From an uncultured Victivallales bacterium (GTDB taxonomy: Bacteria; Verrucomicrobiota; Lentisphaeria; Victivallales; CAZBDL01): a stretch of 64,000 bases of DNA. The position numbers and the translations under genes are program-made. This document shows, piece by piece, positions 1 to 64,000 of this stretch. The stretch covers positions 25,474-89,473 of the forward strand of contig CAZBDL010000001.1 in the NCBI GenBank assembly GCA_964490525.1, in the 5' to 3' direction. Within the stretch, counting starts at the first letter, position 1, and each line of letters begins with the position of its first letter. The notes beneath the pieces are model-generated. The model did no database searches and was not told where the DNA came from. It saw only the letters and a program-made list of their open reading frames with translations.

Positions 1-345
1 GCTTGGCCGCTGGAGCGGCGACTTGCGCTTCCGGGGCACGGGAGGGGCCGCCGGAATCGCCGGGACGTCGGGCCGCCCCTCCAGCGTGCGCAGCTCGCCC
101 AGCGCCTCGCGGAACCCGATACCCTCGACCATCTCCATGAAGGAGATCGCCCCGCGCCCGTGGATGTGCTCGAATCCCGGCTTGAACGACCGGAAGAGCT
201 GCCCGTCGATGTGCACGGAAGCGTCGCCCCGACGGAACTTGTTCCTCTCGGCGCGGTCGCGTACGAAGCCGATCCGCTCCGCGAGGGAACGCACGTCGAG
301 GCTGTTCATCGACTCGACCTCGGGATCCCGTGGCTTCGTTCCCAT
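1..345 (-). CDS. Partial CDS (first 115 codons; continues past the window start). Possibly primase-like N-terminus; function uncertain.
   Basis: ATG at 345 is preceded by AGGAGGG and the frame stays open to position 1 (hand-translated MGTKPRDPEVESMNSLDVRSLAERIGF...). FRSFKPGF..HGRGAISFMEMVEGIGFREALGEL resembles the segment after the CHC2 zinc finger of DnaG/TraC primases but lacks the metal ligands. Confidence 0.45.
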   Translation of the reverse strand, partial: MGTKPRDPEVESMNSLDVRSLAERIGFVRDRAERNKFRRGDASVHIDGQLFRSFKPGFEHIHGRGAISFMEMVEGIGFREALGELRTLEGRPDVPAIPAAPPVPRKRKSPLQRPS

Positions 346-357
346 CGCCGTTCCCTC

Positions 358-627
358 CTACGCGACCAGTTCGGCACGCCGGATGTGGAAGACCGGCGGC
401 GGCGCCGAACCAGCCTCAAGATAGCTGCCCGTGACCCGGATCCGGTCCCCGAAGCGCAGGCGCTCCAGGATCGTCTCCGCCGGGTTTTTCATCGACACGA
501 GCGTATGCTGGGACAGCCGGATGCCCGGCTGCGTCTCCTTCTCCAGCATCGCCCGGGCCACCACCAGGTCGCCGCTCCGCTTCGCGCGGCCGAACGACAC
601 CATCTCGCAGGTCATCATCCTCATCAT
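358..627 (-). CDS. Hypothetical small protein (89 aa)
   Basis: Internal ATG at 627 of track ORF 358..888. It forms an ATGA overlap with the stop of the upstream gene (624-626), and a downstream TAGGAGGG junction leads into the next gene. Confidence 0.5.
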   Translation of the reverse strand: MMRMMTCEMVSFGRAKRSGDLVVARAMLEKETQPGIRLSQHTLVSMKNPAETILERLRFGDRIRVTGSYLEAGSAPPPVFHIRRAELVA

Positions 628-974
628 GGCGTCTCTCCTCCTTGTCCAATGGTTGATCCCTTCCTGTGCCCCGCGCCGTCCGACACCATCGCCAGGGCGA
701 ACTGCAGCTCGGCCATCAGCGGCTCCGAATACGGCAGGTCGGCCGCCGTCACCCCCGGGACCAGGCCCTCGGGCCCGCCCGCCTCGACCAGGAACTCCCC
801 GGCCTCCGAATCCCCCATCGCCTCCTGGCCGTGCGCCGTCAGCAGGATGCCCCCGGCGAAGGTGCCCGTGCGCTTCTCTTCGATGCACAGGGCAAGGTCG
901 CCGGCCCGGTGCAGGTCGCCGGCCCGCTTGCGGAACCTGTACACCCGGCCGGCCCGCATGGTCATTGCGCTCAT
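624..974 (-). CDS. Hypothetical protein (116 aa), C-terminal tail GQGGETP
   Basis: ATG at 974 is in frame with track ORF 624..1109 and overlaps the vWA gene stop (971-973) as ATGA. GC3-rich. Confidence 0.5.
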   Translation of the reverse strand: MSAMTMRAGRVYRFRKRAGDLHRAGDLALCIEEKRTGTFAGGILLTAHGQEAMGDSEAGEFLVEAGGPEGLVPGVTAADLPYSEPLMAELQFALAMVSDGAGHRKGSTIGQGGETP

Positions 975-2800
975 TGAAGGATTCCTCTCATTGATTCGTG
1001 GCGAAGGTCCTCGATGGCCGAACATAGCATCCCCCCCACCGTCCGCGCCACATCCACCGGGTTCAGCGTCCCCGTGAACACATGCTGGGGGAAAAGCTCC
1101 CGGGCGCACTCTCGGTATGCGGGGGCCACGTCGCCGATGATGGTCGCATAGGTCTTGATGCCATGGACCTGGCGCAGGAACTTCAGGCGCTCCTCGCAGA
1201 GGCTGACGTCATCGTCCATCAGCTCCGCATCGGTGAAGACAAAGACCAGGCGGGGGGAGTCATGATCCTCCGACATCAGGTCCTGGGCAATGCCGCAGAC
1301 GGCGTTTGAAAGGCTGGTCTCCCCGCACGGCGACGGCATGTTGCGCGGGCTCGGAAGGCGGTACAAGGCGTCGTTGAAGGCATAATGCACTTGGCCGATG
1401 CGGGACTCCGCCAGGGCCTTCTCGATGCCCGTGGCAAGATGGAACTGATTCTCCCAGTTGTCGGCGCCGGACATCGAGCTCGAAACGTCGTAGAGGAAGA
1501 TGGCCCGCATGCGGGCGTTCGGGTCGTGCAGCATCGTCCTCGTGACAAAGACCGGCGGATGCAGGTCGGCGGCGTAGAGGGGCAGCTCCGCCAGCCGCAG
1601 GTCGTCAAGGGCGCCGGAGCGGCTGAAGCGCGAATCCATCATGCGGTCCCCCGACGGACGGGGCAGAAGCCCCATCATCGTCTTCGCAATCGTCTCCCCA
1701 GCCGCGTCCATTTTCCGCCTGGAGTAGTTGTGGGCATCAATGACGGCGAGTGGAATGATGGTGAACATCACACCGCTCATGGACTCGATGCTGGTGCAGG
1801 TATGCACTTCTCCAGCTCCCCACTTGACGTGGCTGGAGAAATCGCGGGAAAGGACGCCCCCCGGCAGGGTCTTGCCCAGGAGGTTCTCCACCCGGTGGGC
1901 AACTTCCCCGGCGGTCGCGCCGGACTCTTCCTTCCCCTGCTTCCCGTCGGCCCCGGCGGCATCCAGGTCGACGTCGGCAATGTCGCCGGCCTTCGCCCCG
2001 GATTTGCCCTGCCCCTGGCCCGGGGCGGGCTTCCCGGCCGACTTCCCCTGGCCCTGTTCCTTGCCGTTGTCCTTGCCTTCGCCGGTCGAGCGCTCAATGA
2101 GCCGTTCGATGATCTCCATGGCCGTCTGGAAGCGTCCGGGCCGGCGGAAGATCCGATAGGCGAATTCCTGGAGCGTCTCGGCAACCACCGTGTCCTTCGG
2201 GGCCATCCCGTAGCGCAGGCAGCGCGCCGCCTCGTCGATCCGCCTGGCCACCGGGTTATTCCCCTGGTAGCCGTCATCGGCCTTGCCCGCCGCCGCGTAG
2301 TATTCCCGCAATAGCCATCCCTCGTCGACCAGCACGCAGCGGCGGGCCACGGCCGCCTCGACCGCCCAGTACATGGCGCCCATGATCGGATTGACGCCCT
2401 CCGCCTGGCTGCGGGTGAACGAGGCGTATTCCCGCGTCTCGTGGACCTTCGTCCACGCCAGCAACTGGCCGGCGATGACCCGGGGATCGTCATCCTTCGC
2501 GTTGATCCTCAACTTCGTCCCGTCGAAGGAGACCTGCGGCGTGTCTTCTGTGCATGAGGTGACAATCTCCACCTTCGCGCTGCGCCGGGTCCCCACGGCC
2601 AGGGGCGTGCGGGCCACCGCCGCCGCCTTGATGTAGCTGGCGGAATTGTCCTTCGGCATGAACCGGCCACGCCCCATCGCGCCGAACGCTGCGGTGAAGT
2701 GCGAGAAGGCCTCCTCCTCGGGAAGGCAGATCATGTCCTGCGTCCCCCGCTTCCGGGAGGCCAGGCCCGCCTGGTTGATGGAGTGGCGCCGGCGGCTCAT
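971..2800 (-). CDS. vWA-domain protein (CobT/VWA-type partner of the adjacent AAA+ ATPase)
   Basis: Has a MIDAS-like motif, FLYDVSSSMSG, in the C-terminal half. ATG at 2800 overlaps the stop of the AAA+ gene (ATGA). The N-terminal third of the 1038-aa track ORF 971..4087 is a shadow frame over the AAA+ gene. Confidence 0.7.
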   Translation of the reverse strand: MSRRRHSINQAGLASRKRGTQDMICLPEEEAFSHFTAAFGAMGRGRFMPKDNSASYIKAAAVARTPLAVGTRRSAKVEIVTSCTEDTPQVSFDGTKLRINAKDDDPRVIAGQLLAWTKVHETREYASFTRSQAEGVNPIMGAMYWAVEAAVARRCVLVDEGWLLREYYAAAGKADDGYQGNNPVARRIDEAARCLRYGMAPKDTVVAETLQEFAYRIFRRPGRFQTAMEIIERLIERSTGEGKDNGKEQGQGKSAGKPAPGQGQGKSGAKAGDIADVDLDAAGADGKQGKEESGATAGEVAHRVENLLGKTLPGGVLSRDFSSHVKWGAGEVHTCTSIESMSGVMFTIIPLAVIDAHNYSRRKMDAAGETIAKTMMGLLPRPSGDRMMDSRFSRSGALDDLRLAELPLYAADLHPPVFVTRTMLHDPNARMRAIFLYDVSSSMSGADNWENQFHLATGIEKALAESRIGQVHYAFNDALYRLPSPRNMPSPCGETSLSNAVCGIAQDLMSEDHDSPRLVFVFTDAELMDDDVSLCEERLKFLRQVHGIKTYATIIGDVAPAYRECARELFPQHVFTGTLNPVDVARTVGGMLCSAIEDLRHESMRGILQ

Positions 2801-3996
2801 GGCGTGACCCCCTCCTCGGCCGGTTGCGCCTGCGCGGCGGCGGCCCGCCGGCGACGGGGAGCCGGCGCGGCCTTCTCCTCCACCACGGTCCGGGGAATCG
2901 GGCCCAGCGTCGAGAGATCGCCGAACTGCGCGGCCAGGGCCGAGACCACCTTCTCGCGCGAGACGGCGGCTGTCCCGTCGCCCTCGGGGGCGTAGTAGTT
3001 GCTGACCGCATAGCGCAGCGCCGGACCGCCGCCCAGCGCCAGCGCCTCGGCCGCCACCAGCGACATGCGGATCGACCAGAAGCGGCCGGACGCCCCATGG
3101 GCGCCGAACTGCTCGGCCCGGACCGAATTCGCCACCTGCACCAGGCGCTTCGCCACGGCCTCGCCGATTCCCACTCCCCGCACGATGATCTCCGTCTCCT
3201 CGTCGATTGTCGGATAGCGGGTGTGCAGCACGAACTGGGTGCGGTCGACCAGGGCGATGTCCGCCCGGTCGCGAACGCCCGTGTACCCGCGCCCCTCGTT
3301 CATCGTCATGAACACCGCGATCCCCGTCCCGAGGCGCACGTCGCGGCCCAGCGCCTGGACGTGCGTGCGGCCGGAGAAGTCGAGCAGGGGCATGAGCGGA
3401 TTCAGCAGGCTGCTGTCCTGCACGCGGGTCACCTCGTCCAGCAGGACCACGCAGTCGCCCTTCTCCAGCGCCCGCATCAGGCTGGAGGGGTGGAACACCG
3501 TCTCGCCGTTCTCCAGCGCCCGCTCGCCGAACCACTTCTCCGTGTCGCGGATCGCCGAGCAGTCGATGCGCAGCAGGGGGAGCCCCTTCCGCGCCGCGTA
3601 CTCGTGGACGGAGATCGTCTTCCCGGTCCCGTGGTCGCCCTTGACCAGCCCGATCACCCGGCCCTTGTGGCGGCGGTACTCCTCGCAGAGCGAGAAGAAC
3701 TCCACCGTCTCCGGCGTGGGGAAGTAGTCCTTCGGGGCATCGACCTTGCCGATGAACTCGACCTCGCTGGCCCGGCGCTCGCGCGAGACCTTCACCGTGG
3801 TCGTGCTCCGGCTCACCTCCACGGCGTCGGCCTTCGCCGGCAGATCCCCCAACGACTCCATCGCCGGCGGCGGGGGGACGGAGGCATCCACCCGCGCCAG
3901 CATCTCCTGGTAGCGCACGATGAAGCCGACCGGGTTGCGCATCACCTCGTCGTAGAGCACCGGATCCGGCGCGACCGCTGGCATGGGACTGGTCAT
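2797..3996 (-). CDS. AAA+ ATPase, MoxR/CbbQ (AAA_5)-like
   Basis: Walker A GDHGTGKT and Walker B VVLLDEV. Paired with the downstream vWA gene, which is the classic MoxR-VWA arrangement. Tail AEEGVTP plus ATGA coupling. Confidence 0.75.
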   Translation of the reverse strand: MTSPMPAVAPDPVLYDEVMRNPVGFIVRYQEMLARVDASVPPPPAMESLGDLPAKADAVEVSRSTTTVKVSRERRASEVEFIGKVDAPKDYFPTPETVEFFSLCEEYRRHKGRVIGLVKGDHGTGKTISVHEYAARKGLPLLRIDCSAIRDTEKWFGERALENGETVFHPSSLMRALEKGDCVVLLDEVTRVQDSSLLNPLMPLLDFSGRTHVQALGRDVRLGTGIAVFMTMNEGRGYTGVRDRADIALVDRTQFVLHTRYPTIDEETEIIVRGVGIGEAVAKRLVQVANSVRAEQFGAHGASGRFWSIRMSLVAAEALALGGGPALRYAVSNYYAPEGDGTAAVSREKVVSALAAQFGDLSTLGPIPRTVVEEKAAPAPRRRRAAAAQAQPAEEGVTP

Positions 3997-4652
3997 GGAT
4001 GGACTCCTTCCTGGATGTTCGCCTCGATGTCGTCGTCCTGCCCGTAGCGCAGGGATCCGTAGTTGCGGGAGTAGGCCACGTTGCCACGGCCCACGACGAT
4101 GGTGTCGCTCAGGTCAATGCCCTTCTCCTTCAGGAGCGTGCGCAGCGCCTCGGAGATGGCGATGTCGTTCTCCGACGGACTCAGGTCGGCCGACTCCGAA
4201 GGATGGTTGTGGACCACGATGATCCGGGCCGCGCCGATCCCGGACGCCCATTCGGCAACCTTCCCGTGGTCGCAGCCGACCTGGGCGGGCTTACGGTCCG
4301 TCGAGCAGGTCTCGCCGATCAGCCGGTAGCCCGCGTCCAGGGCCAGCACCATGACGTGCTCATGGGGCAGGTGGGCGATGCGGCTGCCCGCGTAGTCGAC
4401 CACATCCTCCACCGAGGAAAAGTCCCGGGCCTGCGACTGGTACTCGCCGGCGAAGTAGTCCTGCACCACCTGGCGCAGGAGGCCGATGCGCCCCATGGCC
4501 GAGGGGGGAACGCCCAGGTCCGCCAGCATCGAGTCGCGGCACCCGAAGAGGCTGCGCACGTTCGGGAACCGGTCCCACAGCGACGTCGGCAAGCCGAGCA
4601 GGAGCAGCAGTTCGGGCATGGCCACCCGGTCGATGTCCAGGGCTTCGCTCAT
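3993..4652 (-). CDS. radC: RadC-like JAB/MPN domain protein
   Basis: IIVVHNHPSESADLSPSENDI matches the RadC/JAMM HNHPSG..P..S..D core. ATG at 4652 overlaps the upstream stop (ATGA). Tail IQEGVHP. Confidence 0.75.
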   Translation of the reverse strand: MSEALDIDRVAMPELLLLLGLPTSLWDRFPNVRSLFGCRDSMLADLGVPPSAMGRIGLLRQVVQDYFAGEYQSQARDFSSVEDVVDYAGSRIAHLPHEHVMVLALDAGYRLIGETCSTDRKPAQVGCDHGKVAEWASGIGAARIIVVHNHPSESADLSPSENDIAISEALRTLLKEKGIDLSDTIVVGRGNVAYSRNYGSLRYGQDDDIEANIQEGVHP

Positions 4653-5695
4653 CGCCCCACCCCCGCCGCCTCGCGCTCCTCCTCCGGGGCGGGGATCTGG
4701 CGGACCTTCGCCTCCTTGGCCGCCTGCTTCGCCTCGGCGGCCTGGCGGGCGGCCGTCTCCGCCTCGGTGCGGCCCGTGGCGATGGCGCCCAGCATCTCGT
4801 CCAGGTTGCGGGCGTCGGAGAGCGTGGCCAGTAGCGGCCAGTTCTCCTGGACCGCCATGATCCGCTGCGCACAACGGAAGAAGTCGGCGTACTTCCCGAT
4901 GTCCGAACCCGGGATTCGGTATTCCTTGATCCGGCCGTCCGCAACGTTGATCTTCAGGATCGAGGGAACCAGCAGGCGATCCACCGGACGCCCGGCGATG
5001 CCGCCCATGAAGCTGATTGCCCGCGCATAGGTCACCACCTGCGTGGCCTCCTCCTCGTACGGACGCTGCCACTTCTCCCACTTCTCCGTGTCATTCATGC
5101 ACTTGAAGTCCACCAGCGCCGCCGTGCGGCTGTCCGGGAAGTAGATGGTCAAGTCCGCCATCCCCGCGTACCCGGGGCCGGCCACCGGCTGCTCGCTCAG
5201 GCACTCGAAGCGCTCCGCCTCCATCCGTGGATAGAGCCTCTGGAGCTGCATGTTCACGCGCATGACGATGCTCATGTTCCGCGCCGCCACCTGGTCGCCC
5301 GGATCCCCGGCCACGTTCTCCCCCCGGTAGAACCGCTCCAGCATCGCGTGGATATCCTTGCCGGCCTCGGGAGCCTTCTGGTTCAGCCCCTCGCGGATCG
5401 CGCTGTAGAAATCCGACGCCTGGCGCAGCCCCTCCTCGGAATCCGTGTCGAACTTGCGGATCGCGTCCGGCGCGTTCGCGAACGCCCGGATGTACTGGCG
5501 CTCCATCCAGCGCTCCAGAGCCGGCTTGCGGATTGCCTTGCCCAGCACCTCCGTCACCGACGGCAGCAGGAAGTGCCTCTTCGCGTCCCCAAGGTGCGTC
5601 GCACGCACCCCGCCGGACCGCGTGGCCATCTCGAAGACCGGCACGACCTTCGCCGAGCCGTCGTCCCGTCGCGTCACCTCGTAGAAGTGCCCCAT
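4649..5695 (-). CDS. PD-(D/E)XK-family nuclease (RecB/YqaJ-like), tentative
   Basis: GMADLTIYF...ALVDFKC fits a D...(D/E)xK core. The start at 5695 (MGHFYEV) has a GGAGGA 7 nt upstream. The alternative ATG at 5710 is only about 10 nt from the predicted TSS. Confidence 0.5.
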   Translation of the reverse strand: MGHFYEVTRRDDGSAKVVPVFEMATRSGGVRATHLGDAKRHFLLPSVTEVLGKAIRKPALERWMERQYIRAFANAPDAIRKFDTDSEEGLRQASDFYSAIREGLNQKAPEAGKDIHAMLERFYRGENVAGDPGDQVAARNMSIVMRVNMQLQRLYPRMEAERFECLSEQPVAGPGYAGMADLTIYFPDSRTAALVDFKCMNDTEKWEKWQRPYEEEATQVVTYARAISFMGGIAGRPVDRLLVPSILKINVADGRIKEYRIPGSDIGKYADFFRCAQRIMAVQENWPLLATLSDARNLDEMLGAIATGRTEAETAARQAAEAKQAAKEAKVRQIPAPEEEREAAGVGR

Positions 5696-5726
5696 CGTCC
5701 GATCCTCCATGATTGGCTTCTGAGGC

Positions 5727-5755
5727 TATCATAACATGATTTCCGTGCGTGTCAA
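5727..5755 (-). promoter_or_regulatory. Sigma70-type promoter for the minus-strand operon (TTGACA-N17-ATGATA)
   Basis: On the minus strand, TTGACA lies at 5755-5750 and ATGATA at 5732-5727. The site is in an AT-rich divergent intergenic region. Confidence 0.6.
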
Positions 5756-5798
5756 GGCGTTTTTATAATATTTTGTAAGATTTTTTCAGATTTCAGCC

Positions 5799-5828
5799 TT
5801 GACATGTGCATGTCGCAGGGAGATATTG
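5799..5828 (+). promoter_or_regulatory. Sigma70-type promoter for the plus-strand cassette operon (TTGACA-N18-ATATTG)
   Basis: TTGACA at 5799-5804 and ATATTG at 5823-5828. Divergent from the minus-strand promoter. Confidence 0.55.
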
Positions 5829-5876
5829 CCCCCAGAACGGAACCCCCTCGGGGAAACACAGCGAAAGGACCGGGAC

Positions 5877-6509
5877 ATGCAGACGAACCGCCACCTCGCC
5901 GAGAAGGAAGACTTCGCGTACGGGCTCCGCCGCCGGGATCTCGACCGCCTGCTGGAGAAGTACAGCAAGCAGGACATCATGAATCTGCACGAGGCCTGCG
6001 TGAGCACCCTCCCGCCGGCCACCGGCAACGGGCTCGGCACCGACCCCGCCGGCGTCCTCAACACCGGCTTCATCCTCGCCCAGCTCCGCGCCGACTTCCT
6101 CCAGCTCGACCTCGTGAACTCGTACCTGCCCGTGGTCACCTACCGCCAGGTCGAGGCCTTCGCCCTCTCCAGGAGCGAGCAGCTCGTCCTCCAGCGCCTC
6201 GTCCCGAACGTCCGCCACCGCACGAAGCAATTCCAGGAGTACCTGGTCAGCCGCCGCTACACGGGAACCGGGAACACGGCCCAGCGGAACATCGTCGTCC
6301 GCGCCTTCCAGGCCTTGGCCGGCCTGGTCCATCGCCTCCTCAGTCCCCAGGCACAGGTTCGCCATCTCTTCGCGCAGATCGTCGAGAAGACCAAGGCCGC
6401 CGGCATCCCCTGGGAGACCGCCGTGGCCCGCCGCCGCACCCACTCCCTCCGCAGCCGGGAGAACCCCGGGGAGGCCATGGACGCCAACGAGGGCGGCATC
6501 CGCATCTGA
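5877..6509 (+). CDS. Hypothetical protein (210 aa)
   Basis: First ATG downstream of the promoter, in frame with track ORF 5799..6509, and GC3-rich. Tail EGGIRI. Confidence 0.55.
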   Translation: MQTNRHLAEKEDFAYGLRRRDLDRLLEKYSKQDIMNLHEACVSTLPPATGNGLGTDPAGVLNTGFILAQLRADFLQLDLVNSYLPVVTYRQVEAFALSRSEQLVLQRLVPNVRHRTKQFQEYLVSRRYTGTGNTAQRNIVVRAFQALAGLVHRLLSPQAQVRHLFAQIVEKTKAAGIPWETAVARRRTHSLRSRENPGEAMDANEGGIRI

Positions 6510-6544
6510 ACCCGCAACCCGAACGGCAACAGGAGGACAAGGCC

Positions 6545-6742
6545 ATGGCGAAGTGCAGCATGAAGACCGAGGTCTACAGCCGGGTGTGCGGCTATCACCG
6601 CCCCGTGCAGGCCTGGAACGGCGGCAAGAAGGCCGAATTCGAGGACCGGAAGGCGTATGCCCTGCCCAGCGTCCTGCCCCCGCGCCGCCGCGAGGCGGCG
6701 GAGTTTCCGGCCCAGGAAGAGGAAGTCTCCATCGCCGTGTGA
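6545..6742 (+). CDS. Small protein resembling the C-terminal glycyl-radical stub of class III RNR NrdD
   Basis: EVYSRVCGYHRPVQAWNGGKKAEFEDRK resembles the NrdD C-terminal R(V/I)CGY....WN.GK..E..DRK signature. The protein is only 65 aa and no nrdG is nearby. Confidence 0.45.
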   Translation: MAKCSMKTEVYSRVCGYHRPVQAWNGGKKAEFEDRKAYALPSVLPPRRREAAEFPAQEEEVSIAV

Positions 6743-6772
6743 CGCGGCGGCAAGCGCAAGGAGAAAGCAGCC

Positions 6773-7186
6773 ATGACGCAGCAGATGACCCTCCCCCTCT
6801 CGTTCGACCGGCCCGCCGGTCCCGCCGACTGGGCCGACCACATGGCGCGGGCCGAGACCTCCGAGCAGGCGGCGGCCATCCTGCGCACCATCGAGACCGA
6901 CCTGGCACGCATGGAACGCGAGGCCGGGCTCGGCGACATCCTGGAGCGGCATGGCATCCGCCGCTCGCTTCCCGAAGTCCTCCCCGGCGAATGGTATCGG
7001 CACATCGGCCAGGCCCCCCAGCGGCACCGTGTCCGGCTCGCCGAGGCCTACAACCTCGCCCAGGCCGCATTCCGCGAGCACGGGCTTCACCCCTATGGCA
7101 GGATCAACGAGGAGGCCGCCCGCTACGGCGCCCAGATCCAGCTTCCCCGCCAGGAGGACGAACCCGAATACGGCATCGCCGTCTAG
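6773..7186 (+). CDS. Hypothetical protein (137 aa), tail EPEYGIAV
   Basis: Complete track ORF, GC3-rich. Stop TAG followed by GAGA...ATG of the next gene. Confidence 0.55.
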   Translation: MTQQMTLPLSFDRPAGPADWADHMARAETSEQAAAILRTIETDLARMEREAGLGDILERHGIRRSLPEVLPGEWYRHIGQAPQRHRVRLAEAYNLAQAAFREHGLHPYGRINEEAARYGAQIQLPRQEDEPEYGIAV

Positions 7187-7196
7187 GAGAACCCCC

Positions 7197-7619
7197 ATGG
7201 CCAATCAACCCGACCTCTTCGCCCCGTGCTTCCCGTCCCCGGCCGAGATCCCGGACTGGCGCCGGGTCATGCTCGACGCCGGGTCCGCCGACGAGTGCAG
7301 GCATGTCATCCGCAGCTTCGAGGCCTGGCTCCACGACCTGGAGGCTGCGGCCGGGCTCGATCCCCTGTGCGGCCCCGGCGGGTCGGGATCCTGGTTCCGG
7401 GGGCTGTCCACCATCACCGCCGAGGAGTTCCGCCAGCAAATCGCCAAGGCCCCGGACTACGCCCAGGACACCCTGGCGGCGGCCGTGGCCGTCTGCCGCA
7501 GCGCGGAAAAGGCCTTCCACGACCGGCACTACCCCGCCCAAAAGGCGGGCGAGACGGCCATCCCCTCATGCGACGGGGACGGCGAGGACATCGAGGCGGA
7601 ATACGGCATCGCCGTCTAG
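7197..7619 (+). CDS. Hypothetical protein (140 aa), tail EAEYGIAV
   Basis: ATG at 7197 in frame with track ORF 6951..7619, preceded by TAGGAGA. Same tail as the preceding gene. Confidence 0.55.
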   Translation: MANQPDLFAPCFPSPAEIPDWRRVMLDAGSADECRHVIRSFEAWLHDLEAAAGLDPLCGPGGSGSWFRGLSTITAEEFRQQIAKAPDYAQDTLAAAVAVCRSAEKAFHDRHYPAQKAGETAIPSCDGDGEDIEAEYGIAV

Positions 7620-7629
7620 GAGACATGGC

Positions 7630-7953
7630 ATGAACCCCAGGCCCGCACCCCTCCATTGGATCGAGGAGGCAAGGCACATCCATGACGGATGGCACTTCGA
7701 CCGCTTCCTGGCCGCCAAGCACGAATGGCTGACCCGGCGGCTCAACGAGGCGCATGTCCATGCCCCGGGGGCCTACCCCCTGGGCATCCACATCGCCCCG
7801 GCCATGCCCCCTTCCGCCTATCGGCAGCTCCTCCACGGCGCATCCCGGGAGGACGCCAACGAACTGTCCGCCGCCTACGAGGACCTCAAGCGCCTCCACA
7901 CCCTGCGCCGGGAAATCGGGCAGGACCAGGAAGGGCAGGGGATCGCACCATGA
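7630..7953 (+). CDS. Hypothetical protein (107 aa), tail EGQGIAP
   Basis: ATG at 7630 in frame with track ORF 6553..7953. ATGA overlap with the next gene. Confidence 0.5.
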   Translation: MNPRPAPLHWIEEARHIHDGWHFDRFLAAKHEWLTRRLNEAHVHAPGAYPLGIHIAPAMPPSAYRQLLHGASREDANELSAAYEDLKRLHTLRREIGQDQEGQGIAP

Positions 7954-8363
7954 GCAACCGCATCCGCATCATCGGCGAGGAGGCGTTCCTCGAAGCCCAC
8001 GGCGCCGGCATGGCCGACCTCGGGGACCCGTCCCTCCACCGCCTTCCCGGCCTGCATGACCATCACCCCGCCAGGCTTTCCGCCATCCGGCGCCAGGCCG
8101 CCGCCGACCATGCCTGGCAGGAGCGACGCCAGGCCCTGCGCCGGGAATACGCGGAGCAGGTCGCACGCGGGGCCATCCGCCCCCCCACGCGCACGGAACG
8201 GCTGCTGGCGACCGCCCAGGGCCACCCGGACAACGCCTCCGTGCAGGCGGCCCGCCGCCTCCTCGGACGGATGGGCGTCGACTGGAACCGTGCCGGGGAC
8301 GCAAGCCCCGGCAATGCCTACATCGAGATGGCCGAACAGGAACTTCCGGGAATCTCCCCATAG
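7950..8363 (+). CDS. Hypothetical protein (137 aa), tail LPGISP
   Basis: ATG at 7950 in frame with track ORF 7689..8363. Translationally coupled. Confidence 0.5.
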   Translation: MSNRIRIIGEEAFLEAHGAGMADLGDPSLHRLPGLHDHHPARLSAIRRQAAADHAWQERRQALRREYAEQVARGAIRPPTRTERLLATAQGHPDNASVQAARRLLGRMGVDWNRAGDASPGNAYIEMAEQELPGISP

Positions 8364-8375
8364 GAGGACGGCACC

Positions 8376-10010
8376 ATGAAGATCAACGACTACGGCGAGA
8401 AGATCGGCGGGGCCCGCAAGGACCTCTGGCGCGAGGCCCTGGGACGCGGGGAGCTGGAATCCGTCGACCGGGCGGACTGGGCCCAGGCCGTCAACAAGGC
8501 CAACATCTGGCCCGCCCCCGACTGGAAGGCCCTGGTCGAGGCCGGCTCCGATCCCGTCGGCGCCTACCTGGTCAAGCTGGTCTACGACGCCATCCCGAAG
8601 ACCCCCCCCGCCAACCTCCGGGCCGAGCAGGAGGAGCGCTTCATGCGGGCCTATGTGGGCCTGGTCTCCTGCCTCCGCACCCTGATCGAGAGCCGCCTCC
8701 CCATCCTGGAGGCCGATCCGGCCATCCGCGAGATCCGCGACCTGGCCCGCAGCAAGCTGCCCCAGGACGCCTACGCCATCGCACCCGCCCGCCTGCGCAA
8801 CGCCCTCTTCTACCACCGCCGCCATGCCGCCGAGCGCCATGTCCAGGACACCGGCTGGCCCAACCAGAAGCCATGGGCCAAGGCGTTCCGCGTGGCTCCG
8901 GTCGGCGGCGAGTTCTTCGTGGTCAAGCCCGGCAACATCATCGCCGCCGGCCCGTTCCCCTCGCACGCCGAGGCCACCACGGCCGCCGACACCCTCTGGA
9001 CGCAGGCCCGCGACGCGGCCGCCAAGGAGCGCAACGGCATGGCCCGCCCTGTCGCCAAGGGCATGCCGCGCACCGGCCCCGACCGGCGCAACGGCACCAA
9101 CGTCGGCCCCGAGGACTTCGCCCGCGCCTTCGGGTTCCGCGCCGTGGAGTTCGGCAACTGGGAGAGCCAGGACGACCGCCAGGGCAACCTCAACGCCGCC
9201 TTCGACGCCTTCCATGACCTCGCCGAGGCCATCGGCATCCGCCCCGGGGACCTGAGCCTCGGCGGGACCCTGGCCATCGCCTTCGGCTCCCGGGGCCGGG
9301 GCGGCGCGGCCGCCCACTACGAGCCGGGCCGCAAGGTCATCAACCTCACCCGCGACAGCGGAGCCGGCTGCCTGGCCCACGAGTGGGCCCACGCGCTCGA
9401 CAACCACCTCGCGGTCGCCGCCGGCGGCAGCTCCGGCGCCTACGCCTCCGAGATGCGCGGCACCGGCACCGCCCTCCAGTCCATGCACGATGCCGTCCAC
9501 GCCATGGGCCGCACCTTCGAGCCGGCCGCCGACATCGAGGTCCGCCACCGCAGGAACGTGGCCGAGGTCGAGCAGGTCCGCCGGGAATCGAAAAGCCCCT
9601 GGGAGCAAAACCGCTGCTGGAAGTGGCTCGCCCGCGCCGAGGGCCAGATGATGGCCATCCGCAAAGCCGGCGGCGCCTGGACCGAGACCCGCTTCCTCGC
9701 CGCCGCCAAGTCGCGCGGGGCCTACTGGCGCAAGGGCGCCGAGATGTTCGCCCGCTCCTTCGAGGCGCATGTGGAGGACACGCTGACCTCCGCCGGCCGG
9801 TTCTCTCCCTACCTCGTCCAGGGCACCGCCCCCGGCGATGACGGGTTCCGCTCCATGTACCCGGCCGGGCGCGAGCGCAACGACATCGGCCGGGCCGTCC
9901 AGGCCGTGGTCGGCGACCTTCGCCACCGCCTCCGCAAGCTCGACATCGACCGCCCCATCGCGATTGCGCCAATCACCCAGGAACAGGAGGCCGTGTCATG
10001 GACCGTCTGA
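8376..10010 (+). CDS. Zincin-like metallopeptidase-motif protein (HExxH), of the polyvalent or conjugative-element type
   Basis: AAAHYEPGRKVINLTRDSGAGCLAHEWAHALDNHL contains HEWAH. 544 aa, with SD GGAGGA upstream. Confidence 0.5.
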   Translation: MKINDYGEKIGGARKDLWREALGRGELESVDRADWAQAVNKANIWPAPDWKALVEAGSDPVGAYLVKLVYDAIPKTPPANLRAEQEERFMRAYVGLVSCLRTLIESRLPILEADPAIREIRDLARSKLPQDAYAIAPARLRNALFYHRRHAAERHVQDTGWPNQKPWAKAFRVAPVGGEFFVVKPGNIIAAGPFPSHAEATTAADTLWTQARDAAAKERNGMARPVAKGMPRTGPDRRNGTNVGPEDFARAFGFRAVEFGNWESQDDRQGNLNAAFDAFHDLAEAIGIRPGDLSLGGTLAIAFGSRGRGGAAAHYEPGRKVINLTRDSGAGCLAHEWAHALDNHLAVAAGGSSGAYASEMRGTGTALQSMHDAVHAMGRTFEPAADIEVRHRRNVAEVEQVRRESKSPWEQNRCWKWLARAEGQMMAIRKAGGAWTETRFLAAAKSRGAYWRKGAEMFARSFEAHVEDTLTSAGRFSPYLVQGTAPGDDGFRSMYPAGRERNDIGRAVQAVVGDLRHRLRKLDIDRPIAIAPITQEQEAVSWTV

Positions 10011-10735
10011 CGATGCGCCGCTACCTCTCCGCCCCCCTGATCTGCTCCCCCGGCGGCTGGGCCGACACCCTTCCGTCCTGGATGCGCCGCCAGGCGGCCC
10101 AGGAGCGCGTCCTCGTCGCCGCCGGCCTGATGCCCGGGCACATCGTCGGCCCCACCGAGGTCCTCGTGCTGCTGCACGGGGCGGCCATGGCCGGCCCCCT
10201 CTCCCACGGCGACGCCATGGTGTTCTCCTGGGCGATGATGCGGGCGCACGAAAGCCGGTTCGGCAAGGGCTCCCCGAAGATGGCCGAGATCCAGGCCATC
10301 ATGCCCGACGCGCCGGGCGACGCCGACATCCTTGCCCCCAACGGACGGTTCTCCATGGAATACCGGCGGGTCGCCGGCGGTATACTCTCCGCCGCCACCC
10401 GGAAGAACAAAGGAAAGGAGCAGGACATGTCCCCCCAGCTCGTCTCCCTGGTCGAAGCCCTCGTCGAGGTCCGCAGCATGTGCGGCGACGAGCGCGGCTG
10501 CATCTCCCAATGGCAGGACGACACCGGCCAGCGCCTCTCCCCCGAGAACCGCTCCCTCGTCCTCGACCTGTTCGAGGCACGTTGGCGCGAGGCGCAGCGC
10601 GGCGCAGGCGTGCGCAATCCCCTCACGCCGGCGGAACGGGAGCATGCCCGCTCCATGCTGGAAGGGAAGGATATCGACCAGCAGAAGTCAAGTTGTCTAG
10701 CGGTGGACGAGGACACCCCCTCCATCGCCATGTGA
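9998..10735 (+). CDS. Hypothetical protein (245 aa), tail DTPSIAM
   Basis: Complete track ORF with AGGAGG upstream. Overlaps the previous gene by 13 nt. Confidence 0.5.
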   Translation: MDRLTMRRYLSAPLICSPGGWADTLPSWMRRQAAQERVLVAAGLMPGHIVGPTEVLVLLHGAAMAGPLSHGDAMVFSWAMMRAHESRFGKGSPKMAEIQAIMPDAPGDADILAPNGRFSMEYRRVAGGILSAATRKNKGKEQDMSPQLVSLVEALVEVRSMCGDERGCISQWQDDTGQRLSPENRSLVLDLFEARWREAQRGAGVRNPLTPAEREHARSMLEGKDIDQQKSSCLAVDEDTPSIAM

Positions 10736-10767
10736 CCCGTCAACAGGACAAAGGAAGGAAACCGGCC

Positions 10768-11244
10768 ATGATGCTCAAGTTCGACCGTGCGAAGGTGGAG
10801 GCGCTGCTGAAGGCGGAGACGGCCCGCGAACCGGGCATGATCCCGTACACCGGCAGCGGATGGGGACGCCCCGAGACGCGCGGGCACGGCCTGAACCTGG
10901 TCGGCGACCAGGGCGTATACCTGGTCTGCAACTCCCCGCGACCCGACGGGAAGTGCCCGGCGAAAAGCGGCGACATCGCCTACGCCGCCAATTGCGACCC
11001 GACAACGATGGCGTTCGAGGACTGGTACGGGGCGAAGGAACGGAGCTTCGGCAGCGACGATGGCGTCGAGTTCATCCCCGCCGACAACATCCGCGCCTGG
11101 CTCGAGAACACCCAGGCCCCCATGGCCAGGATCGACATCGGGCCGAAGCAGTTTAGCCTTTGCCCGTCGTTCAGCCGTCCATCCCATGCCGCCAAGAGGG
11201 AAATGGAGCAGGCAGCCGCGCAGGAGCCCGCCATCACCCCCTGA
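10768..11244 (+). CDS. Hypothetical protein (158 aa), tail EPAITP
   Basis: ATG at 10768 in frame with track ORF 9838..11244. SD AAGGAAGGAA upstream. Confidence 0.5.
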   Translation: MMLKFDRAKVEALLKAETAREPGMIPYTGSGWGRPETRGHGLNLVGDQGVYLVCNSPRPDGKCPAKSGDIAYAANCDPTTMAFEDWYGAKERSFGSDDGVEFIPADNIRAWLENTQAPMARIDIGPKQFSLCPSFSRPSHAAKREMEQAAAQEPAITP

Positions 11245-11314
11245 ACCCGTTGCCGTAGCGCACCATGAAGGGAACCGCTCAGCATCATGCTGGGCGACCG
11301 AAGGGAGCGATAGC

Positions 11315-11608
11315 ATGAATGCTGTGGTTGGGCAGATGGTCACGTACAAGCATCTTCACCGTGGCGGCTACGGCTACGAGACGAGTCACCCCGCCGTTGT
11401 CGTCAAGGTCCATGGAAAACGGGCAACCATCCGCGTTGCCCGTATCGACCCGGCAACCAACACGACGCGGGCCGCTGAGGCCGTTGTCACGATAGCGCGG
11501 CTTCATCCTCGCACGCAGGTTTGCGCGTTCGAGCGCGTTCTAAATGACGTGCCCAACCAGAACATGAACCGCCAGCTTTGCCTGGAGGAGGAGGGAATCG
11601 CCCCATGA
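11315..11608 (+). CDS. Hypothetical protein (97 aa), tail EEEGIAP
   Basis: ATG at 11315 in frame with track ORF 11060..11608. ATGA overlap with the next gene. Confidence 0.5.
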   Translation: MNAVVGQMVTYKHLHRGGYGYETSHPAVVVKVHGKRATIRVARIDPATNTTRAAEAVVTIARLHPRTQVCAFERVLNDVPNQNMNRQLCLEEEGIAP

Positions 11609-12048
11609 CGGCCGCCGCACACACGCTCCCACGCGCCGAGGAGATCCGCCGGCTGGCGGGCCTGGATGGCCGGGAAATCGCGGGATATGACCCGACCCGG
11701 GCCGTCCGCAGGGACAATTCTTCGTGGAGCCTGACGCTGGTGGGGGGGAAGACCCACCCCGAGCCGTTCAGGACACGCCGCGCGGCCATCGAGATGGGCA
11801 TTGAGCACAAGCGGATCAAGGAAGGCCAGTTCCGCAACCCCGAGGCGTGGTTCAGCCTGGAGTCCCTGCTGGCCAGGGACCGGCTGGCCAGGGTCGAGGA
11901 GATCCGCTCCCGCCCCGGCATGGGCGCCGCCTTCGAGAACGACCTCTTCGCCGTCGCCGAACGGGAACAGGCACGGGACCGCGAGGAATGGGCACGGGAG
12001 GCCGGGCAACGCCAGGCCGGGGAAGAGGAACAGGGAATGCGCATCTGA
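11605..12048 (+). CDS. Hypothetical protein (147 aa), tail EQGMRI
   Basis: ATG at 11605 in frame with track ORF 11578..12048. Confidence 0.5.
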   Translation: MTAAAHTLPRAEEIRRLAGLDGREIAGYDPTRAVRRDNSSWSLTLVGGKTHPEPFRTRRAAIEMGIEHKRIKEGQFRNPEAWFSLESLLARDRLARVEEIRSRPGMGAAFENDLFAVAEREQARDREEWAREAGQRQAGEEEQGMRI

Positions 12049-12062
12049 CTGCGGGGTGAACC

Positions 12063-13130
12063 ATGGACAGCAACGATTCGGGCACCGTCCACGCCGACGA
12101 ACTGGCGATCATGGTAGACCGGCACATGAGGCTGAAGTACCGCGTTCCCCTGGCCGAGATGGAGATTGCCGACACCCCGGGCTATTGGCGAGACCGGGAG
12201 CCGAAGACGCACCCCGGCCACCCGCTGCACGGATGCCTCGGATGCCAGGGGCCCTTCCGGGCCACATACACATTCCATGATCCTCCCCGCGACAAGCGGG
12301 GCCGCCTGGCAAGCACCACGCGCACCTGGAAGGCGCTGAAGGAACACCAACCGAAGGGAGAAGGAGCCATGAAGACCGCCACCATCATGCTGCGGGACCG
12401 CCCGGATTCACCGTTCGAGCCGGTCGAGGTGCCGATCCTGGGCGCCTGCGGACCGTTTGCCGTCGCCAAGACCCCCTCGTTCAAGAGCAACGTCGCCGAC
12501 GGCTTCTATTCCGTCTACCACCTGCCCACCGGGCGGGTCATCGAGGGCAGCCTGCACCTGACGGCGGCACGCGCCATGGCCCGCTTCCTCCAGGAGGCCT
12601 GCGGCAAGGCCGCCGAGTCGGCCGACCACAAGGAAGCCGGGGAGGCCATTTTCCCGAAATACCGCCAGTTCTATGTCCAGGGAGCCTGGGAGGAGGCCGG
12701 GGCCGGCCCGGAGCTGGTCGCCGAGCTGAACAAGGCCGTCCTGCGCCACCGGGACGTGGAGTTCCGCCTGATCGGGAACCCCGTCTGCGAGATCCACGCC
12801 TACGACCAGGCGGAAAGGCGCATCGCCCCGAAGAACGAGCAGGACGACATCGCAAGGCTGGAAAGGTTCGTTGCGATGAACGCCCCGGGACTTCACGAAG
12901 TCACGGTCGAGGAGTTCCATGGCCCTCGGGGCATCGGGCAACTTCAGAACGAGCAGGTCACCCTGAGCGACAAGTACCCGCACATTTCCGTCTACAGGGA
13001 CGGTGCCAGGGCCGAGCGCGGCCGGATCGTCGGGTATATTCCCGACGGCGAGGGCCTGGCGAAGAAGCGCTGCTTCCTCCCGGATTCGCGCCATACGAAC
13101 AACATTGAAGAAAAAGGGATCACACCATGA
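12063..13130 (+). CDS. Hypothetical protein (355 aa), possibly a fusion of two cassettes
   Basis: Complete ORF. It contains an internal SD-like GGAGAAGGAGCC followed by an in-frame ATGA at 12369. Tail EEKGITP. Confidence 0.5.
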   Translation: MDSNDSGTVHADELAIMVDRHMRLKYRVPLAEMEIADTPGYWRDREPKTHPGHPLHGCLGCQGPFRATYTFHDPPRDKRGRLASTTRTWKALKEHQPKGEGAMKTATIMLRDRPDSPFEPVEVPILGACGPFAVAKTPSFKSNVADGFYSVYHLPTGRVIEGSLHLTAARAMARFLQEACGKAAESADHKEAGEAIFPKYRQFYVQGAWEEAGAGPELVAELNKAVLRHRDVEFRLIGNPVCEIHAYDQAERRIAPKNEQDDIARLERFVAMNAPGLHEVTVEEFHGPRGIGQLQNEQVTLSDKYPHISVYRDGARAERGRIVGYIPDGEGLAKKRCFLPDSRHTNNIEEKGITP

Positions 13131-13696
13131 AGACCAAGATTCACCAGGCCATCCTGAAGGACTATGGTACTCCCTACGATCTGGCCATCGCCGGCAAGCA
13201 GACCGGAGACACCCTCGCCGACTGGATCCATCGGACAGTCGAGGACGCGCACGAGGACGGGGAGAAGTATCCCCGCGTGTCCTGCGACGATTTGCTGTCC
13301 GCCGGCGCCGCCGAGCTTTCCAGCGTCGCATACGCATTGATCGAAGCCTCCCCGCGCGACCTGGCCGGCAAACCAAGCTGGAAGCCAGGCAGAAACAGCC
13401 TGCTCAAGGATGCGCCAAAGGGCCTGCTCTCCCTCCTGGACAAAGTGGCCAAGACCTATGGGGTCGAGGTTGAACTGTCCGCCGTGGAAGGGCCGGGCCG
13501 TTGCGGCGACCTCCTGGCCGATTTTCTCGTCGCTGAGTTGCATGACGTATGCAGGGAGGCCCAGGACACGGAGGAGGCGCTGGAATGCGCCATTGAGGCC
13601 ATCGAAAAGGCCGTCCACACAATCGACGGCGCCGCAATGGCAGCCAAAGCGGCTGACATTCAGGAGCAGCCTCAAGAAGAGGGTATCGCTCCATGA
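13127..13696 (+). CDS. Hypothetical acidic protein (189 aa), tail QEEGIAP
   Basis: Complete ORF with ATGA coupling at both ends. Confidence 0.5.
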   Translation: MKTKIHQAILKDYGTPYDLAIAGKQTGDTLADWIHRTVEDAHEDGEKYPRVSCDDLLSAGAAELSSVAYALIEASPRDLAGKPSWKPGRNSLLKDAPKGLLSLLDKVAKTYGVEVELSAVEGPGRCGDLLADFLVAELHDVCREAQDTEEALECAIEAIEKAVHTIDGAAMAAKAADIQEQPQEEGIAP

Positions 13697-14508
13697 ATGA
13701 TCGCCGCAACCCCTTCGCATTCGCGCTTGCGCTTGATACCGTAAGCCCGGGCAAAGGCCGGTTCTGGCTCCTGGTCGACAAAGGAGGCAACCCCGTGGAT
13801 TGTGCGCATCAGGCGCGGCCCGGCCTGCCGCTCTACGGCCTGGATGGCATCATGGGGAAGGTCCCGGGATGCACATGGACCATGGCCAGCCGGGTGCGGA
13901 TCCTCGGCCTTTCGGTTCTCGCCGAGGAGGCCGGCAGGATCGACCGGGAATACCTGTGCGCAATCCGCCGGCTCGATTGGGAGGAAGGGCAACGCCTGGT
14001 CGCCGAGGCCGCCGTGCGGGCCGGGTTCGGCCCGCATGCGAGGTTCCATGGGACGGATAGCAAGTTCACCGTCTTCACCCCCGGCGACGACGGCATCTGC
14101 TTCGTGGACTCCGTGGCGGTTGCCAAGGACTACGGGGATACGGTCATGGCCTGCTACCTGCGCATGCGGAAGCCCCACCGCATGACATACCGCAAATGGC
14201 TCATGAGCCACGATCCATCCTTCGAGGCATTGCAGGCGGCCGGCAAGGACGGCATCATCGTCTCCGGATTCCAGCAGGGCGAAGACAGGATCCATGATGC
14301 GAACTCAAACATGTTCGTCGTCTTCTCCCCGGAGCAGGTGCGGTCGGCCGCCCTCCTGGTCCGCGACGACGCCGGCAACATCGTCCTGCCATCGCGCCGG
14401 TTCGCCCCCGGCCCCGACATCCGGGGCGCCGTAGAGGAGACGAAGGCGCGGTGCGCCCAGGACCGGGAAACCCCCCGCGTGGAGGAGGAGGCTGGCATCT
14501 CCCCGTAG
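13693..14508 (+). CDS. Hypothetical protein (271 aa), weakly ADP-ribosyltransferase-like (polyvalent-protein ART type)
   Basis: RFHGTDSKFTVF ... FVDSVAVAKDYG ... KDGIIVSG...NMFVVFSPEQVRS resembles the HGT / A..Y / DGI...vvf.p.qi.s layout of ART-PolyVal domains. A catalytic Glu is not evident. Tail EEAGISP. Confidence 0.35.
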   Translation: MNDRRNPFAFALALDTVSPGKGRFWLLVDKGGNPVDCAHQARPGLPLYGLDGIMGKVPGCTWTMASRVRILGLSVLAEEAGRIDREYLCAIRRLDWEEGQRLVAEAAVRAGFGPHARFHGTDSKFTVFTPGDDGICFVDSVAVAKDYGDTVMACYLRMRKPHRMTYRKWLMSHDPSFEALQAAGKDGIIVSGFQQGEDRIHDANSNMFVVFSPEQVRSAALLVRDDAGNIVLPSRRFAPGPDIRGAVEETKARCAQDRETPRVEEEAGISP

Positions 14509-14530
14509 ACCGCCAGAAGTCTAGCGGTCT
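14507..14530. terminator. Hairpin AGACCGC-N10-GCGGTCT spanning the rep1 stop codon, inside a 63-nt block duplicated at 16513-16575
   Basis: 7-bp perfect stem. It lies between convergent gene ends (plus gene stop at 14506-08, rep1 stop at 14521-23). No U-tract. Confidence 0.4.
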
Positions 14531-16023
14531 GCCTTCCTTGGCCGACCGCGCCGCCGTGGGGGCTCTGACGGGGGTGAGCCAGTCAGCAGATATCGCGTGG
14601 CGACGAGGCCATACAGGCTGCGATCCTGGCGCAGCAATTCACGCACCTCGGAGGCCGGCGTGTCTGGATCGGGGGCGGGAATGCCGTCGTCATGGAACCA
14701 AACCAGGATTTGGCGCAGATTCTCGTCCGTCATATTGGCGCAGATGGATTCCATCAACTTGAGGGCTCCGTCCTCCTCCACCGGGGTAGCCGTCACCTCG
14801 ACGGGCGGGGCGACTTGCTCCCCCTGATTCAGGTGATCCTTTGCCCAGTACCGCCGCCAGGCAAACGGATCATTCTGCGCCTGCTCCCGGCCAAACTCCC
14901 CAAGCTGAACGAGCCACGTCTTGTATGCCTCCTCCATCGGCCTGCCGGGCTCGGCAAGCTCCGCCAGGGCCGCGATCTTCGACTCCATGGCGGCCCGCGC
15001 CGTTTCCCCGTCCCGTTCGGCCGCCCGGGCGGCAGCCTCCCCTTGGCGCATCTTCCGGCTCGCGACAAGCTCGCTGACCCTGGCGATGATTCGGTCGCGG
15101 AGAACGGCACCCTTCAACCCGTCGCGAAGGGCGTCATCGACAATCTTGCCGGCTTCGGCCATGGACACCAGCGAAAGCCAGTAGGTCCAGACGCGGCTGT
15201 CGGCAACCCCGGCACAGCGAACCTTGGCCGTGAGGACCTCGAAGGCCAGTTCCTCCTCCGTGGGATTGAGGTCGATCCCGGGCAGGTCGGGCTGGGCGGC
15301 GTCCCCTGCGGCCTCGCGCAAGGCGTTTGGCCGCCAGGAGAACTGGATTCGCCCCTTGGAGCCGCGCCCCTCCACCTCAACCGCAATCTTGACGTCAAGG
15401 ATGGAGGATATCTTTGAGATCGAAGGGGTGACGACCTTGATCATCATTTGGCCAAATGGGGAGAGGGAGGGCTCCAGGCGCATCTTGGCGGCAAGCTCGG
15501 CGCCTTCGATGGTGCAAATCCCAACAGAGTCCCATTGTGCCAGGATCATGTAGAGAGAGATGGGACGCATGCCGCGAAGCCGCTTGATGTTTGCAAGGTG
15601 AACCAGGATGAACCTGGCCTTGGCCTTGTCAAGAAGCCGAATGGAGATTTCAGAAAGGACGGCCGTGAACTCGCCGGTTCCCGGCTTGATCTCGATGTCC
15701 TGGAACAAGTCCGAAACGATGCTGTCGCCGGTTTTCGGGTCAGCGGGACCCTCGCAGTAGACGGTCCCCTTCTTGATGGCCACCGCATGGTCGCGCAGGG
15801 TCCGGTAGATTTCGTCCCGGCTTCCGCCCACGACCTGGTGAATGTCCGAAACGCGGCAGACGACCCGGTTGTCCAGGCGTGCGCCTTGCTGGTACATGCA
15901 GACAACGAAGAGCACCAGGCGCTGTTGGGTCTCGCTCAACGCGAGGACGCTGCCGAGCATGTCGTGTCCCAGCCTGGTGACAGAGTGCTGTGTTCCACCG
16001 CTTTTCGCCTTGCGCTTCCCCAT
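14521..16023 (-). CDS. Plasmid replication initiator (iteron-type Rep), paralog 1
   Basis: The N-terminal LALSETQQRLVLFVVC pattern is typical of winged-helix Rep_3-like initiators. Its own iteron set lies immediately upstream. C-terminal AT-hook-like PPRRRGRPRKADR. SD GAGGAGGAGG. Confidence 0.6.
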   Translation of the reverse strand: MGKRKAKSGGTQHSVTRLGHDMLGSVLALSETQQRLVLFVVCMYQQGARLDNRVVCRVSDIHQVVGGSRDEIYRTLRDHAVAIKKGTVYCEGPADPKTGDSIVSDLFQDIEIKPGTGEFTAVLSEISIRLLDKAKARFILVHLANIKRLRGMRPISLYMILAQWDSVGICTIEGAELAAKMRLEPSLSPFGQMMIKVVTPSISKISSILDVKIAVEVEGRGSKGRIQFSWRPNALREAAGDAAQPDLPGIDLNPTEEELAFEVLTAKVRCAGVADSRVWTYWLSLVSMAEAGKIVDDALRDGLKGAVLRDRIIARVSELVASRKMRQGEAAARAAERDGETARAAMESKIAALAELAEPGRPMEEAYKTWLVQLGEFGREQAQNDPFAWRRYWAKDHLNQGEQVAPPVEVTATPVEEDGALKLMESICANMTDENLRQILVWFHDDGIPAPDPDTPASEVRELLRQDRSLYGLVATRYLLTGSPPSEPPRRRGRPRKADR

Positions 16024-16046
16024 GGCCTCCTCCTCACCGCTGAAAA

Positions 16047-16070
16047 CGTGAATTTTCCACAGCAGAACGG
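16047..16070. promoter_or_regulatory. Inverted copy of the rep1 iteron between the rep1 promoter and start codon (putative autorepression operator)
   Basis: The reverse complement, CCGTTCTGCTGTGGAAAATTCACG, shares 21 identical nt with the iteron at 16270. Confidence 0.55.
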
Positions 16071-16080
16071 CTCTGAATCA

Positions 16081-16109
16081 CGATATAATACACGTTATGT
16101 CGTTGTCAA
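16081..16109 (-). promoter_or_regulatory. rep1 promoter (TTGACA-N17-ATATCG)
   Basis: On the minus strand, TTGACA lies at 16109-16104 and ATATCG at 16086-16081. Confidence 0.5.
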
Positions 16110-16167
16110 GTGGTCAAATTCAAATAATATCGAGACTCAGGCGGCCTTTTGTCGTGTTTATCCTGTG

Positions 16168-16313
16168 AAGAACTGTGGAAAGTTCGCGATTTGACCGGAT
16201 TAGTGCCGTTGAGATGCCGGGGCAACTGTGGAAAGTTCGCGGTTCTGCTGTGGAAATGTCGTGAAATCGCTGTGGAAAATTCACGGTTCTGCTGTGGAAA
16301 TGTCGCGATTATG
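16168..16313. repeat. Iteron array 1: five direct repeats with core CTGTGGAAA(N)TTCGCG/TCACGG
   Basis: CTGTGG cores start at 16173, 16226, 16248, 16270 and 16292; the last four are spaced exactly 22 bp apart. An AT-rich ATATAAAGAATAAAG block follows. Confidence 0.75.
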
Positions 16314-16516
16314 CCTAATAAGTGCTTATCCATCAATGATTTGCAAAGGCCTAAAGATATAAAGAATAAAGATGTATCTGACGATAGTGTTCGCTTCGCT
16401 CACAGTTGCGCGCGCGCGCAAGGGCGGGGGGACACCCCCCGCAGAGATGGATGGCCCCCCGGAATGCGGGGAGGAAAGGCAGCTCCCTCATCGGGAGCCG
16501 CCTGACGGCAATCCGT

Positions 16517-16540
16517 AGACCGCCAGAAGTCTAGCGGTCT
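16517..16540. terminator. Second copy of the AGACCGC-N10-GCGGTCT hairpin, spanning the rep2 stop
   Basis: Part of the 63-nt block 16513-16575, which matches 14503-14565 with 2 mismatches. Confidence 0.4.
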
Positions 16541-18057
16541 GCCTTCCTTGGCCGGCCACGCCGCCGTGGGGGCTCCGCCAGGTGATCCACCTCGATGTAG
16601 TCCCGGCCCTTCACCATCGGCTCGGATGGACCGTCCTCCGGGTCGCCCATGATCATCAGGCTCATCATCAGGGTTCGGCTGGTGTCATGCCCCTTGGCAT
16701 CCAGCTCCGCGACGCGGGCGCGGACCTGCGCCGCGCTGGATCCCACCGGCAGCCCCAGCAACTGGTTTCGCGCCGCAAGCCGCTCCAGCCTCTCGTCGGG
16801 CACGTCCGCAAGGGTGGGCCCCGGGGGCGGCGGAACCGGCTCCGCCGTGACGTCCACGGCCTCGCCGATCCGCCCGGAGCGCAGGGCGTCCTCCGCCCAG
16901 TAGCGGGTCCATTTCCCCGGCTCCTTCACCGCCATTTCCTGAGCGAACTCCCCCTGTCCCTCGATCCAGGCCAGGTACTCGGCGCGGTGCGGCCCGTCGT
17001 CTGCGGCCAGCGCCGCCAGGGACTCCACCTGGCCACGGTCCGGGCGCCCGGGGCCGGACGGGGCGGTGCCGCGGACTTCCGCCTCGCGACGGTTTGCGAC
17101 CAGGAGGGCATCGCTCACCTGGGCAACGATCCGATCCCGGAGGGCATGGTTCTTGAGCCCATCGCCAAGTGCCTTGTTGACTATTGTTGCTGTCTCTGTT
17201 GCCGACAACTGCCGCAGCCAATATCCATAGATTCGGTTGTCGCGTACTCCGGCAGCACGAACACGAGCGGTCAGAACCTCTAGCATAAGGTCGTCTTCAG
17301 ATATTTGAATCTTCATTCCTGGAAGTTCTGGTTGCCCGTCATCAGCAGCATCGCGAAGAGCATATGGTGGCCAGGAGAATATAACGCGGCCCTTGGTGCC
17401 GCGACCATGAACCTCAACCTTTACCTCGACGCCGAGGATGCTGGATATCTTCGAGATCGACGGATGAATGACCTGAAGCATGATGTGGCTCAATGCACGA
17501 TGGCTGCCAATGCGCAATGACTCGTACATTTCCGTAGATGAAACATCCCATGATCCAATGGCATCCCATTGGGCAAGAAGCAGGTAGAGGCTAACAGTCC
17601 ACCCCCCGTGCAGACGGCGGAGATTGGCTAGGTGAACCATGATGTACCGCGTCTTGAGTTCGGTCAACTTCTCGATGGTCTTTGCGGAAAGATAAACTGA
17701 AAACTCCCCGGTGGATGAGTCTATCTCGATATCATGGAAAAAACTTGTCACAAGCGTCTTGCCGTTTTCCGCATCAACCGGCTCGTCGCAATATATGGTT
17801 TTTGATTTCAGCGCGATGGCGTTGTCCCGCAGGGTTCTGTATATGACGTCCTTGTTCCCCCCAACAATACGGTGTATGTCGGGAACCTTGCACACCACTC
17901 TTGCGGATTTTTCAGGATCCTGTTGGTGGCGGCAAAAGACATAGAGAGCAAGACGTTGTTGCGTCTCACTCAACTCTATGAACCCAGACACCATGTCGTG
18001 GCCGATCTTCGTTGCACGCATCAGCCCAACGCCATCTCCCTTTGACCGTCGTCCCAT
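16531..18057 (-). CDS. Plasmid replication initiator (iteron-type Rep), paralog 2
   Basis: Collinear with rep1 along its whole length (roughly half the residues identical by eye), with the same C-terminal EPPRRRGRPRKADR. It has its own distinct iteron set upstream. Confidence 0.6.
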   Translation of the reverse strand: MGRRSKGDGVGLMRATKIGHDMVSGFIELSETQQRLALYVFCRHQQDPEKSARVVCKVPDIHRIVGGNKDVIYRTLRDNAIALKSKTIYCDEPVDAENGKTLVTSFFHDIEIDSSTGEFSVYLSAKTIEKLTELKTRYIMVHLANLRRLHGGWTVSLYLLLAQWDAIGSWDVSSTEMYESLRIGSHRALSHIMLQVIHPSISKISSILGVEVKVEVHGRGTKGRVIFSWPPYALRDAADDGQPELPGMKIQISEDDLMLEVLTARVRAAGVRDNRIYGYWLRQLSATETATIVNKALGDGLKNHALRDRIVAQVSDALLVANRREAEVRGTAPSGPGRPDRGQVESLAALAADDGPHRAEYLAWIEGQGEFAQEMAVKEPGKWTRYWAEDALRSGRIGEAVDVTAEPVPPPPGPTLADVPDERLERLAARNQLLGLPVGSSAAQVRARVAELDAKGHDTSRTLMMSLMIMGDPEDGPSEPMVKGRDYIEVDHLAEPPRRRGRPRKADR

Positions 18058-18070
18058 GGTTCACCCCGCG

Positions 18071-18089
18071 ATTGTTCCAAAATGTCTGT
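18071..18089. promoter_or_regulatory. Partial inverted copy of the rep2 iteron in the rep2 leader
   Basis: ATTGTTCCAAAATGTCTGT compared with the reverse complement of the iteron, ATTGCACCAAAAAGTCTGT. Confidence 0.4.
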
Positions 18090-18111
18090 CAATTCCTGAG
18101 AAATTGTTGTA

Positions 18112-18140
18112 TATATACACAAAAACATCAATCATGTCAA
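18112..18140 (-). promoter_or_regulatory. rep2 promoter (TTGACA-N17-TATATA)
   Basis: On the minus strand, TTGACA lies at 18140-18135 and TATATA at 18117-18112. Confidence 0.55.
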
Positions 18141-18229
18141 GGTTTCACATGCAAAAATGTTCATCTGCATCAAATTAGGTCGTTATTTTTAGTGTAAAGG
18201 ATATTTTTTTACAAATATTATCCGGAACA

Positions 18230-18392
18230 ACAGACTTTTTGGTGCAATTCATGTGCGCTTGCGGATATTTCGCCGCCCCGAGGGCATTATTTTCGATGCT
18301 CATCACAGACATTCCGGTGCAATTCTACAGACTTTTTGGTGCAATTTTACAGACTTTTTGGTGCAATTTTACAGACTTTTTGGTGCAATTCG
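18230..18392. repeat. Iteron array 2: direct repeats ACAGACTTTTTGGTGCAATT(TT)
   Basis: Copies start at 18230, 18305 (variant), 18327, 18349 and 18371; the last four have a 22-bp period. AT-rich TATATAAAGAATAAAAG follows. Confidence 0.8.
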
Positions 18393-18747
18393 TGCTTATA
18401 AGTCCTTGCATGATAATTACTTATGCTTTCCTAAATATATAAAGAATAAAAGGCATCTAAAGATGGGTTCGCTTCGCTCACGTCGCGCATGCGCGCGAGG
18501 CTGGCAGGCCATGGGAAATACGGGGGAGGGGAGAAATTCCCGGAGGCAGCCTTCGACCGGACCGGGATTGGCTGGCTGGAAGGGGAGGGCATCGCCCTTT
18601 GTCCTGGACCCCTTCCCAGATGGCCGGAAACGCACCGTCCAGGGCCATTTGCGGGGAAATCCGCCCAGGAGGCCGGACAAGGGGGGCAGATGCGGCGGAG
18701 CGTGGCGCATGGGGCATGGTTCTCCGTGACGAAAATATTTATACCAC

Positions 18748-18776
18748 TTGACACAACAATAAGCAAGACGATATTT
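18748..18776 (+). promoter_or_regulatory. cas operon promoter (TTGACA-N17-ATATTT)
   Basis: TTGACA at 18748-18753 and ATATTT at 18771-18776. SD GGAGGAGG lies before the cas5 ATG. Confidence 0.6.
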
Positions 18777-18804
18777 ACGCAACTCAAAACGGAGGAGGCG
18801 AGCG

Positions 18805-19407
18805 ATGGATCATGTCCTTGAGGCATGGGGCCCGTATGGCTGCTTCACCCGGCCCGACTTCGGGACGGAGCGGGTCAGCTACCCGGTGATCACCCCCTCG
18901 GCGGCCCGGGCGCTCTTCGAGGCGGTGTACTGGAAGCCGCAGATGGCCTGGCAGGTGACGCGGATCGAGGTCCTGCGGATGGGGCGAACGATGCCCCTGC
19001 GCACGAACGAGGTGAAGGCTCGGGCCGGCGCCAACCCGATCTTCGTGTCGGAGCACCGGATCCAGCGGCACAGCCTGATCCTGGCGGACATCGCCTACCG
19101 GCTGCATGCGGAGATCGTGTTCCTGGGCGGCGAGGCCCCCGGGCCGAAGCACACGGAGATGTTCCGCCGGCGCCTGGAGCGGGGCCAGGTCCACCACCGG
19201 CCCTATTTCGGGTGCCGCGAGTTCGCCTGCGAAGTGGGCCCGCCAACGGACAGGGAGCCGGAGCGAATCAGCCTTGACCTCGGCACGATGCTCCTCGACC
19301 GCGACTGGGAAGGGCTGGGCGACCCGCCCCGGTTCTTCCATGCCAGGATCGCGGACGGGACCATCATGGTTCCGGCGCGGCCGCTGCGCCAGGCAGGTGC
19401 CGCATGA
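18805..19407 (+). CDS. cas5c: Cas5c (Cas5d), type I-C pre-crRNA endoribonuclease and Cascade subunit
   Basis: LEAWGPYGCFTRPDFGTERVSYPVITPSAARALFEAVYWKP matches the hallmark Cas5d N-terminus. First gene of the cas5-cas8c-cas7 order. Confidence 0.9.
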   Translation: MDHVLEAWGPYGCFTRPDFGTERVSYPVITPSAARALFEAVYWKPQMAWQVTRIEVLRMGRTMPLRTNEVKARAGANPIFVSEHRIQRHSLILADIAYRLHAEIVFLGGEAPGPKHTEMFRRRLERGQVHHRPYFGCREFACEVGPPTDREPERISLDLGTMLLDRDWEGLGDPPRFFHARIADGTIMVPARPLRQAGAA

Positions 19408-20975
19408 TCGCCGCGCTGGCCAGGCTGCAGGAACGGCTGGTGGACGGGGGAGAGGCCCTGCCCGCCGGGTGGGAGAGGAGGAAGCTCACGGCCCTGGTGT
19501 GCGTGAACGAGGCCGGGCTTGGCATCGGCCTGCGCTTCCGCGAGGAGGATTTTCCCGTCCCCGTCCGTCCCCAGCGGGCGAACTCCATCGCTCCCGGGCT
19601 GGCCTGGGACACTCCGGAGTACGCCCTGGGCATCCCCCGGAAGTCGAGCCCGGAACGCACCGCCGAGATGCACCGGCTCTTCCGGCTGCGCCTCGACGCG
19701 CTGGACTGCGACGACCCCGGCCTGGAGGCCGTGCGCCGATTCCTCGCCAGGGAAGGGGACCGGCTGCTGTCCGGCATCGACCAGGTGGCCGCCCAGCCGG
19801 GCGCGACCCTCGGGTTCATCCTGCTCGACGACGAGGAGCCGGTCCACCTGCGGCCGGCCGTGCGGGCGGCGATCCAGGACGAACTGGACAGGGCGGCCGA
19901 TCCCGGCGAGGACGCCGAGGAGGGGCAATGCTCCATAACGGGGCGCGACGGGGCCATCGCCCGGCTCCACCCGAAGATCCGCTTCCCCGGCGGGCGGGCC
20001 AGCGGCACCAGCCTCGTCAGCTTCAACGCCCCCTCCCTTGAGCACTTCGGCAGGGAGCAGGGAGGAAACGCGGCCGTCGGGGAGGGCACGGCGGCCGATG
20101 CCGCCGCCGCGCTCAATGCCCTGCTGGCGCCGGACTCCCTGCGGAGGCTCATGGTCGAGGGACTGGCCGTCCTGGCCTGGACCGAGGGGCCGTCGCCGGC
20201 CGAGGGGCGCGTCATCCCGATGCTGGAGGGATCCGGCGACATCGCGGAGGAGGACCTGGAATCTTCGGATGCCGTCCACCTGGCGGTGCTGGCGCCTCGT
20301 GACGGGCGCCTCTCGGTCCAGCTCTGGGAGACCCTCCCCATGGGGACGCTGGCCGCCAGGATCGCCGAATGGCGGCGGCGGACGCGGCTGCCGGCCGACG
20401 CCGAGCCCCCGCCCCATTGGGCCGTGCTCCGTTCAATCCAGCGGGGAGGGGGCCAGGTGCCCCACGGGATCGCCACCGCGTACCTTCGGGCCATGGTCCT
20501 CGGGCTGCCGCTGCCGCCGTCCCTGGTGCGCCCGGCGCAGGAGGCCGTGCTCGCCGCGCTCGCGGCGCGGCGCCCCGTGCCGCCGGCCATCGCCATCGTC
20601 AACCATTCGGCCATGGAGGGCCGCGAACCCATGAACGAGGACATCCTCCTGCCGGCCGGGCAACAGTCGGAGGCCTACCGCCTCGGCCGGTTCTTCGCCG
20701 TCGTCTCCTGCGCCTGCCGCAAGGCCGGGCTCGACCGGAACGCCCCCCAGGCCGCCATGCGCCCCAGGGCCATGGCGGAAAGGGCCATGGCCAAGTACAA
20801 CGGCTACAGCATGGGCAAGGGGCTCCGCGTGCATTACGACAAGATCATCGACGACATCCTCGCGGGCGTCTCCGATCCGGTCCCGGAAACCCTCGGCCCC
20901 GTCCAGCGGGGAGAGTTCATCCTCGGATTCCACCACCAACGCAAGGCCATCTTCACCAAGGGAAAGGGCAACTGA
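19404..20975 (+). CDS. cas8c: Cas8c (Csd1), type I-C large subunit
   Basis: 523-aa ORF between cas5c and cas7c, with an ATGA overlap with cas5c. Position and size fit Csd1. The sequence was not independently recognised motif by motif. Confidence 0.75.
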   Translation: MIAALARLQERLVDGGEALPAGWERRKLTALVCVNEAGLGIGLRFREEDFPVPVRPQRANSIAPGLAWDTPEYALGIPRKSSPERTAEMHRLFRLRLDALDCDDPGLEAVRRFLAREGDRLLSGIDQVAAQPGATLGFILLDDEEPVHLRPAVRAAIQDELDRAADPGEDAEEGQCSITGRDGAIARLHPKIRFPGGRASGTSLVSFNAPSLEHFGREQGGNAAVGEGTAADAAAALNALLAPDSLRRLMVEGLAVLAWTEGPSPAEGRVIPMLEGSGDIAEEDLESSDAVHLAVLAPRDGRLSVQLWETLPMGTLAARIAEWRRRTRLPADAEPPPHWAVLRSIQRGGGQVPHGIATAYLRAMVLGLPLPPSLVRPAQEAVLAALAARRPVPPAIAIVNHSAMEGREPMNEDILLPAGQQSEAYRLGRFFAVVSCACRKAGLDRNAPQAAMRPRAMAERAMAKYNGYSMGKGLRVHYDKIIDDILAGVSDPVPETLGPVQRGEFILGFHHQRKAIFTKGKGN

Positions 20976-20976
20976 C

Positions 20977-22071
20977 ATGCAGCAGCAGGAAACCATCGGC
21001 CGGCACGACCTCGTGCTCCTCTTCGACGTCAGGAACGGCAACCCCAACGGCGACCCGGACGCGGGCGGCATCCCGCGAGTGAACCCGCTCAACGGGCACG
21101 GCATCGTCACCGACGTGTGCATCAAGCGCAAGATCCGCAACTTCGTCCAGCTCGACAAGGGGTTCGAGCCGCCGTACGACATCTACGTCCGGGAGAAGAG
21201 CGTCCTCGGCGCCGCCCACTTCAAGATCTGCGAGGAGCTGGGGATCGACGCCGGCGCGTCGGCGGTCCGCGAGATCGCCCCGGAGATCGCCGAGGCCATC
21301 GGCATGACCGAGTTGCCCGAGGGCGTCGAGGTCATTGAGGACGGCGACGCGCGGCGGCTGGTCGTGGCGTCCACCGCCGACGTGGCCGCCGTGAAGCGGT
21401 ACGTCAAGGAATCCGGGCTCGACAAGGCGGCCGCCAGGGCCGTGGCAGACACCCTCAAGGAGGCGCGGCCCCGCAAGCTCTCACGCGACGAGTCCGAGCG
21501 CGGATGCGAGGCCATGTGCCGGCGCTACTTCGACATCCGCGCCTTCGGCGCCGTCCTCTCCCTCAAGTCCGCCCCCAACTACGGGCAGGTGCGCGGCCCC
21601 GTCCAGGTCACCTTCGCCGAGAGCCTGGACCCCATCACCCCCGTCGAGACGACCGTCACGCGCTGCGCCGTGACCACCGAGGCCGAGTCCGCCGACCAGG
21701 GAGGGGAGAACCGCACCATGGGCCGGCGCACCATCGTCCCCTACGCCCTCTACCGTGCCCATGTCTTCGTCTCCGGCCCGTTCGCCGCGCGTACCGGGTT
21801 CGGCCAGGCGGACCTCGACCTGGTGCTCCGGGCCCTCGCCGGCATGTTCGAGCACGACCATGCCGCCGCACGCGGCGAGATGAACGTACGGGCCCTGTGC
21901 GGCTTCCGGCACGCCTCCCCCATGGGCAACGCCCCGTCGGGCACGCTCCTGGAGCGAATCAAGGCCACCAGGGCGCAGGACCGCCCCTGCCCCGCGTCGT
22001 TTGCCGACTACCGGATCGAGACGGACACCGGCAACCTCCCCGAGGGCGTCGAGTTCATCCGCGTCGTCTAG
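20977..22071 (+). CDS. cas7c: Cas7c (Csd2), type I-C backbone subunit
   Basis: LLFDVRNGNPNGDPDAGGIPRVNPLNGHGIVTDVCIKRKIRNFV is the characteristic Csd2 N-terminal signature. Confidence 0.9.
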   Translation: MQQQETIGRHDLVLLFDVRNGNPNGDPDAGGIPRVNPLNGHGIVTDVCIKRKIRNFVQLDKGFEPPYDIYVREKSVLGAAHFKICEELGIDAGASAVREIAPEIAEAIGMTELPEGVEVIEDGDARRLVVASTADVAAVKRYVKESGLDKAAARAVADTLKEARPRKLSRDESERGCEAMCRRYFDIRAFGAVLSLKSAPNYGQVRGPVQVTFAESLDPITPVETTVTRCAVTTEAESADQGGENRTMGRRTIVPYALYRAHVFVSGPFAARTGFGQADLDLVLRALAGMFEHDHAAARGEMNVRALCGFRHASPMGNAPSGTLLERIKATRAQDRPCPASFADYRIETDTGNLPEGVEFIRVV

Positions 22072-22253
22072 CCGCGCGAACCCCAAGCTGACACCACGCC
22101 ACGCACAACGGTTCGCGGAACCCGCAACCCGCTCCACCATCAACACATGCAGCTTCCCGGGGCGACCCGGGAGCCATGCCGGCGGGGCGGCCGGGGCGGG
22201 TTCGCGCGAACGGTTCCTTGACAACTTGGCGCACAATGACTTGCGCATTGACC
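22072..22253 (+). promoter_or_regulatory. CRISPR leader with GGTTC/GAACC palindromes and a -35-like TTGACA
   Basis: GGTTCGCGGAACC at 22110-22122. The 12-nt palindrome GTTCGCGCGAAC at 22200-22211. GGTTCC at 22212-22217 abuts TTGACA at 22218-22223. No convincing -10 was found. Confidence 0.45.
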
Positions 22254-23859
22254 CCTTCGCCTCGCACGCGAGGCGCGGATTGAAACAACACATAAGCGGC
22301 GGTGATGGCGTCCTCGAAACCTTCGCCTCGCACGCGAGGCGCGGATTGAAACGGCCTGGACAAAAAAATCCTCATCGGGCATCTCCTTCGCCTCGCACGC
22401 GAGGCGCGGATTGAAACCGTTGCGGCGGACGCGGGGGACGCGCTGCGAGCCTTCGCCTCGCACGCGAGGCGCGGATTGAAACGCGGATTACGCGGCGTGT
22501 ATATTTGGGCGAAAGGCCTTCGCCTCGCACGCGAGGCGCGGATTGAAACCGGGTGATCTCGGTGCGGCCAATGGGAAACAGACCTTCGCCTCGCACGCGA
22601 GGCGCGGATTGAAACCTCGTGCCTTGACCCGAGGCTTGTATCAATTGAGTCCTTCGCCTCGCACGCGAGGCGCGGATTGAAACGAGTCGGGCACGTCCTC
22701 GAGGTAGCCGTTCACCGCCTTCGCCTCGCACGCGAGGCGCGGATTGAAACCGGGCGGTTGATATCCATACTGCGAACTACGCCACCTTCGCCTCGCACGC
22801 GAGGCGCGGATTGAAACCGGCTCCGCATGATCAGGGCATACAGCCCGCTCCCTTCGCCTCGCACGCGAGGCGCGGATTGAAACCTGCCGTTGCTGGCGAT
22901 CCTCGACGGGCATTCCTTCGCCTCGCACGCGAGGCGCGGATTGAAACCCGTCCAGCCCGTGGCGGACGACGTGGCCGAACTCCTTCGCCTCGCACGCGAG
23001 GCGCGGATTGAAACATGAGGGTCTTAGAGCTGATGCTGCTGGGGTACCCTTCGCCTCGCACGCGAGGCGCGGATTGAAACTTGCGCGCGCGCGGCCTCAA
23101 AAACGAGCAACGACCTTCGCCTCGCACGCGAGGCGCGGATTGAAACTCGGCGAGGCCGAGGATCGCCCCCTGGGCGGCGCCTTCGCCTCGCACGCGAGGC
23201 GCGGATTGAAACCCCGGCATGCCAGGCAGCTCCGGCTGGTCGAGCCTTCGCCTCGCACGCGAGGCGCGGATTGAAACCATGTCCTACGGACATAGCGTGG
23301 CAGGGGCGAGCCTTCGCCTCGCACGCGAGGCGCGGATTGAAACTGTGTGCACGGGAAATGTATGCAGCAACGCTTCCCTTCGCCTCGCACGCGAGGCGCG
23401 GATTGAAACACCGTCGGGCAGATGGCGGACTACCTGGGGATCGCCTTCGCCTCGCACGCGAGGCGCGGATTGAAACTCTCAATCACCATCGCCTGGGGGG
23501 GAGGACATTCCTTCGCCTCGCACGCGAGGCGCGGATTGAAACCCAGCAGGGGTACCTGCCGAGACATGCCGGGCACCTTCGCCTCGCACGCGGGGCGCGG
23601 ATTGAAACAATTTTTCCGTGGATGACGCCCAGGCGAAAGCCCCTTCGCCTCGCACGCGAGGCGCGGATTGAAACCCTAATTGTCTGCCAGCTCCCAGTCG
23701 AGGATCCTTCGCCTCGTACGCGAGGCGCGGATTGAAACGACGATTGACCGTGGATTCCTGTGGATGGCTTCTTCGCCGCATAATGAGGCGTGGATTGAAA
23801 TCATTGCCAAGCTGAGTGATATGTTCATATTCGCCCGATACCCGGGCGCGGATTGAAAC
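22254..23859 (+). CRISPR. Type I-C CRISPR array: 25 repeats (23 conserved plus 2 degenerate at the distal end) and 24 spacers
   Basis: The repeat is (C)CTTCGCCTCGCACGCGAGGCGCGGATTGAAAC, 32-33 nt, with a 7-bp stem CGCCTCG/CGAGGCG and the I-C-typical ATTGAAAC 3' end. The period is 64-68 bp. Point variants occur at 23577 and 23707. The degenerate repeats are at 23771-23801 and 23829-23859. Confidence 0.97.
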
Positions 23860-24184
23860 ATTGTAGCGTCCAATGGCAGGAAAAATCCCAATCCCCGCCC
23901 TGGCGGGGAGGGGAACCATTTCTGGCTGGAAGGGGAAATATCGGGAATCCTGTCCCCGGGTGGCCGGGGACGCGCTTTCCGGGCCCCCGGCAGGGGAATC
24001 CGGCCCAGAGGAAGGGGCGACATCGCCGCGAAGGTGCGTCAAAATGGCCCACGACTGCCTTGGCGTGGCAGTTAAAAATTCCACCTGGCAATCTCCGGGC
24101 TGATTCAACCCCAGCAGGAAGCTGGACGGCCGTCCATGGCACCGCCGCAGGCGGCTAGAATGGACTGGCCGGATTGTCCCGTTT

Positions 24185-24630
24185 GTTCCATGTGTCCGCG
24201 TGTTCCTGGTTCGCTCCCCGTTCCAGGGCCGGGCACAGGGCGCCGGCCTCCGCATGTTCCAGGTGTGCCGCCCCCCGTTCCATGGTTCCCTGGTTCCTCC
24301 CCTGGTTCCCTAGTTCGCCACGCAACCCAACCCTGGCCGGTGTCCCGGCGTCCGGGGTGATGTTCCCTTGTCGTTCCCGGGGTGACCGATGGGCGTTCCC
24401 GTTCCTTGGTTCAGTCCCCTGTTCCCCGGTTCCCTGAACTCGGGCGCGTTGCGGCCGGGGTGGCCGGCGCAGCCGGGCAATGTTCCCTGGTTCCCCCCGG
24501 TTCCCTGTTGTTCCTGCCGGTTCCCCGGCTCTGCCCGGGCCGCCGGCGCGGGATGGCGCCTGGCCCTGGGGGGGGCGCCCCACGGCCTAAATGACACAAG
24601 ATCCAACCATGTTCCGGGTGTGGATGTTCC
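24185..24630 (+). repeat. Non-coding block with about 21 same-strand copies of GTTCC (mostly (G/T)GTTCC(C/T))
   Basis: Examples are at 24277, 24285, 24292 and 24304, and at 24482, 24490, 24499, 24509 and 24519, with 7-12 bp spacing. All are on the plus strand. The only overlapping ORFs are low-complexity shadows. Confidence 0.7.
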
Positions 24631-24717
24631 CGGGTTGCCCGCCGGCGGAGGCCTTGCGGGGGGGCTTTTTAGCCGACATGGCAATGGGGCTAAAATGTTA
24701 GATAATCCTATAAAAAC

Positions 24718-24746
24718 TTGACAACGAGATTCAGGCGGCCGATGGT
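24718..24746 (+). promoter_or_regulatory. Candidate promoter (TTGACA-N17-GATGGT) with an AT-rich upstream element
   Basis: TTGACA at 24718-24723, preceded by TAAAATGTTAGATAATCCTATAAAAAC. The -10 is weak. Confidence 0.4.
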
Positions 24747-24784
24747 ATGGGCGAACCAAGGCACCCAGCACCGGGAGGACCGCG

Positions 24785-25168
24785 ATGAAGGCGCTGCTGA
24801 TCGACGCGACGGGACGGCGGATCCGGGAGGTGCAGACGGACGGCACCCTGCAGGACTGGTATGCGAAGCTGGACTGCCGGACGGTGGAGATGCGCGACCT
24901 GGACGAGGCGGGTCGCAACGTCCTGGTCTTCGACGAGGAGGGGCTCTTCACGAAGCGCGACGGGTTCACGGTGCGGGGGCAGTTCTTCGCCGGCAGCGGC
25001 CTGGTGATCGGCTACGACCGGCGGCGGGACCGGGCGGCCGACCCGACCGCAGCGCCGGAGGAGCTGGGGATCCTCTTTGGCGACCTGAGCGACAGCCAGG
25101 CCGAGACGATCCTGGAGGAGGGCATCAAGGTCTTCGCCTGGGACGACCAGGGCGGAGTGGCAATGTAG
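24785..25168 (+). CDS. Hypothetical protein (127 aa), tail DDQGGVAM
   Basis: Complete ORF with SD GGGAGGA upstream. Confidence 0.55.
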   Translation: MKALLIDATGRRIREVQTDGTLQDWYAKLDCRTVEMRDLDEAGRNVLVFDEEGLFTKRDGFTVRGQFFAGSGLVIGYDRRRDRAADPTAAPEELGILFGDLSDSQAETILEEGIKVFAWDDQGGVAM

Positions 25169-25193
25169 GTCCATGAACGGAAGGAGCGGAGCC

Positions 25194-25655
25194 ATGGGCA
25201 AGTACTGGGTCACGAACGTCCTCGAGGAGGGGAGCGCCGGCCAGGCGGGGCAATGCAAGATCCAACTGCACCGCCGGGAAATGAGGAACGGAGAGGCGTT
25301 CTCGGTCCTGGCCGGGCGCGGCACCGGGATGGTGGTCGCCGAATGCCGCGAAGGGGGGCGCCGCATGGTCAGCCTGGACGGCATCACCTATGCCAGCAAG
25401 CGGGAGATGGAGCTGTTCCGGGCGCACGCCCAGGAGCAGGGGGCGGGAGCGTTCGGGCTCCTGTGCCACATGGTCCAGGAGGCGCCGTGCCCGGAGCTGC
25501 CCATAGGCGTCGGGCAGTACAGGGAGGGGGCAGGGAAGGTGCGCTGTTCCGTGACCGACGCGCTCCAGCATGCCTGTTCCAGCGATCCCCGGCGGGAGCT
25601 GCCCATGGTCCATGTGGGCGAGAACCAGGAAGACCAGGGCGGAGTGACGATGTAG
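25194..25655 (+). CDS. Hypothetical protein (153 aa), tail EDQGGVTM
   Basis: ATG at 25194 has an AGGAG 9 nt upstream. The alternative ATG at 25173 lacks an SD. Confidence 0.5.
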   Translation: MGKYWVTNVLEEGSAGQAGQCKIQLHRREMRNGEAFSVLAGRGTGMVVAECREGGRRMVSLDGITYASKREMELFRAHAQEQGAGAFGLLCHMVQEAPCPELPIGVGQYREGAGKVRCSVTDALQHACSSDPRRELPMVHVGENQEDQGGVTM

Positions 25656-25663
25656 GGGGACGT

Positions 25664-25897
25664 ATGACGCTGCACGAGCGCAAGGAAAGGTGGGAACAAG
25701 AACTGGCCCGGATGTCCTTTGCCGGCCATCGCTGGGGCGAGTCACGGCGTTTTGCCGGACGAAGCGCGGGGATCAGGATCGAGCGCCGCGCCTGGCTCAT
25801 ATCGCACATAGCCGATGCCGAGATGAAGTTGAAGGCGAACAATGAGGTCACGGGCACGGTTGACCAGGAAGACCAGAACCAGGGGATTTCCCCGTAG
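25664..25897 (+). CDS. Hypothetical protein (77 aa), tail NQGISP
   Basis: ATG at 25664 in frame with track ORF 25253..25897. Confidence 0.45.
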   Translation: MTLHERKERWEQELARMSFAGHRWGESRRFAGRSAGIRIERRAWLISHIADAEMKLKANNEVTGTVDQEDQNQGISP

Positions 25898-25912
25898 GCA
25901 GGAGGACGGCAA

Positions 25913-26854
25913 ATGACTTCGGCCGAATACGAGCGGGCCATGGCGGAGGCGCAGGGCGACGCGGACACGATGCTCGGCGCGGCGTCCATGCGGATCCGGT
26001 CCCTGGAGCGGGAGCTTGCCGCAGGCCGGCCCCTGACGGAGGACCTGCGCGGGAAGTTCCGCCACCTGGCCATTGCGATGTCCCCGGAGAACCTCTCGCG
26101 GGACGGCGAGCTGTCCCCGGCGAGGGCCCGGGCGGCGCATGCCAGGCTGTCGCGCGAGTGGGGGGAGCTGGAGGCCCTGGCGGGCCGCAAGGTGACCCAG
26201 GACGAGATACTGGACGATTCGCCCATCGCCGAATGGGCCGGGCCGGTGGCCGCCCGGATCGCGGACTTCGCCGCCGACCTGGACCACGAGGACCGGGACA
26301 TGCTGCGGCGGGCCCTTGTCCGGGCGTTCCGCAGCGACCCGGAGGCATTGCGCCCCCTGATCGGCACAGGCGTCATTGAGGAGTCGTACTTCGATGGCCC
26401 GAAGGAAGGCGTGATCCGGCGCCAGGCGCAGGCGTGCGCAGGGGAGGGGATCTCCCCCGAGGCCGCGCCAGGACATACCCCCGCCCCCTGGTTCATCCAG
26501 GTGACGCGGGCCGGCGAGGACACGTTCCACCACCACGTCATGGCCCATGCGGCCGACGACGGCCGGCACGTCGAGGTCTGCCGCGTGTTCCCCATCAGCG
26601 ACGATGGCCAGCCGGGGGCGGAGTCCGCCCGCAACGCAACCCTGATCGCATGTGCCCCGGGACTCCTGGAGGCGTTGCGGAAGGCGGTCTCGGCAGAGGT
26701 GGTTAGGCTGGAAGGCGCCAACCTGAGCACGGAGCGCAGCCCCTGGGTGCGAATCGCCCGCAGCGCCATTGCCGAGGCCAGCGGGGAATCGGGGCCCTGG
26801 CGGCAGCCGCGGATCGCCAGGGACGACGAGCCCGAGGCGACGATGAGGCCGTAG
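25913..26854 (+). CDS. Hypothetical protein (313 aa) carrying an HTPxPW...LIAxAPxLLxxL module
   Basis: Complete ORF with SD AGGAGGA. Its C-terminal module is paralogous to 27267..27713. Confidence 0.55.
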   Translation: MTSAEYERAMAEAQGDADTMLGAASMRIRSLERELAAGRPLTEDLRGKFRHLAIAMSPENLSRDGELSPARARAAHARLSREWGELEALAGRKVTQDEILDDSPIAEWAGPVAARIADFAADLDHEDRDMLRRALVRAFRSDPEALRPLIGTGVIEESYFDGPKEGVIRRQAQACAGEGISPEAAPGHTPAPWFIQVTRAGEDTFHHHVMAHAADDGRHVEVCRVFPISDDGQPGAESARNATLIACAPGLLEALRKAVSAEVVRLEGANLSTERSPWVRIARSAIAEASGESGPWRQPRIARDDEPEATMRP

Positions 26855-26875
26855 CGCCGGAGCGGAGACCAGGCC

Positions 26876-27175
26876 ATGCGCTACCGATTGAACGACGGAA
26901 GAATCGTGCCGGCGGCCAAGGATTGCGACTGCTGCACGCACGCCGGCCCGCATTGGATCCACATGGACGATGCCTGGCGGGCACGGAACCGGCAACTCCT
27001 CCAATCCGGCACCAGCCTCGGAATCATGGGGCACGCCCAGGAAGAGCAGGCCCGCCTTCGGGCCAAGCTGTACGAGATGACGAGCCGGGGGATTGCCGAG
27101 ATCATCCGCGACGAGCCTCGGCAGGAGCGGCAGGTGGTGGGGGAAGAGGAATCCGACGAAGGCATGAAGGTGTAG
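26876..27175 (+). CDS. Hypothetical protein (99 aa)
   Basis: Complete ORF. Contains Cys/His-rich CDCCTHAGPHWIH. Confidence 0.45.
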   Translation: MRYRLNDGRIVPAAKDCDCCTHAGPHWIHMDDAWRARNRQLLQSGTSLGIMGHAQEEQARLRAKLYEMTSRGIAEIIRDEPRQERQVVGEEESDEGMKV

Positions 27176-27266
27176 ATTACCGGACGCGAAAGGATGGTCC
27201 CATTCCCGCCTCCGAGGAGCCGTCCATCACCCCCTGAATCCTCCCGCAACCAACCGGAGCCCGCCC

Positions 27267-27713
27267 ATGAGCAGCAACAAGCCCCTTCCCCACACCCCTG
27301 GCCCGTGGGTCGCCCCCAGTGCCGGCATCTGGACCAAGGACGGCGAGTGCATGATTGCCGCCATGGGGGGCCGCGATTGCGTGGCCAGCCGACGCAGGTA
27401 CGCCCGGGAGCACATGGGCGACACCGAGGAGCGCAATGCCGCCGAGATGGCCCTCTGCCGGGGCGATGCCCAGCTCATCGCCGCAGCTCCGGACATGCTG
27501 CAGTCCCTGACGAAGATCGTGGAGCAGGCGCAGAAGGCCATCGAGCGCAACCAGGGGCGCACAGCCGATGGCAACCTGGACGCGCTGGGTTCCCTGGCCG
27601 CCGTCAAGGGCCTTGCCCTGGATGCCATCCAGAAAGCCTCCGGGGGGATGGTCGGCCAGGGCCTGGCGAACGACCACGGGCATTGCGAGGACGAGCCATC
27701 CATCGCTCCGTGA
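27267..27713 (+). CDS. Hypothetical protein (148 aa), HTPGPW...LIAAAPDMLQSL module, tail EPSIAP
   Basis: Complete ORF; last gene of this plus-strand block. Confidence 0.5.
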   Translation: MSSNKPLPHTPGPWVAPSAGIWTKDGECMIAAMGGRDCVASRRRYAREHMGDTEERNAAEMALCRGDAQLIAAAPDMLQSLTKIVEQAQKAIERNQGRTADGNLDALGSLAAVKGLALDAIQKASGGMVGQGLANDHGHCEDEPSIAP

Positions 27714-27724
27714 GGCACCTCCGG

Positions 27725-28492
27725 CTACCCCCCGCAGATTCCGCAGGCACGGCCCTCGTCCGGGCCGCAGCGGCGCCCCGACTGCCCCTTGCCGAAGTGG
27801 CGGCAGCCTGAGTTGTGACGGATGCCCGAGGAGGTGTTCAGCCAATGCGTACCCGTTCCCACGCCGGCGCTCCCGGAGTCCTTGCCGGGAGGATCCGCCC
27901 CCCGGGATCCAGCCCCCCGGCGGTATTCCCATGGCGGGATACGGTCGGGACGCGACCAGAGCCCCAGGCCGGCGGCACGGGCCTCCGCCTCCGCCCCCGC
28001 CAACGCCTCGTCGTCGGAGTAGGCCAGGTAGTGCCAGGCCAGCCCGGCCTTGACCAGGGAAAGGTTCAGGTTCTCCCCGTCCGGGCAGAGCACCGTGGCC
28101 ACCGTGCGGCCGTACCGGTCCACCGCCTCCGGATGCACCGCCACCACCTTCCCGAAGACCCGGGCCGAGGCATGCTCCTTGGCCACCTGGCCGAAGTCCT
28201 GTCCCTTCTCCGGGCAGTCGATCCCCGCCAGGCGGATGCGCACCTGCACCCCCCCGTCGCGCAGCACCGTCAGGGTGTCCCCGTCGCTCACCCCCACGAC
28301 CTTCCCGGCGAAGGGCTCCATGGCGCGGAGCGCCGGCGCGGCAAGGGCCAGGAGCAGCAACGGCATGGCAAGGACAATGCCCTGCTGGAGGAAGAATTGG
28401 AGGCATCGGCCTGGGGGCTTCAGGCGGGTTCCCTTCAGGGCCTTCAGCCCACCCTCCGGCGGCCTGCCGTGATGCCTGTCCAGATGCCCCAT
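27725..28492 (-). CDS. Secreted staphylococcal-nuclease (SNase/thermonuclease)-like endonuclease
   Basis: GKVVGVSDGDTLTVL...VRIRLAGIDCPEKGQDFG...DRYGRTVA...LVKAGLAW is the SNase fold signature. It has a hydrophobic signal-like segment, LAMPLLLLALAAPALRA. ATG at 28492 has a GGAGGAGGAGG 6 nt upstream. Confidence 0.8.
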   Translation of the reverse strand: MGHLDRHHGRPPEGGLKALKGTRLKPPGRCLQFFLQQGIVLAMPLLLLALAAPALRAMEPFAGKVVGVSDGDTLTVLRDGGVQVRIRLAGIDCPEKGQDFGQVAKEHASARVFGKVVAVHPEAVDRYGRTVATVLCPDGENLNLSLVKAGLAWHYLAYSDDEALAGAEAEARAAGLGLWSRPDRIPPWEYRRGAGSRGADPPGKDSGSAGVGTGTHWLNTSSGIRHNSGCRHFGKGQSGRRCGPDEGRACGICGG

Positions 28493-28533
28493 GTCAACCT
28501 CCTCCTCCATGCGATGAACCTCCCCGTCCTGCA

Positions 28534-29301
28534 TCATGCCTCGATGACCGCGTATGCCGTGGATGACCCCCCGATGCTCCCCGGGTTGACGCACCGGCAG
28601 CCCTCCACCGTCGCCCCCGCATGCCGCAGGTGCGTGTGCCCATGCACCGCCCAGTCGAAGCGGGCCTCCGAGAGCAGTCCGGCGCATCCAGAGAAGGCGC
28701 TGAACGGGCCCGGCGGAAGCCGGTTCAGGTCCCGGTGCGGCAGCGTGTGCGTCAGCAGGATCGTGGCCCGCATCCCCGGCCGCAGATGCTCATGGATCGC
28801 GTCCACGCAACGGGCATGCTCCACCGCCGGGTCGAACCCCCGGATCGCATGGTCCGGCCAGCTCCCGCCGGCGAAGTCCAGCAGCCGTTGCCCCGGCACC
28901 GCCGCCAGGCTCCCGTCGTACCAGAGCGCGTTGCCCACCAGCAGCAGCCCGGGAACCGGCTCATGGCTCCCTACCACGTCCAGGCAATGCACATCCCAGC
29001 GCCCCGGGTCGTACAGCCGCCGGTGCTCCGCCACCGTCTCCGCTACGCTCCGCCCGAAGCACTCGTGGTTGCCCAGGACGAAGACCACCGGAACCCCCGG
29101 GAACCACTCCGCGAGGATCTCGTGCGGGTTGCGCCACGGCAGGGGCTCGGCGTCGAGCAACGGGCTCTCGAAGATGTCACCGGCCAGCAGCACCAGGCCC
29201 ACCCGTCCGGCCCGCCGGCGCACCCCCGCGAGACGGTGGGACAGGAGCCTAGGCTCCCCCGCCGGGTGGCTGTGCAGGTCGGCCAGGCAAAGGATGCGCA
29301 C
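28534..29301 (-). CDS. Calcineurin-like metallophosphoesterase
   Basis: ILCLADLH, LAGDIF, VLGNHE and GHTH motifs. GTG start at 29301 with GGGAGGG upstream. Confidence 0.75.
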   Translation of the reverse strand: MRILCLADLHSHPAGEPRLLSHRLAGVRRRAGRVGLVLLAGDIFESPLLDAEPLPWRNPHEILAEWFPGVPVVFVLGNHECFGRSVAETVAEHRRLYDPGRWDVHCLDVVGSHEPVPGLLLVGNALWYDGSLAAVPGQRLLDFAGGSWPDHAIRGFDPAVEHARCVDAIHEHLRPGMRATILLTHTLPHRDLNRLPPGPFSAFSGCAGLLSEARFDWAVHGHTHLRHAGATVEGCRCVNPGSIGGSSTAYAVIEA

Positions 29302-29316
29302 CGGGGCTCCCTCCCG

Positions 29317-29571
29317 TCACTTCTCCGGGTGCTCCTGGAGCCAGCGGCGCAGGCGCAGCGGATGGACATCCAGCCCCGCCTTCTTCAGCCCTTTCAGGAC
29401 GTACTGCTCGCCGCTTTCCGCAAGCGCCTTGCGGATCCATTCCGCGCCCTCGTTCAGGCACCGCTCCGTCCGTGCCTCCAGGGTATCCGGATCGCTCGTC
29501 GGCAGGGCCCCCAACCGGGCACCGAAACGCTTCGGGTTCGGGAGCTTCACCGCCTTCTTCCGCTTCGTCAT
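29317..29571 (-). CDS. Hypothetical basic small protein (84 aa)
   Basis: ATG at 29571 with GGAGG upstream, in frame with track ORF 29317..29691. First gene after the minus-strand promoter. Confidence 0.5.
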   Translation of the reverse strand: MTKRKKAVKLPNPKRFGARLGALPTSDPDTLEARTERCLNEGAEWIRKALAESGEQYVLKGLKKAGLDVHPLRLRRWLQEHPEK

Positions 29572-29649
29572 CGCCGGGCCTCCTTCGGATAACCATGGCG
29601 GCCGCGCCGCGACCCTCGCAGCGCCCCTGAGCCGTCCATGGACGGCAGG

Positions 29650-29678
29650 AAGATACCGTCCCGTGGTCGGCGTGTCAA
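29650..29678 (-). promoter_or_regulatory. Promoter of the minus-strand nuclease operon (TTGACA-N17-TATCTT)
   Basis: On the minus strand, TTGACA lies at 29678-29673 and TATCTT at 29655-29650. Confidence 0.55.
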
Positions 29679-29801
29679 GAGGACCCCACATCTACATGGA
29701 TGTTGACCCCGGGTTTGGCATACCATGGCTACATCGGGCCTCCAACCACACGCAGACTTGCATACAACTCTACCAATCGTATATCTAACAGGATTATGAT
29801 C

Positions 29802-29835
29802 TGTAGGCACGGGAAATGTATGCAGCAACGCTTGA
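29802..29835 (+). other. Protospacer-like self-match to CRISPR spacer 17 (23344-23377)
   Basis: 30 of 34 positions are identical, with an uninterrupted 27-nt run (29807-29833). Mismatches fall at spacer positions 4, 5, 33 and 34. The 5' flank at 29799-29801 is ATC. The match is in the same orientation as the crRNA sense strand. Confidence 0.9.
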
Positions 29836-29860
29836 CATACACGATTCATATGCCATATTT
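29832..29860 (+). promoter_or_regulatory. Promoter of the RHH-relaxase operon (TTGACA-N17-ATATTT)
   Basis: TTGACA at 29832-29837 and ATATTT at 29855-29860. Same architecture and same -10 hexamer as the cas promoter. Confidence 0.6.
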
Positions 29861-29895
29861 GTAGCAAAGTACACAACAGCAGCAGGAGAATGACC

Positions 29896-30123
29896 ATGGC
29901 AGGCAAGCCCGAGGCATCGGTATCCGTCCGTGTTGACGCGATCGTGTACGCTGAAATGAGGGGAATCGCCGCAGAGGAAGGAATCTCAATCACGGATCTG
30001 GTTTCCGCGTGCTTCAAGGCATATGTTCGGGAACGCATGGCCGCAAATGCCGGCGTTGTCCGGATCGAAGAACGCCTGGTCGCCATCGAGCAAAAGCTCA
30101 ACCTCTTCCTTGAGGTCGAATGA
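29896..30123 (+). CDS. Ribbon-helix-helix (CopG/MobC-like) relaxase accessory protein
   Basis: VSVRVDAIVYAEMRGIAAEEGISITDLVSACFKAYV fits a beta-alpha-alpha RHH. ATGA overlap with the relaxase gene. ATG at 29896 has AGGAGA 7 nt upstream (alternative start 29890). Confidence 0.6.
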   Translation: MAGKPEASVSVRVDAIVYAEMRGIAAEEGISITDLVSACFKAYVRERMAANAGVVRIEERLVAIEQKLNLFLEVE

Positions 30124-31166
30124 TGCCGAACGTGATCATCAAGATCACCAGCAGAATCCCCCCGCAGAAGATCGGGGAGGCGCTGGGCTACGCCGACGAG
30201 ATGCACAAGGAGAAGATCCATGAGGAAGTCAAGGTTGGCCTGGGCGGATACCTGTCGCTCTGCTGCCATGGCTCGCCCTTGGCGACGCTGGTGAAGCGCT
30301 CGGCCGGAACCAAGAGCATCCGCATGGTCTTTTCGTTCTCGGAAGAGTATGTCAATCGACTTGAGGACAGGATGATGCATGTCAACCGTGTCCTGGAGCA
30401 TGTCGTCCATGGCACAATGGCCGAGTTCAGCAAGCACCTCTTCGGAGCAACGCATGAGATCGGCTACGCCTTCGGGCGCCACGACGGCACGGACAACAAG
30501 CACTTCCACCTAGTCGTCTGCCCCAGGTCATGGTCGAACAGGTCGGTGTTCGTTGTGGGCGACATCAATATCCCAGGAGAGAAAGTACCTGCCAAGGGGA
30601 TGACGCCACGGTGGAAGATTATGACTGGCGCCGCCAACCGCATCTCCGATGAGATCGTCTCGGCGGAGCCCGGGACCAAGGCCGGCTTCCTGTCGATGGA
30701 GATGCTGATCGAACGGCTCTTGCAGCTCGTCAACACCGGAGCCATTGAGCATGCAGAGGTTCAGGATCTGATCCATGCCCTGCAGCTTGAGATCAGGAAT
30801 GAACGCCTCGGGATCAAGAGGCCGATCAAGGTGGTTCGGCTCCAGCGCAAGGTCGGGAAGTTCCTGGCGGAGCGGGGCCTCCTGGTCCGCAGCAAGCCTC
30901 GTCGGAAACCTGCGGTGAACTCATGGAGAGATGTCGGCAACCCCTTCTATATCGACGACGTCAACCCGATGGCGGCCGTATCCTCGGGAAACTCTGGAGG
31001 GGGTCAAGGCATTGCCTGGCCGGGACTGAAGCGGCCGGCGCAGGAGATCGGGCAACAGCAGGTCGCCAGGCCCGCCCCGGCGCAACGGGTCGAGCCGCCG
31101 GCGCGAACCATCGCCCCGCCGGCCATCGACCATGGACACCACGAGGACGGCGGCATGAGGCCGTAG
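30120..31166 (+). CDS. Conjugative relaxase / mobilisation nuclease (MobA/VirD2 family)
   Basis: The N-terminal VIIKITSRI...ALGYADE layout and the histidine triad HDGTDNKHFHLVV (HxDx..HxH) are typical of MOBP/MOBQ relaxases. Confidence 0.75.
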   Translation: MMPNVIIKITSRIPPQKIGEALGYADEMHKEKIHEEVKVGLGGYLSLCCHGSPLATLVKRSAGTKSIRMVFSFSEEYVNRLEDRMMHVNRVLEHVVHGTMAEFSKHLFGATHEIGYAFGRHDGTDNKHFHLVVCPRSWSNRSVFVVGDINIPGEKVPAKGMTPRWKIMTGAANRISDEIVSAEPGTKAGFLSMEMLIERLLQLVNTGAIEHAEVQDLIHALQLEIRNERLGIKRPIKVVRLQRKVGKFLAERGLLVRSKPRRKPAVNSWRDVGNPFYIDDVNPMAAVSSGNSGGGQGIAWPGLKRPAQEIGQQQVARPAPAQRVEPPARTIAPPAIDHGHHEDGGMRP

Positions 31167-31179
31167 GGAGGGACGGGGC

Positions 31180-31800
31180 ATGGAGCATTGGGCACGATGC
31201 GACGGGATCGGGTATCTCTGGGGCAACCCAACCCGACGCTGGAACAGCGCGAACATCGCCATGGGGTTCGGGCATGACCTGCCCATCCGGGCGATCATCG
31301 GGCAATCGGCCGTCGTCGCCTACGGCAACATGCTCGTTCCCGGGTCATGCTGGCATGTCCAGGGCGACATCTACTTCAGGAAGGTTCCGGCATCCATCCG
31401 GGACCGCATATCCCTGAGCGCCGGGATACTGGTCTCCGGCATGAAGCGCGTCGAGTTTCCCCCGCCTGACCGGGACGATCCCATGCTGCGGCTCAACATC
31501 ACGGCCCAGGGAGAGGCGAGGGAAGCCGATGGCGGGGAATTCATGCTGCTTGTCGCCAGCGTCGTCCTCAAGTTCCAGAACCGGTTCTTCCTGCGCGTGA
31601 CGGCCGGCAACGATCCGGCTCTCCCGCCCGGAACACCGGCGATGGCATCGGGAAGGCTGGCCCTTCCCTTGATCAACGGCATTGTCCAGCCAACCGTCGA
31701 GAACGCATGGTGGGCTGTCCCGCAGATACGACAAACGGAAGGGCAAAACACAGAGGAGGACGGGCATGGATGCCAGGGCCCTGTTCAAGCAATGGCTTGA
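31180..31800 (+). CDS. Hypothetical protein (206 aa)
   Basis: Complete ORF with SD GGGAGGGA. Strongly GC3-biased. Overlaps the next gene by 35 nt. Confidence 0.5.
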   Translation: MEHWARCDGIGYLWGNPTRRWNSANIAMGFGHDLPIRAIIGQSAVVAYGNMLVPGSCWHVQGDIYFRKVPASIRDRISLSAGILVSGMKRVEFPPPDRDDPMLRLNITAQGEAREADGGEFMLLVASVVLKFQNRFFLRVTAGNDPALPPGTPAMASGRLALPLINGIVQPTVENAWWAVPQIRQTEGQNTEEDGHGCQGPVQAMA

Positions 31801-32602
31801 CCGCAACCGTGAGAAGGCAACCGGAGCCATCAAGGTGTTCGGCGACGAAGGGGTTTTTCTCGATGTGATCCACCAGCGGTTGACCGGCACGATGCCCGGG
31901 AACGTGGCGCTGCAAATCCTGGAGCAGCCACCCAGCGCCGACAACGACAAGAGGATACTGGACTACATCAACCACGCCATCCAGACGGAGAAGTCCCGGC
32001 GGCCGGTGCCGCCGGCGGAAGCCGAGGACTATGAAGACGACGGGGCGGTTCCCCTCCCTGGCGAGGTCAGGGAAAGGACGCCGCACTATGTCGACCCCAG
32101 GGTCCTCTCCCGCCGCCCGGCCGGCGAGCCCCCTCCCGAAGAGGAGGAGGAGATGGTGAACGAATGGGCCGGCGGCGGCGAGCTGCCGCTTGACGATGGC
32201 CCGGGGCACCGGCTCACGCGCGGCGCACGGGCGCCGGAGACGAGCGTCAGCGCCTTCCTGGATGAACTTTACAAGGCGGATGACCGTCCCTTGACCAGCC
32301 AGGGAGGCCTATTCCTGCCCATCGCCAGCCAGCCGATCATGGTCCACACCAATGGCGGACGCAACCGGTTCGTGTTCCGACGCAAGGACATCGTTGCCGC
32401 GTTTTGCGTGACCAAGCAACCAGGGGAAAAGCCCCCGACCGACGAGGTGGAAGGGTCTGGCATGGTGCTGACTGGCGGTGTGCGATTGGTGTCGCCCGGC
32501 CCCGAACTGTTCGACTTCGTGGCCGAGGCGCTGGAGGCGCGTAAGGTTCTTTGGCCAATCGTCGACGACGACGAGGAGGAGGGGGAGGGAACCAAGAAAT
32601 GA
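31766..32602 (+). CDS. Hypothetical acidic protein (278 aa)
   Basis: ATG at 31766 with GAGGAGGA upstream, in frame with track ORF 31682..32602. Confidence 0.5.
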   Translation: MDARALFKQWLDRNREKATGAIKVFGDEGVFLDVIHQRLTGTMPGNVALQILEQPPSADNDKRILDYINHAIQTEKSRRPVPPAEAEDYEDDGAVPLPGEVRERTPHYVDPRVLSRRPAGEPPPEEEEEMVNEWAGGGELPLDDGPGHRLTRGARAPETSVSAFLDELYKADDRPLTSQGGLFLPIASQPIMVHTNGGRNRFVFRRKDIVAAFCVTKQPGEKPPTDEVEGSGMVLTGGVRLVSPGPELFDFVAEALEARKVLWPIVDDDEEEGEGTKK

Positions 32603-33489
32603 ACAAGGTCATCGAATGCCTCTACGGCATGAGCAATGGCAATGCCGACAGGATGCGCATCCTCCAGGACGCCTGGGCCAGGCTTGAGCCGTTCGCCGAC
32701 CCCGCCCGCCTGCGGGACATCCTGCGCCAGTTCGGAGGCGGCGCCGTGGACGAGGCCGGATGCCGCGAGGCCGAGGCCGCCCTGGCCAGGCCGACGGCGG
32801 TTGCGCATCAGGCCATGGTCCTGTGCGCCTGCCTTGCGCTGGCGCACATGCACCGGAACTCGCAGGCCGGACTGTCGGCTGCCGACGCCGTGCTGGTCGC
32901 CTCGGATCCGGGGCCGACATTCTCGCGCATCCCGACCGGGCGCCTGGGCGAGGCCGTCAACTACCTGGCGCTGGTCGGCGGACAGGAGCCCGAGGAGGAG
33001 GACGAGGGCGACTGGAAGAGCGACCTGCTCCTGAAGATCAGCAGCATGACCGCCATCGTGCAGCGCATTCCCGGCACCCTGGAACGGCTCCAGGCGGGGA
33101 TCCGCGAGGCGCTGGGCATGCCGACCGAGGACGGGAAGGGGCAGGAAGGCGTCCTGCCGGCCAAGGGCCCCGCCGCCGAGGACATTGCCCGGGAGGTCGC
33201 CAAGGAGGTCGCCAAGGCCGTCGCCCCGCTGGGCAAGCCCGACCTGGAGCCCGTCATGGAGTCCCTTGCCGGCCTCAAGGATTCGGTGGAGCGCCTGGCC
33301 AACCAAGCGGCGAAGCCCTGCTACCTACCCATGACCGCCACCGACACGGCGATGCTGGCGACGGCCATGGTCGCGGCCGCCGCCCTCGCCTGCGGGGCCA
33401 CCGGCGGGAACTTCTACGGACTCGCCGTACCGCTGATCCCGCTGGCCCTCCTGGGCTACCTTTGGGCGGCAAAGCGGTGGCGACGGTAG
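32599..33489 (+). CDS. Hypothetical protein with a C-terminal membrane anchor (296 aa)
   Basis: ATG at 32599 (ATGA overlap). The C-terminus has hydrophobic segments MLATAMVAAAALACG and LAVPLIPLALLGYLW. Confidence 0.5.
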   Translation: MNKVIECLYGMSNGNADRMRILQDAWARLEPFADPARLRDILRQFGGGAVDEAGCREAEAALARPTAVAHQAMVLCACLALAHMHRNSQAGLSAADAVLVASDPGPTFSRIPTGRLGEAVNYLALVGGQEPEEEDEGDWKSDLLLKISSMTAIVQRIPGTLERLQAGIREALGMPTEDGKGQEGVLPAKGPAAEDIAREVAKEVAKAVAPLGKPDLEPVMESLAGLKDSVERLANQAAKPCYLPMTATDTAMLATAMVAAAALACGATGGNFYGLAVPLIPLALLGYLWAAKRWRR

Positions 33490-33501
33490 ACGGAGACGCC
33501 C

Positions 33502-35697
33502 ATGACCCCGTTCTTCGCGCTCAACGACATCCTGGCCATCGCCGCCGCCATGGCGCTGGTCCTTGGCCTGTCGGGGCCGCCGTCGCTCGGCTGGATCGGC
33601 GTGCTCGCCCCGGGCCTGCTCCTGCCCATCCTGCGCGAGCGCGGGGTCAAGGTGCCGCCGGCGGGATTCGTGGCCACGGCCGCGGTCGCGGCGCTCGGAT
33701 GCCTCGGCTTCCTGGCGCCGGACATTCCCTGGCTGCCGCATCCCGCCGCCGCCGTCGCCTCGCCGGCGTTCATCCTCTGGTGCCTGGCCATGGCCGCCGC
33801 CCTGGCCGGGAGCCAATGGCCCGTGGAGTGCCGGAAGACCATCCTCTGCGAGTATGCCGGCGTGGCGCTGCTGACCTGGGCCTACCGGACGAACGGGGCC
33901 TTCCTCCCGCGCGACGGCGAGCAGCTCCTCAGCGGCGCCTATGCGTTCCCCGTGGGGGGCGGACTGGCCCTGATCGTCCTGGCCCAGCTCTTCCATGAGC
34001 CCGACACAGGCAAGGGCAAGGGGACCCTGCGCGGCAAGGCCGGCGACCATAAGCCGGTGGTGTCCCTTGGCGGCATCGACTGGGGCATCCGCGACTTCGT
34101 GCGCGGCTGGCTCATCACCGGCGTGACCGGCTCCGGCAAGACCGTGGCCGCCATCAAGACCATGATGATCCAGATCTTCCGCAACCGGCCCGACTGGGGC
34201 GGCTGCGTGGTCGACGAGAAGGGATCGTTCCACGAGATCGTCCGCGAGATCGCCGTGGGCCAGGGCAAGGCCGACAAGATCGTGGTCCTGCAGGTGCGCC
34301 CCGAAGGCGCCCCCGCCCAATGGCGGCCAAAGAACCGGTACAACATCCTCTCCTACCCGGGGCTTCCCGCCCCCACCTACGCCAAGCTCATCGCGGACAC
34401 CGCCGCCGCCGTCACCGGCAAGGGGGAGGAGAAGGCGTTCTTCAAGACCCAGGCGCTCGCCCAGATGTCGGCCGGCATCGCCCTCCTGGAGCTTGTCGCG
34501 AAGATGGAGAACGTCCCCCGCGAGTCCTGCGTCCGGCTCGACCGCCTCTACGAGACCATCTCGTCCCCCGTCGAGGCCCGGCGGGCCGTCGAGCGCGTCT
34601 CCCACGCCATCCATGCCCGCTACGGCGACCAGGTGGAGCGCCTGTTCAACTACCTCCCGGCCCCCGTCCGGGCGACGGTCTCCCAGCAGGTCGACGCCGC
34701 CTACACGAACATCCAGGAGGCGAACGAGAAGCGAGGCCGGCAGATGGCCGTCTTCGACCCCAACGTCCGGGCCGGCTCCCGGACCAGCGGGCAGCCCCTC
34801 TTCCACCCCCTCCTGGTCGAGGCCGTGGTCAACGAGTCCAACCAGCCCACCGCCCCGCCGTTCATGCGCCGCATGCTGCCCCTGTCCGACCTTGAGCTGC
34901 TCACCCAGTACCACAAGGTGGCCAGCCACTTCAACGACAAGTTCCTCTCGCAGCCGCCCGACCAGCTCGGCGGCGTGACATCCACCATCGACAACTACCT
35001 GCGGTTCTTCCAGGCCCCCGCCATCGCCGAGACGTTCTGCACCGACCGCAACACCGTCGACTTCTGCGACATCGACAAGGGCACGATCTTCGTCATCTCC
35101 ATGCCCCAGACCTACGCCGTCGAGCGGCAGTACCTGAACACGATCTTCAAGCTGCTCTTCTACACCCACGCCCTGCGCCGGTTCGACCAGCCGCCGGACG
35201 TCCGCGCCGGTAACAACCTGCTCATCTTCTGGGCCGACGAGGCCCAGGGCGTCGTCACCGCCTCCGACGGCGGCATGGAGGACTACTCCGTGGTCGACAA
35301 GACCCGGGAGGCCATGGCCACCGTCGTCTTCGCCACCCAGTCCAGCACCTCGTTCCTCCCCAAGCTCAACGACAAGAAGACCGAGGTGCTCATGCTCAAC
35401 CTGGCGAACCGCGTCTTCTTCGGCTGCGCCGACGAGCGCGGCGCCGAGCTTGCCGCCAAGACCATCGGCAAGACGCGGCAGAAGTACCAGGACGGGATTT
35501 CCCATGGCCGGGGCGGCAGCGCCGTCCAGTACAAGTTCCAGGACGAATACATCTTCAAGCCCCACGAACTGCGGGCGCTGAACAAGTTCGAGGCCATCGT
35601 CAACCATTGCGAGAAGGGCGCCATCCGCACCTACATCCCCCCCGTCGAGGCCGACGGTTCCACGTCCCCGTGGTTCCGCAAGGGGCGGACGTTGTGA
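33502..35697 (+). CDS. Type IV coupling protein (TraG/VirD4/TraD family)
   Basis: N-terminal TM segments, Walker A GVTGSGKT and Walker B-like LLIFWADEAQ. 731 aa. Located downstream of the relaxase. Confidence 0.8.
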   Translation: MTPFFALNDILAIAAAMALVLGLSGPPSLGWIGVLAPGLLLPILRERGVKVPPAGFVATAAVAALGCLGFLAPDIPWLPHPAAAVASPAFILWCLAMAAALAGSQWPVECRKTILCEYAGVALLTWAYRTNGAFLPRDGEQLLSGAYAFPVGGGLALIVLAQLFHEPDTGKGKGTLRGKAGDHKPVVSLGGIDWGIRDFVRGWLITGVTGSGKTVAAIKTMMIQIFRNRPDWGGCVVDEKGSFHEIVREIAVGQGKADKIVVLQVRPEGAPAQWRPKNRYNILSYPGLPAPTYAKLIADTAAAVTGKGEEKAFFKTQALAQMSAGIALLELVAKMENVPRESCVRLDRLYETISSPVEARRAVERVSHAIHARYGDQVERLFNYLPAPVRATVSQQVDAAYTNIQEANEKRGRQMAVFDPNVRAGSRTSGQPLFHPLLVEAVVNESNQPTAPPFMRRMLPLSDLELLTQYHKVASHFNDKFLSQPPDQLGGVTSTIDNYLRFFQAPAIAETFCTDRNTVDFCDIDKGTIFVISMPQTYAVERQYLNTIFKLLFYTHALRRFDQPPDVRAGNNLLIFWADEAQGVVTASDGGMEDYSVVDKTREAMATVVFATQSSTSFLPKLNDKKTEVLMLNLANRVFFGCADERGAELAAKTIGKTRQKYQDGISHGRGGSAVQYKFQDEYIFKPHELRALNKFEAIVNHCEKGAIRTYIPPVEADGSTSPWFRKGRTL

Positions 35698-35712
35698 TTT
35701 TTATATGATTAC

Positions 35713-35741
35713 TTGACAAATTACGCACAACCGATATATTG
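35713..35741 (+). promoter_or_regulatory. Promoter (TTGACA-N17-ATATTG)
   Basis: TTGACA at 35713-35718 and ATATTG at 35736-35741. Confidence 0.6.
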
Positions 35742-35768
35742 GACTTGGAGGCATCGGAGGACAGCATC

Positions 35769-36290
35769 ATGGCGCTCATCGAATACCGCATCGGCGAGGT
35801 CGCCGAACGCCTCGGGCTCTCGATCCCGACCGTGCGCAACTACTGCCTTGAGGGGAAGCTCAAGTTCACCATGACCCCGGGCGGGCACATGCGCATCTCC
35901 CAGGAGGCCCTGGCCGACTTCCTCAAGGGGGACATCAACCGGCAAGGCCCCCTCGACAACCGCACGGTCCGGGGGCTCTCCGGGCCCGCCCGCCGCCAGG
36001 CGATCACCCCGCGCGTCCTGCCCCTGGCCGCCGCCGCCACCTACATCGGCGTGCATCCGAACACCCTCCGCGCCATCTGCCACGACGGGAAGATCCCCTG
36101 CTTCATCACCCCGGGCGGCCACTACCGGATCACCATCAAGGCCCTCGACGAGTACATCGAGCAGCGGCGCATGGCGGCCAAGGCCTACATCCAGGACCAT
36201 GCCCAGGCCGCCGAGGAGCGGGGAGGGCACTCCCGGGTCGCCGAGGACACCGCCGGCTACGGCGGCGAGGGCGAGGGCATGAAGCCCTGA
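35769..36290 (+). CDS. DNA-binding protein with two tandem excisionase/MerR-type HTH domains
   Basis: Two copies of the pattern: IGEVAERLGLSIPTVRNYCLEGKLKFTMTPGGHMRI and AAATYIGVHPNTLRAICHDGKIPCFITPGGHYRI. Confidence 0.7.
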   Translation: MALIEYRIGEVAERLGLSIPTVRNYCLEGKLKFTMTPGGHMRISQEALADFLKGDINRQGPLDNRTVRGLSGPARRQAITPRVLPLAAAATYIGVHPNTLRAICHDGKIPCFITPGGHYRITIKALDEYIEQRRMAAKAYIQDHAQAAEERGGHSRVAEDTAGYGGEGEGMKP

Positions 36291-36302
36291 TCCCCGGGCG
36301 AC

Positions 36303-36336
36303 ACCGCTTGACAACGTGATGTCAAGCGGTATATTG
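36303..36336 (+). promoter_or_regulatory. parA promoter (TTGACA-N17-ATATTG) embedded in an 11-bp perfect inverted repeat
   Basis: The repeat is ACCGCTTGACA (36303-13), spacer ACGTGA, TGTCAAGCGGT (36320-30). The -35 is at 36308-13 and the -10 at 36331-36. Confidence 0.65.
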
Positions 36337-36361
36337 ACCCAAAAGGAGGGATGCCCGGGCC

Positions 36362-37150
36362 ATGCGCATCATCGCCGTGATCCAGGAGAAGGGCGGCGTC
36401 GCCAAGACGACCAGCGCGTTCAACCTCGGCGCCGAGTTCGCCCTGGCCGGCCGCCGCGTCCTCATGGCCGACTGCGACACGCAGGCGGGCCTGACCTCCA
36501 TGTGCATCGACGAGAAGTCCCAGGCGGGGCCGTTCCTGGAGGAGGCGCTCATGCGCCCCGGACCGCCCCAGCCCATCGCCCCCGCCGCCATCCGCGACAG
36601 GCTCCACCTCCTGCCATGCACCCACGACGGCATGAAGCGGGCGGTGGACCACCTGCTGCTCGCCAAGGTGGGCCGCGAACTGCGCCTCCGGCAGCTCCTC
36701 CAGCACTACCGGCACGACTATGACCTCTGCCTGCTCGACTGCCCGTCAGGCCTCGACCTCATGCCCCTGAGCGCCCTCATCGCCGCCGACCAGGCCATCG
36801 TGCCCGTCGGCGTGGGCAAGGCCGAGATCCTCTGCGTCCGGACCCTCGCCGACGCCGTGCGGGAAGTGGACGCGGTGCGCGACGGCTACGGCCAGGGGCC
36901 GGTCGGGTTCGGTCCGCTCTTCCTGACCATGACCCGCCCCGGCACCGTCGTCGCCAGGACCACGCGGGCCTACGCCGAACGCCTGTTCCCGGGCCGCCTC
37001 CTGGCGACCGAGGTGCGCCACTACCTGGCGGTCAAGTCCGCCTCGGCCGCCTGCCGCACCATCGCCGAGCACAGCCCCGGATGCCCCGCCGCCGAGGACT
37101 ACCGCATGATCGCAAGGGAGATCGGGAAATGGAAGGCAAAGCCGCTGTAG
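36362..37150 (+). CDS. parA: ParA/Soj-family partition ATPase
   Basis: Deviant Walker A, IAVIQEKGGVAKTTSAFNLG, and MADCDTQ. Confidence 0.85.
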   Translation: MRIIAVIQEKGGVAKTTSAFNLGAEFALAGRRVLMADCDTQAGLTSMCIDEKSQAGPFLEEALMRPGPPQPIAPAAIRDRLHLLPCTHDGMKRAVDHLLLAKVGRELRLRQLLQHYRHDYDLCLLDCPSGLDLMPLSALIAADQAIVPVGVGKAEILCVRTLADAVREVDAVRDGYGQGPVGFGPLFLTMTRPGTVVARTTRAYAERLFPGRLLATEVRHYLAVKSASAACRTIAEHSPGCPAAEDYRMIAREIGKWKAKPL

Positions 37151-37243
37151 ACGGGGGCGGGGGATGGACTTTCCCCCCATCGCGCCTGGCCATCCGCCTG
37201 GCGCTTGCACGGATACCCTGGAAAATCAGGAAGGAACGAAGCC

Positions 37244-37615
37244 ATGGCAAGAAGGACCGAAGACTGGGGACTGCCGACGGCGGACGCAACCGCGGCAACG
37301 AGGGCACGCCCCAGGCGTAGGCTCATCGAGGGCGGAAGGATCACCACCAAGAACGTGGGGATCCACTTCCGCATCGACACCTATGCCGGCCTCAAGAAGT
37401 TCCTCTCCGAGGTCGGCGTCGCCCTGGAGGGCAAGGTCGACTCGCGCAGCATCCAGCCGGGGCCATTCCTCTCCGCCATCCTGGAGAAGGTCGTCCACGA
37501 GACCATCCCGGAGGCATCGGCCGGCGCCAGGGGCCAGGCCCGCAAGCGCATGGTGGACCTGTTCCTCGCCGTCAAGGAGGGACGGTTCCGCATCGACTGG
37601 GAGGACAGGGGATGA
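37244..37615 (+). CDS. Hypothetical protein in the position of a partition adaptor (ParB/ParG analogue?)
   Basis: ATG at 37244 with GGAAGGAA upstream, directly downstream of parA. No recognisable motif. Confidence 0.35.
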   Translation: MARRTEDWGLPTADATAATRARPRRRLIEGGRITTKNVGIHFRIDTYAGLKKFLSEVGVALEGKVDSRSIQPGPFLSAILEKVVHETIPEASAGARGQARKRMVDLFLAVKEGRFRIDWEDRG

Positions 37616-38358
37616 TCACCGCCGCCGACCAATGGATCAAGCTGACCGGCATTGGCTTGCTGGCCGACGAACCCCAGTTCAACCAGGACCTCGGAGCCCG
37701 GGTTCAGGTCGACTTCGGCCTGGGCGTGCTCTTTGCCGCCTGCATCAAGAACCAGGACCTGCCGAACATCAAGAGCCGACTGCATGCGGGAAGCGCCTGG
37801 CACCTCCAGGGAGAATGCTACCTCAACAGCGTCCGCGCCGGCCACAACAGGACCGTTGTCCATCCCATCATCTGGACCGATTCGTTCGCTGCGTACCGGT
37901 CAGACGGGAAAACGCCCTTCCGGCACGCCGAACTGAACCTCTTCGGCGTCGTCGAGGAACGGATCAACGCAATCGGGGGCACGACCGTGCTCGCCGTGGT
38001 GGTGGAGAACCTGCGCAAGCAGGGCAACTACCACAACCGCTACGAAGTCGAGGTCCGCGTCCCGGAGGGCCTGCCGGTCCCCGAGACGGGCCACTCCATC
38101 CTGGCCTTCGGGCGGCTCGACTTCGTGGCCGTCGAGGGCGGCGGCGCAATCCCCGTGATCCATGCCCACATGGTCCATGACGCCGGGGTCGCCGTGCCAC
38201 AGGAGGCGGCGTCCGCCGCCGCCCGGGCGCCTGAACCAGCCCCCCCAGCCCCGGCTGCGGCAGAGGCGCCACAGGCCCCCCCTGCCCAGGAGGAGCCTCC
38301 TCCCCCGGAGAAGCCGAAGCAGCGCATCAACCGCATCAGTCTCCTGATGAGGAATTGA
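37612..38358 (+). CDS. Hypothetical protein (248 aa) with a Pro/Ala-rich C-terminus
   Basis: Complete ORF with ATGA coupling. Confidence 0.5.
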   Translation: MITAADQWIKLTGIGLLADEPQFNQDLGARVQVDFGLGVLFAACIKNQDLPNIKSRLHAGSAWHLQGECYLNSVRAGHNRTVVHPIIWTDSFAAYRSDGKTPFRHAELNLFGVVEERINAIGGTTVLAVVVENLRKQGNYHNRYEVEVRVPEGLPVPETGHSILAFGRLDFVAVEGGGAIPVIHAHMVHDAGVAVPQEAASAAARAPEPAPPAPAAAEAPQAPPAQEEPPPPEKPKQRINRISLLMRN

Positions 38359-38388
38359 CCTAAACAACCAAGGGAAAGGGACACGACA

Positions 38389-38622
38389 ATGGCAGCCCTG
38401 ATGACCATCATCAACCAGATCCTCGGGATCATGATCATCTGCGCGATCCCCTGGTGCCTGATCACCGTCTGGTCCGGCGTCCGCCAGATCCGCGAGGGCA
38501 ACGCCGACGGCTACAACTCCCTGAAGGGCGCCGCCTGGATCGCCATCGGGATCATCATCGTCGGGGCGCTCTACGGCATGATCAACGGGTTCCAGGGCAA
38601 CATCGCACCGACCTTCCAGTAG
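38389..38622 (+). CDS. VirB2/TrbC-like pilin candidate
   Basis: 77 aa with two hydrophobic helices (ILGIMIICAIPWCLITVW and AAWIAIGIIIVGALYGMI). Immediately upstream of the virB3/4 fusion. Confidence 0.55.
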   Translation: MAALMTIINQILGIMIICAIPWCLITVWSGVRQIREGNADGYNSLKGAAWIAIGIIIVGALYGMINGFQGNIAPTFQ

Positions 38623-38651
38623 GCGGCCGGATCAACTCACGGGAGGGGCGC

Positions 38652-41642
38652 ATGGCCGACCTCATCCACATCACCGCCCCGACCGAGGGGGATAGGGACA
38701 AGGGACTGGCCTTCGGGCTCAAGGGGGACCAGTTCGTCATCCCGGTCATCGGGTTCACCTTCGGCCTGCTGCTCTTCGTCCTGACCATGGGGCGGATGCA
38801 CCTGGCCGGGAGCCTGCTCATCGGCCTTGCCCCCCTCGCCGCCTCGGTCGCCTACGTCCTGGCGTTCCTGCACAACCGCCCGCCGCACTTCCAGGCCGAC
38901 GCCTTCGACGCCCTCACCGAGGGCGTGGCCATGGAGATCTCCGGGTTCCAGCGGCCGCCCCCCGCCTACCGTCCCCCGATGGCGAAGACCAGCCGGTTCA
39001 CCGACGCCTGGTTCACCGACCGGCTGATGATCTTCAACGAGCTGGACGGGCGCGGCTACGCCGCCAAGGGATTCCTGGTCATTCCCCCGGCCATCGGCTC
39101 GCTCTCCACCGACGCGCTCAACGACACCTACCAGCGCCTCTCCGGCTTCCTCGCCAACGTCAAGCCCCCGGTCCGCATCCAGTTCCAATGGGCCATCACC
39201 TCGGACTACGAGCGGGAGATCGCCGCCTACGAGGCCGAGACCGAACGCCTGGCCGACCGCAACGAATGGGCCACCCTGGCCCGCCGCCAGCGGGCCTCCC
39301 GGCTCCGCGCCTCGATGGCCGCCGGCGACCTTCGGCGCGAGATCCTGCGCCTCTACGTCTCGGTCCCCCTCACCAGCGAGGCCGAGTCCGCCCTCGACGA
39401 CATCGACGCCTACCTGGCGGAGTACGGCCAGCTCCTTGCCGGGCTCTTCGCCGCCTACCAGTCCACCGTCCAGCCCATGACCGGCGAGGAGTGCTTCCGC
39501 CATTGCCTGGAGATCCTCAACCCCGGCATGTCCTCGGCCGCCCGCCAGGCCGCCGTGTTCCGTCCGGAGGATTCCCTCCTGGAGCAATGCCTGGCCGGCG
39601 ACATCGCCATCCGCCCCGACCACTTTGTCTTCGGCGGCATGCACCATGCCTGCATCGCCCTGCGCAACGCCCCGCAAAGCCTCTACCCGGGCATGATCAC
39701 CCGCATCCTCAACGCCAACGTCAGGGGCTTCTCCGTGGCGGTCAACATCCGCCCCCTCGACGCCCAGAAGGAGCGGGCCAAGGCCGAGGACCAGGTCCAG
39801 CGCCTCGAAGGCGACATGAACGCCAACCAGAAGGCGTTCCACTCCCTCAAGGTCTCCCGCGACCGCAAGATCGAGCGCATCGAGGCCCTCACCCGGGGGC
39901 AGATCAACCCCTTCGAGGTCGAGTACGTCTTCCGCGTCTGCGCCCCCACCGCCGGCGAGCTGGCCGCCAAGTGCCGGCAGATCCAGGACATCATCACCCT
40001 CACCAACGGCTCCGCCGCCTGGGTCTTCTCCGGCCGGTCCGGCCGCAACCTGCTCTTCCAGACCCTGCCCGGCTGGATGTTCGGCAAGTACGACCGCTAC
40101 TTCTTCCCCTCCGACGACCGCACCATCGCCGCCTTCCTGCCCTTCTCCGCCACCTACACCGGCCTCCTCGACGGGGCCGAGGCCCTCTACGACGGCGGCA
40201 ACGGCGCCGTGGTCGGCGTCCGCACCTTCGTCGGCGGCACCCCCCAGCACGCCGTCCTGCTCGGCACCACCGGCTGCGGCAAGTCCGCCCTCATGATCGA
40301 CCTGCTCACCCAGACCGCACCCCTCTACGACTTCACCTGCATCCTGGAGGAGGGCCTCTCCTACGCCCTCTACAGCCTCACCCAGGACTCCCGCCCCCTG
40401 GTCATCCACCCGGACAGCAACATCACCATCAACTACCTGGACGTCTCCGGCCTGCCCCTCACCGCCAGCCACATCTCCTTCTGCTCCGCCCTGCTCATGC
40501 AGATGGTCGGGTTCTCCGGCGACCGCGACCGCGACCAGCTCCGCATGGCCATGCTCGCCCGCTACGTCCAGATGCTCTACGACGAGATCCAGCAGTCCTA
40601 CGCCCGCATCCACCCCGAGGACATGGCCGAGGTCGCCCGCGAATGCGCCGCCACCGAGGCGATCATGACCCACCTCGACGAGTGGGCCGAAAGCTACCTC
40701 GACCTGCGCCGCGCCCTCGCCGAGGGTCGCGACCGCGAATGCTCCCTCGCCGCCGCCGTCACCGAGGAGCAGGTCTCCGACTGGCTCACCGACCCCGCCC
40801 GCCTCCAGCGCGTCCAGCAGGCCGTGTTCTGCCGCATGTCGCCCAGGGACATGAGCGACCATTCCAGCCTCATCGAGATGATCCGCGCCATGCGCCTGCC
40901 CGACCACTCCCGCGAGGACATCGCCCGCATCACCTCCGCCCTGGAGATCTGGTCGCGCACCGGCGCCTACGGCACCCTCTTCGACGGCGACTCCAACTTC
41001 TCCCTCCAGGGCCGGCATGTCCACATCGAACTCGGGGCCATTCCCGAATCCGCCGGCGCCCTCAAGCAGATCACCGGCTTCCTCGTCTCCGCCAAGGTCC
41101 GCGACCACATCCTCAAGATGCCCCGCGCCCTCCACAAGCGCTACGTCTTCGAGGAGGCCGCACGCCTCCTCGCCGTCGAGGGCGGCGAGAAGGTCATGGC
41201 CGAGTGCTACGCCCAGATGCGCAAGTTCAACACCTGGGTCTGCTCCATCAACCAGAACTTCGCCCTCTTCAAGGACTCCCCCATCCGCTCCGTCATCATG
41301 TCCAACTCCAAGCAGTACTTCCTCATGCGCCAGAACGACCGCGAGGACGTCAACAGCCTCGGCTCCGACATCGACCTGCCCGAGACCAGCAAGGGCGCCA
41401 TCCTCACCTTCCCCATGCCCGAGACCCTGCCCCCGGGCCGCAAGTACTCCTCGTTCCTCTACCACGACAAGAACACCGGCATCGGCGGCGCCGCCCACAA
41501 CATCTCCTCCCCCGAGATGCTCTTCGTGGCCTCCACCTCCGCCGAGCGCTTCGACGCCGCCCGCCAGGCCGCCCACGACGGCGCCGCGCGCGGCGAGTCC
41601 ATCGTCCAGACAATCGCACGCGAGGCCACCGCGCCAAGGTAG
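38652..41642 (+). CDS. VirB3-VirB4 fusion ATPase (TrbD/E-like)
   Basis: An N-terminal double-TM VirB3-like segment is followed by a VirB4-type ATPase with Walker A LLGTTGCGKS. 996 aa from the ATG at 38652 (SD GGGAGGGG). Confidence 0.85.
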   Translation: MADLIHITAPTEGDRDKGLAFGLKGDQFVIPVIGFTFGLLLFVLTMGRMHLAGSLLIGLAPLAASVAYVLAFLHNRPPHFQADAFDALTEGVAMEISGFQRPPPAYRPPMAKTSRFTDAWFTDRLMIFNELDGRGYAAKGFLVIPPAIGSLSTDALNDTYQRLSGFLANVKPPVRIQFQWAITSDYEREIAAYEAETERLADRNEWATLARRQRASRLRASMAAGDLRREILRLYVSVPLTSEAESALDDIDAYLAEYGQLLAGLFAAYQSTVQPMTGEECFRHCLEILNPGMSSAARQAAVFRPEDSLLEQCLAGDIAIRPDHFVFGGMHHACIALRNAPQSLYPGMITRILNANVRGFSVAVNIRPLDAQKERAKAEDQVQRLEGDMNANQKAFHSLKVSRDRKIERIEALTRGQINPFEVEYVFRVCAPTAGELAAKCRQIQDIITLTNGSAAWVFSGRSGRNLLFQTLPGWMFGKYDRYFFPSDDRTIAAFLPFSATYTGLLDGAEALYDGGNGAVVGVRTFVGGTPQHAVLLGTTGCGKSALMIDLLTQTAPLYDFTCILEEGLSYALYSLTQDSRPLVIHPDSNITINYLDVSGLPLTASHISFCSALLMQMVGFSGDRDRDQLRMAMLARYVQMLYDEIQQSYARIHPEDMAEVARECAATEAIMTHLDEWAESYLDLRRALAEGRDRECSLAAAVTEEQVSDWLTDPARLQRVQQAVFCRMSPRDMSDHSSLIEMIRAMRLPDHSREDIARITSALEIWSRTGAYGTLFDGDSNFSLQGRHVHIELGAIPESAGALKQITGFLVSAKVRDHILKMPRALHKRYVFEEAARLLAVEGGEKVMAECYAQMRKFNTWVCSINQNFALFKDSPIRSVIMSNSKQYFLMRQNDREDVNSLGSDIDLPETSKGAILTFPMPETLPPGRKYSSFLYHDKNTGIGGAAHNISSPEMLFVASTSAERFDAARQAAHDGAARGESIVQTIAREATAPR

Positions 41643-41677
41643 GGGGAAAGATTCCGGAAAATAGCCCTGCGGGGCGC

Positions 41678-41706
41678 TGGACAGGCATAGTGGGAAAATG
41701 TATAAT
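41678..41706 (+). promoter_or_regulatory. Promoter (TGGACA-N17-TATAAT)
   Basis: TGGACA at 41678-41683 and consensus TATAAT at 41701-41706. Confidence 0.55.
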
Positions 41707-41742
41707 TATCTAACAAAATACGCAGAAATGGAGGTAAGGCAC

Positions 41743-44268
41743 ATGACCCGCTCCAGCATCCTCCCGGCCGTCCTCCTGGCCCTCCTTCCCGCCGCCGCCC
41801 AGGCCCTGACCATCTCCACCTCCCCGAACATCCTCTTCAACGAGGTGGGAACCTCGTTCTCCCTGGCCGAGGGAAAGGCCTACGCCTGGCGCGAAGGATC
41901 CCGGTATGTATGGGGAGAGTACCGCAACAATGCCTTCAGCTACAAGCAGAGCTGGCCCAACTGGACCGGCAGCGAGGACAAGAACAACGACTACATCGGC
42001 ATCAACCCCACGGGCAACGGAACCATCGACCCGTTCAACTACAAGCCGATCCGCGACGGCATGGAGAACGATGATAGCTTCGCACTCGGCATCTCCGGCT
42101 TCACCGACCACCGGCCGCTGGGCGCGGACACCGAGGTCGGCGCCGGACTGGCCGACCTGTATGTGTTCCACCTCGGCTCCGACATCAGCGGCGAATATGA
42201 GGTTCATGTCGACGGGCCCGGCGTCGAGTCCAGGACCTACACCGACAACCCGGCCGGCGCCGAGGTCTCCAACCTCTTCAGGGGATATCTCCCCTCCTGC
42301 CCCCCGTCCTACGCCATCGACGACATCATGACCGACGGGAACAACGTCCCCGAAAGCATCAACGCCGCCATCGTCGACGGCCGCTACCTCGCCTTCTCCC
42401 TCCTGCCGTCATGGCAGGACTCCGACCAGGCGTTCGCCGCCTTCAGCATCACCGCCACCAACGGCTACGGATCCTCCTCTGCCATCCTCACCGTCCGCCT
42501 CTACCCCTATGCGTTCAACGCCTCCATCGAGGTGGACGGAGAGCCCGACCCGGCCATCGGCGGATGGCTCCAGCTCAACGTGACCAGCGGCAGCATGACC
42601 GATATCCTGGACGGCGACGGCGAGCGGAGGTGCATTGCCGGAGCCCCGGGACAGCAGGTGTTCTTCGAGGCCGCCTGCGACGGCTACGCCTACGAGTTCA
42701 AGGGATGGAAGGTCCGGGGATCCGAATACCCCGGCCTCGGCGGCATCACCGTCTTCAACAAGACCTGGGAGGAGCTGCTGGAGATGGGCGGAATGCCCCC
42801 CGACGGCAGGGAGGGGCCGGACATCGCCGCCGTCTTCACCGCCGCCAACAAGTCCACCCTTACCGTGCGCGTCAATGGCGAGGGCAACGCCACGCCGCGC
42901 CGCGCCACGCTCGCCGTGGGCGGGTCCACCGAGGTGATCGTCACCGAATGGTGCGCCCCGTTCCAGGGATTCGAGGACATCCAGGGAAGGACCACCCAGG
43001 AACTGCTCAACACCCAGCCCATCGGGCTCGGCGGCCTGGCCAACGAGACCAACCGCTACACCTACCGGGTCACGATGCACGAGAACAACTCCATCGTCCG
43101 GGCGACCTTCGCGTCGCCGGACGATCCCTGGCCGGACGACGACGACGACGATGATGGCGGCGGGGGCGGCGGCGGCGGCACCGTCTGGCCCGACGACGAC
43201 GACGACGATGACGACTACGAGCCGCCCCCGCCCCCGCCCGGGCAGGTCTACCTGATCATCGGCACCCGGGGCGACGGCCGGGCCACCCCGAACCAGGTCA
43301 ACGTCGCCCCGCGCACACCCGTTCAGGTGACCTTCCAGGAGCTTGGCGCCTCCTTCAAGGGGCCGGTCATCCAGACCGGCGAGGCCACCATGGAGGCCGT
43401 CTCCCAAGGCGGCAGCGACTACGCCGCCCAGTATGTCTACAACATCGCCCCGATCACGAACACAACCATCGTGGCCCCGTTCCTGCGCGAGGAATACCCC
43501 CCCACGGTCACCGCCTACGACGTGCGCCTGAGCAAGCGGGGGTCGGGGTCCGCCGCCCCGCAGGCGTTCCGCCTGCCCCCGGGCAGGAGCACCCTGATCA
43601 CCCTCTCCGAGATCAACTCCACCCTGATCGGCGTGGAGGTCGTCTCCGGCCGTGCCGACCTCGCCCTGCTCGACACCACGGGAGCCAGCCTCTCGCGCGT
43701 CCACCGCTACGGCGTGGGCGGCGTGGGCATGCCCACCGAGATCCTGGCCACCTTCCAGGACGCCGGCGGGCCTCCTCCCGGCACCAAGTACAAGCTGACC
43801 ATCAAGAAGGCAGGAAGGGGATCCACCACCCCCTCGTCCGTCCAGGTCGAGTCCTGGCAGCGGGTCACCGTGGTCTGCCAGGAGTCCGGCGGGGTGTTCA
43901 AGAAGCTGGAACTGGTCGATGGCGTCGCCCAGCTCGGCGCCCCCACCACCTCCGGCACCACCATGGGCGCCAGGACCTATTCCTACCCCGTCTCCAGCGT
44001 CCAAAAGGCCACCACCCTGCTCGCCACCTTCGAGGGCGGCGGGGATGACGACGACGACGATGGCGGCGACGATGACGACGATGACGACGGCGGAGGCGGA
44101 GGGGGCGGCGGAAAGGGGGATGACGACGACGACGAGGTCAACCCGCTCGTGCCGGCGGCCGGCGCCGCCGGACTCCTCCTCCTCAAGCAGAAGCAGAACC
44201 TCTACCGCCCCCATTGGTCCACCGAGCGCCCCGACACCCCCTGGGACGCCAGGAAGCGGGGGGAATAG
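41743..44268 (+). CDS. Large secreted repeat protein (841 aa), InlB-B-repeat/adhesin-like, with poly-Asp/poly-Gly linkers
   Basis: Signal peptide MTRSSILPAVLLALLPAAAQA. Repeated modules of about 80 aa (e.g. TLTVRVNGEGNATPR, YKLTIKKAGRGSTTPS) and a GYAYEFKGWKV motif. D7-8/G7-8 tracts. Confidence 0.65.
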   Translation: MTRSSILPAVLLALLPAAAQALTISTSPNILFNEVGTSFSLAEGKAYAWREGSRYVWGEYRNNAFSYKQSWPNWTGSEDKNNDYIGINPTGNGTIDPFNYKPIRDGMENDDSFALGISGFTDHRPLGADTEVGAGLADLYVFHLGSDISGEYEVHVDGPGVESRTYTDNPAGAEVSNLFRGYLPSCPPSYAIDDIMTDGNNVPESINAAIVDGRYLAFSLLPSWQDSDQAFAAFSITATNGYGSSSAILTVRLYPYAFNASIEVDGEPDPAIGGWLQLNVTSGSMTDILDGDGERRCIAGAPGQQVFFEAACDGYAYEFKGWKVRGSEYPGLGGITVFNKTWEELLEMGGMPPDGREGPDIAAVFTAANKSTLTVRVNGEGNATPRRATLAVGGSTEVIVTEWCAPFQGFEDIQGRTTQELLNTQPIGLGGLANETNRYTYRVTMHENNSIVRATFASPDDPWPDDDDDDDGGGGGGGGTVWPDDDDDDDDYEPPPPPPGQVYLIIGTRGDGRATPNQVNVAPRTPVQVTFQELGASFKGPVIQTGEATMEAVSQGGSDYAAQYVYNIAPITNTTIVAPFLREEYPPTVTAYDVRLSKRGSGSAAPQAFRLPPGRSTLITLSEINSTLIGVEVVSGRADLALLDTTGASLSRVHRYGVGGVGMPTEILATFQDAGGPPPGTKYKLTIKKAGRGSTTPSSVQVESWQRVTVVCQESGGVFKKLELVDGVAQLGAPTTSGTTMGARTYSYPVSSVQKATTLLATFEGGGDDDDDDGGDDDDDDDGGGGGGGGKGDDDDDEVNPLVPAAGAAGLLLLKQKQNLYRPHWSTERPDTPWDARKRGE

Positions 44269-44271
44269 CCC

Positions 44272-46467
44272 ATGAAGAAAGCCTGCGCCATCCTCGCATC
44301 GCTCGTCGCCGCAACGGCCCTTGCCGTGGATCCCCTCGACTACCCCGACGAGGACATCGTGTTCGAGGTCGTCAAGGTCAGGCACAGCTTCCAATGGTGG
44401 GGATTCAACCGATGGAACTGGTCGACCGGCATGAACACGTTCGCGGGAACCGCCCTCCCCGACAACGCCGTCGCCAAGGCCGCCCTCTGGGTGAACCTCA
44501 TCGAGGCGGACCCGGATCCCGCCAGGAACATCACCTACACGCACGCCGACGGGACGGAGACCGTCGCCGACCTCGCGACAAACCGCATGTTCCTGGAGAA
44601 GTACTGCATCGGCCCGATCTCATGGCCGCCCCTGGACACGGGCATCGACTGGCGCACAATGGCCAGGATCACCTGGCGCTACGAGAACTCAAGGCTCCAC
44701 TACCAGATGTCGTCGACGCAGGGGGGAATGGGGGAAAACAGCTCCGGCTCCTTCCTCATCGCCGGCCTTGGATACTACGGCACCGATGTCGTCGTCCGGG
44801 TGGACAAGTACAACGTCAAGCGGCCCGTCGTCCTCTCCACCGTCAGGGACTGCTACAACGGGCGCAACTACGGATTCCAGGTCGCCGACTTCTTCAGCGG
44901 GCCATACCGCGAATACGCCACGACCATGATCCAGGGCCACCCCCAGGTGACCCACAGCAACGGGTTCTTCTCCATCCCCCTCGCCTCCAGCCCCGTGCTG
45001 ACCACCGGGCAGGCCATCTACCGCGTCGTCTGCAGCAACGGATACGGCTCGGTCACCACCAACATCGCCTTCAACCTCTACCCCACCGGCATCATCGTCG
45101 AGAGCGGCACCGGCGGCAACACCGACCCGTCGCCCGGCAACTACGGGGCGGAGCCCGGAACGCCGTTCCCGATCACCGCCTACCCGCTGACCGGATACCG
45201 GTTCGCCCATTGGCAGGTGGAGAAGCAGGACATCTCCGGCCTCTGGCAGCTCCTGCCGGCCACCCACGCCGATAACCCGCATACTTTCACCTATGAGTCG
45301 GAGATGCAGCGCGTCACCCCCATCTTCGAGGTCGAACCCGAGATCACCCATTGGCCGCTGACCCTCGACTTCAACCAGTCCATGGGCGCCCTGACCGTCG
45401 GGGCCAACACCTACGACAGCCCCGGGACCATCCAGGTCCCGGTCGGGGCCAACACCGTGGCCCTCCGGGCCAACCCCGCGTTCGCCCACCGGTTCCTCCT
45501 CTGGACCGCCACCGTCGGCGCGGCCGAGCCGGTCACCGCCACCGCCAACCCCTGGCAGCTCACCGTGACCTCGGCATCGACCCTGCGGGCCGACTTCGAG
45601 CCGGTCGACGAGTTCATGCTCTCCTGGGACATCGGCAGCTCCGGGCATGTGCGCATCGACGGGGTGGACAGGACCGAGGATGGCGAGGCCGGATACGCCC
45701 CCGGGGCCATGGTCACCGTCCAGGCCGTGCCCGCCCCGGGATACGCCTTCCTGGCCTGGACGGGCGACATTCCCGGGGACGACAAGGAGAACGCCGCCGT
45801 CCTGCTGGAGATGGACCGCGACCGGGCCATCTCTCCCCGGTTCTACCAGGACGGGGAGCCCCCGCCCTCCTCGCACACCCTGACCTACATGCTCGAGCTC
45901 GATGCCAAGGGGTACATCACCGTGGACGGGTCGAAGAAGACGAAGTCCGGGTCGACGGCCTTCGCCGCCGGCGCATCGGCGGCCGTCAGGGCCACCGCCC
46001 TTGCCGGATACAGGTTCTCGTCCTGGTCCGGCGACATCAACGAGATCTACAGGGACCTGCCCAACCTCACCCTCTCGATGAACGCCGACCGGGCCATCCG
46101 CCCGAACTTCGTGGCCGACGACGACGGGGATGACGACGGGGACGGAAACGGCGGCGGCGGCGGCATCATCATCATCCCGCCCGACGGCGGCCGGACCTCC
46201 ACCGGCAGCGCCACCACGACCGAGGCCTCCAGTTCGTCCTCCGCCCCCTTCTTCTCCGGCGGCAGCCTCCACAACGGCCCGCCAAGCTCAAGCTCAGGCT
46301 CCGGGTCCGGCGACGCCGACAACCTCAACGACCCGCGCTACCTGACCAAGTACCGCGAGTTCCGGGACGGCGGCGGGGATGTCTACTACTCCAACCAGGC
46401 AACAGAGCAGTCGCGCCCCGTCTACGAGGGGCTTGGCAACCTCATCAAATCCATCGGAGGGAAATGA
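44272..46467 (+). CDS. Large secreted InlB-B-repeat (Listeria-Bacteroides repeat) protein (731 aa)
   Basis: Signal peptide MKKACAILASLVAATALA. Repeated GYxFxxWxG signatures (LTGYRFAHWQV, APGYAFLAWTGDI, LAGYRFSSWSGDI). Confidence 0.65.
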   Translation: MKKACAILASLVAATALAVDPLDYPDEDIVFEVVKVRHSFQWWGFNRWNWSTGMNTFAGTALPDNAVAKAALWVNLIEADPDPARNITYTHADGTETVADLATNRMFLEKYCIGPISWPPLDTGIDWRTMARITWRYENSRLHYQMSSTQGGMGENSSGSFLIAGLGYYGTDVVVRVDKYNVKRPVVLSTVRDCYNGRNYGFQVADFFSGPYREYATTMIQGHPQVTHSNGFFSIPLASSPVLTTGQAIYRVVCSNGYGSVTTNIAFNLYPTGIIVESGTGGNTDPSPGNYGAEPGTPFPITAYPLTGYRFAHWQVEKQDISGLWQLLPATHADNPHTFTYESEMQRVTPIFEVEPEITHWPLTLDFNQSMGALTVGANTYDSPGTIQVPVGANTVALRANPAFAHRFLLWTATVGAAEPVTATANPWQLTVTSASTLRADFEPVDEFMLSWDIGSSGHVRIDGVDRTEDGEAGYAPGAMVTVQAVPAPGYAFLAWTGDIPGDDKENAAVLLEMDRDRAISPRFYQDGEPPPSSHTLTYMLELDAKGYITVDGSKKTKSGSTAFAAGASAAVRATALAGYRFSSWSGDINEIYRDLPNLTLSMNADRAIRPNFVADDDGDDDGDGNGGGGGIIIIPPDGGRTSTGSATTTEASSSSSAPFFSGGSLHNGPPSSSSGSGSGDADNLNDPRYLTKYREFRDGGGDVYYSNQATEQSRPVYEGLGNLIKSIGGK

Positions 46468-46940
46468 CCATGAACCGCATCGCCGCCGCCATCCTGGCCG
46501 TCCCCGTCGCCGCCTCCCTGCTCCTGGGATCCGGCTGCGCATCCACCAAGGGAGGCGGGGGATTCGAGCCCAGCGCCCTCCTGCCCATCGCCACCGCCGT
46601 CGGCACCGGCGCCCTCGGCTACAAGATCGCCGAGGACGAGGACGACGACAAGCGCATGCTCATCACCGCCGGCAGCGCCGCCGGCGGCTACATCGTGGCG
46701 GAACTGCTGCGCGGCAAGTTCCGCAACGACCTGGTGAACGAGTTCAACGCCGGCTACTCCCTCGGCATCTCCAACGCCGCCAAGCAGAACTACTGGATCA
46801 TGCAGAACCGCCAGGCCGAGGACGAGGCCTGGGGCAAGGACGACCCCCGCTACCGCTACTACACCTTCCCCGGCGCCGAGTACGATCCCTCCGGCGCCAA
46901 GCTCGTGGACCATGACGTCATCGTCAGGAGCGTCGAATGA
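46464..46940 (+). CDS. Putative lipoprotein (158 aa)
   Basis: N-terminus AAILAVPVAASLLLGSGCAST (lipobox-like). ATGA coupling. Confidence 0.5.
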   Translation: MTMNRIAAAILAVPVAASLLLGSGCASTKGGGGFEPSALLPIATAVGTGALGYKIAEDEDDDKRMLITAGSAAGGYIVAELLRGKFRNDLVNEFNAGYSLGISNAAKQNYWIMQNRQAEDEAWGKDDPRYRYYTFPGAEYDPSGAKLVDHDVIVRSVE

Positions 46941-47470
46941 CCCCCCGCACGACAGCCCTCGCCGCCGCCGTGATCCTCCTCGCCGCCGCCCCTGCGGCGT
47001 CAGGCGGCGGCGGGGCTGTCACCTTCATTCCCGCCGCGAAGAAGGACAAGGGCCACTTCATCGGGGCATCCGTGTTCCGGCCGGGAATGGACCAGGGGGC
47101 GCAAGGGGCCATGCCCCAGGCAGCCCCCGAATACCAGCCGTCGGAGATTCCCCCCTCGAACGTGGCGGCCGAGCCGCCTCCCCGCATCCGCGCCACCAGC
47201 ATCGGCGACGTGCGGGCCCGGCGCGACCCCCCCGTCGGCAGGCAGGCCGGAACCATCGTCCTGGAGCCGGTCAAGATGGCCGGGGACGGGGGATTCGCCC
47301 CTCCCGCCCCCCTGGCCCCGCCGGACGGGGAAGAATGCCCCCAGGAGGCGCCGGAAGGCGCGGACGACAGCCAGGAGGCTGGCGGGCCGCACAGGCCCGC
47401 CAATCCCCTCGCCAGGCTCGCCATCACCGCAGAATCCGTCAGGAACCAACAGGAGGAGACGCAGCCATGA
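46937..47470 (+). CDS. Secreted proline-rich protein (177 aa)
   Basis: Signal-like AAAVILLAAAPAASG. ATGA coupling at both ends. Confidence 0.5.
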   Translation: MTPRTTALAAAVILLAAAPAASGGGGAVTFIPAAKKDKGHFIGASVFRPGMDQGAQGAMPQAAPEYQPSEIPPSNVAAEPPPRIRATSIGDVRARRDPPVGRQAGTIVLEPVKMAGDGGFAPPAPLAPPDGEECPQEAPEGADDSQEAGGPHRPANPLARLAITAESVRNQQEETQP

Positions 47471-48537
47471 GGACCATCGCCACCGCCATCATCGCGTCCG
47501 TGGCCATCGCCGGCGCGGCCCGCTCCCAGGATCCCCTCGCCAACCTGCGCCAGGCGGCCGCCGAGGCCTCCGCGCAAGCCCCCCTCGGGGACATCATCGT
47601 CACCCCGCCCCCCTTCGGCTACCCCGTCTACGACCAGGCCGTGGAGGGACGCATCATCCAGACCATGAAGCTCCTGGAGGGCTGGCGCGACCGCCACATC
47701 GAGAACGACGAGAAGGTAATCACCGAACTCGGCCGCCTCAACCAGACCGCCACCGAGGCCAAGGAGATCGGCCAGAAGACCCTCGACGTGATCGGCGATC
47801 CCGCCGCCTACCAGGTCAGGACCCCGCCCGGCAGCCAGGTCATGAACTACGAGACCAGCTTCGACGAACTGGAGAAGGCGGCCAAGGCGAACATGAAGGA
47901 CCTGCCGGCGGATTCCGCCATCGACAAGGACACCTACCGGAACATCACCGTCTCCGGCCTCACCGTCGAGCAGGCCAAGTCCGTCGTCGCCACCTCGTCC
48001 GCCCTGCGCCGGGCCAACGAGTCCAAGATCGCCGAGATCCTCAACCGCGTCTCCACCGCCCAGACCTTCGCCGACCTCCAGAAGGCCCAGGCCGAGCTTC
48101 AGGCCATGACCACCGCCCAGCAGATGCTTGCCGCCGACGAGCAGGGCGCCATGAACGTCATCATCCTGGCCCAGGCCGCCGCCGAACGCCAGCAGGAGAA
48201 GGAGTACATCGAGGAGCAGATCCGCCTCGAAAAGGAGGACAAGGCCGTCCTCAAAGGCTACCAGGAGCGGGCCAAGAAGACCAGAGGGAAGATCATGGAT
48301 TCCATCAAGGGGAAAAACGACCCCATCATGGACATCAACCCAGATGACCTGAGCTACACTAAGGCCGGGGAGTTGAATAGGGAAAGTGTCAATGAGTCCA
48401 TGAAGAAGACCATGGGCCAATTCGTGGACGAGGAGGACGAATATTACCTCATCTCCGAATCCTGGAGCGAGGAGCGCAAGGAGAAGGCCATCAAGATGTG
48501 CGAGGAGAAGGGCATCAAGTACAAGATGGTGCCGTAG
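47467..48537 (+). CDS. Secreted coiled-coil protein in a VirB5/TrbJ-like position
   Basis: Signal peptide MRTIATAIIASVAIAGAARS followed by long helical Q/E/K-rich segments. Directly upstream of the VirB6-like gene. Assignment is positional only. Confidence 0.35.
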   Translation: MRTIATAIIASVAIAGAARSQDPLANLRQAAAEASAQAPLGDIIVTPPPFGYPVYDQAVEGRIIQTMKLLEGWRDRHIENDEKVITELGRLNQTATEAKEIGQKTLDVIGDPAAYQVRTPPGSQVMNYETSFDELEKAAKANMKDLPADSAIDKDTYRNITVSGLTVEQAKSVVATSSALRRANESKIAEILNRVSTAQTFADLQKAQAELQAMTTAQQMLAADEQGAMNVIILAQAAAERQQEKEYIEEQIRLEKEDKAVLKGYQERAKKTRGKIMDSIKGKNDPIMDINPDDLSYTKAGELNRESVNESMKKTMGQFVDEEDEYYLISESWSEERKEKAIKMCEEKGIKYKMVP

Positions 48538-48547
48538 GAGCGAATAA

Positions 48548-50020
48548 ATGGATGTATCTTTAGCATTGAAACTTGGGAACACCGTCTTCCTGCCCATCTC
48601 CGTGATCTTCGTGTTCTGGGGATGGATGCAGCAGATGGAGGAGGTGTCGCAGGACCTGCTCAAGGGCCTGCGCTACCTGGCCCTGTGCGGCTCCGTGATC
48701 GTCGCCATCATGCTGTATCCGAAGGTCATGACGAGTTCCGTTCAGGTCGCCAAGAAGATCGCCTCGGAATCCTACCAGGACCAGATGGCCATCTTCGACA
48801 ACGACCGCGACTTCGGAGCCGACTGCGAGAAGAAGTCCTGGTGGGATCCGACCTTCCTGGCCGACGTCGCCATCGAGTTCATGCGTGGATTTATGCTCGG
48901 CGTCATCGGCGTCCTCGCCTGGATAGGAACCTTCATCCTAAACCAGATCATCAATATCCTGGTCATGATCATGATCGCGGTGGCCCCGCTCTTCCTCTCG
49001 TTCCTGTGCGTGAAGCAGACGCAGGGGGCGGGCTCGACGTTCGTGACCTGCTCCATCGGGGTGATGATCATGCCGGTGGCCAAATGCCTCATCGACATGG
49101 TCTTCATCTCCATGACCGGGACCATGGCCACGGCGCTGTTCGGCCAGTCGATCATGTCCGCCGGCCTCTCGTCCCTGTTCATCGGCGCCTCGAGCGGCGT
49201 GACCTTCTCCCTGTTGCCCTTCCTTGGCGTCCTGCTCGGGTTCATGCTGGTCTTCACCCTCGCCCTCTACATCGTCGCCCCCTTCGCCTTCCTGCGCTTC
49301 ATCTCCAGCGGGTCGGTCAGCGGCCTGCTCCAGTCCGTGGTGGCCGGCAGCGCCGGCGTGGGCATGGTCGCCGCCAACGCCGAGAACGAGTTCGCGCGGG
49401 GCATGCGCGACAGTTCCCGGCACGCCGCCGGGAAGAAGGCCGAGGCGGCCCAGCAGTCCGCCCAGTACACGCAGCAGGAGAACGCGGCCAGCTACCTGCG
49501 CCACCAGGCCGGGCTGTCCGCCGACACCGTGCAGGCGGTCTCCAAGGGTGGGGCACTCCAGCCCACCGTGGCCTTAGCCGCCGCGTACCCGTCCATGGGC
49601 AGCATGATGCAGGGGCAGCATCAGCCCCTGGCAACGGCGGTGCAGCAGCCGATCATGTCCGATACCAACGACCCAGGTCGGGGCGGGCACCGTCATTCGC
49701 AACCGGCATCGCCGCCGATCATGTCCGTGACTCCAGGCAAGGGCCTTGACGGTCACCGCCGTCCCCTGCCATCGGCACGGCCCCACGCCTCCTCCATGGA
49801 CGCCTCCCCCCCCGCCAACGCGCCGCTCATGACCACCGCGCCGTCCGTCCCCCAGCCCGTCCGGGGCGGCAAGGCGTCCGGGGCCCAACCCGCGCCCCTT
49901 GCCGGGGAAGCGGCCGGATCCGCCGCCGTGGAGCGCCCCGCCAACCTCACCGAGGCCGGCGACGCGCCGGTCCTCCCCCCCTCCCGCGACATGACCACCG
50001 CTAGAACGCTTGACAACTAG
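48548..50020 (+). CDS. VirB6/TrbL-like polytopic membrane protein
   Basis: At least 6 hydrophobic segments in the first ~270 aa and a long hydrophilic Pro/Ala-rich tail. Position in the locus fits. Confidence 0.55.
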   Translation: MDVSLALKLGNTVFLPISVIFVFWGWMQQMEEVSQDLLKGLRYLALCGSVIVAIMLYPKVMTSSVQVAKKIASESYQDQMAIFDNDRDFGADCEKKSWWDPTFLADVAIEFMRGFMLGVIGVLAWIGTFILNQIINILVMIMIAVAPLFLSFLCVKQTQGAGSTFVTCSIGVMIMPVAKCLIDMVFISMTGTMATALFGQSIMSAGLSSLFIGASSGVTFSLLPFLGVLLGFMLVFTLALYIVAPFAFLRFISSGSVSGLLQSVVAGSAGVGMVAANAENEFARGMRDSSRHAAGKKAEAAQQSAQYTQQENAASYLRHQAGLSADTVQAVSKGGALQPTVALAAAYPSMGSMMQGQHQPLATAVQQPIMSDTNDPGRGGHRHSQPASPPIMSVTPGKGLDGHRRPLPSARPHASSMDASPPANAPLMTTAPSVPQPVRGGKASGAQPAPLAGEAAGSAAVERPANLTEAGDAPVLPPSRDMTTARTLDN

Positions 50021-50038
50021 ACATCTGCCGGTATATTG
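50010..50038 (+). promoter_or_regulatory. Internal promoter (TTGACA-N17-ATATTG)
   Basis: TTGACA at 50010-50015 and ATATTG at 50033-50038, overlapping the 3' end of the VirB6-like gene. Confidence 0.55.
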
Positions 50039-50062
50039 CCCCAACGACCAGGAGACAGCCCC

Positions 50063-50665
50063 ATGGCCCATCCGGCCCTCGCCACCTTCCAGAACAACCG
50101 GTTCGCGGCGAAGTTCTGGTTCGCCGCCTTCGCCGTCGCCGTCGCGCTCCTGGCCGCCCAGGCCGTGTTCCTGGCCGGCATCCTCACCCAGCCCCAGCGG
50201 GTGGTCATCATGGACCCCGCCAAGACCTTCCATGTCTCGGCCCTGCGCAACCCGTCCGACGACAAGGAGGTCAAGCAGTACCTCCTCTGGCTGGCCGCCA
50301 TGTCCCTCTACAACCGGTCCCCGGAGGGGTTCGACTCGCCTGAGATCCTCCAGCAGGTCTACCTCGGCAAGGCCTACGACAGGGCCAAGGAGGACTTCCG
50401 CCGCAACCGCGACGCCTACTCCCGCCAGGGCGTCCACCAGAAGGCGTCCGTGGCCGAGTACGCCATCCTCCAGGAGGACAAGGAGAAGTTCACCGCCGTG
50501 GTCACCGTGAGCCTGCTCAAGACCATGGCCTACGGCGGCAAGGAGATCGCCCGCACCGACCTGATCCAGGTCAGCTACGTCTGCTACCGCAACCCCGACA
50601 TGACCCAGAACGGGCGCCTGCCCTACGCCGTCGTCGACTACGAGGAAAGGATGGTCCAGCAATGA
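50063..50665 (+). CDS. VirB8-like protein
   Basis: A single N-terminal TM (FWFAAFAVAVALLAAQAVFLAGIL) plus a periplasmic domain of about 150 aa. Lies between the VirB6-like and VirB9-like genes. Confidence 0.5.
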   Translation: MAHPALATFQNNRFAAKFWFAAFAVAVALLAAQAVFLAGILTQPQRVVIMDPAKTFHVSALRNPSDDKEVKQYLLWLAAMSLYNRSPEGFDSPEILQQVYLGKAYDRAKEDFRRNRDAYSRQGVHQKASVAEYAILQEDKEKFTAVVTVSLLKTMAYGGKEIARTDLIQVSYVCYRNPDMTQNGRLPYAVVDYEERMVQQ

Positions 50666-51669
50666 CCCCGAGAATCGCCCTGGCGCTCCTCCTGGCCCTG
50701 GCGGGCCTTTCCGCCGCCCCCGGCGCCCACGCCGCCAACGCCCCGCTCGGGCGCATCCGGCGCATTCCCGTGGACGAGTCCGTGGTCCACCGGATCAACC
50801 TCCACGAGCGCTTCGTGACCACCATCTCCTTCCCCTCCCGCGACGGCATCGAGGCCATCCACGGCAGCAACATCACCCGCGCCCGGGACGAGGCCGGGTT
50901 CTTCGTCGAGTACGTCCCGAACACCTACTTCCTCTCCCTCCGCGCCCTCCAGCCGGGGGCCGAGGGATCCCTCAACATCGTCTACAAGAAGAAGACGCTG
51001 GTCATCCGCCTCGGCACCGTGCCCGAGGTCAAGGACGCCGACCTGAGCGTGTTCTTCGAGGACGACGGCTCGACCGCCGGCGCCGGCGCCGGCCGGCGCC
51101 GGCCCAGGGCCACCCCCACCACCATCGTCTCGCTCATGGACAAGGCCCGCATGTGGAAGCTCTACGAGAAGAACTACCCGCAGGCCATCCTCGACAGCAC
51201 CCGCCGCGAGCCCAACCAGGTCTGCTCCTACGACCAGGTGGACATCATCGTGGCCGAGGTCGTCAGGTTCGACGCCCACGACACCCTGGTCTTCAAGCTC
51301 CTCCTCCGCAACAAGACCGACCGCATGCTCACCTACGACGCAAGGTCGTTCGCCGTGCGCATCGGCACCACCCTCCTCCATGCCAGCGTGGCCAACGCCA
51401 GCGGCGTCATCCCGCCGGCCGCCACCGACATCGCCTACGCCGCCTTCACCGGCGGCCCCGAAGGCAGGAACAACTTCTCGGTCGACAACGAGTTCAAGTT
51501 CATGATCACCCTGACCGAGCCCGAGGGGGCCGAGGCCCGCATCCTCGGCGAGCGCATCGACGACATGGCCCGGCTGCTCTCGCCAGACATGTCCGCCGAG
51601 GACCTCCAGCGCGTCGAGGCCGAATACAAGGCCGTGAAGGAACTGTACGAGGCGGGGGTGAAGCCATGA
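50662..51669 (+). CDS. VirB9/TrbG-like secreted protein
   Basis: Signal peptide MTPRIALALLLALAGLSAAPGAHA. Lies between the VirB8-like and VirB10-like genes. ATGA coupling. Confidence 0.5.
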   Translation: MTPRIALALLLALAGLSAAPGAHAANAPLGRIRRIPVDESVVHRINLHERFVTTISFPSRDGIEAIHGSNITRARDEAGFFVEYVPNTYFLSLRALQPGAEGSLNIVYKKKTLVIRLGTVPEVKDADLSVFFEDDGSTAGAGAGRRRPRATPTTIVSLMDKARMWKLYEKNYPQAILDSTRREPNQVCSYDQVDIIVAEVVRFDAHDTLVFKLLLRNKTDRMLTYDARSFAVRIGTTLLHASVANASGVIPPAATDIAYAAFTGGPEGRNNFSVDNEFKFMITLTEPEGAEARILGERIDDMARLLSPDMSAEDLQRVEAEYKAVKELYEAGVKP

Positions 51670-52151
51670 GGCCACGGGCAACCATCCTGGCGCTTTCCCT
51701 GGCCCTGGCCGCGTCCGCCGCCATGGGCCAGGATCCCGCCGCCGATGCCCTCGCCCGGTTCGAGGAGCGCTTCGACCTGGTGCGCCGCGCCATCGTCGAG
51801 CGCGTCCGCGACGACCAGGCGGAGGCCACGGCGGCCGACCTGCGCAACCGCCTCGCCGAGGCCAACCGCCTCGCCGAGGCGGAACGGGAGGGCGCCGAGA
51901 CGGCCCTGGCCGAGGCCGAGGCGGCGCTCGCCGAGCGCGACGCCGCCATGGAGGAGATCGCCCGCCTCGCCCAGGAGAACGCCGAGCTGCGGACCCAGGC
52001 CAAGCGGCTCCAGGAGTCGCTGCACAACGCCGAGGACGACAACCGGGACCTTTCCGACGCCCTTTCCGAGGCCTCCGCCTTGCTCTTCGGCAAGCCGGCG
52101 CCCCTGCGGGCCGAGGGCATCGACATCGCCGACCGGAGGGACAGGCCATGA
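51666..52151 (+). CDS. Secreted coiled-coil protein (161 aa)
   Basis: ATG at 51666 in frame with track ORF 51153..52151. Signal peptide ILALSLALAASAAMG and an Ala/Glu-rich helix. Confidence 0.5.
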   Translation: MRPRATILALSLALAASAAMGQDPAADALARFEERFDLVRRAIVERVRDDQAEATAADLRNRLAEANRLAEAEREGAETALAEAEAALAERDAAMEEIARLAQENAELRTQAKRLQESLHNAEDDNRDLSDALSEASALLFGKPAPLRAEGIDIADRRDRP

Positions 52152-52672
52152 CGCAGCCACGGATGGAGCGCCTGTGGACGGCCGACAGCACCGGCGTGCC
52201 GGAGATGCCGGCGTTCTGGTCCTGCCACATCCGCGTGGACGGGGGCAATGGCGCCCCCAGGGACCTGATCCTCATGGCCGACAGGTGCGGGGACGGACGG
52301 CCAAGCCTCACCAACGCCTTCGACCGGTGCCTGGGCATCGTCCTCGGCAATGCCGCATGCCAGGCGCGGGAGGAGGGACGAAGCGGACTGGATCCCGGGA
52401 TCCGCATCGTCTACCGCGACAGCATGGGAAGGTGGGACCAGGCCGTGCCGGACGGCAGGACCTGCCGGTTCGCCCCCCTGGCGGTCGCCGGCGACCCCGA
52501 GGCCGAGGACGCCCAGCGCATCGCCGGAAGCCTCTTCGGGGCCATGGAGGACCCGTTCAGGAACCCCGGCGCCGACGACCCCTGCCACGGGTGGGCCGCC
52601 AGGCTGTGCGCGATCGCCGACCGCGCCCTGGCGCACCGCCAGGACCTCCATGAGGAGGGCATCACGCCATGA
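52148..52672 (+). CDS. Hypothetical protein (174 aa), tail HEEGITP
   Basis: Complete ORF with ATGA coupling at both ends. Confidence 0.5.
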
Positions 52673-53733
52673 CCGGACGCGATGTCCTCGCCTGGGCCAA
52701 CCGCCCCGTCAACAAGGGCCTGATCATCACCCTCGCGGTGGTGGGCATCGTCCTGCTGCTCAAGCAGACCGGCGGGCTGGACAGGATGCTCGGCCGCAAG
52801 CCCGCCTCCGCCAGGGCCTCGGCCGGGGCCGCGTCGGGGGCCACCGACGCCACCGGGTTCAACCTGACCACCACCCGGTCCAGCACCGACTTCGGCCGCG
52901 TCTCCGCCGTGCGCGACGTGCCCGCTCCCCCGCCCGCACCGCAGCCGCGCCCCGCCGCGCCCACGCCGGCCCCGCCGCCAACCCGGCAAGAGCCGCAGAG
53001 GCCGCAGCCCCCGCCCGTGCTCAACCTCTTCACCCGGCCGGCGCAGTCGGGCCAGTCCATCGACCTGGCGAAGCGCTACGCCCCCTTCGGGCGCCTGGTC
53101 GAGTGCCAGCTCGTCATGACCATCGACTCCGCCTACGCCGACACCCCCATCATCGGCATGGTCACCAAGGACCTCTGGCATAACGGCGAGCTGGTCATCC
53201 CCGCCGGCGCCGAGGTCCACGGCCGCGCCATCAACAAGCCCGTCCGCGACCGCATCATGGCCCAGCAGAACTGGGTCGTGGTCTGGCGCACCCGCTCCGA
53301 CGACAACGGCAAGGAACTGAGGCTCACCGGCCTGGCCCTCACCAAGGAGGCCCTCCTCGGCGAGCAGTCCTGGCACCTCCACGACGGCTCCGCCGGCATC
53401 CGGGGCGAGGTCATCAAGAGCGACGAGTGGACCGAGCTGATGGCCTACGCCGCCCAGTTCCTCGCCACCTTCGCCGAGAACCTCAACCGGGAGGAGGTCA
53501 TCATCACCGACTGGGGGCAGACCACCATCAAGCCGGGCGGCACCAAGGCCGCCCTCAACGAGGGCATCGCCGCCGCCACCCGCGAATACGCCAACAAGCT
53601 CCTCGACGAGGTCAAGAACCAGGGCTACTTCGTCCGCTGCCCCGGCGGCACCGAATTCTACCTCTACGTCACCGACGTCGTCAACATGAACGAGGCTTCC
53701 GTCGCCGGAACCCGCGTCAACCAGTCGCGCTAG
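52669..53733 (+). CDS. VirB10/TrbI-like protein
   Basis: N-terminal TM (LIITLAVVGIVLLL), a proline-rich linker (PAPPPAPQPRPAAPTPAPPP) and a C-terminal domain, RLVECQLVMTIDS...PIIGMVT...ELVIPAGAEVHGR, matching the TrbI pattern. Confidence 0.75.
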   Translation: MTGRDVLAWANRPVNKGLIITLAVVGIVLLLKQTGGLDRMLGRKPASARASAGAASGATDATGFNLTTTRSSTDFGRVSAVRDVPAPPPAPQPRPAAPTPAPPPTRQEPQRPQPPPVLNLFTRPAQSGQSIDLAKRYAPFGRLVECQLVMTIDSAYADTPIIGMVTKDLWHNGELVIPAGAEVHGRAINKPVRDRIMAQQNWVVVWRTRSDDNGKELRLTGLALTKEALLGEQSWHLHDGSAGIRGEVIKSDEWTELMAYAAQFLATFAENLNREEVIITDWGQTTIKPGGTKAALNEGIAAATREYANKLLDEVKNQGYFVRCPGGTEFYLYVTDVVNMNEASVAGTRVNQSR

Positions 53734-53742
53734 GAGATCCCC

Positions 53743-54462
53743 ATGAAGCACCTGCCCGCCCTCTCCCTCGCCGCCGCCCTCTCCCTCGCCGCCGGCTGCT
53801 CCACCAAGGATCCCGTCCGCGCCGGACGCGAGCCCGAGACCCTGGTGGTCGCCCCCATCCAGGTCCCCGGCATGGACCTGCCCGAGGACGACGTGCGCCG
53901 CATCCGCTCCGGCGAGGCCGTCCGCCCCTACTACGTCGGCCGCTACATCGACCCGCACGACCGCAAGGTCATGTACGAGCACAACGTCCTCTACCGCGTC
54001 GAGCACGAGCCCAACTGGAACCGCGCCCCCAGGACCGTCGACTCCCTCCCCTCCGGACAGCAGCTCAAGCGCATCCCCGACATGCAGACGCAGGCCCTCA
54101 TCACCGAGTTCAAGCAGGACATGAAGACCCTTGAGCAGGCCACCGAGGTCCTCTCCGACAGCGCCCGGCGCACCGACCAGGCCAAGAAGGACCTCGCCGA
54201 CGCCGCCCGCGAGATGCGCGAGGCCCGCAAGGCCATCGAGGCGCAGACGGGACAGCTCCAGGCCGTCGCCGCCAGCCAGCAGTCCGCCGGCAAGTCCCAG
54301 GACGCGCTCCGGGCACGCCTGGCCGAGATCGAGGCGCAGATCGCCGATATGCGCCGCAAGGCCGAGGAAGGCGGCAAGTCCGGCGCCGCCGCCGAGCCCG
54401 CCGCCCCCGCCGAGTTCTCCCAGCCGTCGCTCTGGGACAGGATCCAGTTCTGGAGGAAGTAG
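53743..54462 (+). CDS. Lipoprotein with a coiled-coil C-terminus (239 aa)
   Basis: Lipobox LSLAAGCS. Coiled-coil-like QATEVLSDSARRTDQAKKDLADAAREMREARKAIEAQ. Confidence 0.55.
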   Translation: MKHLPALSLAAALSLAAGCSTKDPVRAGREPETLVVAPIQVPGMDLPEDDVRRIRSGEAVRPYYVGRYIDPHDRKVMYEHNVLYRVEHEPNWNRAPRTVDSLPSGQQLKRIPDMQTQALITEFKQDMKTLEQATEVLSDSARRTDQAKKDLADAAREMREARKAIEAQTGQLQAVAASQQSAGKSQDALRARLAEIEAQIADMRRKAEEGGKSGAAAEPAAPAEFSQPSLWDRIQFWRK

Positions 54463-54464
54463 CC

Positions 54465-55367
54465 GTGCCAGCCGACACCGGACACCTGAGGGCCATGGAG
54501 GGATTCCTCCGGGAGAACATCATCGGCCAGGACGACGCCCTGGCCATGATCTGCCGCGTCGTCGTCCGCTGCGAACTGGGCCTCACCTCCCCCGACCTGC
54601 CCAAGGCCTCCTTCGTCCTCTTCGGCCCCACCGGCGTCGGCAAGACCGAATCCTGCCTGCTCCTCGCCGAGCACCTCTACGGCGACCGCCAGGCCCTCCT
54701 GCGCTTCGACATGAGCGAATTCATGCTCATGGAGGCCGCCCCCGTGTTCCTCGACCGCATGCAGTTCCTCTCCACCCCCCGCGAGGCCACCGGCGGCATC
54801 CTGCTCTTCGACGAGATGGAGAAGGCCCACCCGCGCATCCTCGACTTCTTCCTCCAGATCCTCTCCGCCGCCAGGCTCACCTACGCCGACCACACCGTCG
54901 GGCGCCTCCACAACTTCTACATCGTCTTCACCTCCAACCTCGGCTCCGAGATCCTCGCCGAGCTGCGCTCCTCCCGCCTCCCCTACACCGTCCTGGAGAA
55001 GGCCGTCCTCTCCCGCGCCGCCGCCGAGCTGCGCCCCGAGTTCTTCGGCCGAATCCAGAACAAGATCGTCTACCGCCGGCTCGACCCCGCCAGCCAGCGC
55101 CGCATCGCCGCCCTCCTCCTCGGGCGGGAGACCGAGCGCTGGGGCGTCGGCCACGACGCGGCCGCGCTAGAGCTCATGGTCCGCCGGGGCACCGACCCGC
55201 GCTATGGCGCCCGCCCCATGCGCAACACCGTCGAAAGCCATGTCCGCGACGCCCTCGCCGTCCGGATCATGCAGGGCGGGGATCCCGCCGGCGCCGTCCT
55301 CACCGGCGACGAGCAGCGCCTCTACGCACCCACCCCAGCACAGGAGCCCCCCGATGCCGCCGAATGA
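54465..55367 (+). CDS. Stand-alone ClpA/ClpB D2-like AAA+ ATPase (300 aa)
   Basis: IIGQDDALAMI...KASFVLFGPTGVGKTESCLLLAEHLYG...LLRFDMSEFM matches the Clp/Hsp100 second nucleotide-binding domain. A sensor-2-like GARPMRN is present. GTG start preceded by GGAGGAAGTAGCC. Confidence 0.75.
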   Translation: MPADTGHLRAMEGFLRENIIGQDDALAMICRVVVRCELGLTSPDLPKASFVLFGPTGVGKTESCLLLAEHLYGDRQALLRFDMSEFMLMEAAPVFLDRMQFLSTPREATGGILLFDEMEKAHPRILDFFLQILSAARLTYADHTVGRLHNFYIVFTSNLGSEILAELRSSRLPYTVLEKAVLSRAAAELRPEFFGRIQNKIVYRRLDPASQRRIAALLLGRETERWGVGHDAAALELMVRRGTDPRYGARPMRNTVESHVRDALAVRIMQGGDPAGAVLTGDEQRLYAPTPAQEPPDAAE

Positions 55368-55668
55368 ATGCCTCGTCTCCTACCCGTGGCTCTCCGCCGA
55401 GGACGCCGACGGCAACATGGTCCTCGCCAACCTCGCCGAGATCCGCGCCGTCAGCCGCGACGCCGCCAGGGGGCAGACCGTCGTCCATGCCGCCGGCCTG
55501 CCCTGGCCATGCCGCCTGCCCGATCCCGACGGACAGGTCGCCAGGGCCATCCGCGAGGCCCTCGTCGACGCCGCAACCAAGCCGTTCGACCTCGGCGGAA
55601 TGTCCATCCACGCCGAGCGCCGGGACGTGCCCCCGGGAACCTTCGACCAGTTCGAGGAGACTGAATGA
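55354..55668 (+). CDS. Hypothetical protein (104 aa)
   Basis: ATG at 55354 in frame with track ORF 55204..55668. Overlaps the 3' end of the ATPase gene. Confidence 0.45.
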   Translation: MPPNECLVSYPWLSAEDADGNMVLANLAEIRAVSRDAARGQTVVHAAGLPWPCRLPDPDGQVARAIREALVDAATKPFDLGGMSIHAERRDVPPGTFDQFEETE

Positions 55669-56333
55669 TGAAGGCAGCGCCATTCATTGCAACGGCCATG
55701 ATCGTAATCGGCTCTCTCCATGGCGCCGACATCACCACCCTGGACGGAACCACATATACCAACATACGGTATGTCCAGGTGAGGCCAGACTACATTCGGA
55801 TTGAGCATGACGACGGAAAGGCGCTGATCAAGAGCGACAACCTGTCTCCCCGCACTATTGTCACGGCCACCGGAACCGAATACACCGACGCCAAGCTCAT
55901 CGGACTGGCCCCGGATTCCATAGAGATATCCTTCAGCGGGGGGATCAAGAGGCTGAAACTTGAAGCCCTTCCCCCCGACCTCCAGGAGGAGTTCGGTTAT
56001 GACCCCGGCAAAGTGAAGGAGCACTCCAAGGAACAGGCGGCAAGGCAGTTGGAGTGGGAAAGGAAGGCAAACGAGAGGAGGAAGGAGGAAGAGGAAGTCA
56101 ATGCTACGGCAGCTGCACGAGCACAAAATAGTATTGAAATTGCGAACACCGAAAGAACTAAGGTGCTTGTGAAGTTGTCCCCTGTTCGGGTTGTGCGCAA
56201 TGGTTGCATCATGCGAGGAACATATCTCCAAAAGATGAAAGAGGCCTCGCATTTACCCAAATATGTACCATTCAAGGAATATATATTTCTTGCGGGGCAT
56301 ATGGGGGGGCGAATACTCGGGGGCAGCGTATGA
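55665..56333 (+). CDS. Secreted hypothetical protein (222 aa), lower GC
   Basis: Signal-like MMKAAPFIATAMIVIGSLHG. ATGA coupling. Visibly AT-richer than its neighbours. Confidence 0.5.
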   Translation: MMKAAPFIATAMIVIGSLHGADITTLDGTTYTNIRYVQVRPDYIRIEHDDGKALIKSDNLSPRTIVTATGTEYTDAKLIGLAPDSIEISFSGGIKRLKLEALPPDLQEEFGYDPGKVKEHSKEQAARQLEWERKANERRKEEEEVNATAAARAQNSIEIANTERTKVLVKLSPVRVVRNGCIMRGTYLQKMKEASHLPKYVPFKEYIFLAGHMGGRILGGSV

Positions 56334-56490
56334 CAGTGGTAGATCCGAAGGATTCACGACGGGCTATACAATGGTGTATTACAAGAGGTATGGGAAGACC
56401 CCACAAGCAGCCCTCGGCACCGGAAACAAATAATCCGCAGAAACTGTGAATGTCATCATAAGCATGGATGGCACCAAGGGAGAAGGGATC

Positions 56491-56904
56491 ATGCAAATTG
56501 CGAAGATTATGCCGAGTAATGGTGTCAGCGCTGAATACTGGAACCTGCTAGGCGTTGTCGGGAGCGAGAGATTCACCCGTGGGCATCGGCGGGACCGGCA
56601 AGGGGATGTCATCGAGGTGGATATTAAGCCCGAGGCGGTGATTGAATTCTTCCAGAACCAAGAGTTTTTCTCGCGCGATGATGCAAGCGGGGGACGTCGC
56701 TTGTGCAAGTCGCTGCGCGTCCCCGTATCGTGCCTCGCTTTTGCGGAGCACACAGAAGACCATGCCATGAACCACCGCATCCGCACATCCGCCGACGATC
56801 CCGAGTCGATCCTGACCACGGAGCATCCCGCATCCAGCCATGGGCCGGAAGGCCCCAGGCTCCCGGCGCGGGAGATGGATTGCGGGGAGGGCATCGCCCC
56901 ATGA
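56491..56904 (+). CDS. Hypothetical protein (137 aa), tail GEGIAP
   Basis: ATG at 56491 is preceded by AGGGAGAAGGG. Alternative starts at 56446 and 56464. Confidence 0.45.
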   Translation: MQIAKIMPSNGVSAEYWNLLGVVGSERFTRGHRRDRQGDVIEVDIKPEAVIEFFQNQEFFSRDDASGGRRLCKSLRVPVSCLAFAEHTEDHAMNHRIRTSADDPESILTTEHPASSHGPEGPRLPAREMDCGEGIAP

Positions 56905-57281
56905 ACATGGCAAGCGCCAGGGCAGTAGCACGGCACGGAGCATGCCTCCTGGCCATCCTCCTGCTTTCCCTGGCCATCGGCGGGTTCACGTTGGGATTCA
57001 CCGAGGTCAGGCTTGGAAGCAAGGAGCGCCCGGATGCCCCGCTGGCCAGCCGGATCGCCGCAAGGACCATCGCCGGCGGCGCCATGGGCGTCTTCTCGGT
57101 CTTCTCCCTCGGGCGCATCCCCACCGGCAACGGATCCCGGACCAGCGCCTGGCCCTATGCCGGGCCCGTCCTTGCCATCGGCCTCATCGCCTATGCGCTG
57201 CTCTCGATGGCGCATTCACCATGTCCGGAGGCCAAGTGCGGACCGGAACCCCGGGACGAACCGATGGAGCCCTGCCCATGA
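56901..57281 (+). CDS. Small membrane protein (126 aa)
   Basis: ATG at 56901 (ATGA overlap). Three hydrophobic segments. Confidence 0.5.
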   Translation: MNMASARAVARHGACLLAILLLSLAIGGFTLGFTEVRLGSKERPDAPLASRIAARTIAGGAMGVFSVFSLGRIPTGNGSRTSAWPYAGPVLAIGLIAYALLSMAHSPCPEAKCGPEPRDEPMEPCP

Positions 57282-57565
57282 CCCGGAACAACTCCTACCG
57301 CAGCGTCGAGTACGCCGGCCGGTCCTGGTGCCACCAGCAGGCCCAGGGCCTGCTCAACGCCGCCGGCGCACGGGGCCAGGTCAAGACCGAGTGCATCCAT
57401 GGAGCCTGGTTCGCCACCATCCATGACCACCAGGACCGGAAAAGCGGCCTCGGCCACGGCAAGACCCTCTTCGAGGCCATGTGCAACGCCATCGAGCGGG
57501 CCACCCCCGTGACGGTGCCGCCACCGGCCCCGGTTGAGGAGCAGGAACAGGGGATTGCCCCGTGA
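57278..57565 (+). CDS. Hypothetical protein (95 aa), tail EQEQGIAP
   Basis: ATG at 57278 (ATGA overlap), in frame with track ORF 56840..57565. Confidence 0.5.
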   Translation: MTRNNSYRSVEYAGRSWCHQQAQGLLNAAGARGQVKTECIHGAWFATIHDHQDRKSGLGHGKTLFEAMCNAIERATPVTVPPPAPVEEQEQGIAP

Positions 57566-57596
57566 AGACCGCTGGACATCTAGCAATGGTGCAGGC

Positions 57597-58046
57597 ATGA
57601 AGGAGCAACAGGCCATGGCGTGGAACCCAAGCCCTAAGGTAGCCGATTGCCGGGACATTGCCCGGAAGTGGGGAGACAAGCACCAGGTCATCGTGCTGGC
57701 CATTGACCGCGCATCCGGTACGCTTGAAATGGCGACCTATGGCCATACGCGGCAGACATGCGCCGATGCCTCCCGGCTGGGCAATGCGGCGTGGAAGGCC
57801 GTCATGGACAACTACGAGGACGAGGTGCTGCCGGGCGCCAAGCTGAAGCCGGCGCCGGTGGAGAATGACGGCGAGAACCCGACTCGGCCGCCGGCGGATG
57901 GCCTGACGATCTTTGTTCCCGTCGAGGCCGCGACCGGACGCACCAGCAGGCTGACCACGCCGACATTCTTCGAGGACGAGACACGCCGCCGCCGGCTTTC
58001 GCCGGGGTGGGAATGGCACGAATTCATGTTGTCGGCAAGGGAATAG
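57597..58046 (+). CDS. Hypothetical protein (149 aa)
   Basis: ATG at 57597 in frame with track ORF 57534..58046. Confidence 0.45.
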   Translation: MKEQQAMAWNPSPKVADCRDIARKWGDKHQVIVLAIDRASGTLEMATYGHTRQTCADASRLGNAAWKAVMDNYEDEVLPGAKLKPAPVENDGENPTRPPADGLTIFVPVEAATGRTSRLTTPTFFEDETRRRRLSPGWEWHEFMLSARE

Positions 58047-58055
58047 GCGGAAATC

Positions 58056-58655
58056 ATGGCAGACGCAGGAACCACTATCGACAACGCGCCCGGCGGGCTT
58101 TGCCACCGCTGCGAGGAACGCGCCCTGTTCCTTGAGGGAGCTGCGGGCGGCCGCCCACGGGCCGAGTGCGGGCAGCCGGCGGTCTCCAAGCATGCCTGCT
58201 ACTGCTACCGGCCGGTCCGGCCGATTCTGCTCGTGCCCGTCGAGGGGGACGACCGCCCTGTCGAGGCCGGGATAATCCAATGCGCCAGGACGCGCCGCGC
58301 GGGCCTGATGCGGGGCGAGATACTGAGCACCTGGCAGGAAGGCGGCCTCGCCATGTGGTGGAAGGCCGATCCGTACAGGAGCAAGGATGCCCACCTGCCC
58401 ACGAAGCAGCGGATCGACTTCGAGGACGGGACATCGCGCTGGATCACCCAGGGGGACGTGGACAGGACCGGGACGCTCGCCGACGGCTGCGTCATCGTGG
58501 AGGAGCGCGATGCCGGGAGCGGCGACGAATGGAAGATCGTCGCAGCGGCCGGAAGCAGGGAGGAGACCATGGAAAGCGTCGCCGAGATGTACGCGAAGGA
58601 AGGCGACGGCGGACACGAGAAGGATACCAGAACCGGAAAGGTGACAACCCCATGA
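58056..58655 (+). CDS. Hypothetical protein (199 aa), tail GKVTTP
   Basis: Complete ORF. ATGA overlap with the next gene. Confidence 0.5.
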   Translation: MADAGTTIDNAPGGLCHRCEERALFLEGAAGGRPRAECGQPAVSKHACYCYRPVRPILLVPVEGDDRPVEAGIIQCARTRRAGLMRGEILSTWQEGGLAMWWKADPYRSKDAHLPTKQRIDFEDGTSRWITQGDVDRTGTLADGCVIVEERDAGSGDEWKIVAAAGSREETMESVAEMYAKEGDGGHEKDTRTGKVTTP

Positions 58656-59104
58656 AGACCCCGCTTTGCATCGTCGTCGCGGCCGCCGCCATCGCGGCGC
58701 TCGTCGGCTGCCAGTCCCCGCCCACCAAGGTCGTCACCCTCCACGAGGTCCTGCGACAGCCGCCCTCCGGGATCGTCCCCCAGGTCAACCCCAACCCCAT
58801 CTTCGGGTCGCAGCACATCCGCCGCGCCGAGGCCGTCATCGCCCCCACCGGAAACGGCCTGGAGATGCTCTGCGAAACCGACAGGGTCGGAGCCGAGGCC
58901 TGGTTCCAGGCCAGCCGCGCATTCTGCAACCGCCCCGTCGCCGTCCTCCTCGACGGCCAATTCCTCCATGTCGTCGTCCTCCAGGCCGCCGCCAGGGACG
59001 ACATCCGCACCTTCACCATCCCGGGCCCCTTCGTCTGGGACGACGCCAAGCACATCGCCAAGGAGTCCGAGGACAACTACCGGAAGCTCAACAGGGAGAA
59101 GTAG
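58652..59104 (+). CDS. Lipoprotein (150 aa)
   Basis: ATG at 58652. Lipobox AAIAALVGCQS. Confidence 0.55.
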   Translation: MKTPLCIVVAAAAIAALVGCQSPPTKVVTLHEVLRQPPSGIVPQVNPNPIFGSQHIRRAEAVIAPTGNGLEMLCETDRVGAEAWFQASRAFCNRPVAVLLDGQFLHVVVLQAAARDDIRTFTIPGPFVWDDAKHIAKESEDNYRKLNREK

Positions 59105-59106
59105 CC

Positions 59107-59469
59107 GTGGGCAGGAAAGCCAAGCAGGAGCGCATGGATCCCGAGATCATGGACCTGATCTATCCGCCCGAGGATAGGCTCCCCTTCCCGACACGCCCCC
59201 TGGAGACCCAGGACGGTATGGTCGAGGAGTACATCATCCCCGACGAGAAGAGGCTGGAGGTGCTGGAGTCCATGTGCATCTTCGAGCCGCCCAAGCTCGA
59301 TGACGAGATCCTTGACATAAACGAGGGGAAGACCTTTATTGCCCGGGAGTTCCTCGTGGTCCGCGAGAACAACCAGAACCTCCTGGTCAGCCCATTCTAC
59401 CCGACCAGCGGAGGAACGGTGATGGATTGGTCATATGACGGACCGGATGACGAGGAGGAAGATGGCTAG
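59107..59469 (+). CDS. Hypothetical acidic protein (120 aa)
   Basis: GTG start in the context GGGAGAAGTAGCCGTG, the same AAGTAGCCGTG context as the Clp-like gene. Alternative ATG at 59134. Confidence 0.4.
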   Translation: MGRKAKQERMDPEIMDLIYPPEDRLPFPTRPLETQDGMVEEYIIPDEKRLEVLESMCIFEPPKLDDEILDINEGKTFIAREFLVVRENNQNLLVSPFYPTSGGTVMDWSYDGPDDEEEDG

Positions 59470-59748
59470 GCCATGGCCCACGTTCGACACATCCAAAGGA
59501 ACGAGAATCCCGCAGGATATTCCATACAGGATGCTGTGTACAAGACACGTCATGACATCCACCGCGATACCACCATACCTCCCTTGACCAAGTTGCGACT
59601 GTTGGCCAGGCTGGACGGGGTTCCGCCGGAAAACGTCTTTCCACGCCAAATATCGGAGAAGGAAGGGACGAAGCCACCATCAAGGTCTTGACTTCATCCT
59701 CTTCCGCGCTACCTTCAACACATAATGACGTTAGCCACGAGATAAACC

Positions 59749-61329
59749 ATGCGCTCCGAACAAGAGTTGATCGCGATGTCCCTTGCCTTGATAGGGGGGC
59801 AGGTTGGGTTGTCAGTCGCTGAGCGAATACTGGCAAGTTCAGTTGTTGGTATAACTCCCAATGCGCGTGACGTTAATTCCTTTCGCAGTCGGATTATTTC
59901 AGGAAATGATCCTCTTGGCGAAGCGTTTACAATGATTCGGTCGGCTCAAAAGCGTCGTGTTACTGGCGCTGTCCTTACGCCGCATCAAATCGTTAATTCA
60001 ATAGTAAAATGGCTATTAGGCCAAGGGACACCGGCTCGTATCATAGATCCAGGTGCCGGGTCGGGGCGATTCATCTTGGCGGCAGGTAAGGCGTTTCCTA
60101 ATGCTCAACTCGTGGCGGTCGAAAAGGATCCACTGGTGGCGTTGATGGTACGCGCCAACCTACATGTGTGTGGATGGATGAAGCGGTCAACTATTGTCGT
60201 AAATGACTATCGCCAGGTAAAATTACCGCGTTGCAACGGGATGACTGCTTTCATCGGCAATCCACCCTATGTGCGCCACCATGACATCGGCGAGAAATGG
60301 AAAGCCTGGTACTCGGCTAAATTTACCCAATATGGCATCAAGGCCAGCGAGTTGGCGGGTTTACATCTGCACTTTTTCCTACAAACTCGCATGTTAGCCC
60401 AGCATGGAGATATTGGCGCATTCATTACCTCAGCCGAATGGATGGATGTCAATTATGGGTATGCCCTACGCATGCTTTTGATTAAAGAACTCGGGGGAAT
60501 TGCGTTGCATGTATTGGAACCAACCGTCGCCGCCTTTCCTGGTACAGCCACTACGGCGGCAATTACATGTTTCCATGTTGGCGAAGCAGTTCGCCCGATT
60601 CGTGTACGTTCGGTCGCAAAGTTGAATAGACTGAACGGATTAACCAATGGCGTTGATGTTACACGGGAGCGCTTGCAGGCCGAACCACGTTGGTCAATCA
60701 TTGTGCGCCCCGCTGCGGTTGCCAGCGGGGGGGAGATTGAGTTGGGAGAACTTTTTCGGGTGCATCGAGGTCAGGTTACCGGTGCAAACGATATCTGGAT
60801 TGTTGGCGAGCACGCCAAGAGGCTTCCTGAACGCATAAAAATACCCTCTGTCACTAAGGCAAAGGATTTGATTCAGGCAGGTGCAGCCCTTAACTCAGAT
60901 CAGGTCTTGCGCCGCGTCATCGACTTGCCTCCTGATTTGGATGAATTCACTGGGGAAGAGCAGAAGAACATTGAAGCATTCCTTGTTTGGGCTAGAGCAC
61001 AAGGGGTTGACAAGGGCTATGTTGCCCAACATCGCAAAGCATGGTGGTCGGTTGGCCTCAAGTCCCCAGCGCCTATCCTTTGCACTTATATGGCACGTCG
61101 GCCGCCACAATTCACCTTAAATGCCTGTAGTGCGAGGCACATCAATGTGGCGCATGGACTCTACCCCCATGGTAATCTTCCAGATGTCCTTATGTCCCGC
61201 CTTGTAGCATGGCTGAACGAGAACATCAAAATAGGAAGCGGCAGAACTTATGCAGGCGGTCTGACGAAGTTCGAGCCAAGGGAGATTGAGCGCCTACGCA
61301 TACCAAGCCCTGCAACCCTTACCGCATGA
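59749..61329 (+). CDS. N6-adenine DNA methyltransferase (gamma-class, Eco57I/TaqI-like)
   Basis: SAM-binding motif I IIDPGAGSGRFILAAG and catalytic motif IV FIGNPPYVRHH. Lower-GC region. Confidence 0.85.
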   Translation: MRSEQELIAMSLALIGGQVGLSVAERILASSVVGITPNARDVNSFRSRIISGNDPLGEAFTMIRSAQKRRVTGAVLTPHQIVNSIVKWLLGQGTPARIIDPGAGSGRFILAAGKAFPNAQLVAVEKDPLVALMVRANLHVCGWMKRSTIVVNDYRQVKLPRCNGMTAFIGNPPYVRHHDIGEKWKAWYSAKFTQYGIKASELAGLHLHFFLQTRMLAQHGDIGAFITSAEWMDVNYGYALRMLLIKELGGIALHVLEPTVAAFPGTATTAAITCFHVGEAVRPIRVRSVAKLNRLNGLTNGVDVTRERLQAEPRWSIIVRPAAVASGGEIELGELFRVHRGQVTGANDIWIVGEHAKRLPERIKIPSVTKAKDLIQAGAALNSDQVLRRVIDLPPDLDEFTGEEQKNIEAFLVWARAQGVDKGYVAQHRKAWWSVGLKSPAPILCTYMARRPPQFTLNACSARHINVAHGLYPHGNLPDVLMSRLVAWLNENIKIGSGRTYAGGLTKFEPREIERLRIPSPATLTA

Positions 61330-62252
61330 CCACTTCACCTACACAATGGACCGACGAAGAGTTCTTTGCGAATGTCGCTGTTGCCGTCGCTCGGTTCAGG
61401 GACGAACGCTTAGCGGTGTCGGATTCATGGTCGGAGAATTATAGGTCGGCGCGGGGGAAATTTGACCTATTGTTCCAGAAATTGAGCGATTTAAACCCAG
61501 AGGTCATTACCAACCACAACCTGGCAGAAGTCTACGGCAATGGACTGGGCGAAGCCTTACGGTATTTGGCAGGCCCCCCCATCTCGGATGACGACCTACA
61601 AGTGTTAGCCGATGTGGATTCGATGGCACCTAGTGTCCTAATGGAAAACCCTGCTTCGCTTCGGATGGTGTTTGATGTCATTGCGCGTGTAATTGACCCC
61701 CACCGTTTCCCATGGATTGTAAACGGATCTATGCCGACTACGCAGCAGAAGGAAGCAGCCCTCCTGGCTTCATCTGTGTTGTTGGCAGCACAGCGCGTTG
61801 CAACGGAACGGCGAATGGATGTCAAGGCAAGACAGGAACAAGAGGTAAAAGACTACCTAAACACTATTGGTTATCAGGAAGTCCAGCCTGTTGAAATCAA
61901 CACAATTATGAACGGCCCCCGGGGCGGGGAGTTTTGTGCAGAATGCAAGCTGGGAGACAGGAAGGCCGATGTGGTCTTGCGACTAAACGACAGCCGACTC
62001 ATGGCAATCGAATGCAAGGTGTCAAACAGTGCCACCAACAGCGTAAAACGTCTCAATAATGATGCCGCCGCAAAAGCTAGACATTGGTTGCAAATATTCG
62101 GGACGATGCAGGTTGTACCGTCCGCTATGCTTGCTGGCGTTTTCAAGGTGATAAACCTAAAACAAGCACAGAGCCAGGGGCTTGCAATATTCTGGTCTCA
62201 TGATCTTACAAAACTTGGGGAGTTCATTGAGTCAACGAATGGACACGGATAA
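61326..62252 (+). CDS. Putative type II restriction endonuclease (PD-(D/E)XK), partner of the methyltransferase
   Basis: ATGA overlap with the MTase gene. ADVVLRLNDSRLMAIECKVS fits D...ExK. Same low-GC composition. Confidence 0.6.
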   Translation: MTTSPTQWTDEEFFANVAVAVARFRDERLAVSDSWSENYRSARGKFDLLFQKLSDLNPEVITNHNLAEVYGNGLGEALRYLAGPPISDDDLQVLADVDSMAPSVLMENPASLRMVFDVIARVIDPHRFPWIVNGSMPTTQQKEAALLASSVLLAAQRVATERRMDVKARQEQEVKDYLNTIGYQEVQPVEINTIMNGPRGGEFCAECKLGDRKADVVLRLNDSRLMAIECKVSNSATNSVKRLNNDAAAKARHWLQIFGTMQVVPSAMLAGVFKVINLKQAQSQGLAIFWSHDLTKLGEFIESTNGHG

Positions 62253-62374
62253 ATCACCTTATTCCCACTTAGGAACGTTCTCCAGTTGCAATATCCGGCT
62301 GGAATGGGAGATATCGGGTGGGTGAGTTAAGCATAGCAATATGTTAGCTAACAAGGAGAAGGGAGAAGGACAAT

Positions 62375-62926
62375 ATGAAATTGGGCCGCGCGTTTATAGT
62401 CTGGATGGCGCTATCATGTACTGCCCTCGCGCAGACTCGTAGTGTGGATGGCACCGCCACGGGTATGTACTACAATGATGTCAGTAAGCAATGGTCTGAC
62501 AAGCCGGTTTCGATCTATGTTGACGATGTGGAAAAAGTTTACATTCGCGGCGGCGACTCTCTACCCAAGGCCGTGGGCTATTTCCCTGGCGCACGCCTGA
62601 AGGAAGTCATCGGTTTGCTTGAGAAGAGCCTTGACTGGTCCAAGAAAGCGAGAGAGAACAAACTAGAGACCACAAAGCCACTTGGCTCGTTTGTGACTGG
62701 TACTGGGCACCAGCGGCAGGGGATAGAGTTGGTTTTCTTCGCCGCTGACAAAGGGAACCAGACGGATGTGATTCTGAAAGTCCAAGACTTCGACAACATG
62801 TTCATGAATATCAGCCTCTACTTGAATCCCGAGCAAGTGTCAGAGTTCATAGCTCTGCTCAAGAAAGTTCCAGAAACCTACCGCGAACTGAAGGCACAGA
62901 AGGCAAAATCCGACATCCTGAATTAA
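62375..62926 (+). CDS. Secreted hypothetical protein (183 aa), low GC
   Basis: Signal peptide MKLGRAFIVWMALSCTALAQ. SD AAGGAGAAGGGAGAAGG upstream. Confidence 0.55.
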   Translation: MKLGRAFIVWMALSCTALAQTRSVDGTATGMYYNDVSKQWSDKPVSIYVDDVEKVYIRGGDSLPKAVGYFPGARLKEVIGLLEKSLDWSKKARENKLETTKPLGSFVTGTGHQRQGIELVFFAADKGNQTDVILKVQDFDNMFMNISLYLNPEQVSEFIALLKKVPETYRELKAQKAKSDILN

Positions 62927-62978
62927 GGAGGCCAATTAACGTCTTCTGCGGACGGATGACCACCACTGTAGCCGTGGC

Positions 62979-63063
62979 GTTCGCCTCCCCCCGAGGCGTG
63001 GATTGAAACATCGCCCAGGCCCGCTCGACCCGCGTTTCGCCCCCATGGGGCGCGGATTGAAAC
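62979..63063 (+). CRISPR. Orphan mini-array: two degenerate I-C-like repeats flanking one short spacer-like segment of about 25 nt
   Basis: Repeat A, GTTCGCCTCCCCCCGAGGCGTGGATTGAAAC, at 62979-63009. Repeat B, TTTCGCCCCCATGGGGCGCGGATTGAAAC, at 63035-63063. Both keep a 6-bp stem and the GGATTGAAAC end. Same orientation as the main array. Confidence 0.75.
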
Positions 63064-63088
63064 ACCAGATCCGAGATGAACGTGGGCA

Positions 63089-63108
63089 CCCCTCCCCTGC
63101 GGGAGGGG
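63089..63108. terminator. Perfect 8-bp GC hairpin between convergent genes (CCCCTCCC-CTGC-GGGAGGGG)
   Basis: Seen directly. No U-tract on either strand. 26 nt downstream of the mini-array. Confidence 0.4.
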
Positions 63109-63120
63109 CGCCCGCCGGGG

Positions 63121-63927
63121 CTATTCCCGGCCGACGGCCTCCAGGAACTCCTCCCCGTCTGGGGTGAGGTTCAGGGCGGCGTCGCGCACGTCCTTGCCGG
63201 CGTCCAGGCAGAAGCACTTGTGGCCTGGCCCGGTGAGGTAGCCGCGCTTGTGCAGCTCGTGGAACTCGTTCAGGCGCTCCAGGGGCACGTTGAGCCAGGA
63301 GCAGAGGCGGTCCACATCGCGCAACGCCCGGACCTCCCAGGTGTCGGGAACGTCCCTCTCCCGTGTCCCGTCCAGCTCGATCACCGTCGGCCGCCGGGTT
63401 GCCGTTCCCGGGAACAGCTCCCAGGCGCTGCACCAACGGTCGCCGCCGGCGCGTTCCCTGGCCGCCCGGGAGCGGATCCCTCGCGCCGTAGTGAGGAAGG
63501 GGCCCTCCCAGGTGCCGCGCTCGCCCTCGCCCGAGAGCAGGAACCAATGCCTCCGGGGCGTGCCGCCCTTGGCGCCGTTCGCCCGGCTGGCGGCCCGCTT
63601 CGCCGGTGTCCGGGCCTTTCCTCCGACCTGCCCGCCCTTGCGGCCGAGGATCGCGGCGGGCGACTCCTCCTCGCGGACGAAGACGACGTCGCTGCCGACG
63701 CCCTGGCAGTACACTTGGTCGCCAAGGCGAAGGACCGTATGTGCGGCATCGGCCGAGACCAACGTTCCACCCCAGGACTCCTCGTCATTCAGGTCAATCC
63801 CTGCGGCGGCCGCTCCCTCGTCGGTCCAGGATTCGCGGTTGACCTCGAAGTCGTCCTTGCGGATCGTCCACCAGTCGAACGTGGCCGCGAAGACCACCCG
63901 ATACGCCTTGATCTGCTGCCCCTTCAT
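63121..63927 (-). CDS. Hypothetical protein (268 aa)
   Basis: Complete track ORF, GC3-rich. ATGA overlap with the upstream partial gene. Confidence 0.55.
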   Translation of the reverse strand: MKGQQIKAYRVVFAATFDWWTIRKDDFEVNRESWTDEGAAAAGIDLNDEESWGGTLVSADAAHTVLRLGDQVYCQGVGSDVVFVREEESPAAILGRKGGQVGGKARTPAKRAASRANGAKGGTPRRHWFLLSGEGERGTWEGPFLTTARGIRSRAARERAGGDRWCSAWELFPGTATRRPTVIELDGTRERDVPDTWEVRALRDVDRLCSWLNVPLERLNEFHELHKRGYLTGPGHKCFCLDAGKDVRDAALNLTPDGEEFLEAVGRE

Positions 63928-64000
63928 CCCCTGCCCTCCTCGGTTGCGGTTATGTTGTTTTCAGTCGGCTCATTGATCCACTCCTCCCACTCCTTGCGGG
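63924..64000 (-). CDS. Partial CDS (C-terminal 25 codons; starts beyond the window end), tail TEEGRG
   Basis: Hand translation gives ...RKEWEEWINEPTENNITATEEGRG, then stop. The frame is open to the window edge. The stop overlaps the next ATG as ATGA. Confidence 0.45.
   Translation of the reverse strand, partial: RKEWEEWINEPTENNITATEEGRG

What the first reader, a model, noticed from the sequence alone, without database searches (positions are those of the whole stretch)
29799..29837. CRISPR spacer 17 matches the element's own relaxase-operon promoter, with an off-consensus PAM and seed mismatches
Spacer 17 (23344-23377, TGTGTGCACGGGAAATGTATGCAGCAACGCTTCC) aligns to 29802-29835 (TGTAGGCACGGGAAATGTATGCAGCAACGCTTGA). 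That is 30 of 34 identities with an unbroken 27-nt run.

The match sits in the 150-bp divergent control region between the nuclease operon promoter (29650-29678, minus) and the RHH-relaxase promoter. Its 3' end overlaps the -35 TTGACA (29832-29837). The 5' flank is ATC rather than the canonical I-C TTC. The internal mismatches are exactly at seed positions 4 and 5.

There are two readings:
- (a) With no Cas3, Cascade binds here weakly or conditionally and represses or tunes transcription of the transfer genes, a built-in CRISPRi circuit.
- (b) The spacer was acquired against a competing sibling plasmid, and the resident copy carries PAM and seed escape changes that confer self-immunity.

Either way, the array is aimed at conjugation control DNA of this plasmid family.
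Basis: seen in the sequence. Interest (0 to 1): 0.9.

Follow-up and report, generated by a model that had tools for sequence, protein, structure and literature searches.

The report
Plasmid CRISPR spacer matching own oriT
A conjugative plasmid carries a stripped-down CRISPR system with no cutting enzyme, and one of its 24 spacers is a near-copy (30 of 33 bases) of the plasmid's own probable transfer origin, most likely a record of a closely related rival plasmid rather than a built-in self-regulator.

Summary
Spacer 17 (23344-23376) matches 29802-29834 at 30/33, with a 27-nt unbroken run, an ATC 5' flank and mismatches at positions 4, 5 and 33. Every other spacer reaches only 16-25 identities in the window; about 1e-6 such matches are expected by chance.

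The context also holds. The window has cas5c-cas8c-cas7c and a 25-repeat array, but no cas3, cas1, cas2 or cas4. It lies on a Rep_3/T4SS plasmid of a very rare family.

The target is more than a promoter. It lies 13 bp from an invariant ACAGGAT motif, whose reverse complement ATCCTG|T matches the MOBP nick consensus. It covers the repeated 8-mers between that motif and the promoter of an RHH gene and a divergent MobA/VirD2-like relaxase. This is an RP4-like oriT core.

That oriT/RHH allele is unique to this plasmid; siblings carry unalignable alleles. No relative with a perfect protospacer exists in the collections searched.

A purine at PAM -3 plus two adjacent seed mismatches is the worst geometry for Cascade binding. 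I therefore favour a spacer derived from a sibling or ancestor, with the resident copy unrecognised. Tuned self-CRISPRi is a minority reading. Only one spacer supports "array aimed at conjugation DNA".

The parts
18805..19407 (+). cas5c (200 aa)
   Evidence: Pfam Cas_Cas5d, E=8.8e-26, near full-length.
19404..20975 (+). cas8c (523 aa), a highly divergent and shortened form. A possible internal Cas11c start lies at GVG382 (position 20547, preceded by AGGAGG) or at M410.
   Evidence: Pfam Cas_Csd1, E=1.4e-65. The nearest homologue among 5.8 billion proteins is 28% identical. It lacks a segment of about 30 aa in the wedge domain that is present in 11 of 11 homologues. The C-terminus aligns to Cas11c chains.
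20977..22071 (+). cas7c (364 aa)
   Evidence: Pfam Cas_Cas7, E=3.3e-82.
22254..23860 (+). CRISPR array: 23 canonical 33-nt repeats, 2 degenerate terminal repeats and 24 spacers
   Evidence: Weak CRISPR-DR9 hits on the + strand.
23344..23376 (+). Spacer 17
29799..29801 (+). PAM position of the resident protospacer (ATC)
29802..29834 (+). Resident protospacer, 30/33 identical to spacer 17. It contains the direct 8-mers TGTAGGCA (29802-29809) and TGTATGCA (29817-24).
29788..29794 (-). Probable nick motif. ACAGGAT on the + strand reads ATCCTG|T on the minus strand. The inferred nick lies between 29789 and 29788 on the minus strand.
   Evidence: ACAGGAT is identical in four of the six relatives and reads ACTGGAT in L002 and L006. 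It is the only conserved block within an otherwise hypervariable intergenic region. It is centred between the inverted 8-mers at 29759-66 and 29817-24. Its identity as a nick site rests on analogy with the RP4 and T-DNA border consensus (established knowledge); it is not tested.
29759..29766 (+). Left arm (TGCATACA) of the inverted repeat that flanks the nick motif. The right arm is 29817-29824, inside the protospacer.
   Evidence: pair I4. TGTATGCA occurs in the window only here, at 29817 and in spacer 17.
29832..29859 (+). Predicted promoter of the RHH-relaxase operon (TTGACA-16-CATATT, with TG extension)
   Evidence: consensus scan only.
29650..29678 (-). Predicted divergent promoter of the leader operon (84-aa protein, Metallophos, SNase)
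   Evidence: Gene content.
29896..30123 (+). 75-aa ribbon-helix-helix protein, probably a relaxosome accessory protein or autorepressor
   Evidence: Sub-threshold RHH_4, CopG, NikA-like, RHH_1, RHH_3 and VirD1 hits recur across the homologues. This allele is unique in the database.
30123..31166 (+). 347-aa divergent MobA/VirD2-type relaxase (Y23, FSFSE 70-74, HDGTDNKHFH 120-129)
   Evidence: Invariant motifs. Pfam Relaxase PF03432, E=0.056. Distant profile hits carry PF03432 or MobL.
33502..35697 (+). Type IV coupling protein
   Evidence: Pfam T4SS-DNA_transf, TrwB_AAD_bind and TraG-D_C.

Best explanation
Spacer 17 is an ordinary acquired spacer. Its source was the oriT core of a plasmid carrying the same MOB allele as this one, either a close sibling or competitor, or an earlier form of this plasmid's own MOB module.

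**What the target is.** It is the block of RHH-type operator subsites lying between the nick motif and the promoter of the RHH-relaxase operon. This is the position where TraJ binds in RP4.

**Why the resident copy escapes.** It differs at PAM -3 (a purine, A) and at two adjacent seed positions (4 and 5). R-loops in type I systems nucleate from the PAM-proximal end, so the plasmid's own Cascade should bind its own oriT poorly or not at all. The plasmid can therefore keep both the spacer and its transfer functions.

**What a perfect match would suffer.** The cassette has no Cas3, and its Cas8c lacks the segment where canonical I-C Cascades carry the Cas3 recruit loop. Against a perfectly matching sibling it could only act by binding. 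It would occlude the relaxosome site, the nick site 13 bp away and the -35. That would be a CRISPR-guided form of fertility inhibition or inter-plasmid competition, analogous to type IV-A and V-M.

**Shown**
- The match is real.
- cas3 and the adaptation genes are absent from the window.
- Cas8c is highly divergent and carries the deletion.
- The oriT-like anatomy is present.
- The locus is mosaic among siblings.

**Inferred**
- The nick site.
- RHH binding to the 8-mers.
- The PAM preference of this Cascade.
- That Cascade is expressed and binds.
- The identity of the spacer donor.
For: **The match is homologous, not chance.**
- 30/33 identities, against 16-25 for every other spacer. About 1e-6 such matches are expected by chance.

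**The target has an oriT architecture.**
- The ACAGGAT block is conserved in all six relatives, including those with only 41-46% relaxase identity. L002 and L006 read ACTGGAT. The surrounding DNA is unalignable.
- The motif is centred between the inverted 8-mers. TGTATGCA occurs nowhere else in the 64 kb except in spacer 17.
- The siblings keep the same layout, two direct subsites 15 bp apart plus one inverted subsite, but with a different word, GTTACA.

**The downstream genes fit a relaxosome.**
- They encode an RHH protein and a protein with the Y / SF / HxDxDNxHxH relaxase motifs.
- Its distant relatives are Pfam relaxases.

**The locus is mosaic.**
- Metallophos is 87-98% identical and the 84-aa protein 83-90% identical to the siblings. 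The RHH protein is only 45-47% identical and the relaxase 66-71%.
- Divergence of 3 in 33 is therefore what a sibling carrying the same MOB allele would show.

**The system looks binding-only.**
- No cas3, cas1, cas2 or cas4 was found in the window.
- The cas-array cassette is a 5.2-kb indel relative to sibling L002.
- Cas8c lacks the wedge-domain loop that all 11 homologues have. That region corresponds to the Cas3 recruit loop, or to the disordered 290-348 segment of Dvu Cas8c.

**The PAM is probably poor.**
- Canonical I-C PAM data place ATC outside the efficient set (PMC5602111).
- Structural work states that purines at -3 clash with the PAM loop.

**It does not look like a regulatory crRNA.**
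- Spacer 17 sits mid-array between canonical repeats.
- No seed-only, CreR-like matches of any spacer exceed chance.
Against: - **No donor found.** No plasmid with a perfect protospacer or a TTC flank exists in any collection searched. The window-type RHH allele has no other member among 5.8 billion proteins. The donor is therefore hypothetical.
- **Mismatch placement is not significant.** Two of three mismatches falling in the seed has p of about 0.12 under random placement. Selection for escape is not demonstrated.
- **The PAM is unknown.** The PAM specificity of this very divergent Cas8c is not known: the tip of the PAM loop reads ANS rather than GNG or SGS, and the wedge Q212 equivalent is Ala. 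ATC might be tolerated.
- **Binding alone may not pay.** Binding at a competitor's oriT would not obviously remove the competitor, so the selective benefit is uncertain.
- **Unseen sequence.** About 25.7 kb of the plasmid and the whole host genome were not seen. Cas3 and Cas1-2-4 could be supplied in trans.
- **No expression evidence.** No consensus promoter was found in the leader.
Confidence: 0.5

Rival explanations
1. Autoimmunity scar or relic. The spacer was taken by accident from this plasmid's own oriT, or was inherited with the cassette from a replicon that once defended against this plasmid family. The self-match was then neutralised by target mutations at PAM -3 and in the seed, by loss of Cas3, or by both. 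Today it has no function.
For: - Self-targeting spacers are usually interpreted as autoimmunity accidents followed by target or cas degradation (Stern et al. 2010, cited in PMC9071438).
- cas3 and the adaptation genes are absent from the window.
- Spacer 17 is old: it is 17th of 24 from the leader.
- The array ends in decayed repeats.
- No other spacer has any identifiable target.
- No donor plasmid was found.
Against: - cas5, cas8 and cas7 are intact, full-length against Pfam, and have a high GC3 of 0.90-0.96, like the backbone genes. This argues for maintained function.
- 23 repeats are almost identical.
- Cas8c is far too diverged (28% identity) for Cas3 loss to be a recent reaction to one spacer that is still 91% identical to its target.
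- This reading shares with the best explanation the prediction that the resident site is not bound. It differs only in whether the system is still in use.
Confidence: 0.22
2. Built-in attenuated CRISPRi, the first reader's reading (a). Cascade with crRNA 17 binds the resident site weakly or conditionally. This tunes transcription of the RHH-relaxase operon and access of the relaxosome to oriT. The mismatches set the strength of repression.
For: - The target lies on the -35 and on the probable relaxosome site, where binding would have the largest regulatory effect.
- The system lacks Cas3, so a self-match would be non-lethal.
- There are 27 contiguous matched bases.
- Interference-stage PAM recognition in I-C is comparatively relaxed. 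In L. pneumophila, 18 of 64 PAMs gave more than 50% protection, many of them sharing 2 nt with TTC.
- The PAM-reading residues differ here.
- Type IV-A shows that natural self-targeting CRISPRi exists (PMC11656645).
Against: - The imperfect part is the PAM and the seed. These gate R-loop nucleation in type I (established knowledge; the seed effect in I-C is shown). Known autoregulatory crRNAs do the opposite.
- Spacer 17 has no special position or atypical repeat.
- The operon already has an RHH protein with cognate repeated subsites, which is the classical autoregulator in RP4-like oriTs.
- Sibling L002 runs the same backbone with no cas-array cassette at the corresponding place.
- There is no conservation evidence, because no second plasmid carries this array.
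Confidence: 0.13
3. Cas3 and the adaptation proteins are supplied in trans, from the unseen 25.7 kb of the plasmid or from a host I-C system. The array would then be a normal cleaving defence, and the resident PAM and seed differences would be obligatory escape from self-cleavage.
For: - MGE-borne CRISPR loci without adaptation modules are thought to use host modules in trans (PMC9071438; type IV-A3).
- A 22-spacer array implies past access to Cas1-Cas2-Cas4.
- The repeat has the standard I-C stem-loop and ATTGAAAC handle.
Against: - Cas8c lacks the wedge-domain loop region used for Cas3 recruitment in canonical I-C.
- Exact 29-mer and 23-mer portions of the repeat are absent from 185,579 representative genomes, from the JGI metagenomes and from IMG/VR.
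- No cas3 was found in the window.
Confidence: 0.1

Closest known systems
Plasmid-borne nuclease-free CRISPR systems used in inter-plasmid competition (type IV-A3, type V-M/Cas12m)
   Same: Both are carried on a conjugative plasmid and have no effector nuclease and no adaptation module. Their presumed action is binding or transcriptional silencing. In the known systems the spacers match conjugation functions of related plasmids (PMC11656645; 10.1101/2023.06.23.546257).
   Different: The effector here is a type I-C Cascade (Cas5c, Cas8c, Cas7c), not Csf proteins or Cas12m. There is no DinG helicase. Only one spacer has an identifiable match, and that match is to the carrier itself, with mismatches.
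Canonical type I-C CRISPR-Cas (D. vulgaris, N. lactamica, B. halodurans, L. pneumophila)
   Same: The cas5c-cas8c-cas7c gene order is shared. So is the repeat, with its stem-loop and ATTGAAAC 3' handle. The Cas11c-homologous C-terminus of Cas8c has plausible internal start codons.
   Different: There is no cas3, cas4, cas1 or cas2 in the window. Cas8c is 523 aa against 580-612 aa and is at most 28-30% identical to any other Cas8c. It lacks the wedge-domain loop. The PAM-loop tip is ANS rather than GNG or SGS, and the wedge Gln is replaced.
Cas3-less type I Cascades of CRISPR-associated transposons (I-F3, I-B, I-C, I-D CASTs)
   Same: Both are type I effector complexes that lost Cas3 and the adaptation genes and were repurposed on a mobile element.
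   Different: No TnsA, TnsB, TnsC or TniQ genes are adjacent. The indel relative to sibling L002 contains only cas5-8-7 and the array. The array is long (24 spacers), whereas CAST arrays are very short.
RP4 (IncP) oriT, TraJ and TraI relaxosome region, and Ti-plasmid T-DNA borders with VirD1/VirD2
   Same: Shared features are divergent promoters flanking oriT and a nick motif ATCCTG|Y. Repeats lie between the nick and the gene of a small DNA-binding accessory protein, which is followed by a relaxase with a Tyr motif and an HxDxDNxHxH motif. The divergent 'leader' operon enters the recipient first (established knowledge; anatomy).
   Different: The relaxase falls below the Pfam threshold and is only 347 aa. 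The accessory protein is an RHH of a family that recurs only in 5-6 environmental contigs. Nothing has been tested biochemically.
Self-targeting CRISPR spacers as autoimmunity (Stern et al. 2010), and S. epidermidis spc1 targeting the nickase gene of conjugative plasmids (Marraffini and Sontheimer 2008)
   Same: Both involve a spacer matching DNA of the replicon's own lineage or of conjugation machinery, with mismatches at the PAM and seed as the usual way such a match is tolerated.
   Different: The spacer and its target are on the same plasmid. The target is a non-coding origin or operator rather than a gene. The system has no nuclease.
Cas-regulating RNAs and natural CRISPRi autoregulators (CreR, tracr-L, type IV-A self-targeting of pilN)
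   Same: In both cases a crRNA-like guide with incomplete complementarity is directed at a promoter of the same genome.
   Different: Those guides pair at the PAM-proximal end next to a functional PAM, and they usually have a dedicated position or an atypical repeat. Here the PAM and seed are the mismatched part, and the spacer is an ordinary array member.

Membership tests
Type I-C CRISPR-Cas | Effector genes cas5c, cas8c (Csd1) and cas7c (Csd2) in one operon, with no cas6 | tested here: met
   Pfam Cas_Cas5d 8.8e-26, Cas_Csd1 1.4e-65 and Cas_Cas7 3.3e-82, all contiguous on the + strand.
Type I-C CRISPR-Cas | The signature gene cas3 (HD nuclease plus helicase) in the locus | tested here: not met
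   No HD or helicase protein was found among the ORFs scanned across the 64 kb. 25.7 kb of the element was not seen.
Type I-C CRISPR-Cas | Adaptation module cas4-cas1-cas2 | tested here: not met
   None was found in the window. The flanks of the cassette are Rep_3 with its iterons on one side and a DUF3846 gene on the other.
Type I-C CRISPR-Cas | A repeat of 32-33 nt with a stem-loop and an 11-nt 5' handle ending in ATTGAAAC | tested here: met
   The repeat is CCTTCGCCTCGCACGCGAGGCGCGGATTGAAAC, present in 23 copies. It shows blastn similarity to the N. vulgaris pDV1 arrays.
Type I-C CRISPR-Cas | A Cas8c wedge-domain recruit loop for Cas3 | tested here: inconclusive
   A segment of about 30 aa present in 11 of 11 homologues is missing at alignment columns 339-370. 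The gap abuts or overlaps Nla A276-P297 and Dvu 291-343. The alignment in this region is of low confidence.
Type I-C CRISPR-Cas | 5'-TTC PAM read by the PAM-interaction loop (GNG or SGS) and a Gln wedge | tested here: inconclusive
   The loop tip is A59-N60-S61 and the Q212 equivalent is Ala. No protospacer of any other spacer was found from which to derive the PAM.
MOBP/MOBQ-type (MobA/VirD2-like) relaxase with its oriT | An N-terminal catalytic Tyr, the motif II Ser, and the motif III HxDxDNxHxH | tested here: met
   Y23, F70-S71-F72-S73-E74 and H120-D121-G-T-D-N-K-H127-F-H129 are invariant in the five homologues. Assigning these residues to the motifs rests on recalled RP4 TraI and VirD2 motifs.
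MOBP/MOBQ-type (MobA/VirD2-like) relaxase with its oriT | A significant match to a curated relaxase model | tested here: inconclusive
   The direct match to PF03432 has E=0.056, 14 bits against a cut-off of 24.6. Support is transitive: profile hits at E of 1e-7 to 1e-12 carry PF03432 (one at 35 bits) or MobL. The AlphaFold model was too poor (pLDDT 44) for a fold search.
MOBP/MOBQ-type (MobA/VirD2-like) relaxase with its oriT | A nick-region consensus YATCCTG|Y next to an inverted repeat, upstream of the relaxase operon | tested here: met
   The motif reads ATCCTGT on the minus strand at 29794-29788. It is conserved in all six relatives (L002 and L006 read ACTGGAT on the + strand) and is centred in the TGCATACA/TGTATGCA inverted repeat. 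Actual nicking is not testable here.
MOBP/MOBQ-type (MobA/VirD2-like) relaxase with its oriT | A small RHH accessory protein encoded next to oriT | tested here: inconclusive
   Sub-threshold but recurrent RHH_1, RHH_3, RHH_4, CopG, NikA-like and VirD1 hits occur in four of the five homologues scanned.
Nuclease-free plasmid CRISPR for inter-plasmid competition (type IV-A / V-M functional class) | Carried on a conjugative plasmid, with no nuclease and no adaptation module | tested here: met
   The window carries Rep_3 genes, a T4CP, VirB4/TraC-like, TrbL and TrbI genes, and no cas3 or cas1-2-4.
Nuclease-free plasmid CRISPR for inter-plasmid competition (type IV-A / V-M functional class) | Spacers that predominantly match other plasmids, especially their conjugation genes | tested here: inconclusive
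   One of 24 spacers matches plasmid DNA, and that DNA is its own oriT at 30/33. The other 23 have no match in PLSDB, INPHARED, IMG/VR (six spacers tested) or the sibling contigs.
Nuclease-free plasmid CRISPR for inter-plasmid competition (type IV-A / V-M functional class) | Type IV (Csf, DinG) or Cas12m effector proteins | tested here: not met
   The effector genes are type I-C. This is an analogue, not a member.
CRISPR-associated transposon (CAST) | Adjacent Tn7-like tnsA/B/C and tniQ genes, with a very short array | tested here: not met
   The neighbours are Rep_3 genes and DUF3846/P22_Y8K6 genes. The cassette indel relative to L002 holds only cas5-8-7 and the array, and the array has 24 spacers.
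Autoregulatory crRNA-like guides (CreR / tracr-L type) | PAM-proximal partial complementarity next to a functional PAM, and a dedicated or atypical repeat context | tested here: not met
   The mismatches are at PAM -3 and at seed positions 4 and 5, whereas the PAM-distal 27 nt are perfect. The flanking repeats are canonical. There are no seed-only matches above chance.

The most novel reading that the evidence does not exclude
A stand-alone, Cas3-independent type I-C Cascade has been domesticated by a conjugative plasmid as a programmable fertility-inhibition or exclusion device that acts at oriT.

crRNA 17 is complementary to the strand that would be nicked and transferred. Its target lies within the last 45 nt or so at the 3' end of that T-strand.

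Cascade could therefore act in two ways:
- It could occlude the relaxosome site, the nick site and the promoter on the double-stranded oriT of a sibling plasmid.
- It could bind the incoming single strand independently of the PAM and block relaxase-mediated recircularisation.

The carrier would protect its own oriT through differences at PAM -3 and in the seed.

Loss of the Cas8c recruit-loop region would mark a new binding-only derivative of type I-C, convergent with type IV-A and V-M.
Probability: 0.25. Interest if true: 0.85.

Novelty: new variant of a known kind. Interest (0 to 1): 0.6.

Why it matters
Nuclease-free CRISPR systems that plasmids use against one another are so far known for type IV and type V-M. 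Cas3-less type I Cascades are known mainly from CRISPR-guided transposons.

This locus would add a third case. It is a free-standing type I-C Cascade with a Cas8c that appears to have shed the Cas3-docking region. It sits in what is probably the leading region of a conjugative plasmid.

Its one interpretable spacer points at the most specific piece of conjugation DNA there is: the oriT and relaxosome recognition module, which is the hypervariable 'identity tag' of this plasmid family.

If the system is functional, it links CRISPR targeting to oriT specificity and fertility inhibition. It would also be a compact natural CRISPRi effector.

If it is not functional, it is a clean example of how a mobile element tolerates a self-matching spacer.

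Tried and rejected
- **Chance match.** Rejected.
- **Opposite array orientation.** Rejected on the repeat handle, the cas gene strand, the degenerate distal repeats and the Rfam hits. Read in reverse, the flank would be TGT, which is not TTC either.
- **Search for a relative with a perfect protospacer.**
  - The 22-mer core is absent from the JGI metagenomes, the GTDB representative genomes and IMG/VR.
  - PLSDB has no relative of the 24-kb region.
  - Relaxase homologues number only five, and their contigs carry unalignable oriT alleles.
  - The RHH allele has no other member.
- **Search for the same repeat elsewhere** (a host system, or other copies of the array). Nothing found.
- **Targets of the other spacers, to derive the PAM.**
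  - Only noise and other I-C arrays in PLSDB and INPHARED.
  - Six spacers gave nothing in IMG/VR.
  - Nothing in sibling contigs L002-L005.
- **Seed-only (CreR-like) self-matches.** 24 hits against 19 +/- 10 expected, none with a TTC flank.
- **CAST hypothesis.** No transposition genes found.
- **Structure-based identification of the 347-aa protein.** The AlphaFold model has pLDDT 44, so no fold search was run. A PDB profile search was empty.
- **Extending beyond the window to look for cas3.** Only 1.3 kb was gained at the left end. The right-end protein is not on record.
- **Host identification.** Failed. The nearest T4CP in PLSDB is 32-34% identical (Opitutaceae, Termitidicoccus), a 147-nt stretch of cas7c is 78% identical to Deinococcus aetherius, and no source gives names.
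Full report
**1. The observation**

The array runs from 22254 to 23860 on the + strand.
- It has 23 near-identical repeats and two decayed terminal repeats.

Spacer 17 aligns without gaps to 29802-29834 on the same strand.
- There are 30 identities. Mismatches are at positions 4, 5 and 33, and positions 6-32 form a 27-nt run.
- None of the mismatches falls on a sixth-position base, which type I Cascades flip out. All three therefore count.
- The 5' flank is ATC.

The match is not chance.
- The best match of every other spacer in the window is 16-25 identities.
- The expected number of chance matches at 30/33 or better is about 1e-6.

- TTGACA-16-CATATT lies at 29832-29859 on the + strand.
- TTGACA-17-TATCTT lies at 29678-29650 on the minus strand.
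- These are consensus scans only, and the host is unknown.

**2. The CRISPR-Cas module**

cas5c (18805-19407), cas8c (19404-20975) and cas7c (20977-22071) match their Pfam families over nearly the full model length. Their GC3 is high, at 0.90-0.96.

No Cas3, Cas1, Cas2 or Cas4 was found among the genes scanned across the 64 kb. The element is 89.7 kb, so 25.7 kb remains unseen.

Sibling contig L002 is 81% identical along the backbone. It goes directly from the Rep_3/iteron region to the DUF3846 gene. The 5.2 kb from about 18689 to 23908, holding cas5-8-7 and the array, is therefore an accessory cassette.

Cas8c is exceptional.
- Its nearest homologue among 5.8 billion proteins is 28% identical.
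- It is 523 aa, against 579-612 aa for the others.
- In an alignment with 11 homologues it alone lacks about 30 residues at columns 339-370.
- Against solved structures the gap corresponds to Dvu residues 291-343, which are the disordered 290-348 segment. It abuts Nla 295-320.
- Nla A276-P297 in this wedge domain is the loop that recruits Cas3.
- The PAM-loop tip is ANS where Dvu has GNG and Nla has SGS. The wedge Gln212 equivalent is Ala.
- The C-terminus still aligns to Cas11c. In-frame starts with Shine-Dalgarno-like sequences exist at codons 382 and 410.

Taken together, this looks like a Cascade that has evolved for a long time without Cas3. That is an inference.

**3. What the target is**

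Downstream of the target lie two genes.
- The first encodes a 75-aa protein. It and its homologues give recurrent sub-threshold RHH, CopG, NikA-like and VirD1 hits.
- The second encodes a 347-aa protein with no Pfam hit at the default threshold.

The five members of the 347-aa family share invariant Y23, FSFSE (70-74) and HDGTDNKHFH (120-129). By recalled comparison with RP4 TraI and VirD2, these are relaxase motifs I, II and III.
- Directly, PF03432 Relaxase scores E=0.056 over residues 59-135.
- A profile search of 1.84 billion representative proteins found 56 relatives.
- Of ten of these that were scanned, five carry PF03432 (one above its threshold) and two carry MobL.
- I therefore accept it as a divergent MobA/VirD2-type relaxase.

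In the intergenic region, six relatives were aligned, including two with only 41-46% relaxase identity.
- They share almost nothing except the block ACAGGAT at 29788-29794. L002 and L006 read ACTGGAT.
- Its reverse complement, ATCCTG|T, is the MOBP and T-DNA-border nick consensus (established knowledge).
- The motif sits exactly midway between the inverted 8-mers TGCATACA (29759-66) and TGTATGCA (29817-24).
- TGTATGCA occurs nowhere else in the window except inside spacer 17.

The protospacer begins 13 bp from the inferred nick.
- It contains two direct subsites 15 bp apart: TGTAGGCA at 29802 and TGTATGCA at 29817.
- An inverted half-site, CATACA (29836-41), follows.
- Siblings keep this layout with a different word, GTTACA.

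This is the RP4 arrangement: a nick site, then the binding repeats of an accessory protein, then the promoter of the accessory-protein and relaxase operon, with a divergent leader operon on the other side.

Spacer 17 is therefore a copy of the recognition core of an oriT, and not only of a promoter. Nicking and RHH binding are inferred, not shown.

**4. Family context**

The plasmid family is rare.
- There are five relaxase homologues in all and no relative in PLSDB.
- L001 is the same element assembled from SRR5011273.

Across siblings, conservation changes sharply at the intergenic region.

| Protein | Identity to siblings |
|---|---|
| Metallophos | 87-98% |
| 84-aa protein | 83-90% |
| RHH | 45-47% |
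| Relaxase | 66-71% |

- There is thus a mosaic breakpoint in the intergenic region, and oriT plus RHH behaves as an exchangeable specificity module.
- The window's RHH allele has no other member in the database.
- The donor of spacer 17 therefore carried the window-type module, which is otherwise unsampled.
- Three differences in 33 nt (9%) is what backbone divergence among siblings (2-19%) would predict.

**5. Other spacers**

None of the other 23 spacers matches any of the following:
- the window;
- the sibling contigs L002-L005;
- PLSDB or INPHARED beyond noise and other I-C arrays;
- IMG/VR, for the six spacers tested.

The repeat itself is absent from the three large collections. The claim that the array as a whole targets conjugation control DNA is therefore unsupported. 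The PAM of this system also cannot be derived empirically.

**6. Mechanism**

Canonical I-C data rank the PAMs as follows.
- In B. halodurans, the functional PAMs are TTC, CTC, TCC and TTT.
- Structural work argues that purines at -3 clash with the PAM loop.
- ATC is thus at best a weak PAM, if this Cas8c behaves canonically.

Two adjacent seed mismatches add to this. Even a single T1A seed change measurably weakens I-C interference. R-loops in type I nucleate from the PAM-proximal end (established knowledge).

The resident site therefore has the least favourable arrangement for binding: an imperfect PAM and seed, with a perfect distal part. Natural regulatory guides show the opposite arrangement. 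In addition:
- spacer 17 has no special position or atypical repeat;
- no seed-only matches of any spacer exceed chance;
- the operon already has an RHH protein with cognate repeats.

I therefore rank the readings as follows.

| Reading | Confidence |
|---|---|
| Spacer derived from a sibling or ancestor; resident copy unrecognised; Cascade binding-only against perfect matches | 0.5 |
| Autoimmunity scar or relic | 0.22 |
| Tuned self-CRISPRi | 0.13 |
| Cas3 supplied in trans | 0.1 |

Two of three mismatches falling in the seed has p of about 0.12 under random placement. 'Selected escape' is therefore plausible but not demonstrated.

**7. An untested extension**

- If the nick is on the minus strand at 29789/29788, transfer proceeds leftwards.
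- The leader operon (84-aa protein, Metallophos, SNase), the DUF3846 and P22_Y8K6 genes, and then the CRISPR-Cas cassette would lie in the leading region.
- The protospacer's target strand would be the 3'-terminal segment of the T-strand.
- A Cascade in a recipient cell could then bind the incoming single strand independently of the PAM and interfere with recircularisation.

This is speculation. I list it as the novel case.

**8. Verdict**

- The system is a new variant of a known kind: a nuclease-free plasmid CRISPR built from type I-C parts.
- Function is unproven, and no relatives are available for comparative tests.

Noticed in passing
window 18689-23908, compared with L002 3856-4643: The whole cas5-8-7 and array cassette (about 5.2 kb) is absent from the 81%-identical sibling L002. 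It sits in a repeat-rich, G-rich intergenic region (GGGGAAT and CTGGCTGGAAGGGGA motifs). The 15-mer CTGGCTGGAAGGGGA is present on both sides, at 18572-86 and 23922-36. How the cassette was gained or lost is unknown.
   Followed up: partly
window 19404-20975 (Cas8c); alignment A4, columns 50-62 and 339-370: Cas8c is a singleton, at most 28-30% identical to any other Cas8c. Two segments conserved in 11 homologues are deleted: part of the N-terminal 'vice' loop, and the wedge-domain loop where canonical I-C recruits Cas3. The conserved INATIRDRYF motif is also replaced.
   Followed up: partly
window 14521-18394: There are two tandem Rep_3-family initiator genes (14521-16023 and 16531-18057, both on the minus strand). 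Each has its own set of 22-bp iterons (16226-16314; 18230-18394, five copies of ACAGACTTTTTGGTGCAATT). The second iteron set lies about 400 bp upstream of the cas5 promoter region.
   Followed up: no
window 29680-30120, compared with L003 and L002: There is a sharp mosaic breakpoint. L003 is 98% identical in Metallophos and 90% in the 84-aa protein, but only 45% in the RHH protein and 66% in the relaxase. The oriT, RHH and relaxase module appears to be exchanged among backbones of this family.
   Followed up: partly
window 59749-62252: A low-GC island (52-60% against 67% for the backbone) carries a type II restriction-modification pair: an Eco57I/N6_Mtase-like methylase and a XamI-family endonuclease.
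   Followed up: no
window 1-14508 and L007: There is a cluster of genes typical of polyvalent anti-restriction or establishment proteins of conjugative elements: LPD1/LPD5 (8376-10010), ART-PolyVal (13693-14508), an AAA_5 ATPase (2797-3996) and RadC (seen in L007).
   Followed up: no
window 24785-29571: Between oriT and the array lie an 84-aa protein, a calcineurin-like phosphoesterase and a staphylococcal-nuclease-like protein, all on the minus strand and forming the divergent 'leader' operon. There are also DUF3846 and P22_Y8K6-like genes on the + strand. If the nick assignment is right, this region and the CRISPR-Cas cassette form the leading region, with the + strand genes templated by the T-strand.
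   Followed up: no
window 44272-46467: A 731-aa protein with three divergent InlB B-repeat (Flg_new_2) domains is embedded in the T4SS operon. It may be a surface adhesin or mating-pair stabiliser.
   Followed up: no
window 22072-22253 (leader): No consensus sigma-70 promoter was found in the CRISPR leader. The array may be co-transcribed with cas7, or it may use a non-consensus promoter. A 28-nt imperfect inverted repeat (22073-22100 / 22181-22208) spans the leader.
   Followed up: no

Follow-up and report, generated by a model that had tools for sequence, protein, structure and literature searches.

Far from the main CRISPR array of a conjugative plasmid lie two degenerate repeats of type I-C appearance, in the same orientation and outside any cas locus. 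The question raised by this mini-array is whether it encodes a regulatory RNA of the CreA or CreR type, as the first-pass annotation of this DNA had proposed, whether it is a leftover of an ordinary array, or whether its RNAs serve as guides of another kind. The stretch of DNA that was analyzed (64,000 nucleotides, hereafter the window) comes from a high-GC conjugative plasmid of an uncultured lineage. This plasmid carries two Rep3 initiator genes with iterons, a T4SS set (coupling protein, TraC/VirB4, TrbL, and TrbI), ParA, and genes for polyvalent-protein domains. No close plasmid was found in PLSDB, in which the best VirB4 match, to an Opitutaceae plasmid, was 29% identical. Siblings were available as three plasmid contigs from one JGI metagenome (3300044603) that were reached via protein look-ups, while two further contigs (L015 and L016) turned out to be fragments identical to the window.

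The plasmid has a type I-C effector of its own, organized as follows:

18689-23908, forward strand: cas cassette of 5.2 kb comprising cas5c-cas8c-cas7c, leader, 25-repeat array, and trailer, with bounds defined via the sibling contig L141
18805-19407, forward strand: cas5c (Pfam and PADLOC)
19404-20975, forward strand: cas8c (Pfam and PADLOC)
20977-22071, forward strand: cas7c (Pfam and PADLOC)
22254-23859, forward strand: main type I-C array with 25 repeats, preceded by a leader (from the sequence)

Neither cas3 nor cas4, cas1, or cas2 was found in or beside the cas operon, and no match to Cas3 or to an adaptation protein was obtained among the scanned ORFs of the 64-kb window. The earlier description of this Cascade as Cas3-less therefore holds for the cassette and the window, about 25 kb of the plasmid lying outside that view. 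Among 5.8 billion proteins no relative of its Cas8c exceeded 28% identity. Likewise, the 90% clusters of Cas5c, Cas8c, and Cas7c contain this plasmid only, whereas backbone proteins cluster with the sibling contigs. Spacer 17 of the main array, within this Cas3-less cassette, is self-matching at 30/34 positions, and a promoter at 29700-29890 is what this match might repress.

The mini-array turned out to be longer than the two-repeat unit first described. The repeats are real, and they are followed by a second spacer-like stretch and a hairpin, in the order psiR1, psiS1, psiR2, psiS2, hairpin, which takes the unit to about position 63115:

62927-62979, forward strand: decayed terminator in the 3' flank of a 183-aa gene, with a weak fold in the window (-12.9 kcal/mol, z = +0.7)
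62980-63009, forward strand: pseudo-repeat A (psiR1), TTCGCCTCCCCCCGAGGCGTGGATTGAAAC, with stem 62982-62987 / 62993-62998 (CGCCTC/GAGGCG), loop CCCCC, and 11-nt tag TGGATTGAAAC
63010-63034, forward strand: pseudo-spacer 1 (psiS1), ATCGCCCAGGCCCGCTCGACCCGCG, 25 nt
63035-63063, forward strand: pseudo-repeat B (psiR2), TTTCGCCCCCATGGGGCGCGGATTGAAAC, with stem 63038-63043 / 63047-63052 (CGCCCC/GGGGCG), loop CAT, and 11-nt tag CGGATTGAAAC
63064-63088, forward strand: second spacer-like stretch (psiS2), 25 nt, in the slot taken by the trailer after the last repeat of the main array
63082-63115: G+C-rich hairpin with core 63089-63096 / 63101-63108 (-33.4 kcal/mol, z = -3.1)

Allowing for one mismatch, the repeat tag GGATTGAAAC occurs 28 times in the window versus 2.2 times expected by chance. 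The main array (22254-23859) accounts for 25 of these occurrences and an intragenic sequence with one mismatch at 48563 for another, so that the only exact copies outside the main array are those at 63000-63009 and 63054-63063, which are 54 nt apart. Both the sequence and this chance check bear out two I-C-like repeats with a gap of about 25 nt and the tag in each, and the stems are as originally written. Each repeat folds on its own into the expected hairpin, and both have the 6-bp stem and exact tag of a type I-C repeat, the substrate of Cas5c. The global fold of the whole mini-array is ambiguous; the local hairpins alone are robust. Rfam recognized repeat B as CRISPR-DR9 below its threshold (26.7 bits, E = 9e-4). 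The traits of a canonical array (a leader, at least three near-identical repeats, and spacers of 31-36 nt) are absent: there are two repeats, unlike each other and unlike the consensus, with a spacer of 25 nt (29 nt in the sister plasmid L002). No leader homologue was detected upstream, the leader 11-mer ACGGTTCCTTG being found in the window solely at 22210. No promoter was predicted for the mini-array, and no further solitary repeats (hairpin plus tag, up to three mismatches) were found in the window or in L002.

Gene context agrees with the location first given, 39 kb from the main array and between a low-GC restriction-modification (R-M) island and the backbone. Upstream lie the type II R-M genes of that island (methylase at 59749-61329 and XamI-family endonuclease at 61326-62252) and the 183-aa gene, whose product has a signal peptide and is therefore predicted to be secreted. 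Downstream is the high-GC backbone, with a convergent gene for a 268-aa protein. The hairpin at 63082-63115 stops 5 nt short of the stop codon of this gene and is likely a terminator for both the mini-array and the 268-aa gene. Neither the 183-aa nor the 268-aa protein had a match in Pfam, PADLOC, PHROG, or PDB, no repeats were found in the vicinity of the 183-aa homologues in L009-L014, and no toxin candidate adjoining the mini-array was identified.

Base pairs of the repeat stems were tabulated by script, as a MAFFT alignment of the repeat variants put the stems out of register. At pair 5, the T-A of the main-array consensus CGCCTCG/CGAGGCG is kept by repeat A, but both sides are changed in repeat B, giving C-G. 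Within the main array, the last repeat (23829-23859, CGCCCG/CGGGCG) has C-G at pair 5 and G-C at pair 6, pair 7 of repeat 24 has gone from G-C to A-T, and repeat 21 shows a T-G intermediate. The compensatory double change reported for repeat B and the last main repeat is thus correct in that both sides of the pair differ from the consensus; however, the C-G pair common to these repeats may reflect shared ancestry instead of two independent compensatory events. The closest relative of the mini-array within the window is in fact the end of the main array:

23771-23859, forward strand: end of the main array, in which repeats 24 and 25 enclose a spacer of about 25 nt

Repeat A and main repeat 24 both have T before GGATTGAAA, while repeat B and main repeat 25 share the C-G pair 5 and a C before GGATTGAAAC. 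The spacer is short in both units (about 25 nt) compared to the 31-36 nt in the rest of the main array, and 7 of the first 9 bases of psiS1 match spacer 24, the last of the main array, in register (p = 0.004 uncorrected, 0.1 corrected for all spacers). The hairpins that trail the mini-array and the main array can also be aligned (p ~0.016), which is weak evidence because the G-rich arm partly resembles the backbone too. Likeness between the mini-array and the end of the main array is moderately supported by these comparisons, and they suggest a probable origin of the mini-array from the trailer end of an array of type I-C. The null explanation, a remnant split off the main array by insertion of the R-M island, does not hold in this form: a degenerate end and a trailer of the main array are present in the cassette, so that the mini-array is similar to this end without being a piece lost from it. 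Although it is like the last repeat-spacer-repeat of its own main array, it also differs from the degenerate trailer-end repeats of ordinary arrays by standing alone 39 kb away, with no leader or further repeats, and by its conservation across sibling plasmids.

An array-end origin is equally what would be expected of an inert relic, that is, a leftover of a second array of type I-C, or else a fragment acquired from a host array by recombination, with the remainder displaced by cargo genes; it would be tolerated and unused, and would decay. The resemblance to a degenerate array end, including the shortened last spacer, fits such a relic, as does the finding of no leader, no predicted promoter, and no target for the mini-array, which moreover lies in a region of cargo turnover. 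This is the main rival of a functional reading, and the sibling plasmids bear on it from both sides.

The whole mini-array is present at the corresponding site of L002, a 43-kb contig, so that the conservation in related elements proposed as a check was found in a sister plasmid. The methylase, XamI-type endonuclease, and 183-aa genes of L002 have about 99% DNA identity to those of the window, the surrounding backbone 78-95%, and the counterpart of the 268-aa gene is a 270-aa gene that is 78% identical. Downstream of the mini-array hairpin and before the 270-aa gene, L002 has an insert of 2.2 kb with unrelated genes (a trypsin-like protease and DUF6998). Despite the 2.2 kb that separate it from the 270-aa gene there, the hairpin is kept in the same place with a different sequence. 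With flanks that were rearranged on both sides, the mini-array has survived rearrangement upstream as well as downstream. Specifically, psiR1 shows a single difference in L002 (62993 G>A), which breaks pair 6 and weakens the stem to 5 bp. The first 21 nt of psiS1 are identical except for position 12, while its 3' end is altered by an indel (25 nt in the window versus 29 nt in L002). In psiR2 there are 3 changes, all within the loop, and psiS2 is changed at positions 6, 7, 13, 18, and 24.

The statistics of these differences rest on two distinct mini-array versions and a handful of substitutions: the stem, tag, and flank of psiR2 are changed at 0/26 positions versus 8/28 for the loop and psiS2 (Fisher p = 0.004; two plasmids), and the chance of 26 unaltered bases is 0.003-0.015 at 15-20% divergence. 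Among the spacer substitutions, 4/6 fall at positions 6, 12, 18, and 24, out of seven every-sixth positions (hypergeometric p = 0.003; p = 0.016 for psiS2 alone). Bases at every sixth position of the guide are flipped out of the guide-target duplex by type I Cascades. On the one hand, conservation of psiR1 and of the initial 21 nt of psiS1 may simply stem from the recently exchanged 99%-identity block, which is common to the window and L002 and ends inside psiS1, and the six-base periodicity could be luck, since psiS2 sits in the position of an array trailer, where periodicity is unexpected. On the other hand, Cas5c is known to recognize the stem base, the U/C-G-G after the cut, and the 11-nt tag, whereas the loop and 5' overhang are not recognized (PMC8524198). 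The conserved parts of the pseudo-repeats are these published determinants, and the repeats thus keep what Cas5c needs (PMC8524198). The Cas5c of the plasmid aligns with solved Cas5c endonucleases and has the catalytic Tyr42, Lys115, and His116. As far as can be judged from sequence comparison, the mini-array repeats appear to be under purifying selection, and selection on the Cas5c determinants is plausible. The original suggestion of selection for Cas5c processing is strengthened by the contrast within psiR2 and by the kept Cas5c residues, and tempered by its basis in two sequences that partly belong to the 99% block.

An inert relic would hardly be expected to keep its tags and psiR2 stem intact while its loop, spacer tail, and psiS2 changed, to accumulate spacer substitutions with a six-base periodicity, to outlive rearrangements on both sides in two plasmids, or to retain a terminator hairpin through a change in its sequence. 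The stem pair already gone in L002 and the unequal spacers of 25 nt and 29 nt are, in contrast, the decay that a relic predicts. Weighing both sides, we consider an inert relic possible, though somewhat unlikely.

Conservation in L002 also separates the mini-array from the cas genes. In the sibling L141, a 34-kb contig, the equivalent of window position 23909 is joined straight to the equivalent of position 18688. The cas genes, leader, array, and trailer are therefore a discrete 5.2-kb cassette that is missing from L141. The contigs L141 and L002 both end at the window equivalent of about 38.04-38.06 kb and are probably two halves of one plasmid. Judging from these contigs, the L002 plasmid, which bears the mini-array, is very probably without a cas cassette of its own. 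The mini-array is independent of the cas cassette of its plasmid, and this cassette is a possible source, among others, of the Cascade that would load its RNAs. Since the mini-array is unlinked to the cas genes and kept in a sibling for which the 5.8 billion proteins contain no Cas8c relative, the proposed addiction to the Cas3-less Cascade is unlikely.

The surroundings of the mini-array were clarified by two other contigs. L137 is an unrelated contig with a 183-aa gene that is 82% identical. It retains 53 nt of the 3' flank of this gene with a strong terminator hairpin (-30.6 kcal/mol, z = -4.0), after which comes a group II intron, and its homology to the window breaks off precisely at the first base of repeat A. 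The presence of an intron where repeat A starts indicates that the mini-array is not part of the 183-aa gene unit. The equivalent terminator has decayed in the window (62927-62979), which makes read-through into the mini-array plausible. The third sibling, L138 (a 50-kb contig), has the same R-M genes and then, within about 115 bp of the end of the R-M module homology, one solitary repeat of type I-C (TTTCGCCCTGCGTTCGGGGCGCGGATTGAAAC). The 60 nt or so that precede it are homologous to the leader of the main array in the window, and the 11-mer ACGGTTCCTTG recurs there unaltered and equally far from the repeat. Next comes a TIR-TIR-caspase operon, and the 183-aa and 268-aa genes are both missing. 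Both L002 and L138 have an adjacent tyrosine recombinase gene, which in the plasmid of the window would fall past the window end. The difference between L138 and the window in the interval from the R-M genes to the tyrosine recombinase gene points to a cargo hotspot that holds various pieces of I-C loci. In L138 the hotspot retains only the opposite end of an array, leader and one repeat, as would also befit inert relics.

The same junctions raise the possibility of a role at the DNA level, in which cargo would be exchanged in the hotspot through recombination or insertion at the repeat hairpins, or these hairpins would recombine with CRISPR arrays of the host, and they would have no RNA function. 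Repeat-like units stand right at the cargo junctions: homology to L137 stops at base 1 of psiR1, the solitary repeat of L138 is about 115 bp or less from the end of the R-M homology, and the 99% block of L002 ends in psiS1, and L002 and L138 have the adjacent recombinase gene. That mobile elements may recombine with CRISPR arrays has been discussed for plasmids (PMC9071438). Nevertheless, neither repeated junction sequences nor att-like duplications were found at these junctions, which number only three, and the conservation of the single-stranded tag GGATTGAAAC speaks for protein-RNA recognition and not for DNA recombination. Such a role is therefore improbable in our view.

If the spacer-like stretches act as guides, they should have targets, and these were sought next to a TTC PAM; the target searches depend on this PAM, which may differ for the very divergent Cas8c of the plasmid. 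The seed patterns of the mini-array were ATCGCCCAGGC(N)CGCTCGACC and ACCAG(NN)CCGAG, and the scan for targets in cis used both spacer-like stretches and their L002 versions with every sixth base left free. No TTC-flanked seed of at least 9 nt was found in the window, in L002, L003, L138, or L139. Seeds of at least 10 nt occurred in the window and sibling loci at the frequency expected by chance from shuffled spacers, none of them with a TTC PAM. Nowhere in the window, including the array leader and the regions preceding cas5c and the R-M genes, was there a PAM-flanked partial match. Likewise, PAM-proximal matches of at least 8 nt were absent upstream of cas5c, in the leader, and in any neighboring promoter. 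The best seed in the cas promoter region (18058-18830) had 7 nt, which is the chance level, and the leader had none. A 10-nt match flanked by ATC at 10236 and a match at 30002 were judged to be due to chance. These searches uphold the observation, initially made by eye, that the window holds no target for the pseudo-spacer, and extend it to the sibling loci.

Searches beyond the plasmid family gave no target either. Queried with blastn against PLSDB and phage genomes, the whole mini-array had only matches with E >= 0.1. The exact tag followed by the psiS1 seed was not found in viral contigs, nor was the tag followed by the psiS2 seed, and the main repeat likewise gave nothing there. Five matches to the tag and psiS1 seed were obtained in metagenome contigs, all of them unrelated ordinary spacers. 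Finally, when genomes were scanned for pairs of GGATTGAAAC tags at a distance of 36-50 nt, about 24-31 stand-alone pairs were seen among at least 120 loci, several of them I-C-like. None of the stand-alone pairs among the at least 120 loci listed was related to the mini-array, and none had a TTC-flanked target within its own 8 kb, so that they provided no positive control for the target search. Isolated pairs of closely spaced repeats bearing this tag are hence not rare in genomes.

These results bear most directly on a module of the CreA/CreR type acting in cis, in which the pseudo-spacer would direct Cascade to repress an adjacent toxin gene (addiction) or the promoter of the cas operon. The mini-array has the layout of CreA (CreTA) and CreR, a pseudo-repeat, a spacer, and a second pseudo-repeat. 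Its repeats are degenerate, its spacer is short, 23-27 nt being the size reported for type I-F CreA/CreR, and a Cascade that binds and does not cut, on which those RNAs rely, is encoded on the plasmid. However, CreA and CreR lie within cas loci, whereas the mini-array lies 39 kb away from its cas genes and is conserved apart from them, in a sibling that very probably has no cas cassette. CreA has a PAM-flanked, PAM-proximal match of about 11 nt at the promoter of the adjacent toxin gene, and CreR is partly complementary to the cas operon promoter beside a PAM. No counterpart of either match was found for the mini-array, the best seed in promoter and leader being the one at chance level, and its neighbor is a secreted 183-aa protein in place of a small toxin. 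The first-pass annotation was right about an architecture that fits crRNA-like regulatory RNAs, but the regulation that it proposed finds no cis target, no toxin candidate, and no cas linkage, and a CreA/CreR-type module is very improbable here.

The reading that we prefer, and to which we give an even chance of being right, is that the mini-array is a crRNA-like unit derived from an array end, still processable, that would act in trans as guide or decoy via a I-C Cascade. Its site is a variable cargo hotspot of a conjugative-plasmid family, between XamI-type R-M genes and, in L002 and L138, a tyrosine recombinase gene. The mini-array may still be expressed, because the repeats keep what Cas5c needs and seem to be under purifying selection, and expression would most likely occur by read-through from the R-M/183-aa operon, because the intervening terminator has decayed. 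Transcription would then run up to the hairpin at 63082-63115. Cas5c would cut the transcript at the 3' base of each repeat hairpin, and the products, one or two RNAs that resemble crRNAs and have spacers of roughly 25 nt, would be loaded into a I-C Cascade. These RNAs would act in trans with the Cas3-less Cascade of this plasmid or, in siblings that have none, with a host system. Their role may be that of binding-only guides against sequences of the host or of rival elements, or that of occupants that compete with other crRNAs. Retention in L002, a plasmid that is probably cas-less, makes the mini-array look like a retained end-piece of an array and not like a toxin-antitoxin or cas-regulating module.

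Within this trans-acting reading, a more specific version is a two-guide unit that would be co-transcribed with the R-M operon and would program a nuclease-free I-C Cascade, the plasmid's own here and that of the host in the siblings, to silence a locus of the host chromosome or of a rival plasmid in trans. The target could be, for instance, the I-C cas promoter of the host itself or a safeguard promoter. We regard this version as unlikely; if true, it would be an anti-defense or competition module of a plasmid able to bring its own effector.

By its architecture the mini-array belongs to a known class of crRNA-like RNAs, among which the Cracr RNAs are the most similar. These anti-CRISPR RNAs resemble crRNAs and are encoded by phages and plasmids (Liu et al., bioRxiv 10.1101/2024.10.29.618823); those reported include some on plasmids as well as two-spacer arrays directed at I-C systems (bioRxiv 10.1101/2024.10.29.618823). 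Like them, the mini-array resides on a mobile element, a conjugative plasmid with a T4SS, outside a CRISPR-cas locus, has degenerate repeats and short spacers in a stacked two-spacer unit that ends in a terminator-like hairpin, and is kept in a sibling plasmid that probably has no cas genes of its own. The likeness is one of architecture, whereas Cracrs are defined by at least 9 PAM-proximal bases that are common to the host CreA/CreR or complementary to the host cas or creT promoter. Unlike in Cracrs, no anti-CRISPR gene was recognized near the mini-array, its plasmid also has its own Cascade, and its spacers have about 25-29 nt compared to the 17-21 nt typical of viral I-F Cracrs. Racrs are solitary repeat units on phages and plasmids (Camara-Wilpert et al. 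2023, PMC10651486). As mimics of repeats on a mobile element, the pseudo-repeats could sequester Cas5c and Cas7 as Racrs do, and L138 has a true solitary repeat behind a leader-like sequence. However, the mini-array comprises two repeats and two spacer-like stretches, and its pattern of substitutions hints at base pairing, which is needless for a pure decoy.

Other comparisons are more distant. Like the delocalized or atypical crRNAs of CAST systems, the mini-array combines a Cas3-less Cascade with an atypical-repeat guide away from the main array, but neither TnsA/B/C nor TniQ was found among the Pfam-scanned genes of the window, and an attachment site matching the guide was not found. Viral and plasmid mini-arrays, described by Medvedeva et al. 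in 2019, are reportedly used in competition between elements. Their part in such inter-element competition has been reviewed (PMC11656645). They share with the mini-array the one or two spacers, the use of a host effector, and the dispensability of cas genes on the element itself. On the other hand, their repeats are identical to those of the host, with full-length spacers and clear matches in related elements, whereas the present mini-array has degenerate repeats and short spacers, for which searches of sibling plasmids, PLSDB, and phage genomes yielded no match.

If inert, the mini-array is an ordinary array relic, and the Cas3-less cassette with its self-matching spacer 17 is then of more interest. 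If functional, it would be a plasmid example, from an uncultured high-GC lineage, of the crRNA-like RNAs, a class described only recently, by which mobile elements occupy or redirect type I Cascades. What is unusual in this case is that a Cas3-less I-C Cascade is present on the same plasmid, in a movable cassette of its own. Comparison of the siblings suggests that pieces of CRISPR loci (a leader with one repeat, an array end, and a whole effector cassette) have been scattered in this plasmid family and retained in its cargo hotspot.

The cas genes and the main array were found to form a discrete cassette of 5.2 kb (18689-23908), inserted beside iterons and composed of cas5c-cas8c-cas7c, the leader, the 25-repeat array and the trailer. 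Neither cas3 nor adaptation genes are present within this cassette. The backbone of a sibling plasmid (L141, 13600-13830) has the two flanks of the cassette joined directly and contains one Rep3 gene only. Towards the trailer, the last spacers of the array (23739-23859) get shorter (32, 31, and then about 25-26 nt), and the final two repeats are degenerate with their hairpins retained, repeat 24 ending in GAAAT. Among 5.8 billion proteins, the next best match to Cas8c (19404-20975) was 28% identical and, because this protein is so extremely divergent, the PAM of the system may depart from the usual TTC.

Other features of the plasmid backbone were also recorded in the window. Two initiator genes of the Rep3 family are encoded at 14484-18390, each with its own iteron set, and their 3' ends share an 89-nt duplication with 84% identity (14484-14572 and 16494-16582). 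A gene block at 8376-14508 carries polyvalent-protein domains (LPD1, LPD5, and ART-PolyVal), as is typical of the anti-defence segment of conjugative elements, which enters early. Within the transfer region (41698-46467), the large proteins contain Asp/Gly-rich acidic repeats encoded by runs within their sequence.

Repeated elements of the plasmid backbone
16173-16308, iteron set of a Rep3 gene
18305-18390, iteron set of a Rep3 gene
43122-43224, run encoding Asp/Gly-rich acidic repeats
44031-44142, run encoding Asp/Gly-rich acidic repeats
46113-46206, run encoding Asp/Gly-rich acidic repeats

One of the spacers in the main array, spacer 17 (23344-23377), matches the plasmid itself at 29802-29835, with identity at 30 of 34 positions and mismatches at spacer positions 4, 5, 33, and 34. 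The matching site has ATC as its upstream triplet and extends into the -35 box (TTGACA, 29832-29837) of a promoter-like sequence located upstream of two ORFs of 77 and 348 aa. The sequence matched by the spacer was not conserved in the sibling plasmid L139. Either the self-match serves the Cas3-less Cascade in self-regulation, or spacer 17 is directed against sibling plasmids and the resident copy of its target carries escape changes.

A genome-wide scan for paired repeat tags retrieved at least 120 loci with two GGATTGAAAC tags placed 36-50 nt apart. About a quarter of these paired loci, among the 120 matches listed, were stand-alone two-repeat units outside arrays, several of which combined I-C-like hairpins with spacers 15-28 nt long (e.g., L025, L038, L061, L097, and L133).

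Comparison with sibling plasmids delimited a variable cargo hotspot, bounded by XamI-type R-M genes on one side and by a tyrosine recombinase gene on the other.

Contents of the cargo hotspot
Window, 62308-64000, secreted 183-aa protein and 268-aa protein
L002 (sibling plasmid), 9800-13830, additional trypsin-like protease and DUF6998
L138 (sibling plasmid), 10984-13620, TIR, TIR and caspase genes in place of the window's cargo

In the unrelated contig that carries a homologue of the 183-aa gene (L137), a group II intron (978-1497; Rfam RF02001, 105 bits) is inserted immediately after the strong terminator hairpin of this homologue. A solitary I-C repeat was identified in L138, preceded by about 60 nt homologous to the leader of the window's main array (11040-11131 for the two together), and the TIR-TIR-caspase operon (11199-13199) starts about 70 nt downstream of the repeat. 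This arrangement suggests that the leader-like promoter may drive the TIR-TIR-caspase genes via a 5' end cleavable by Cas5c.
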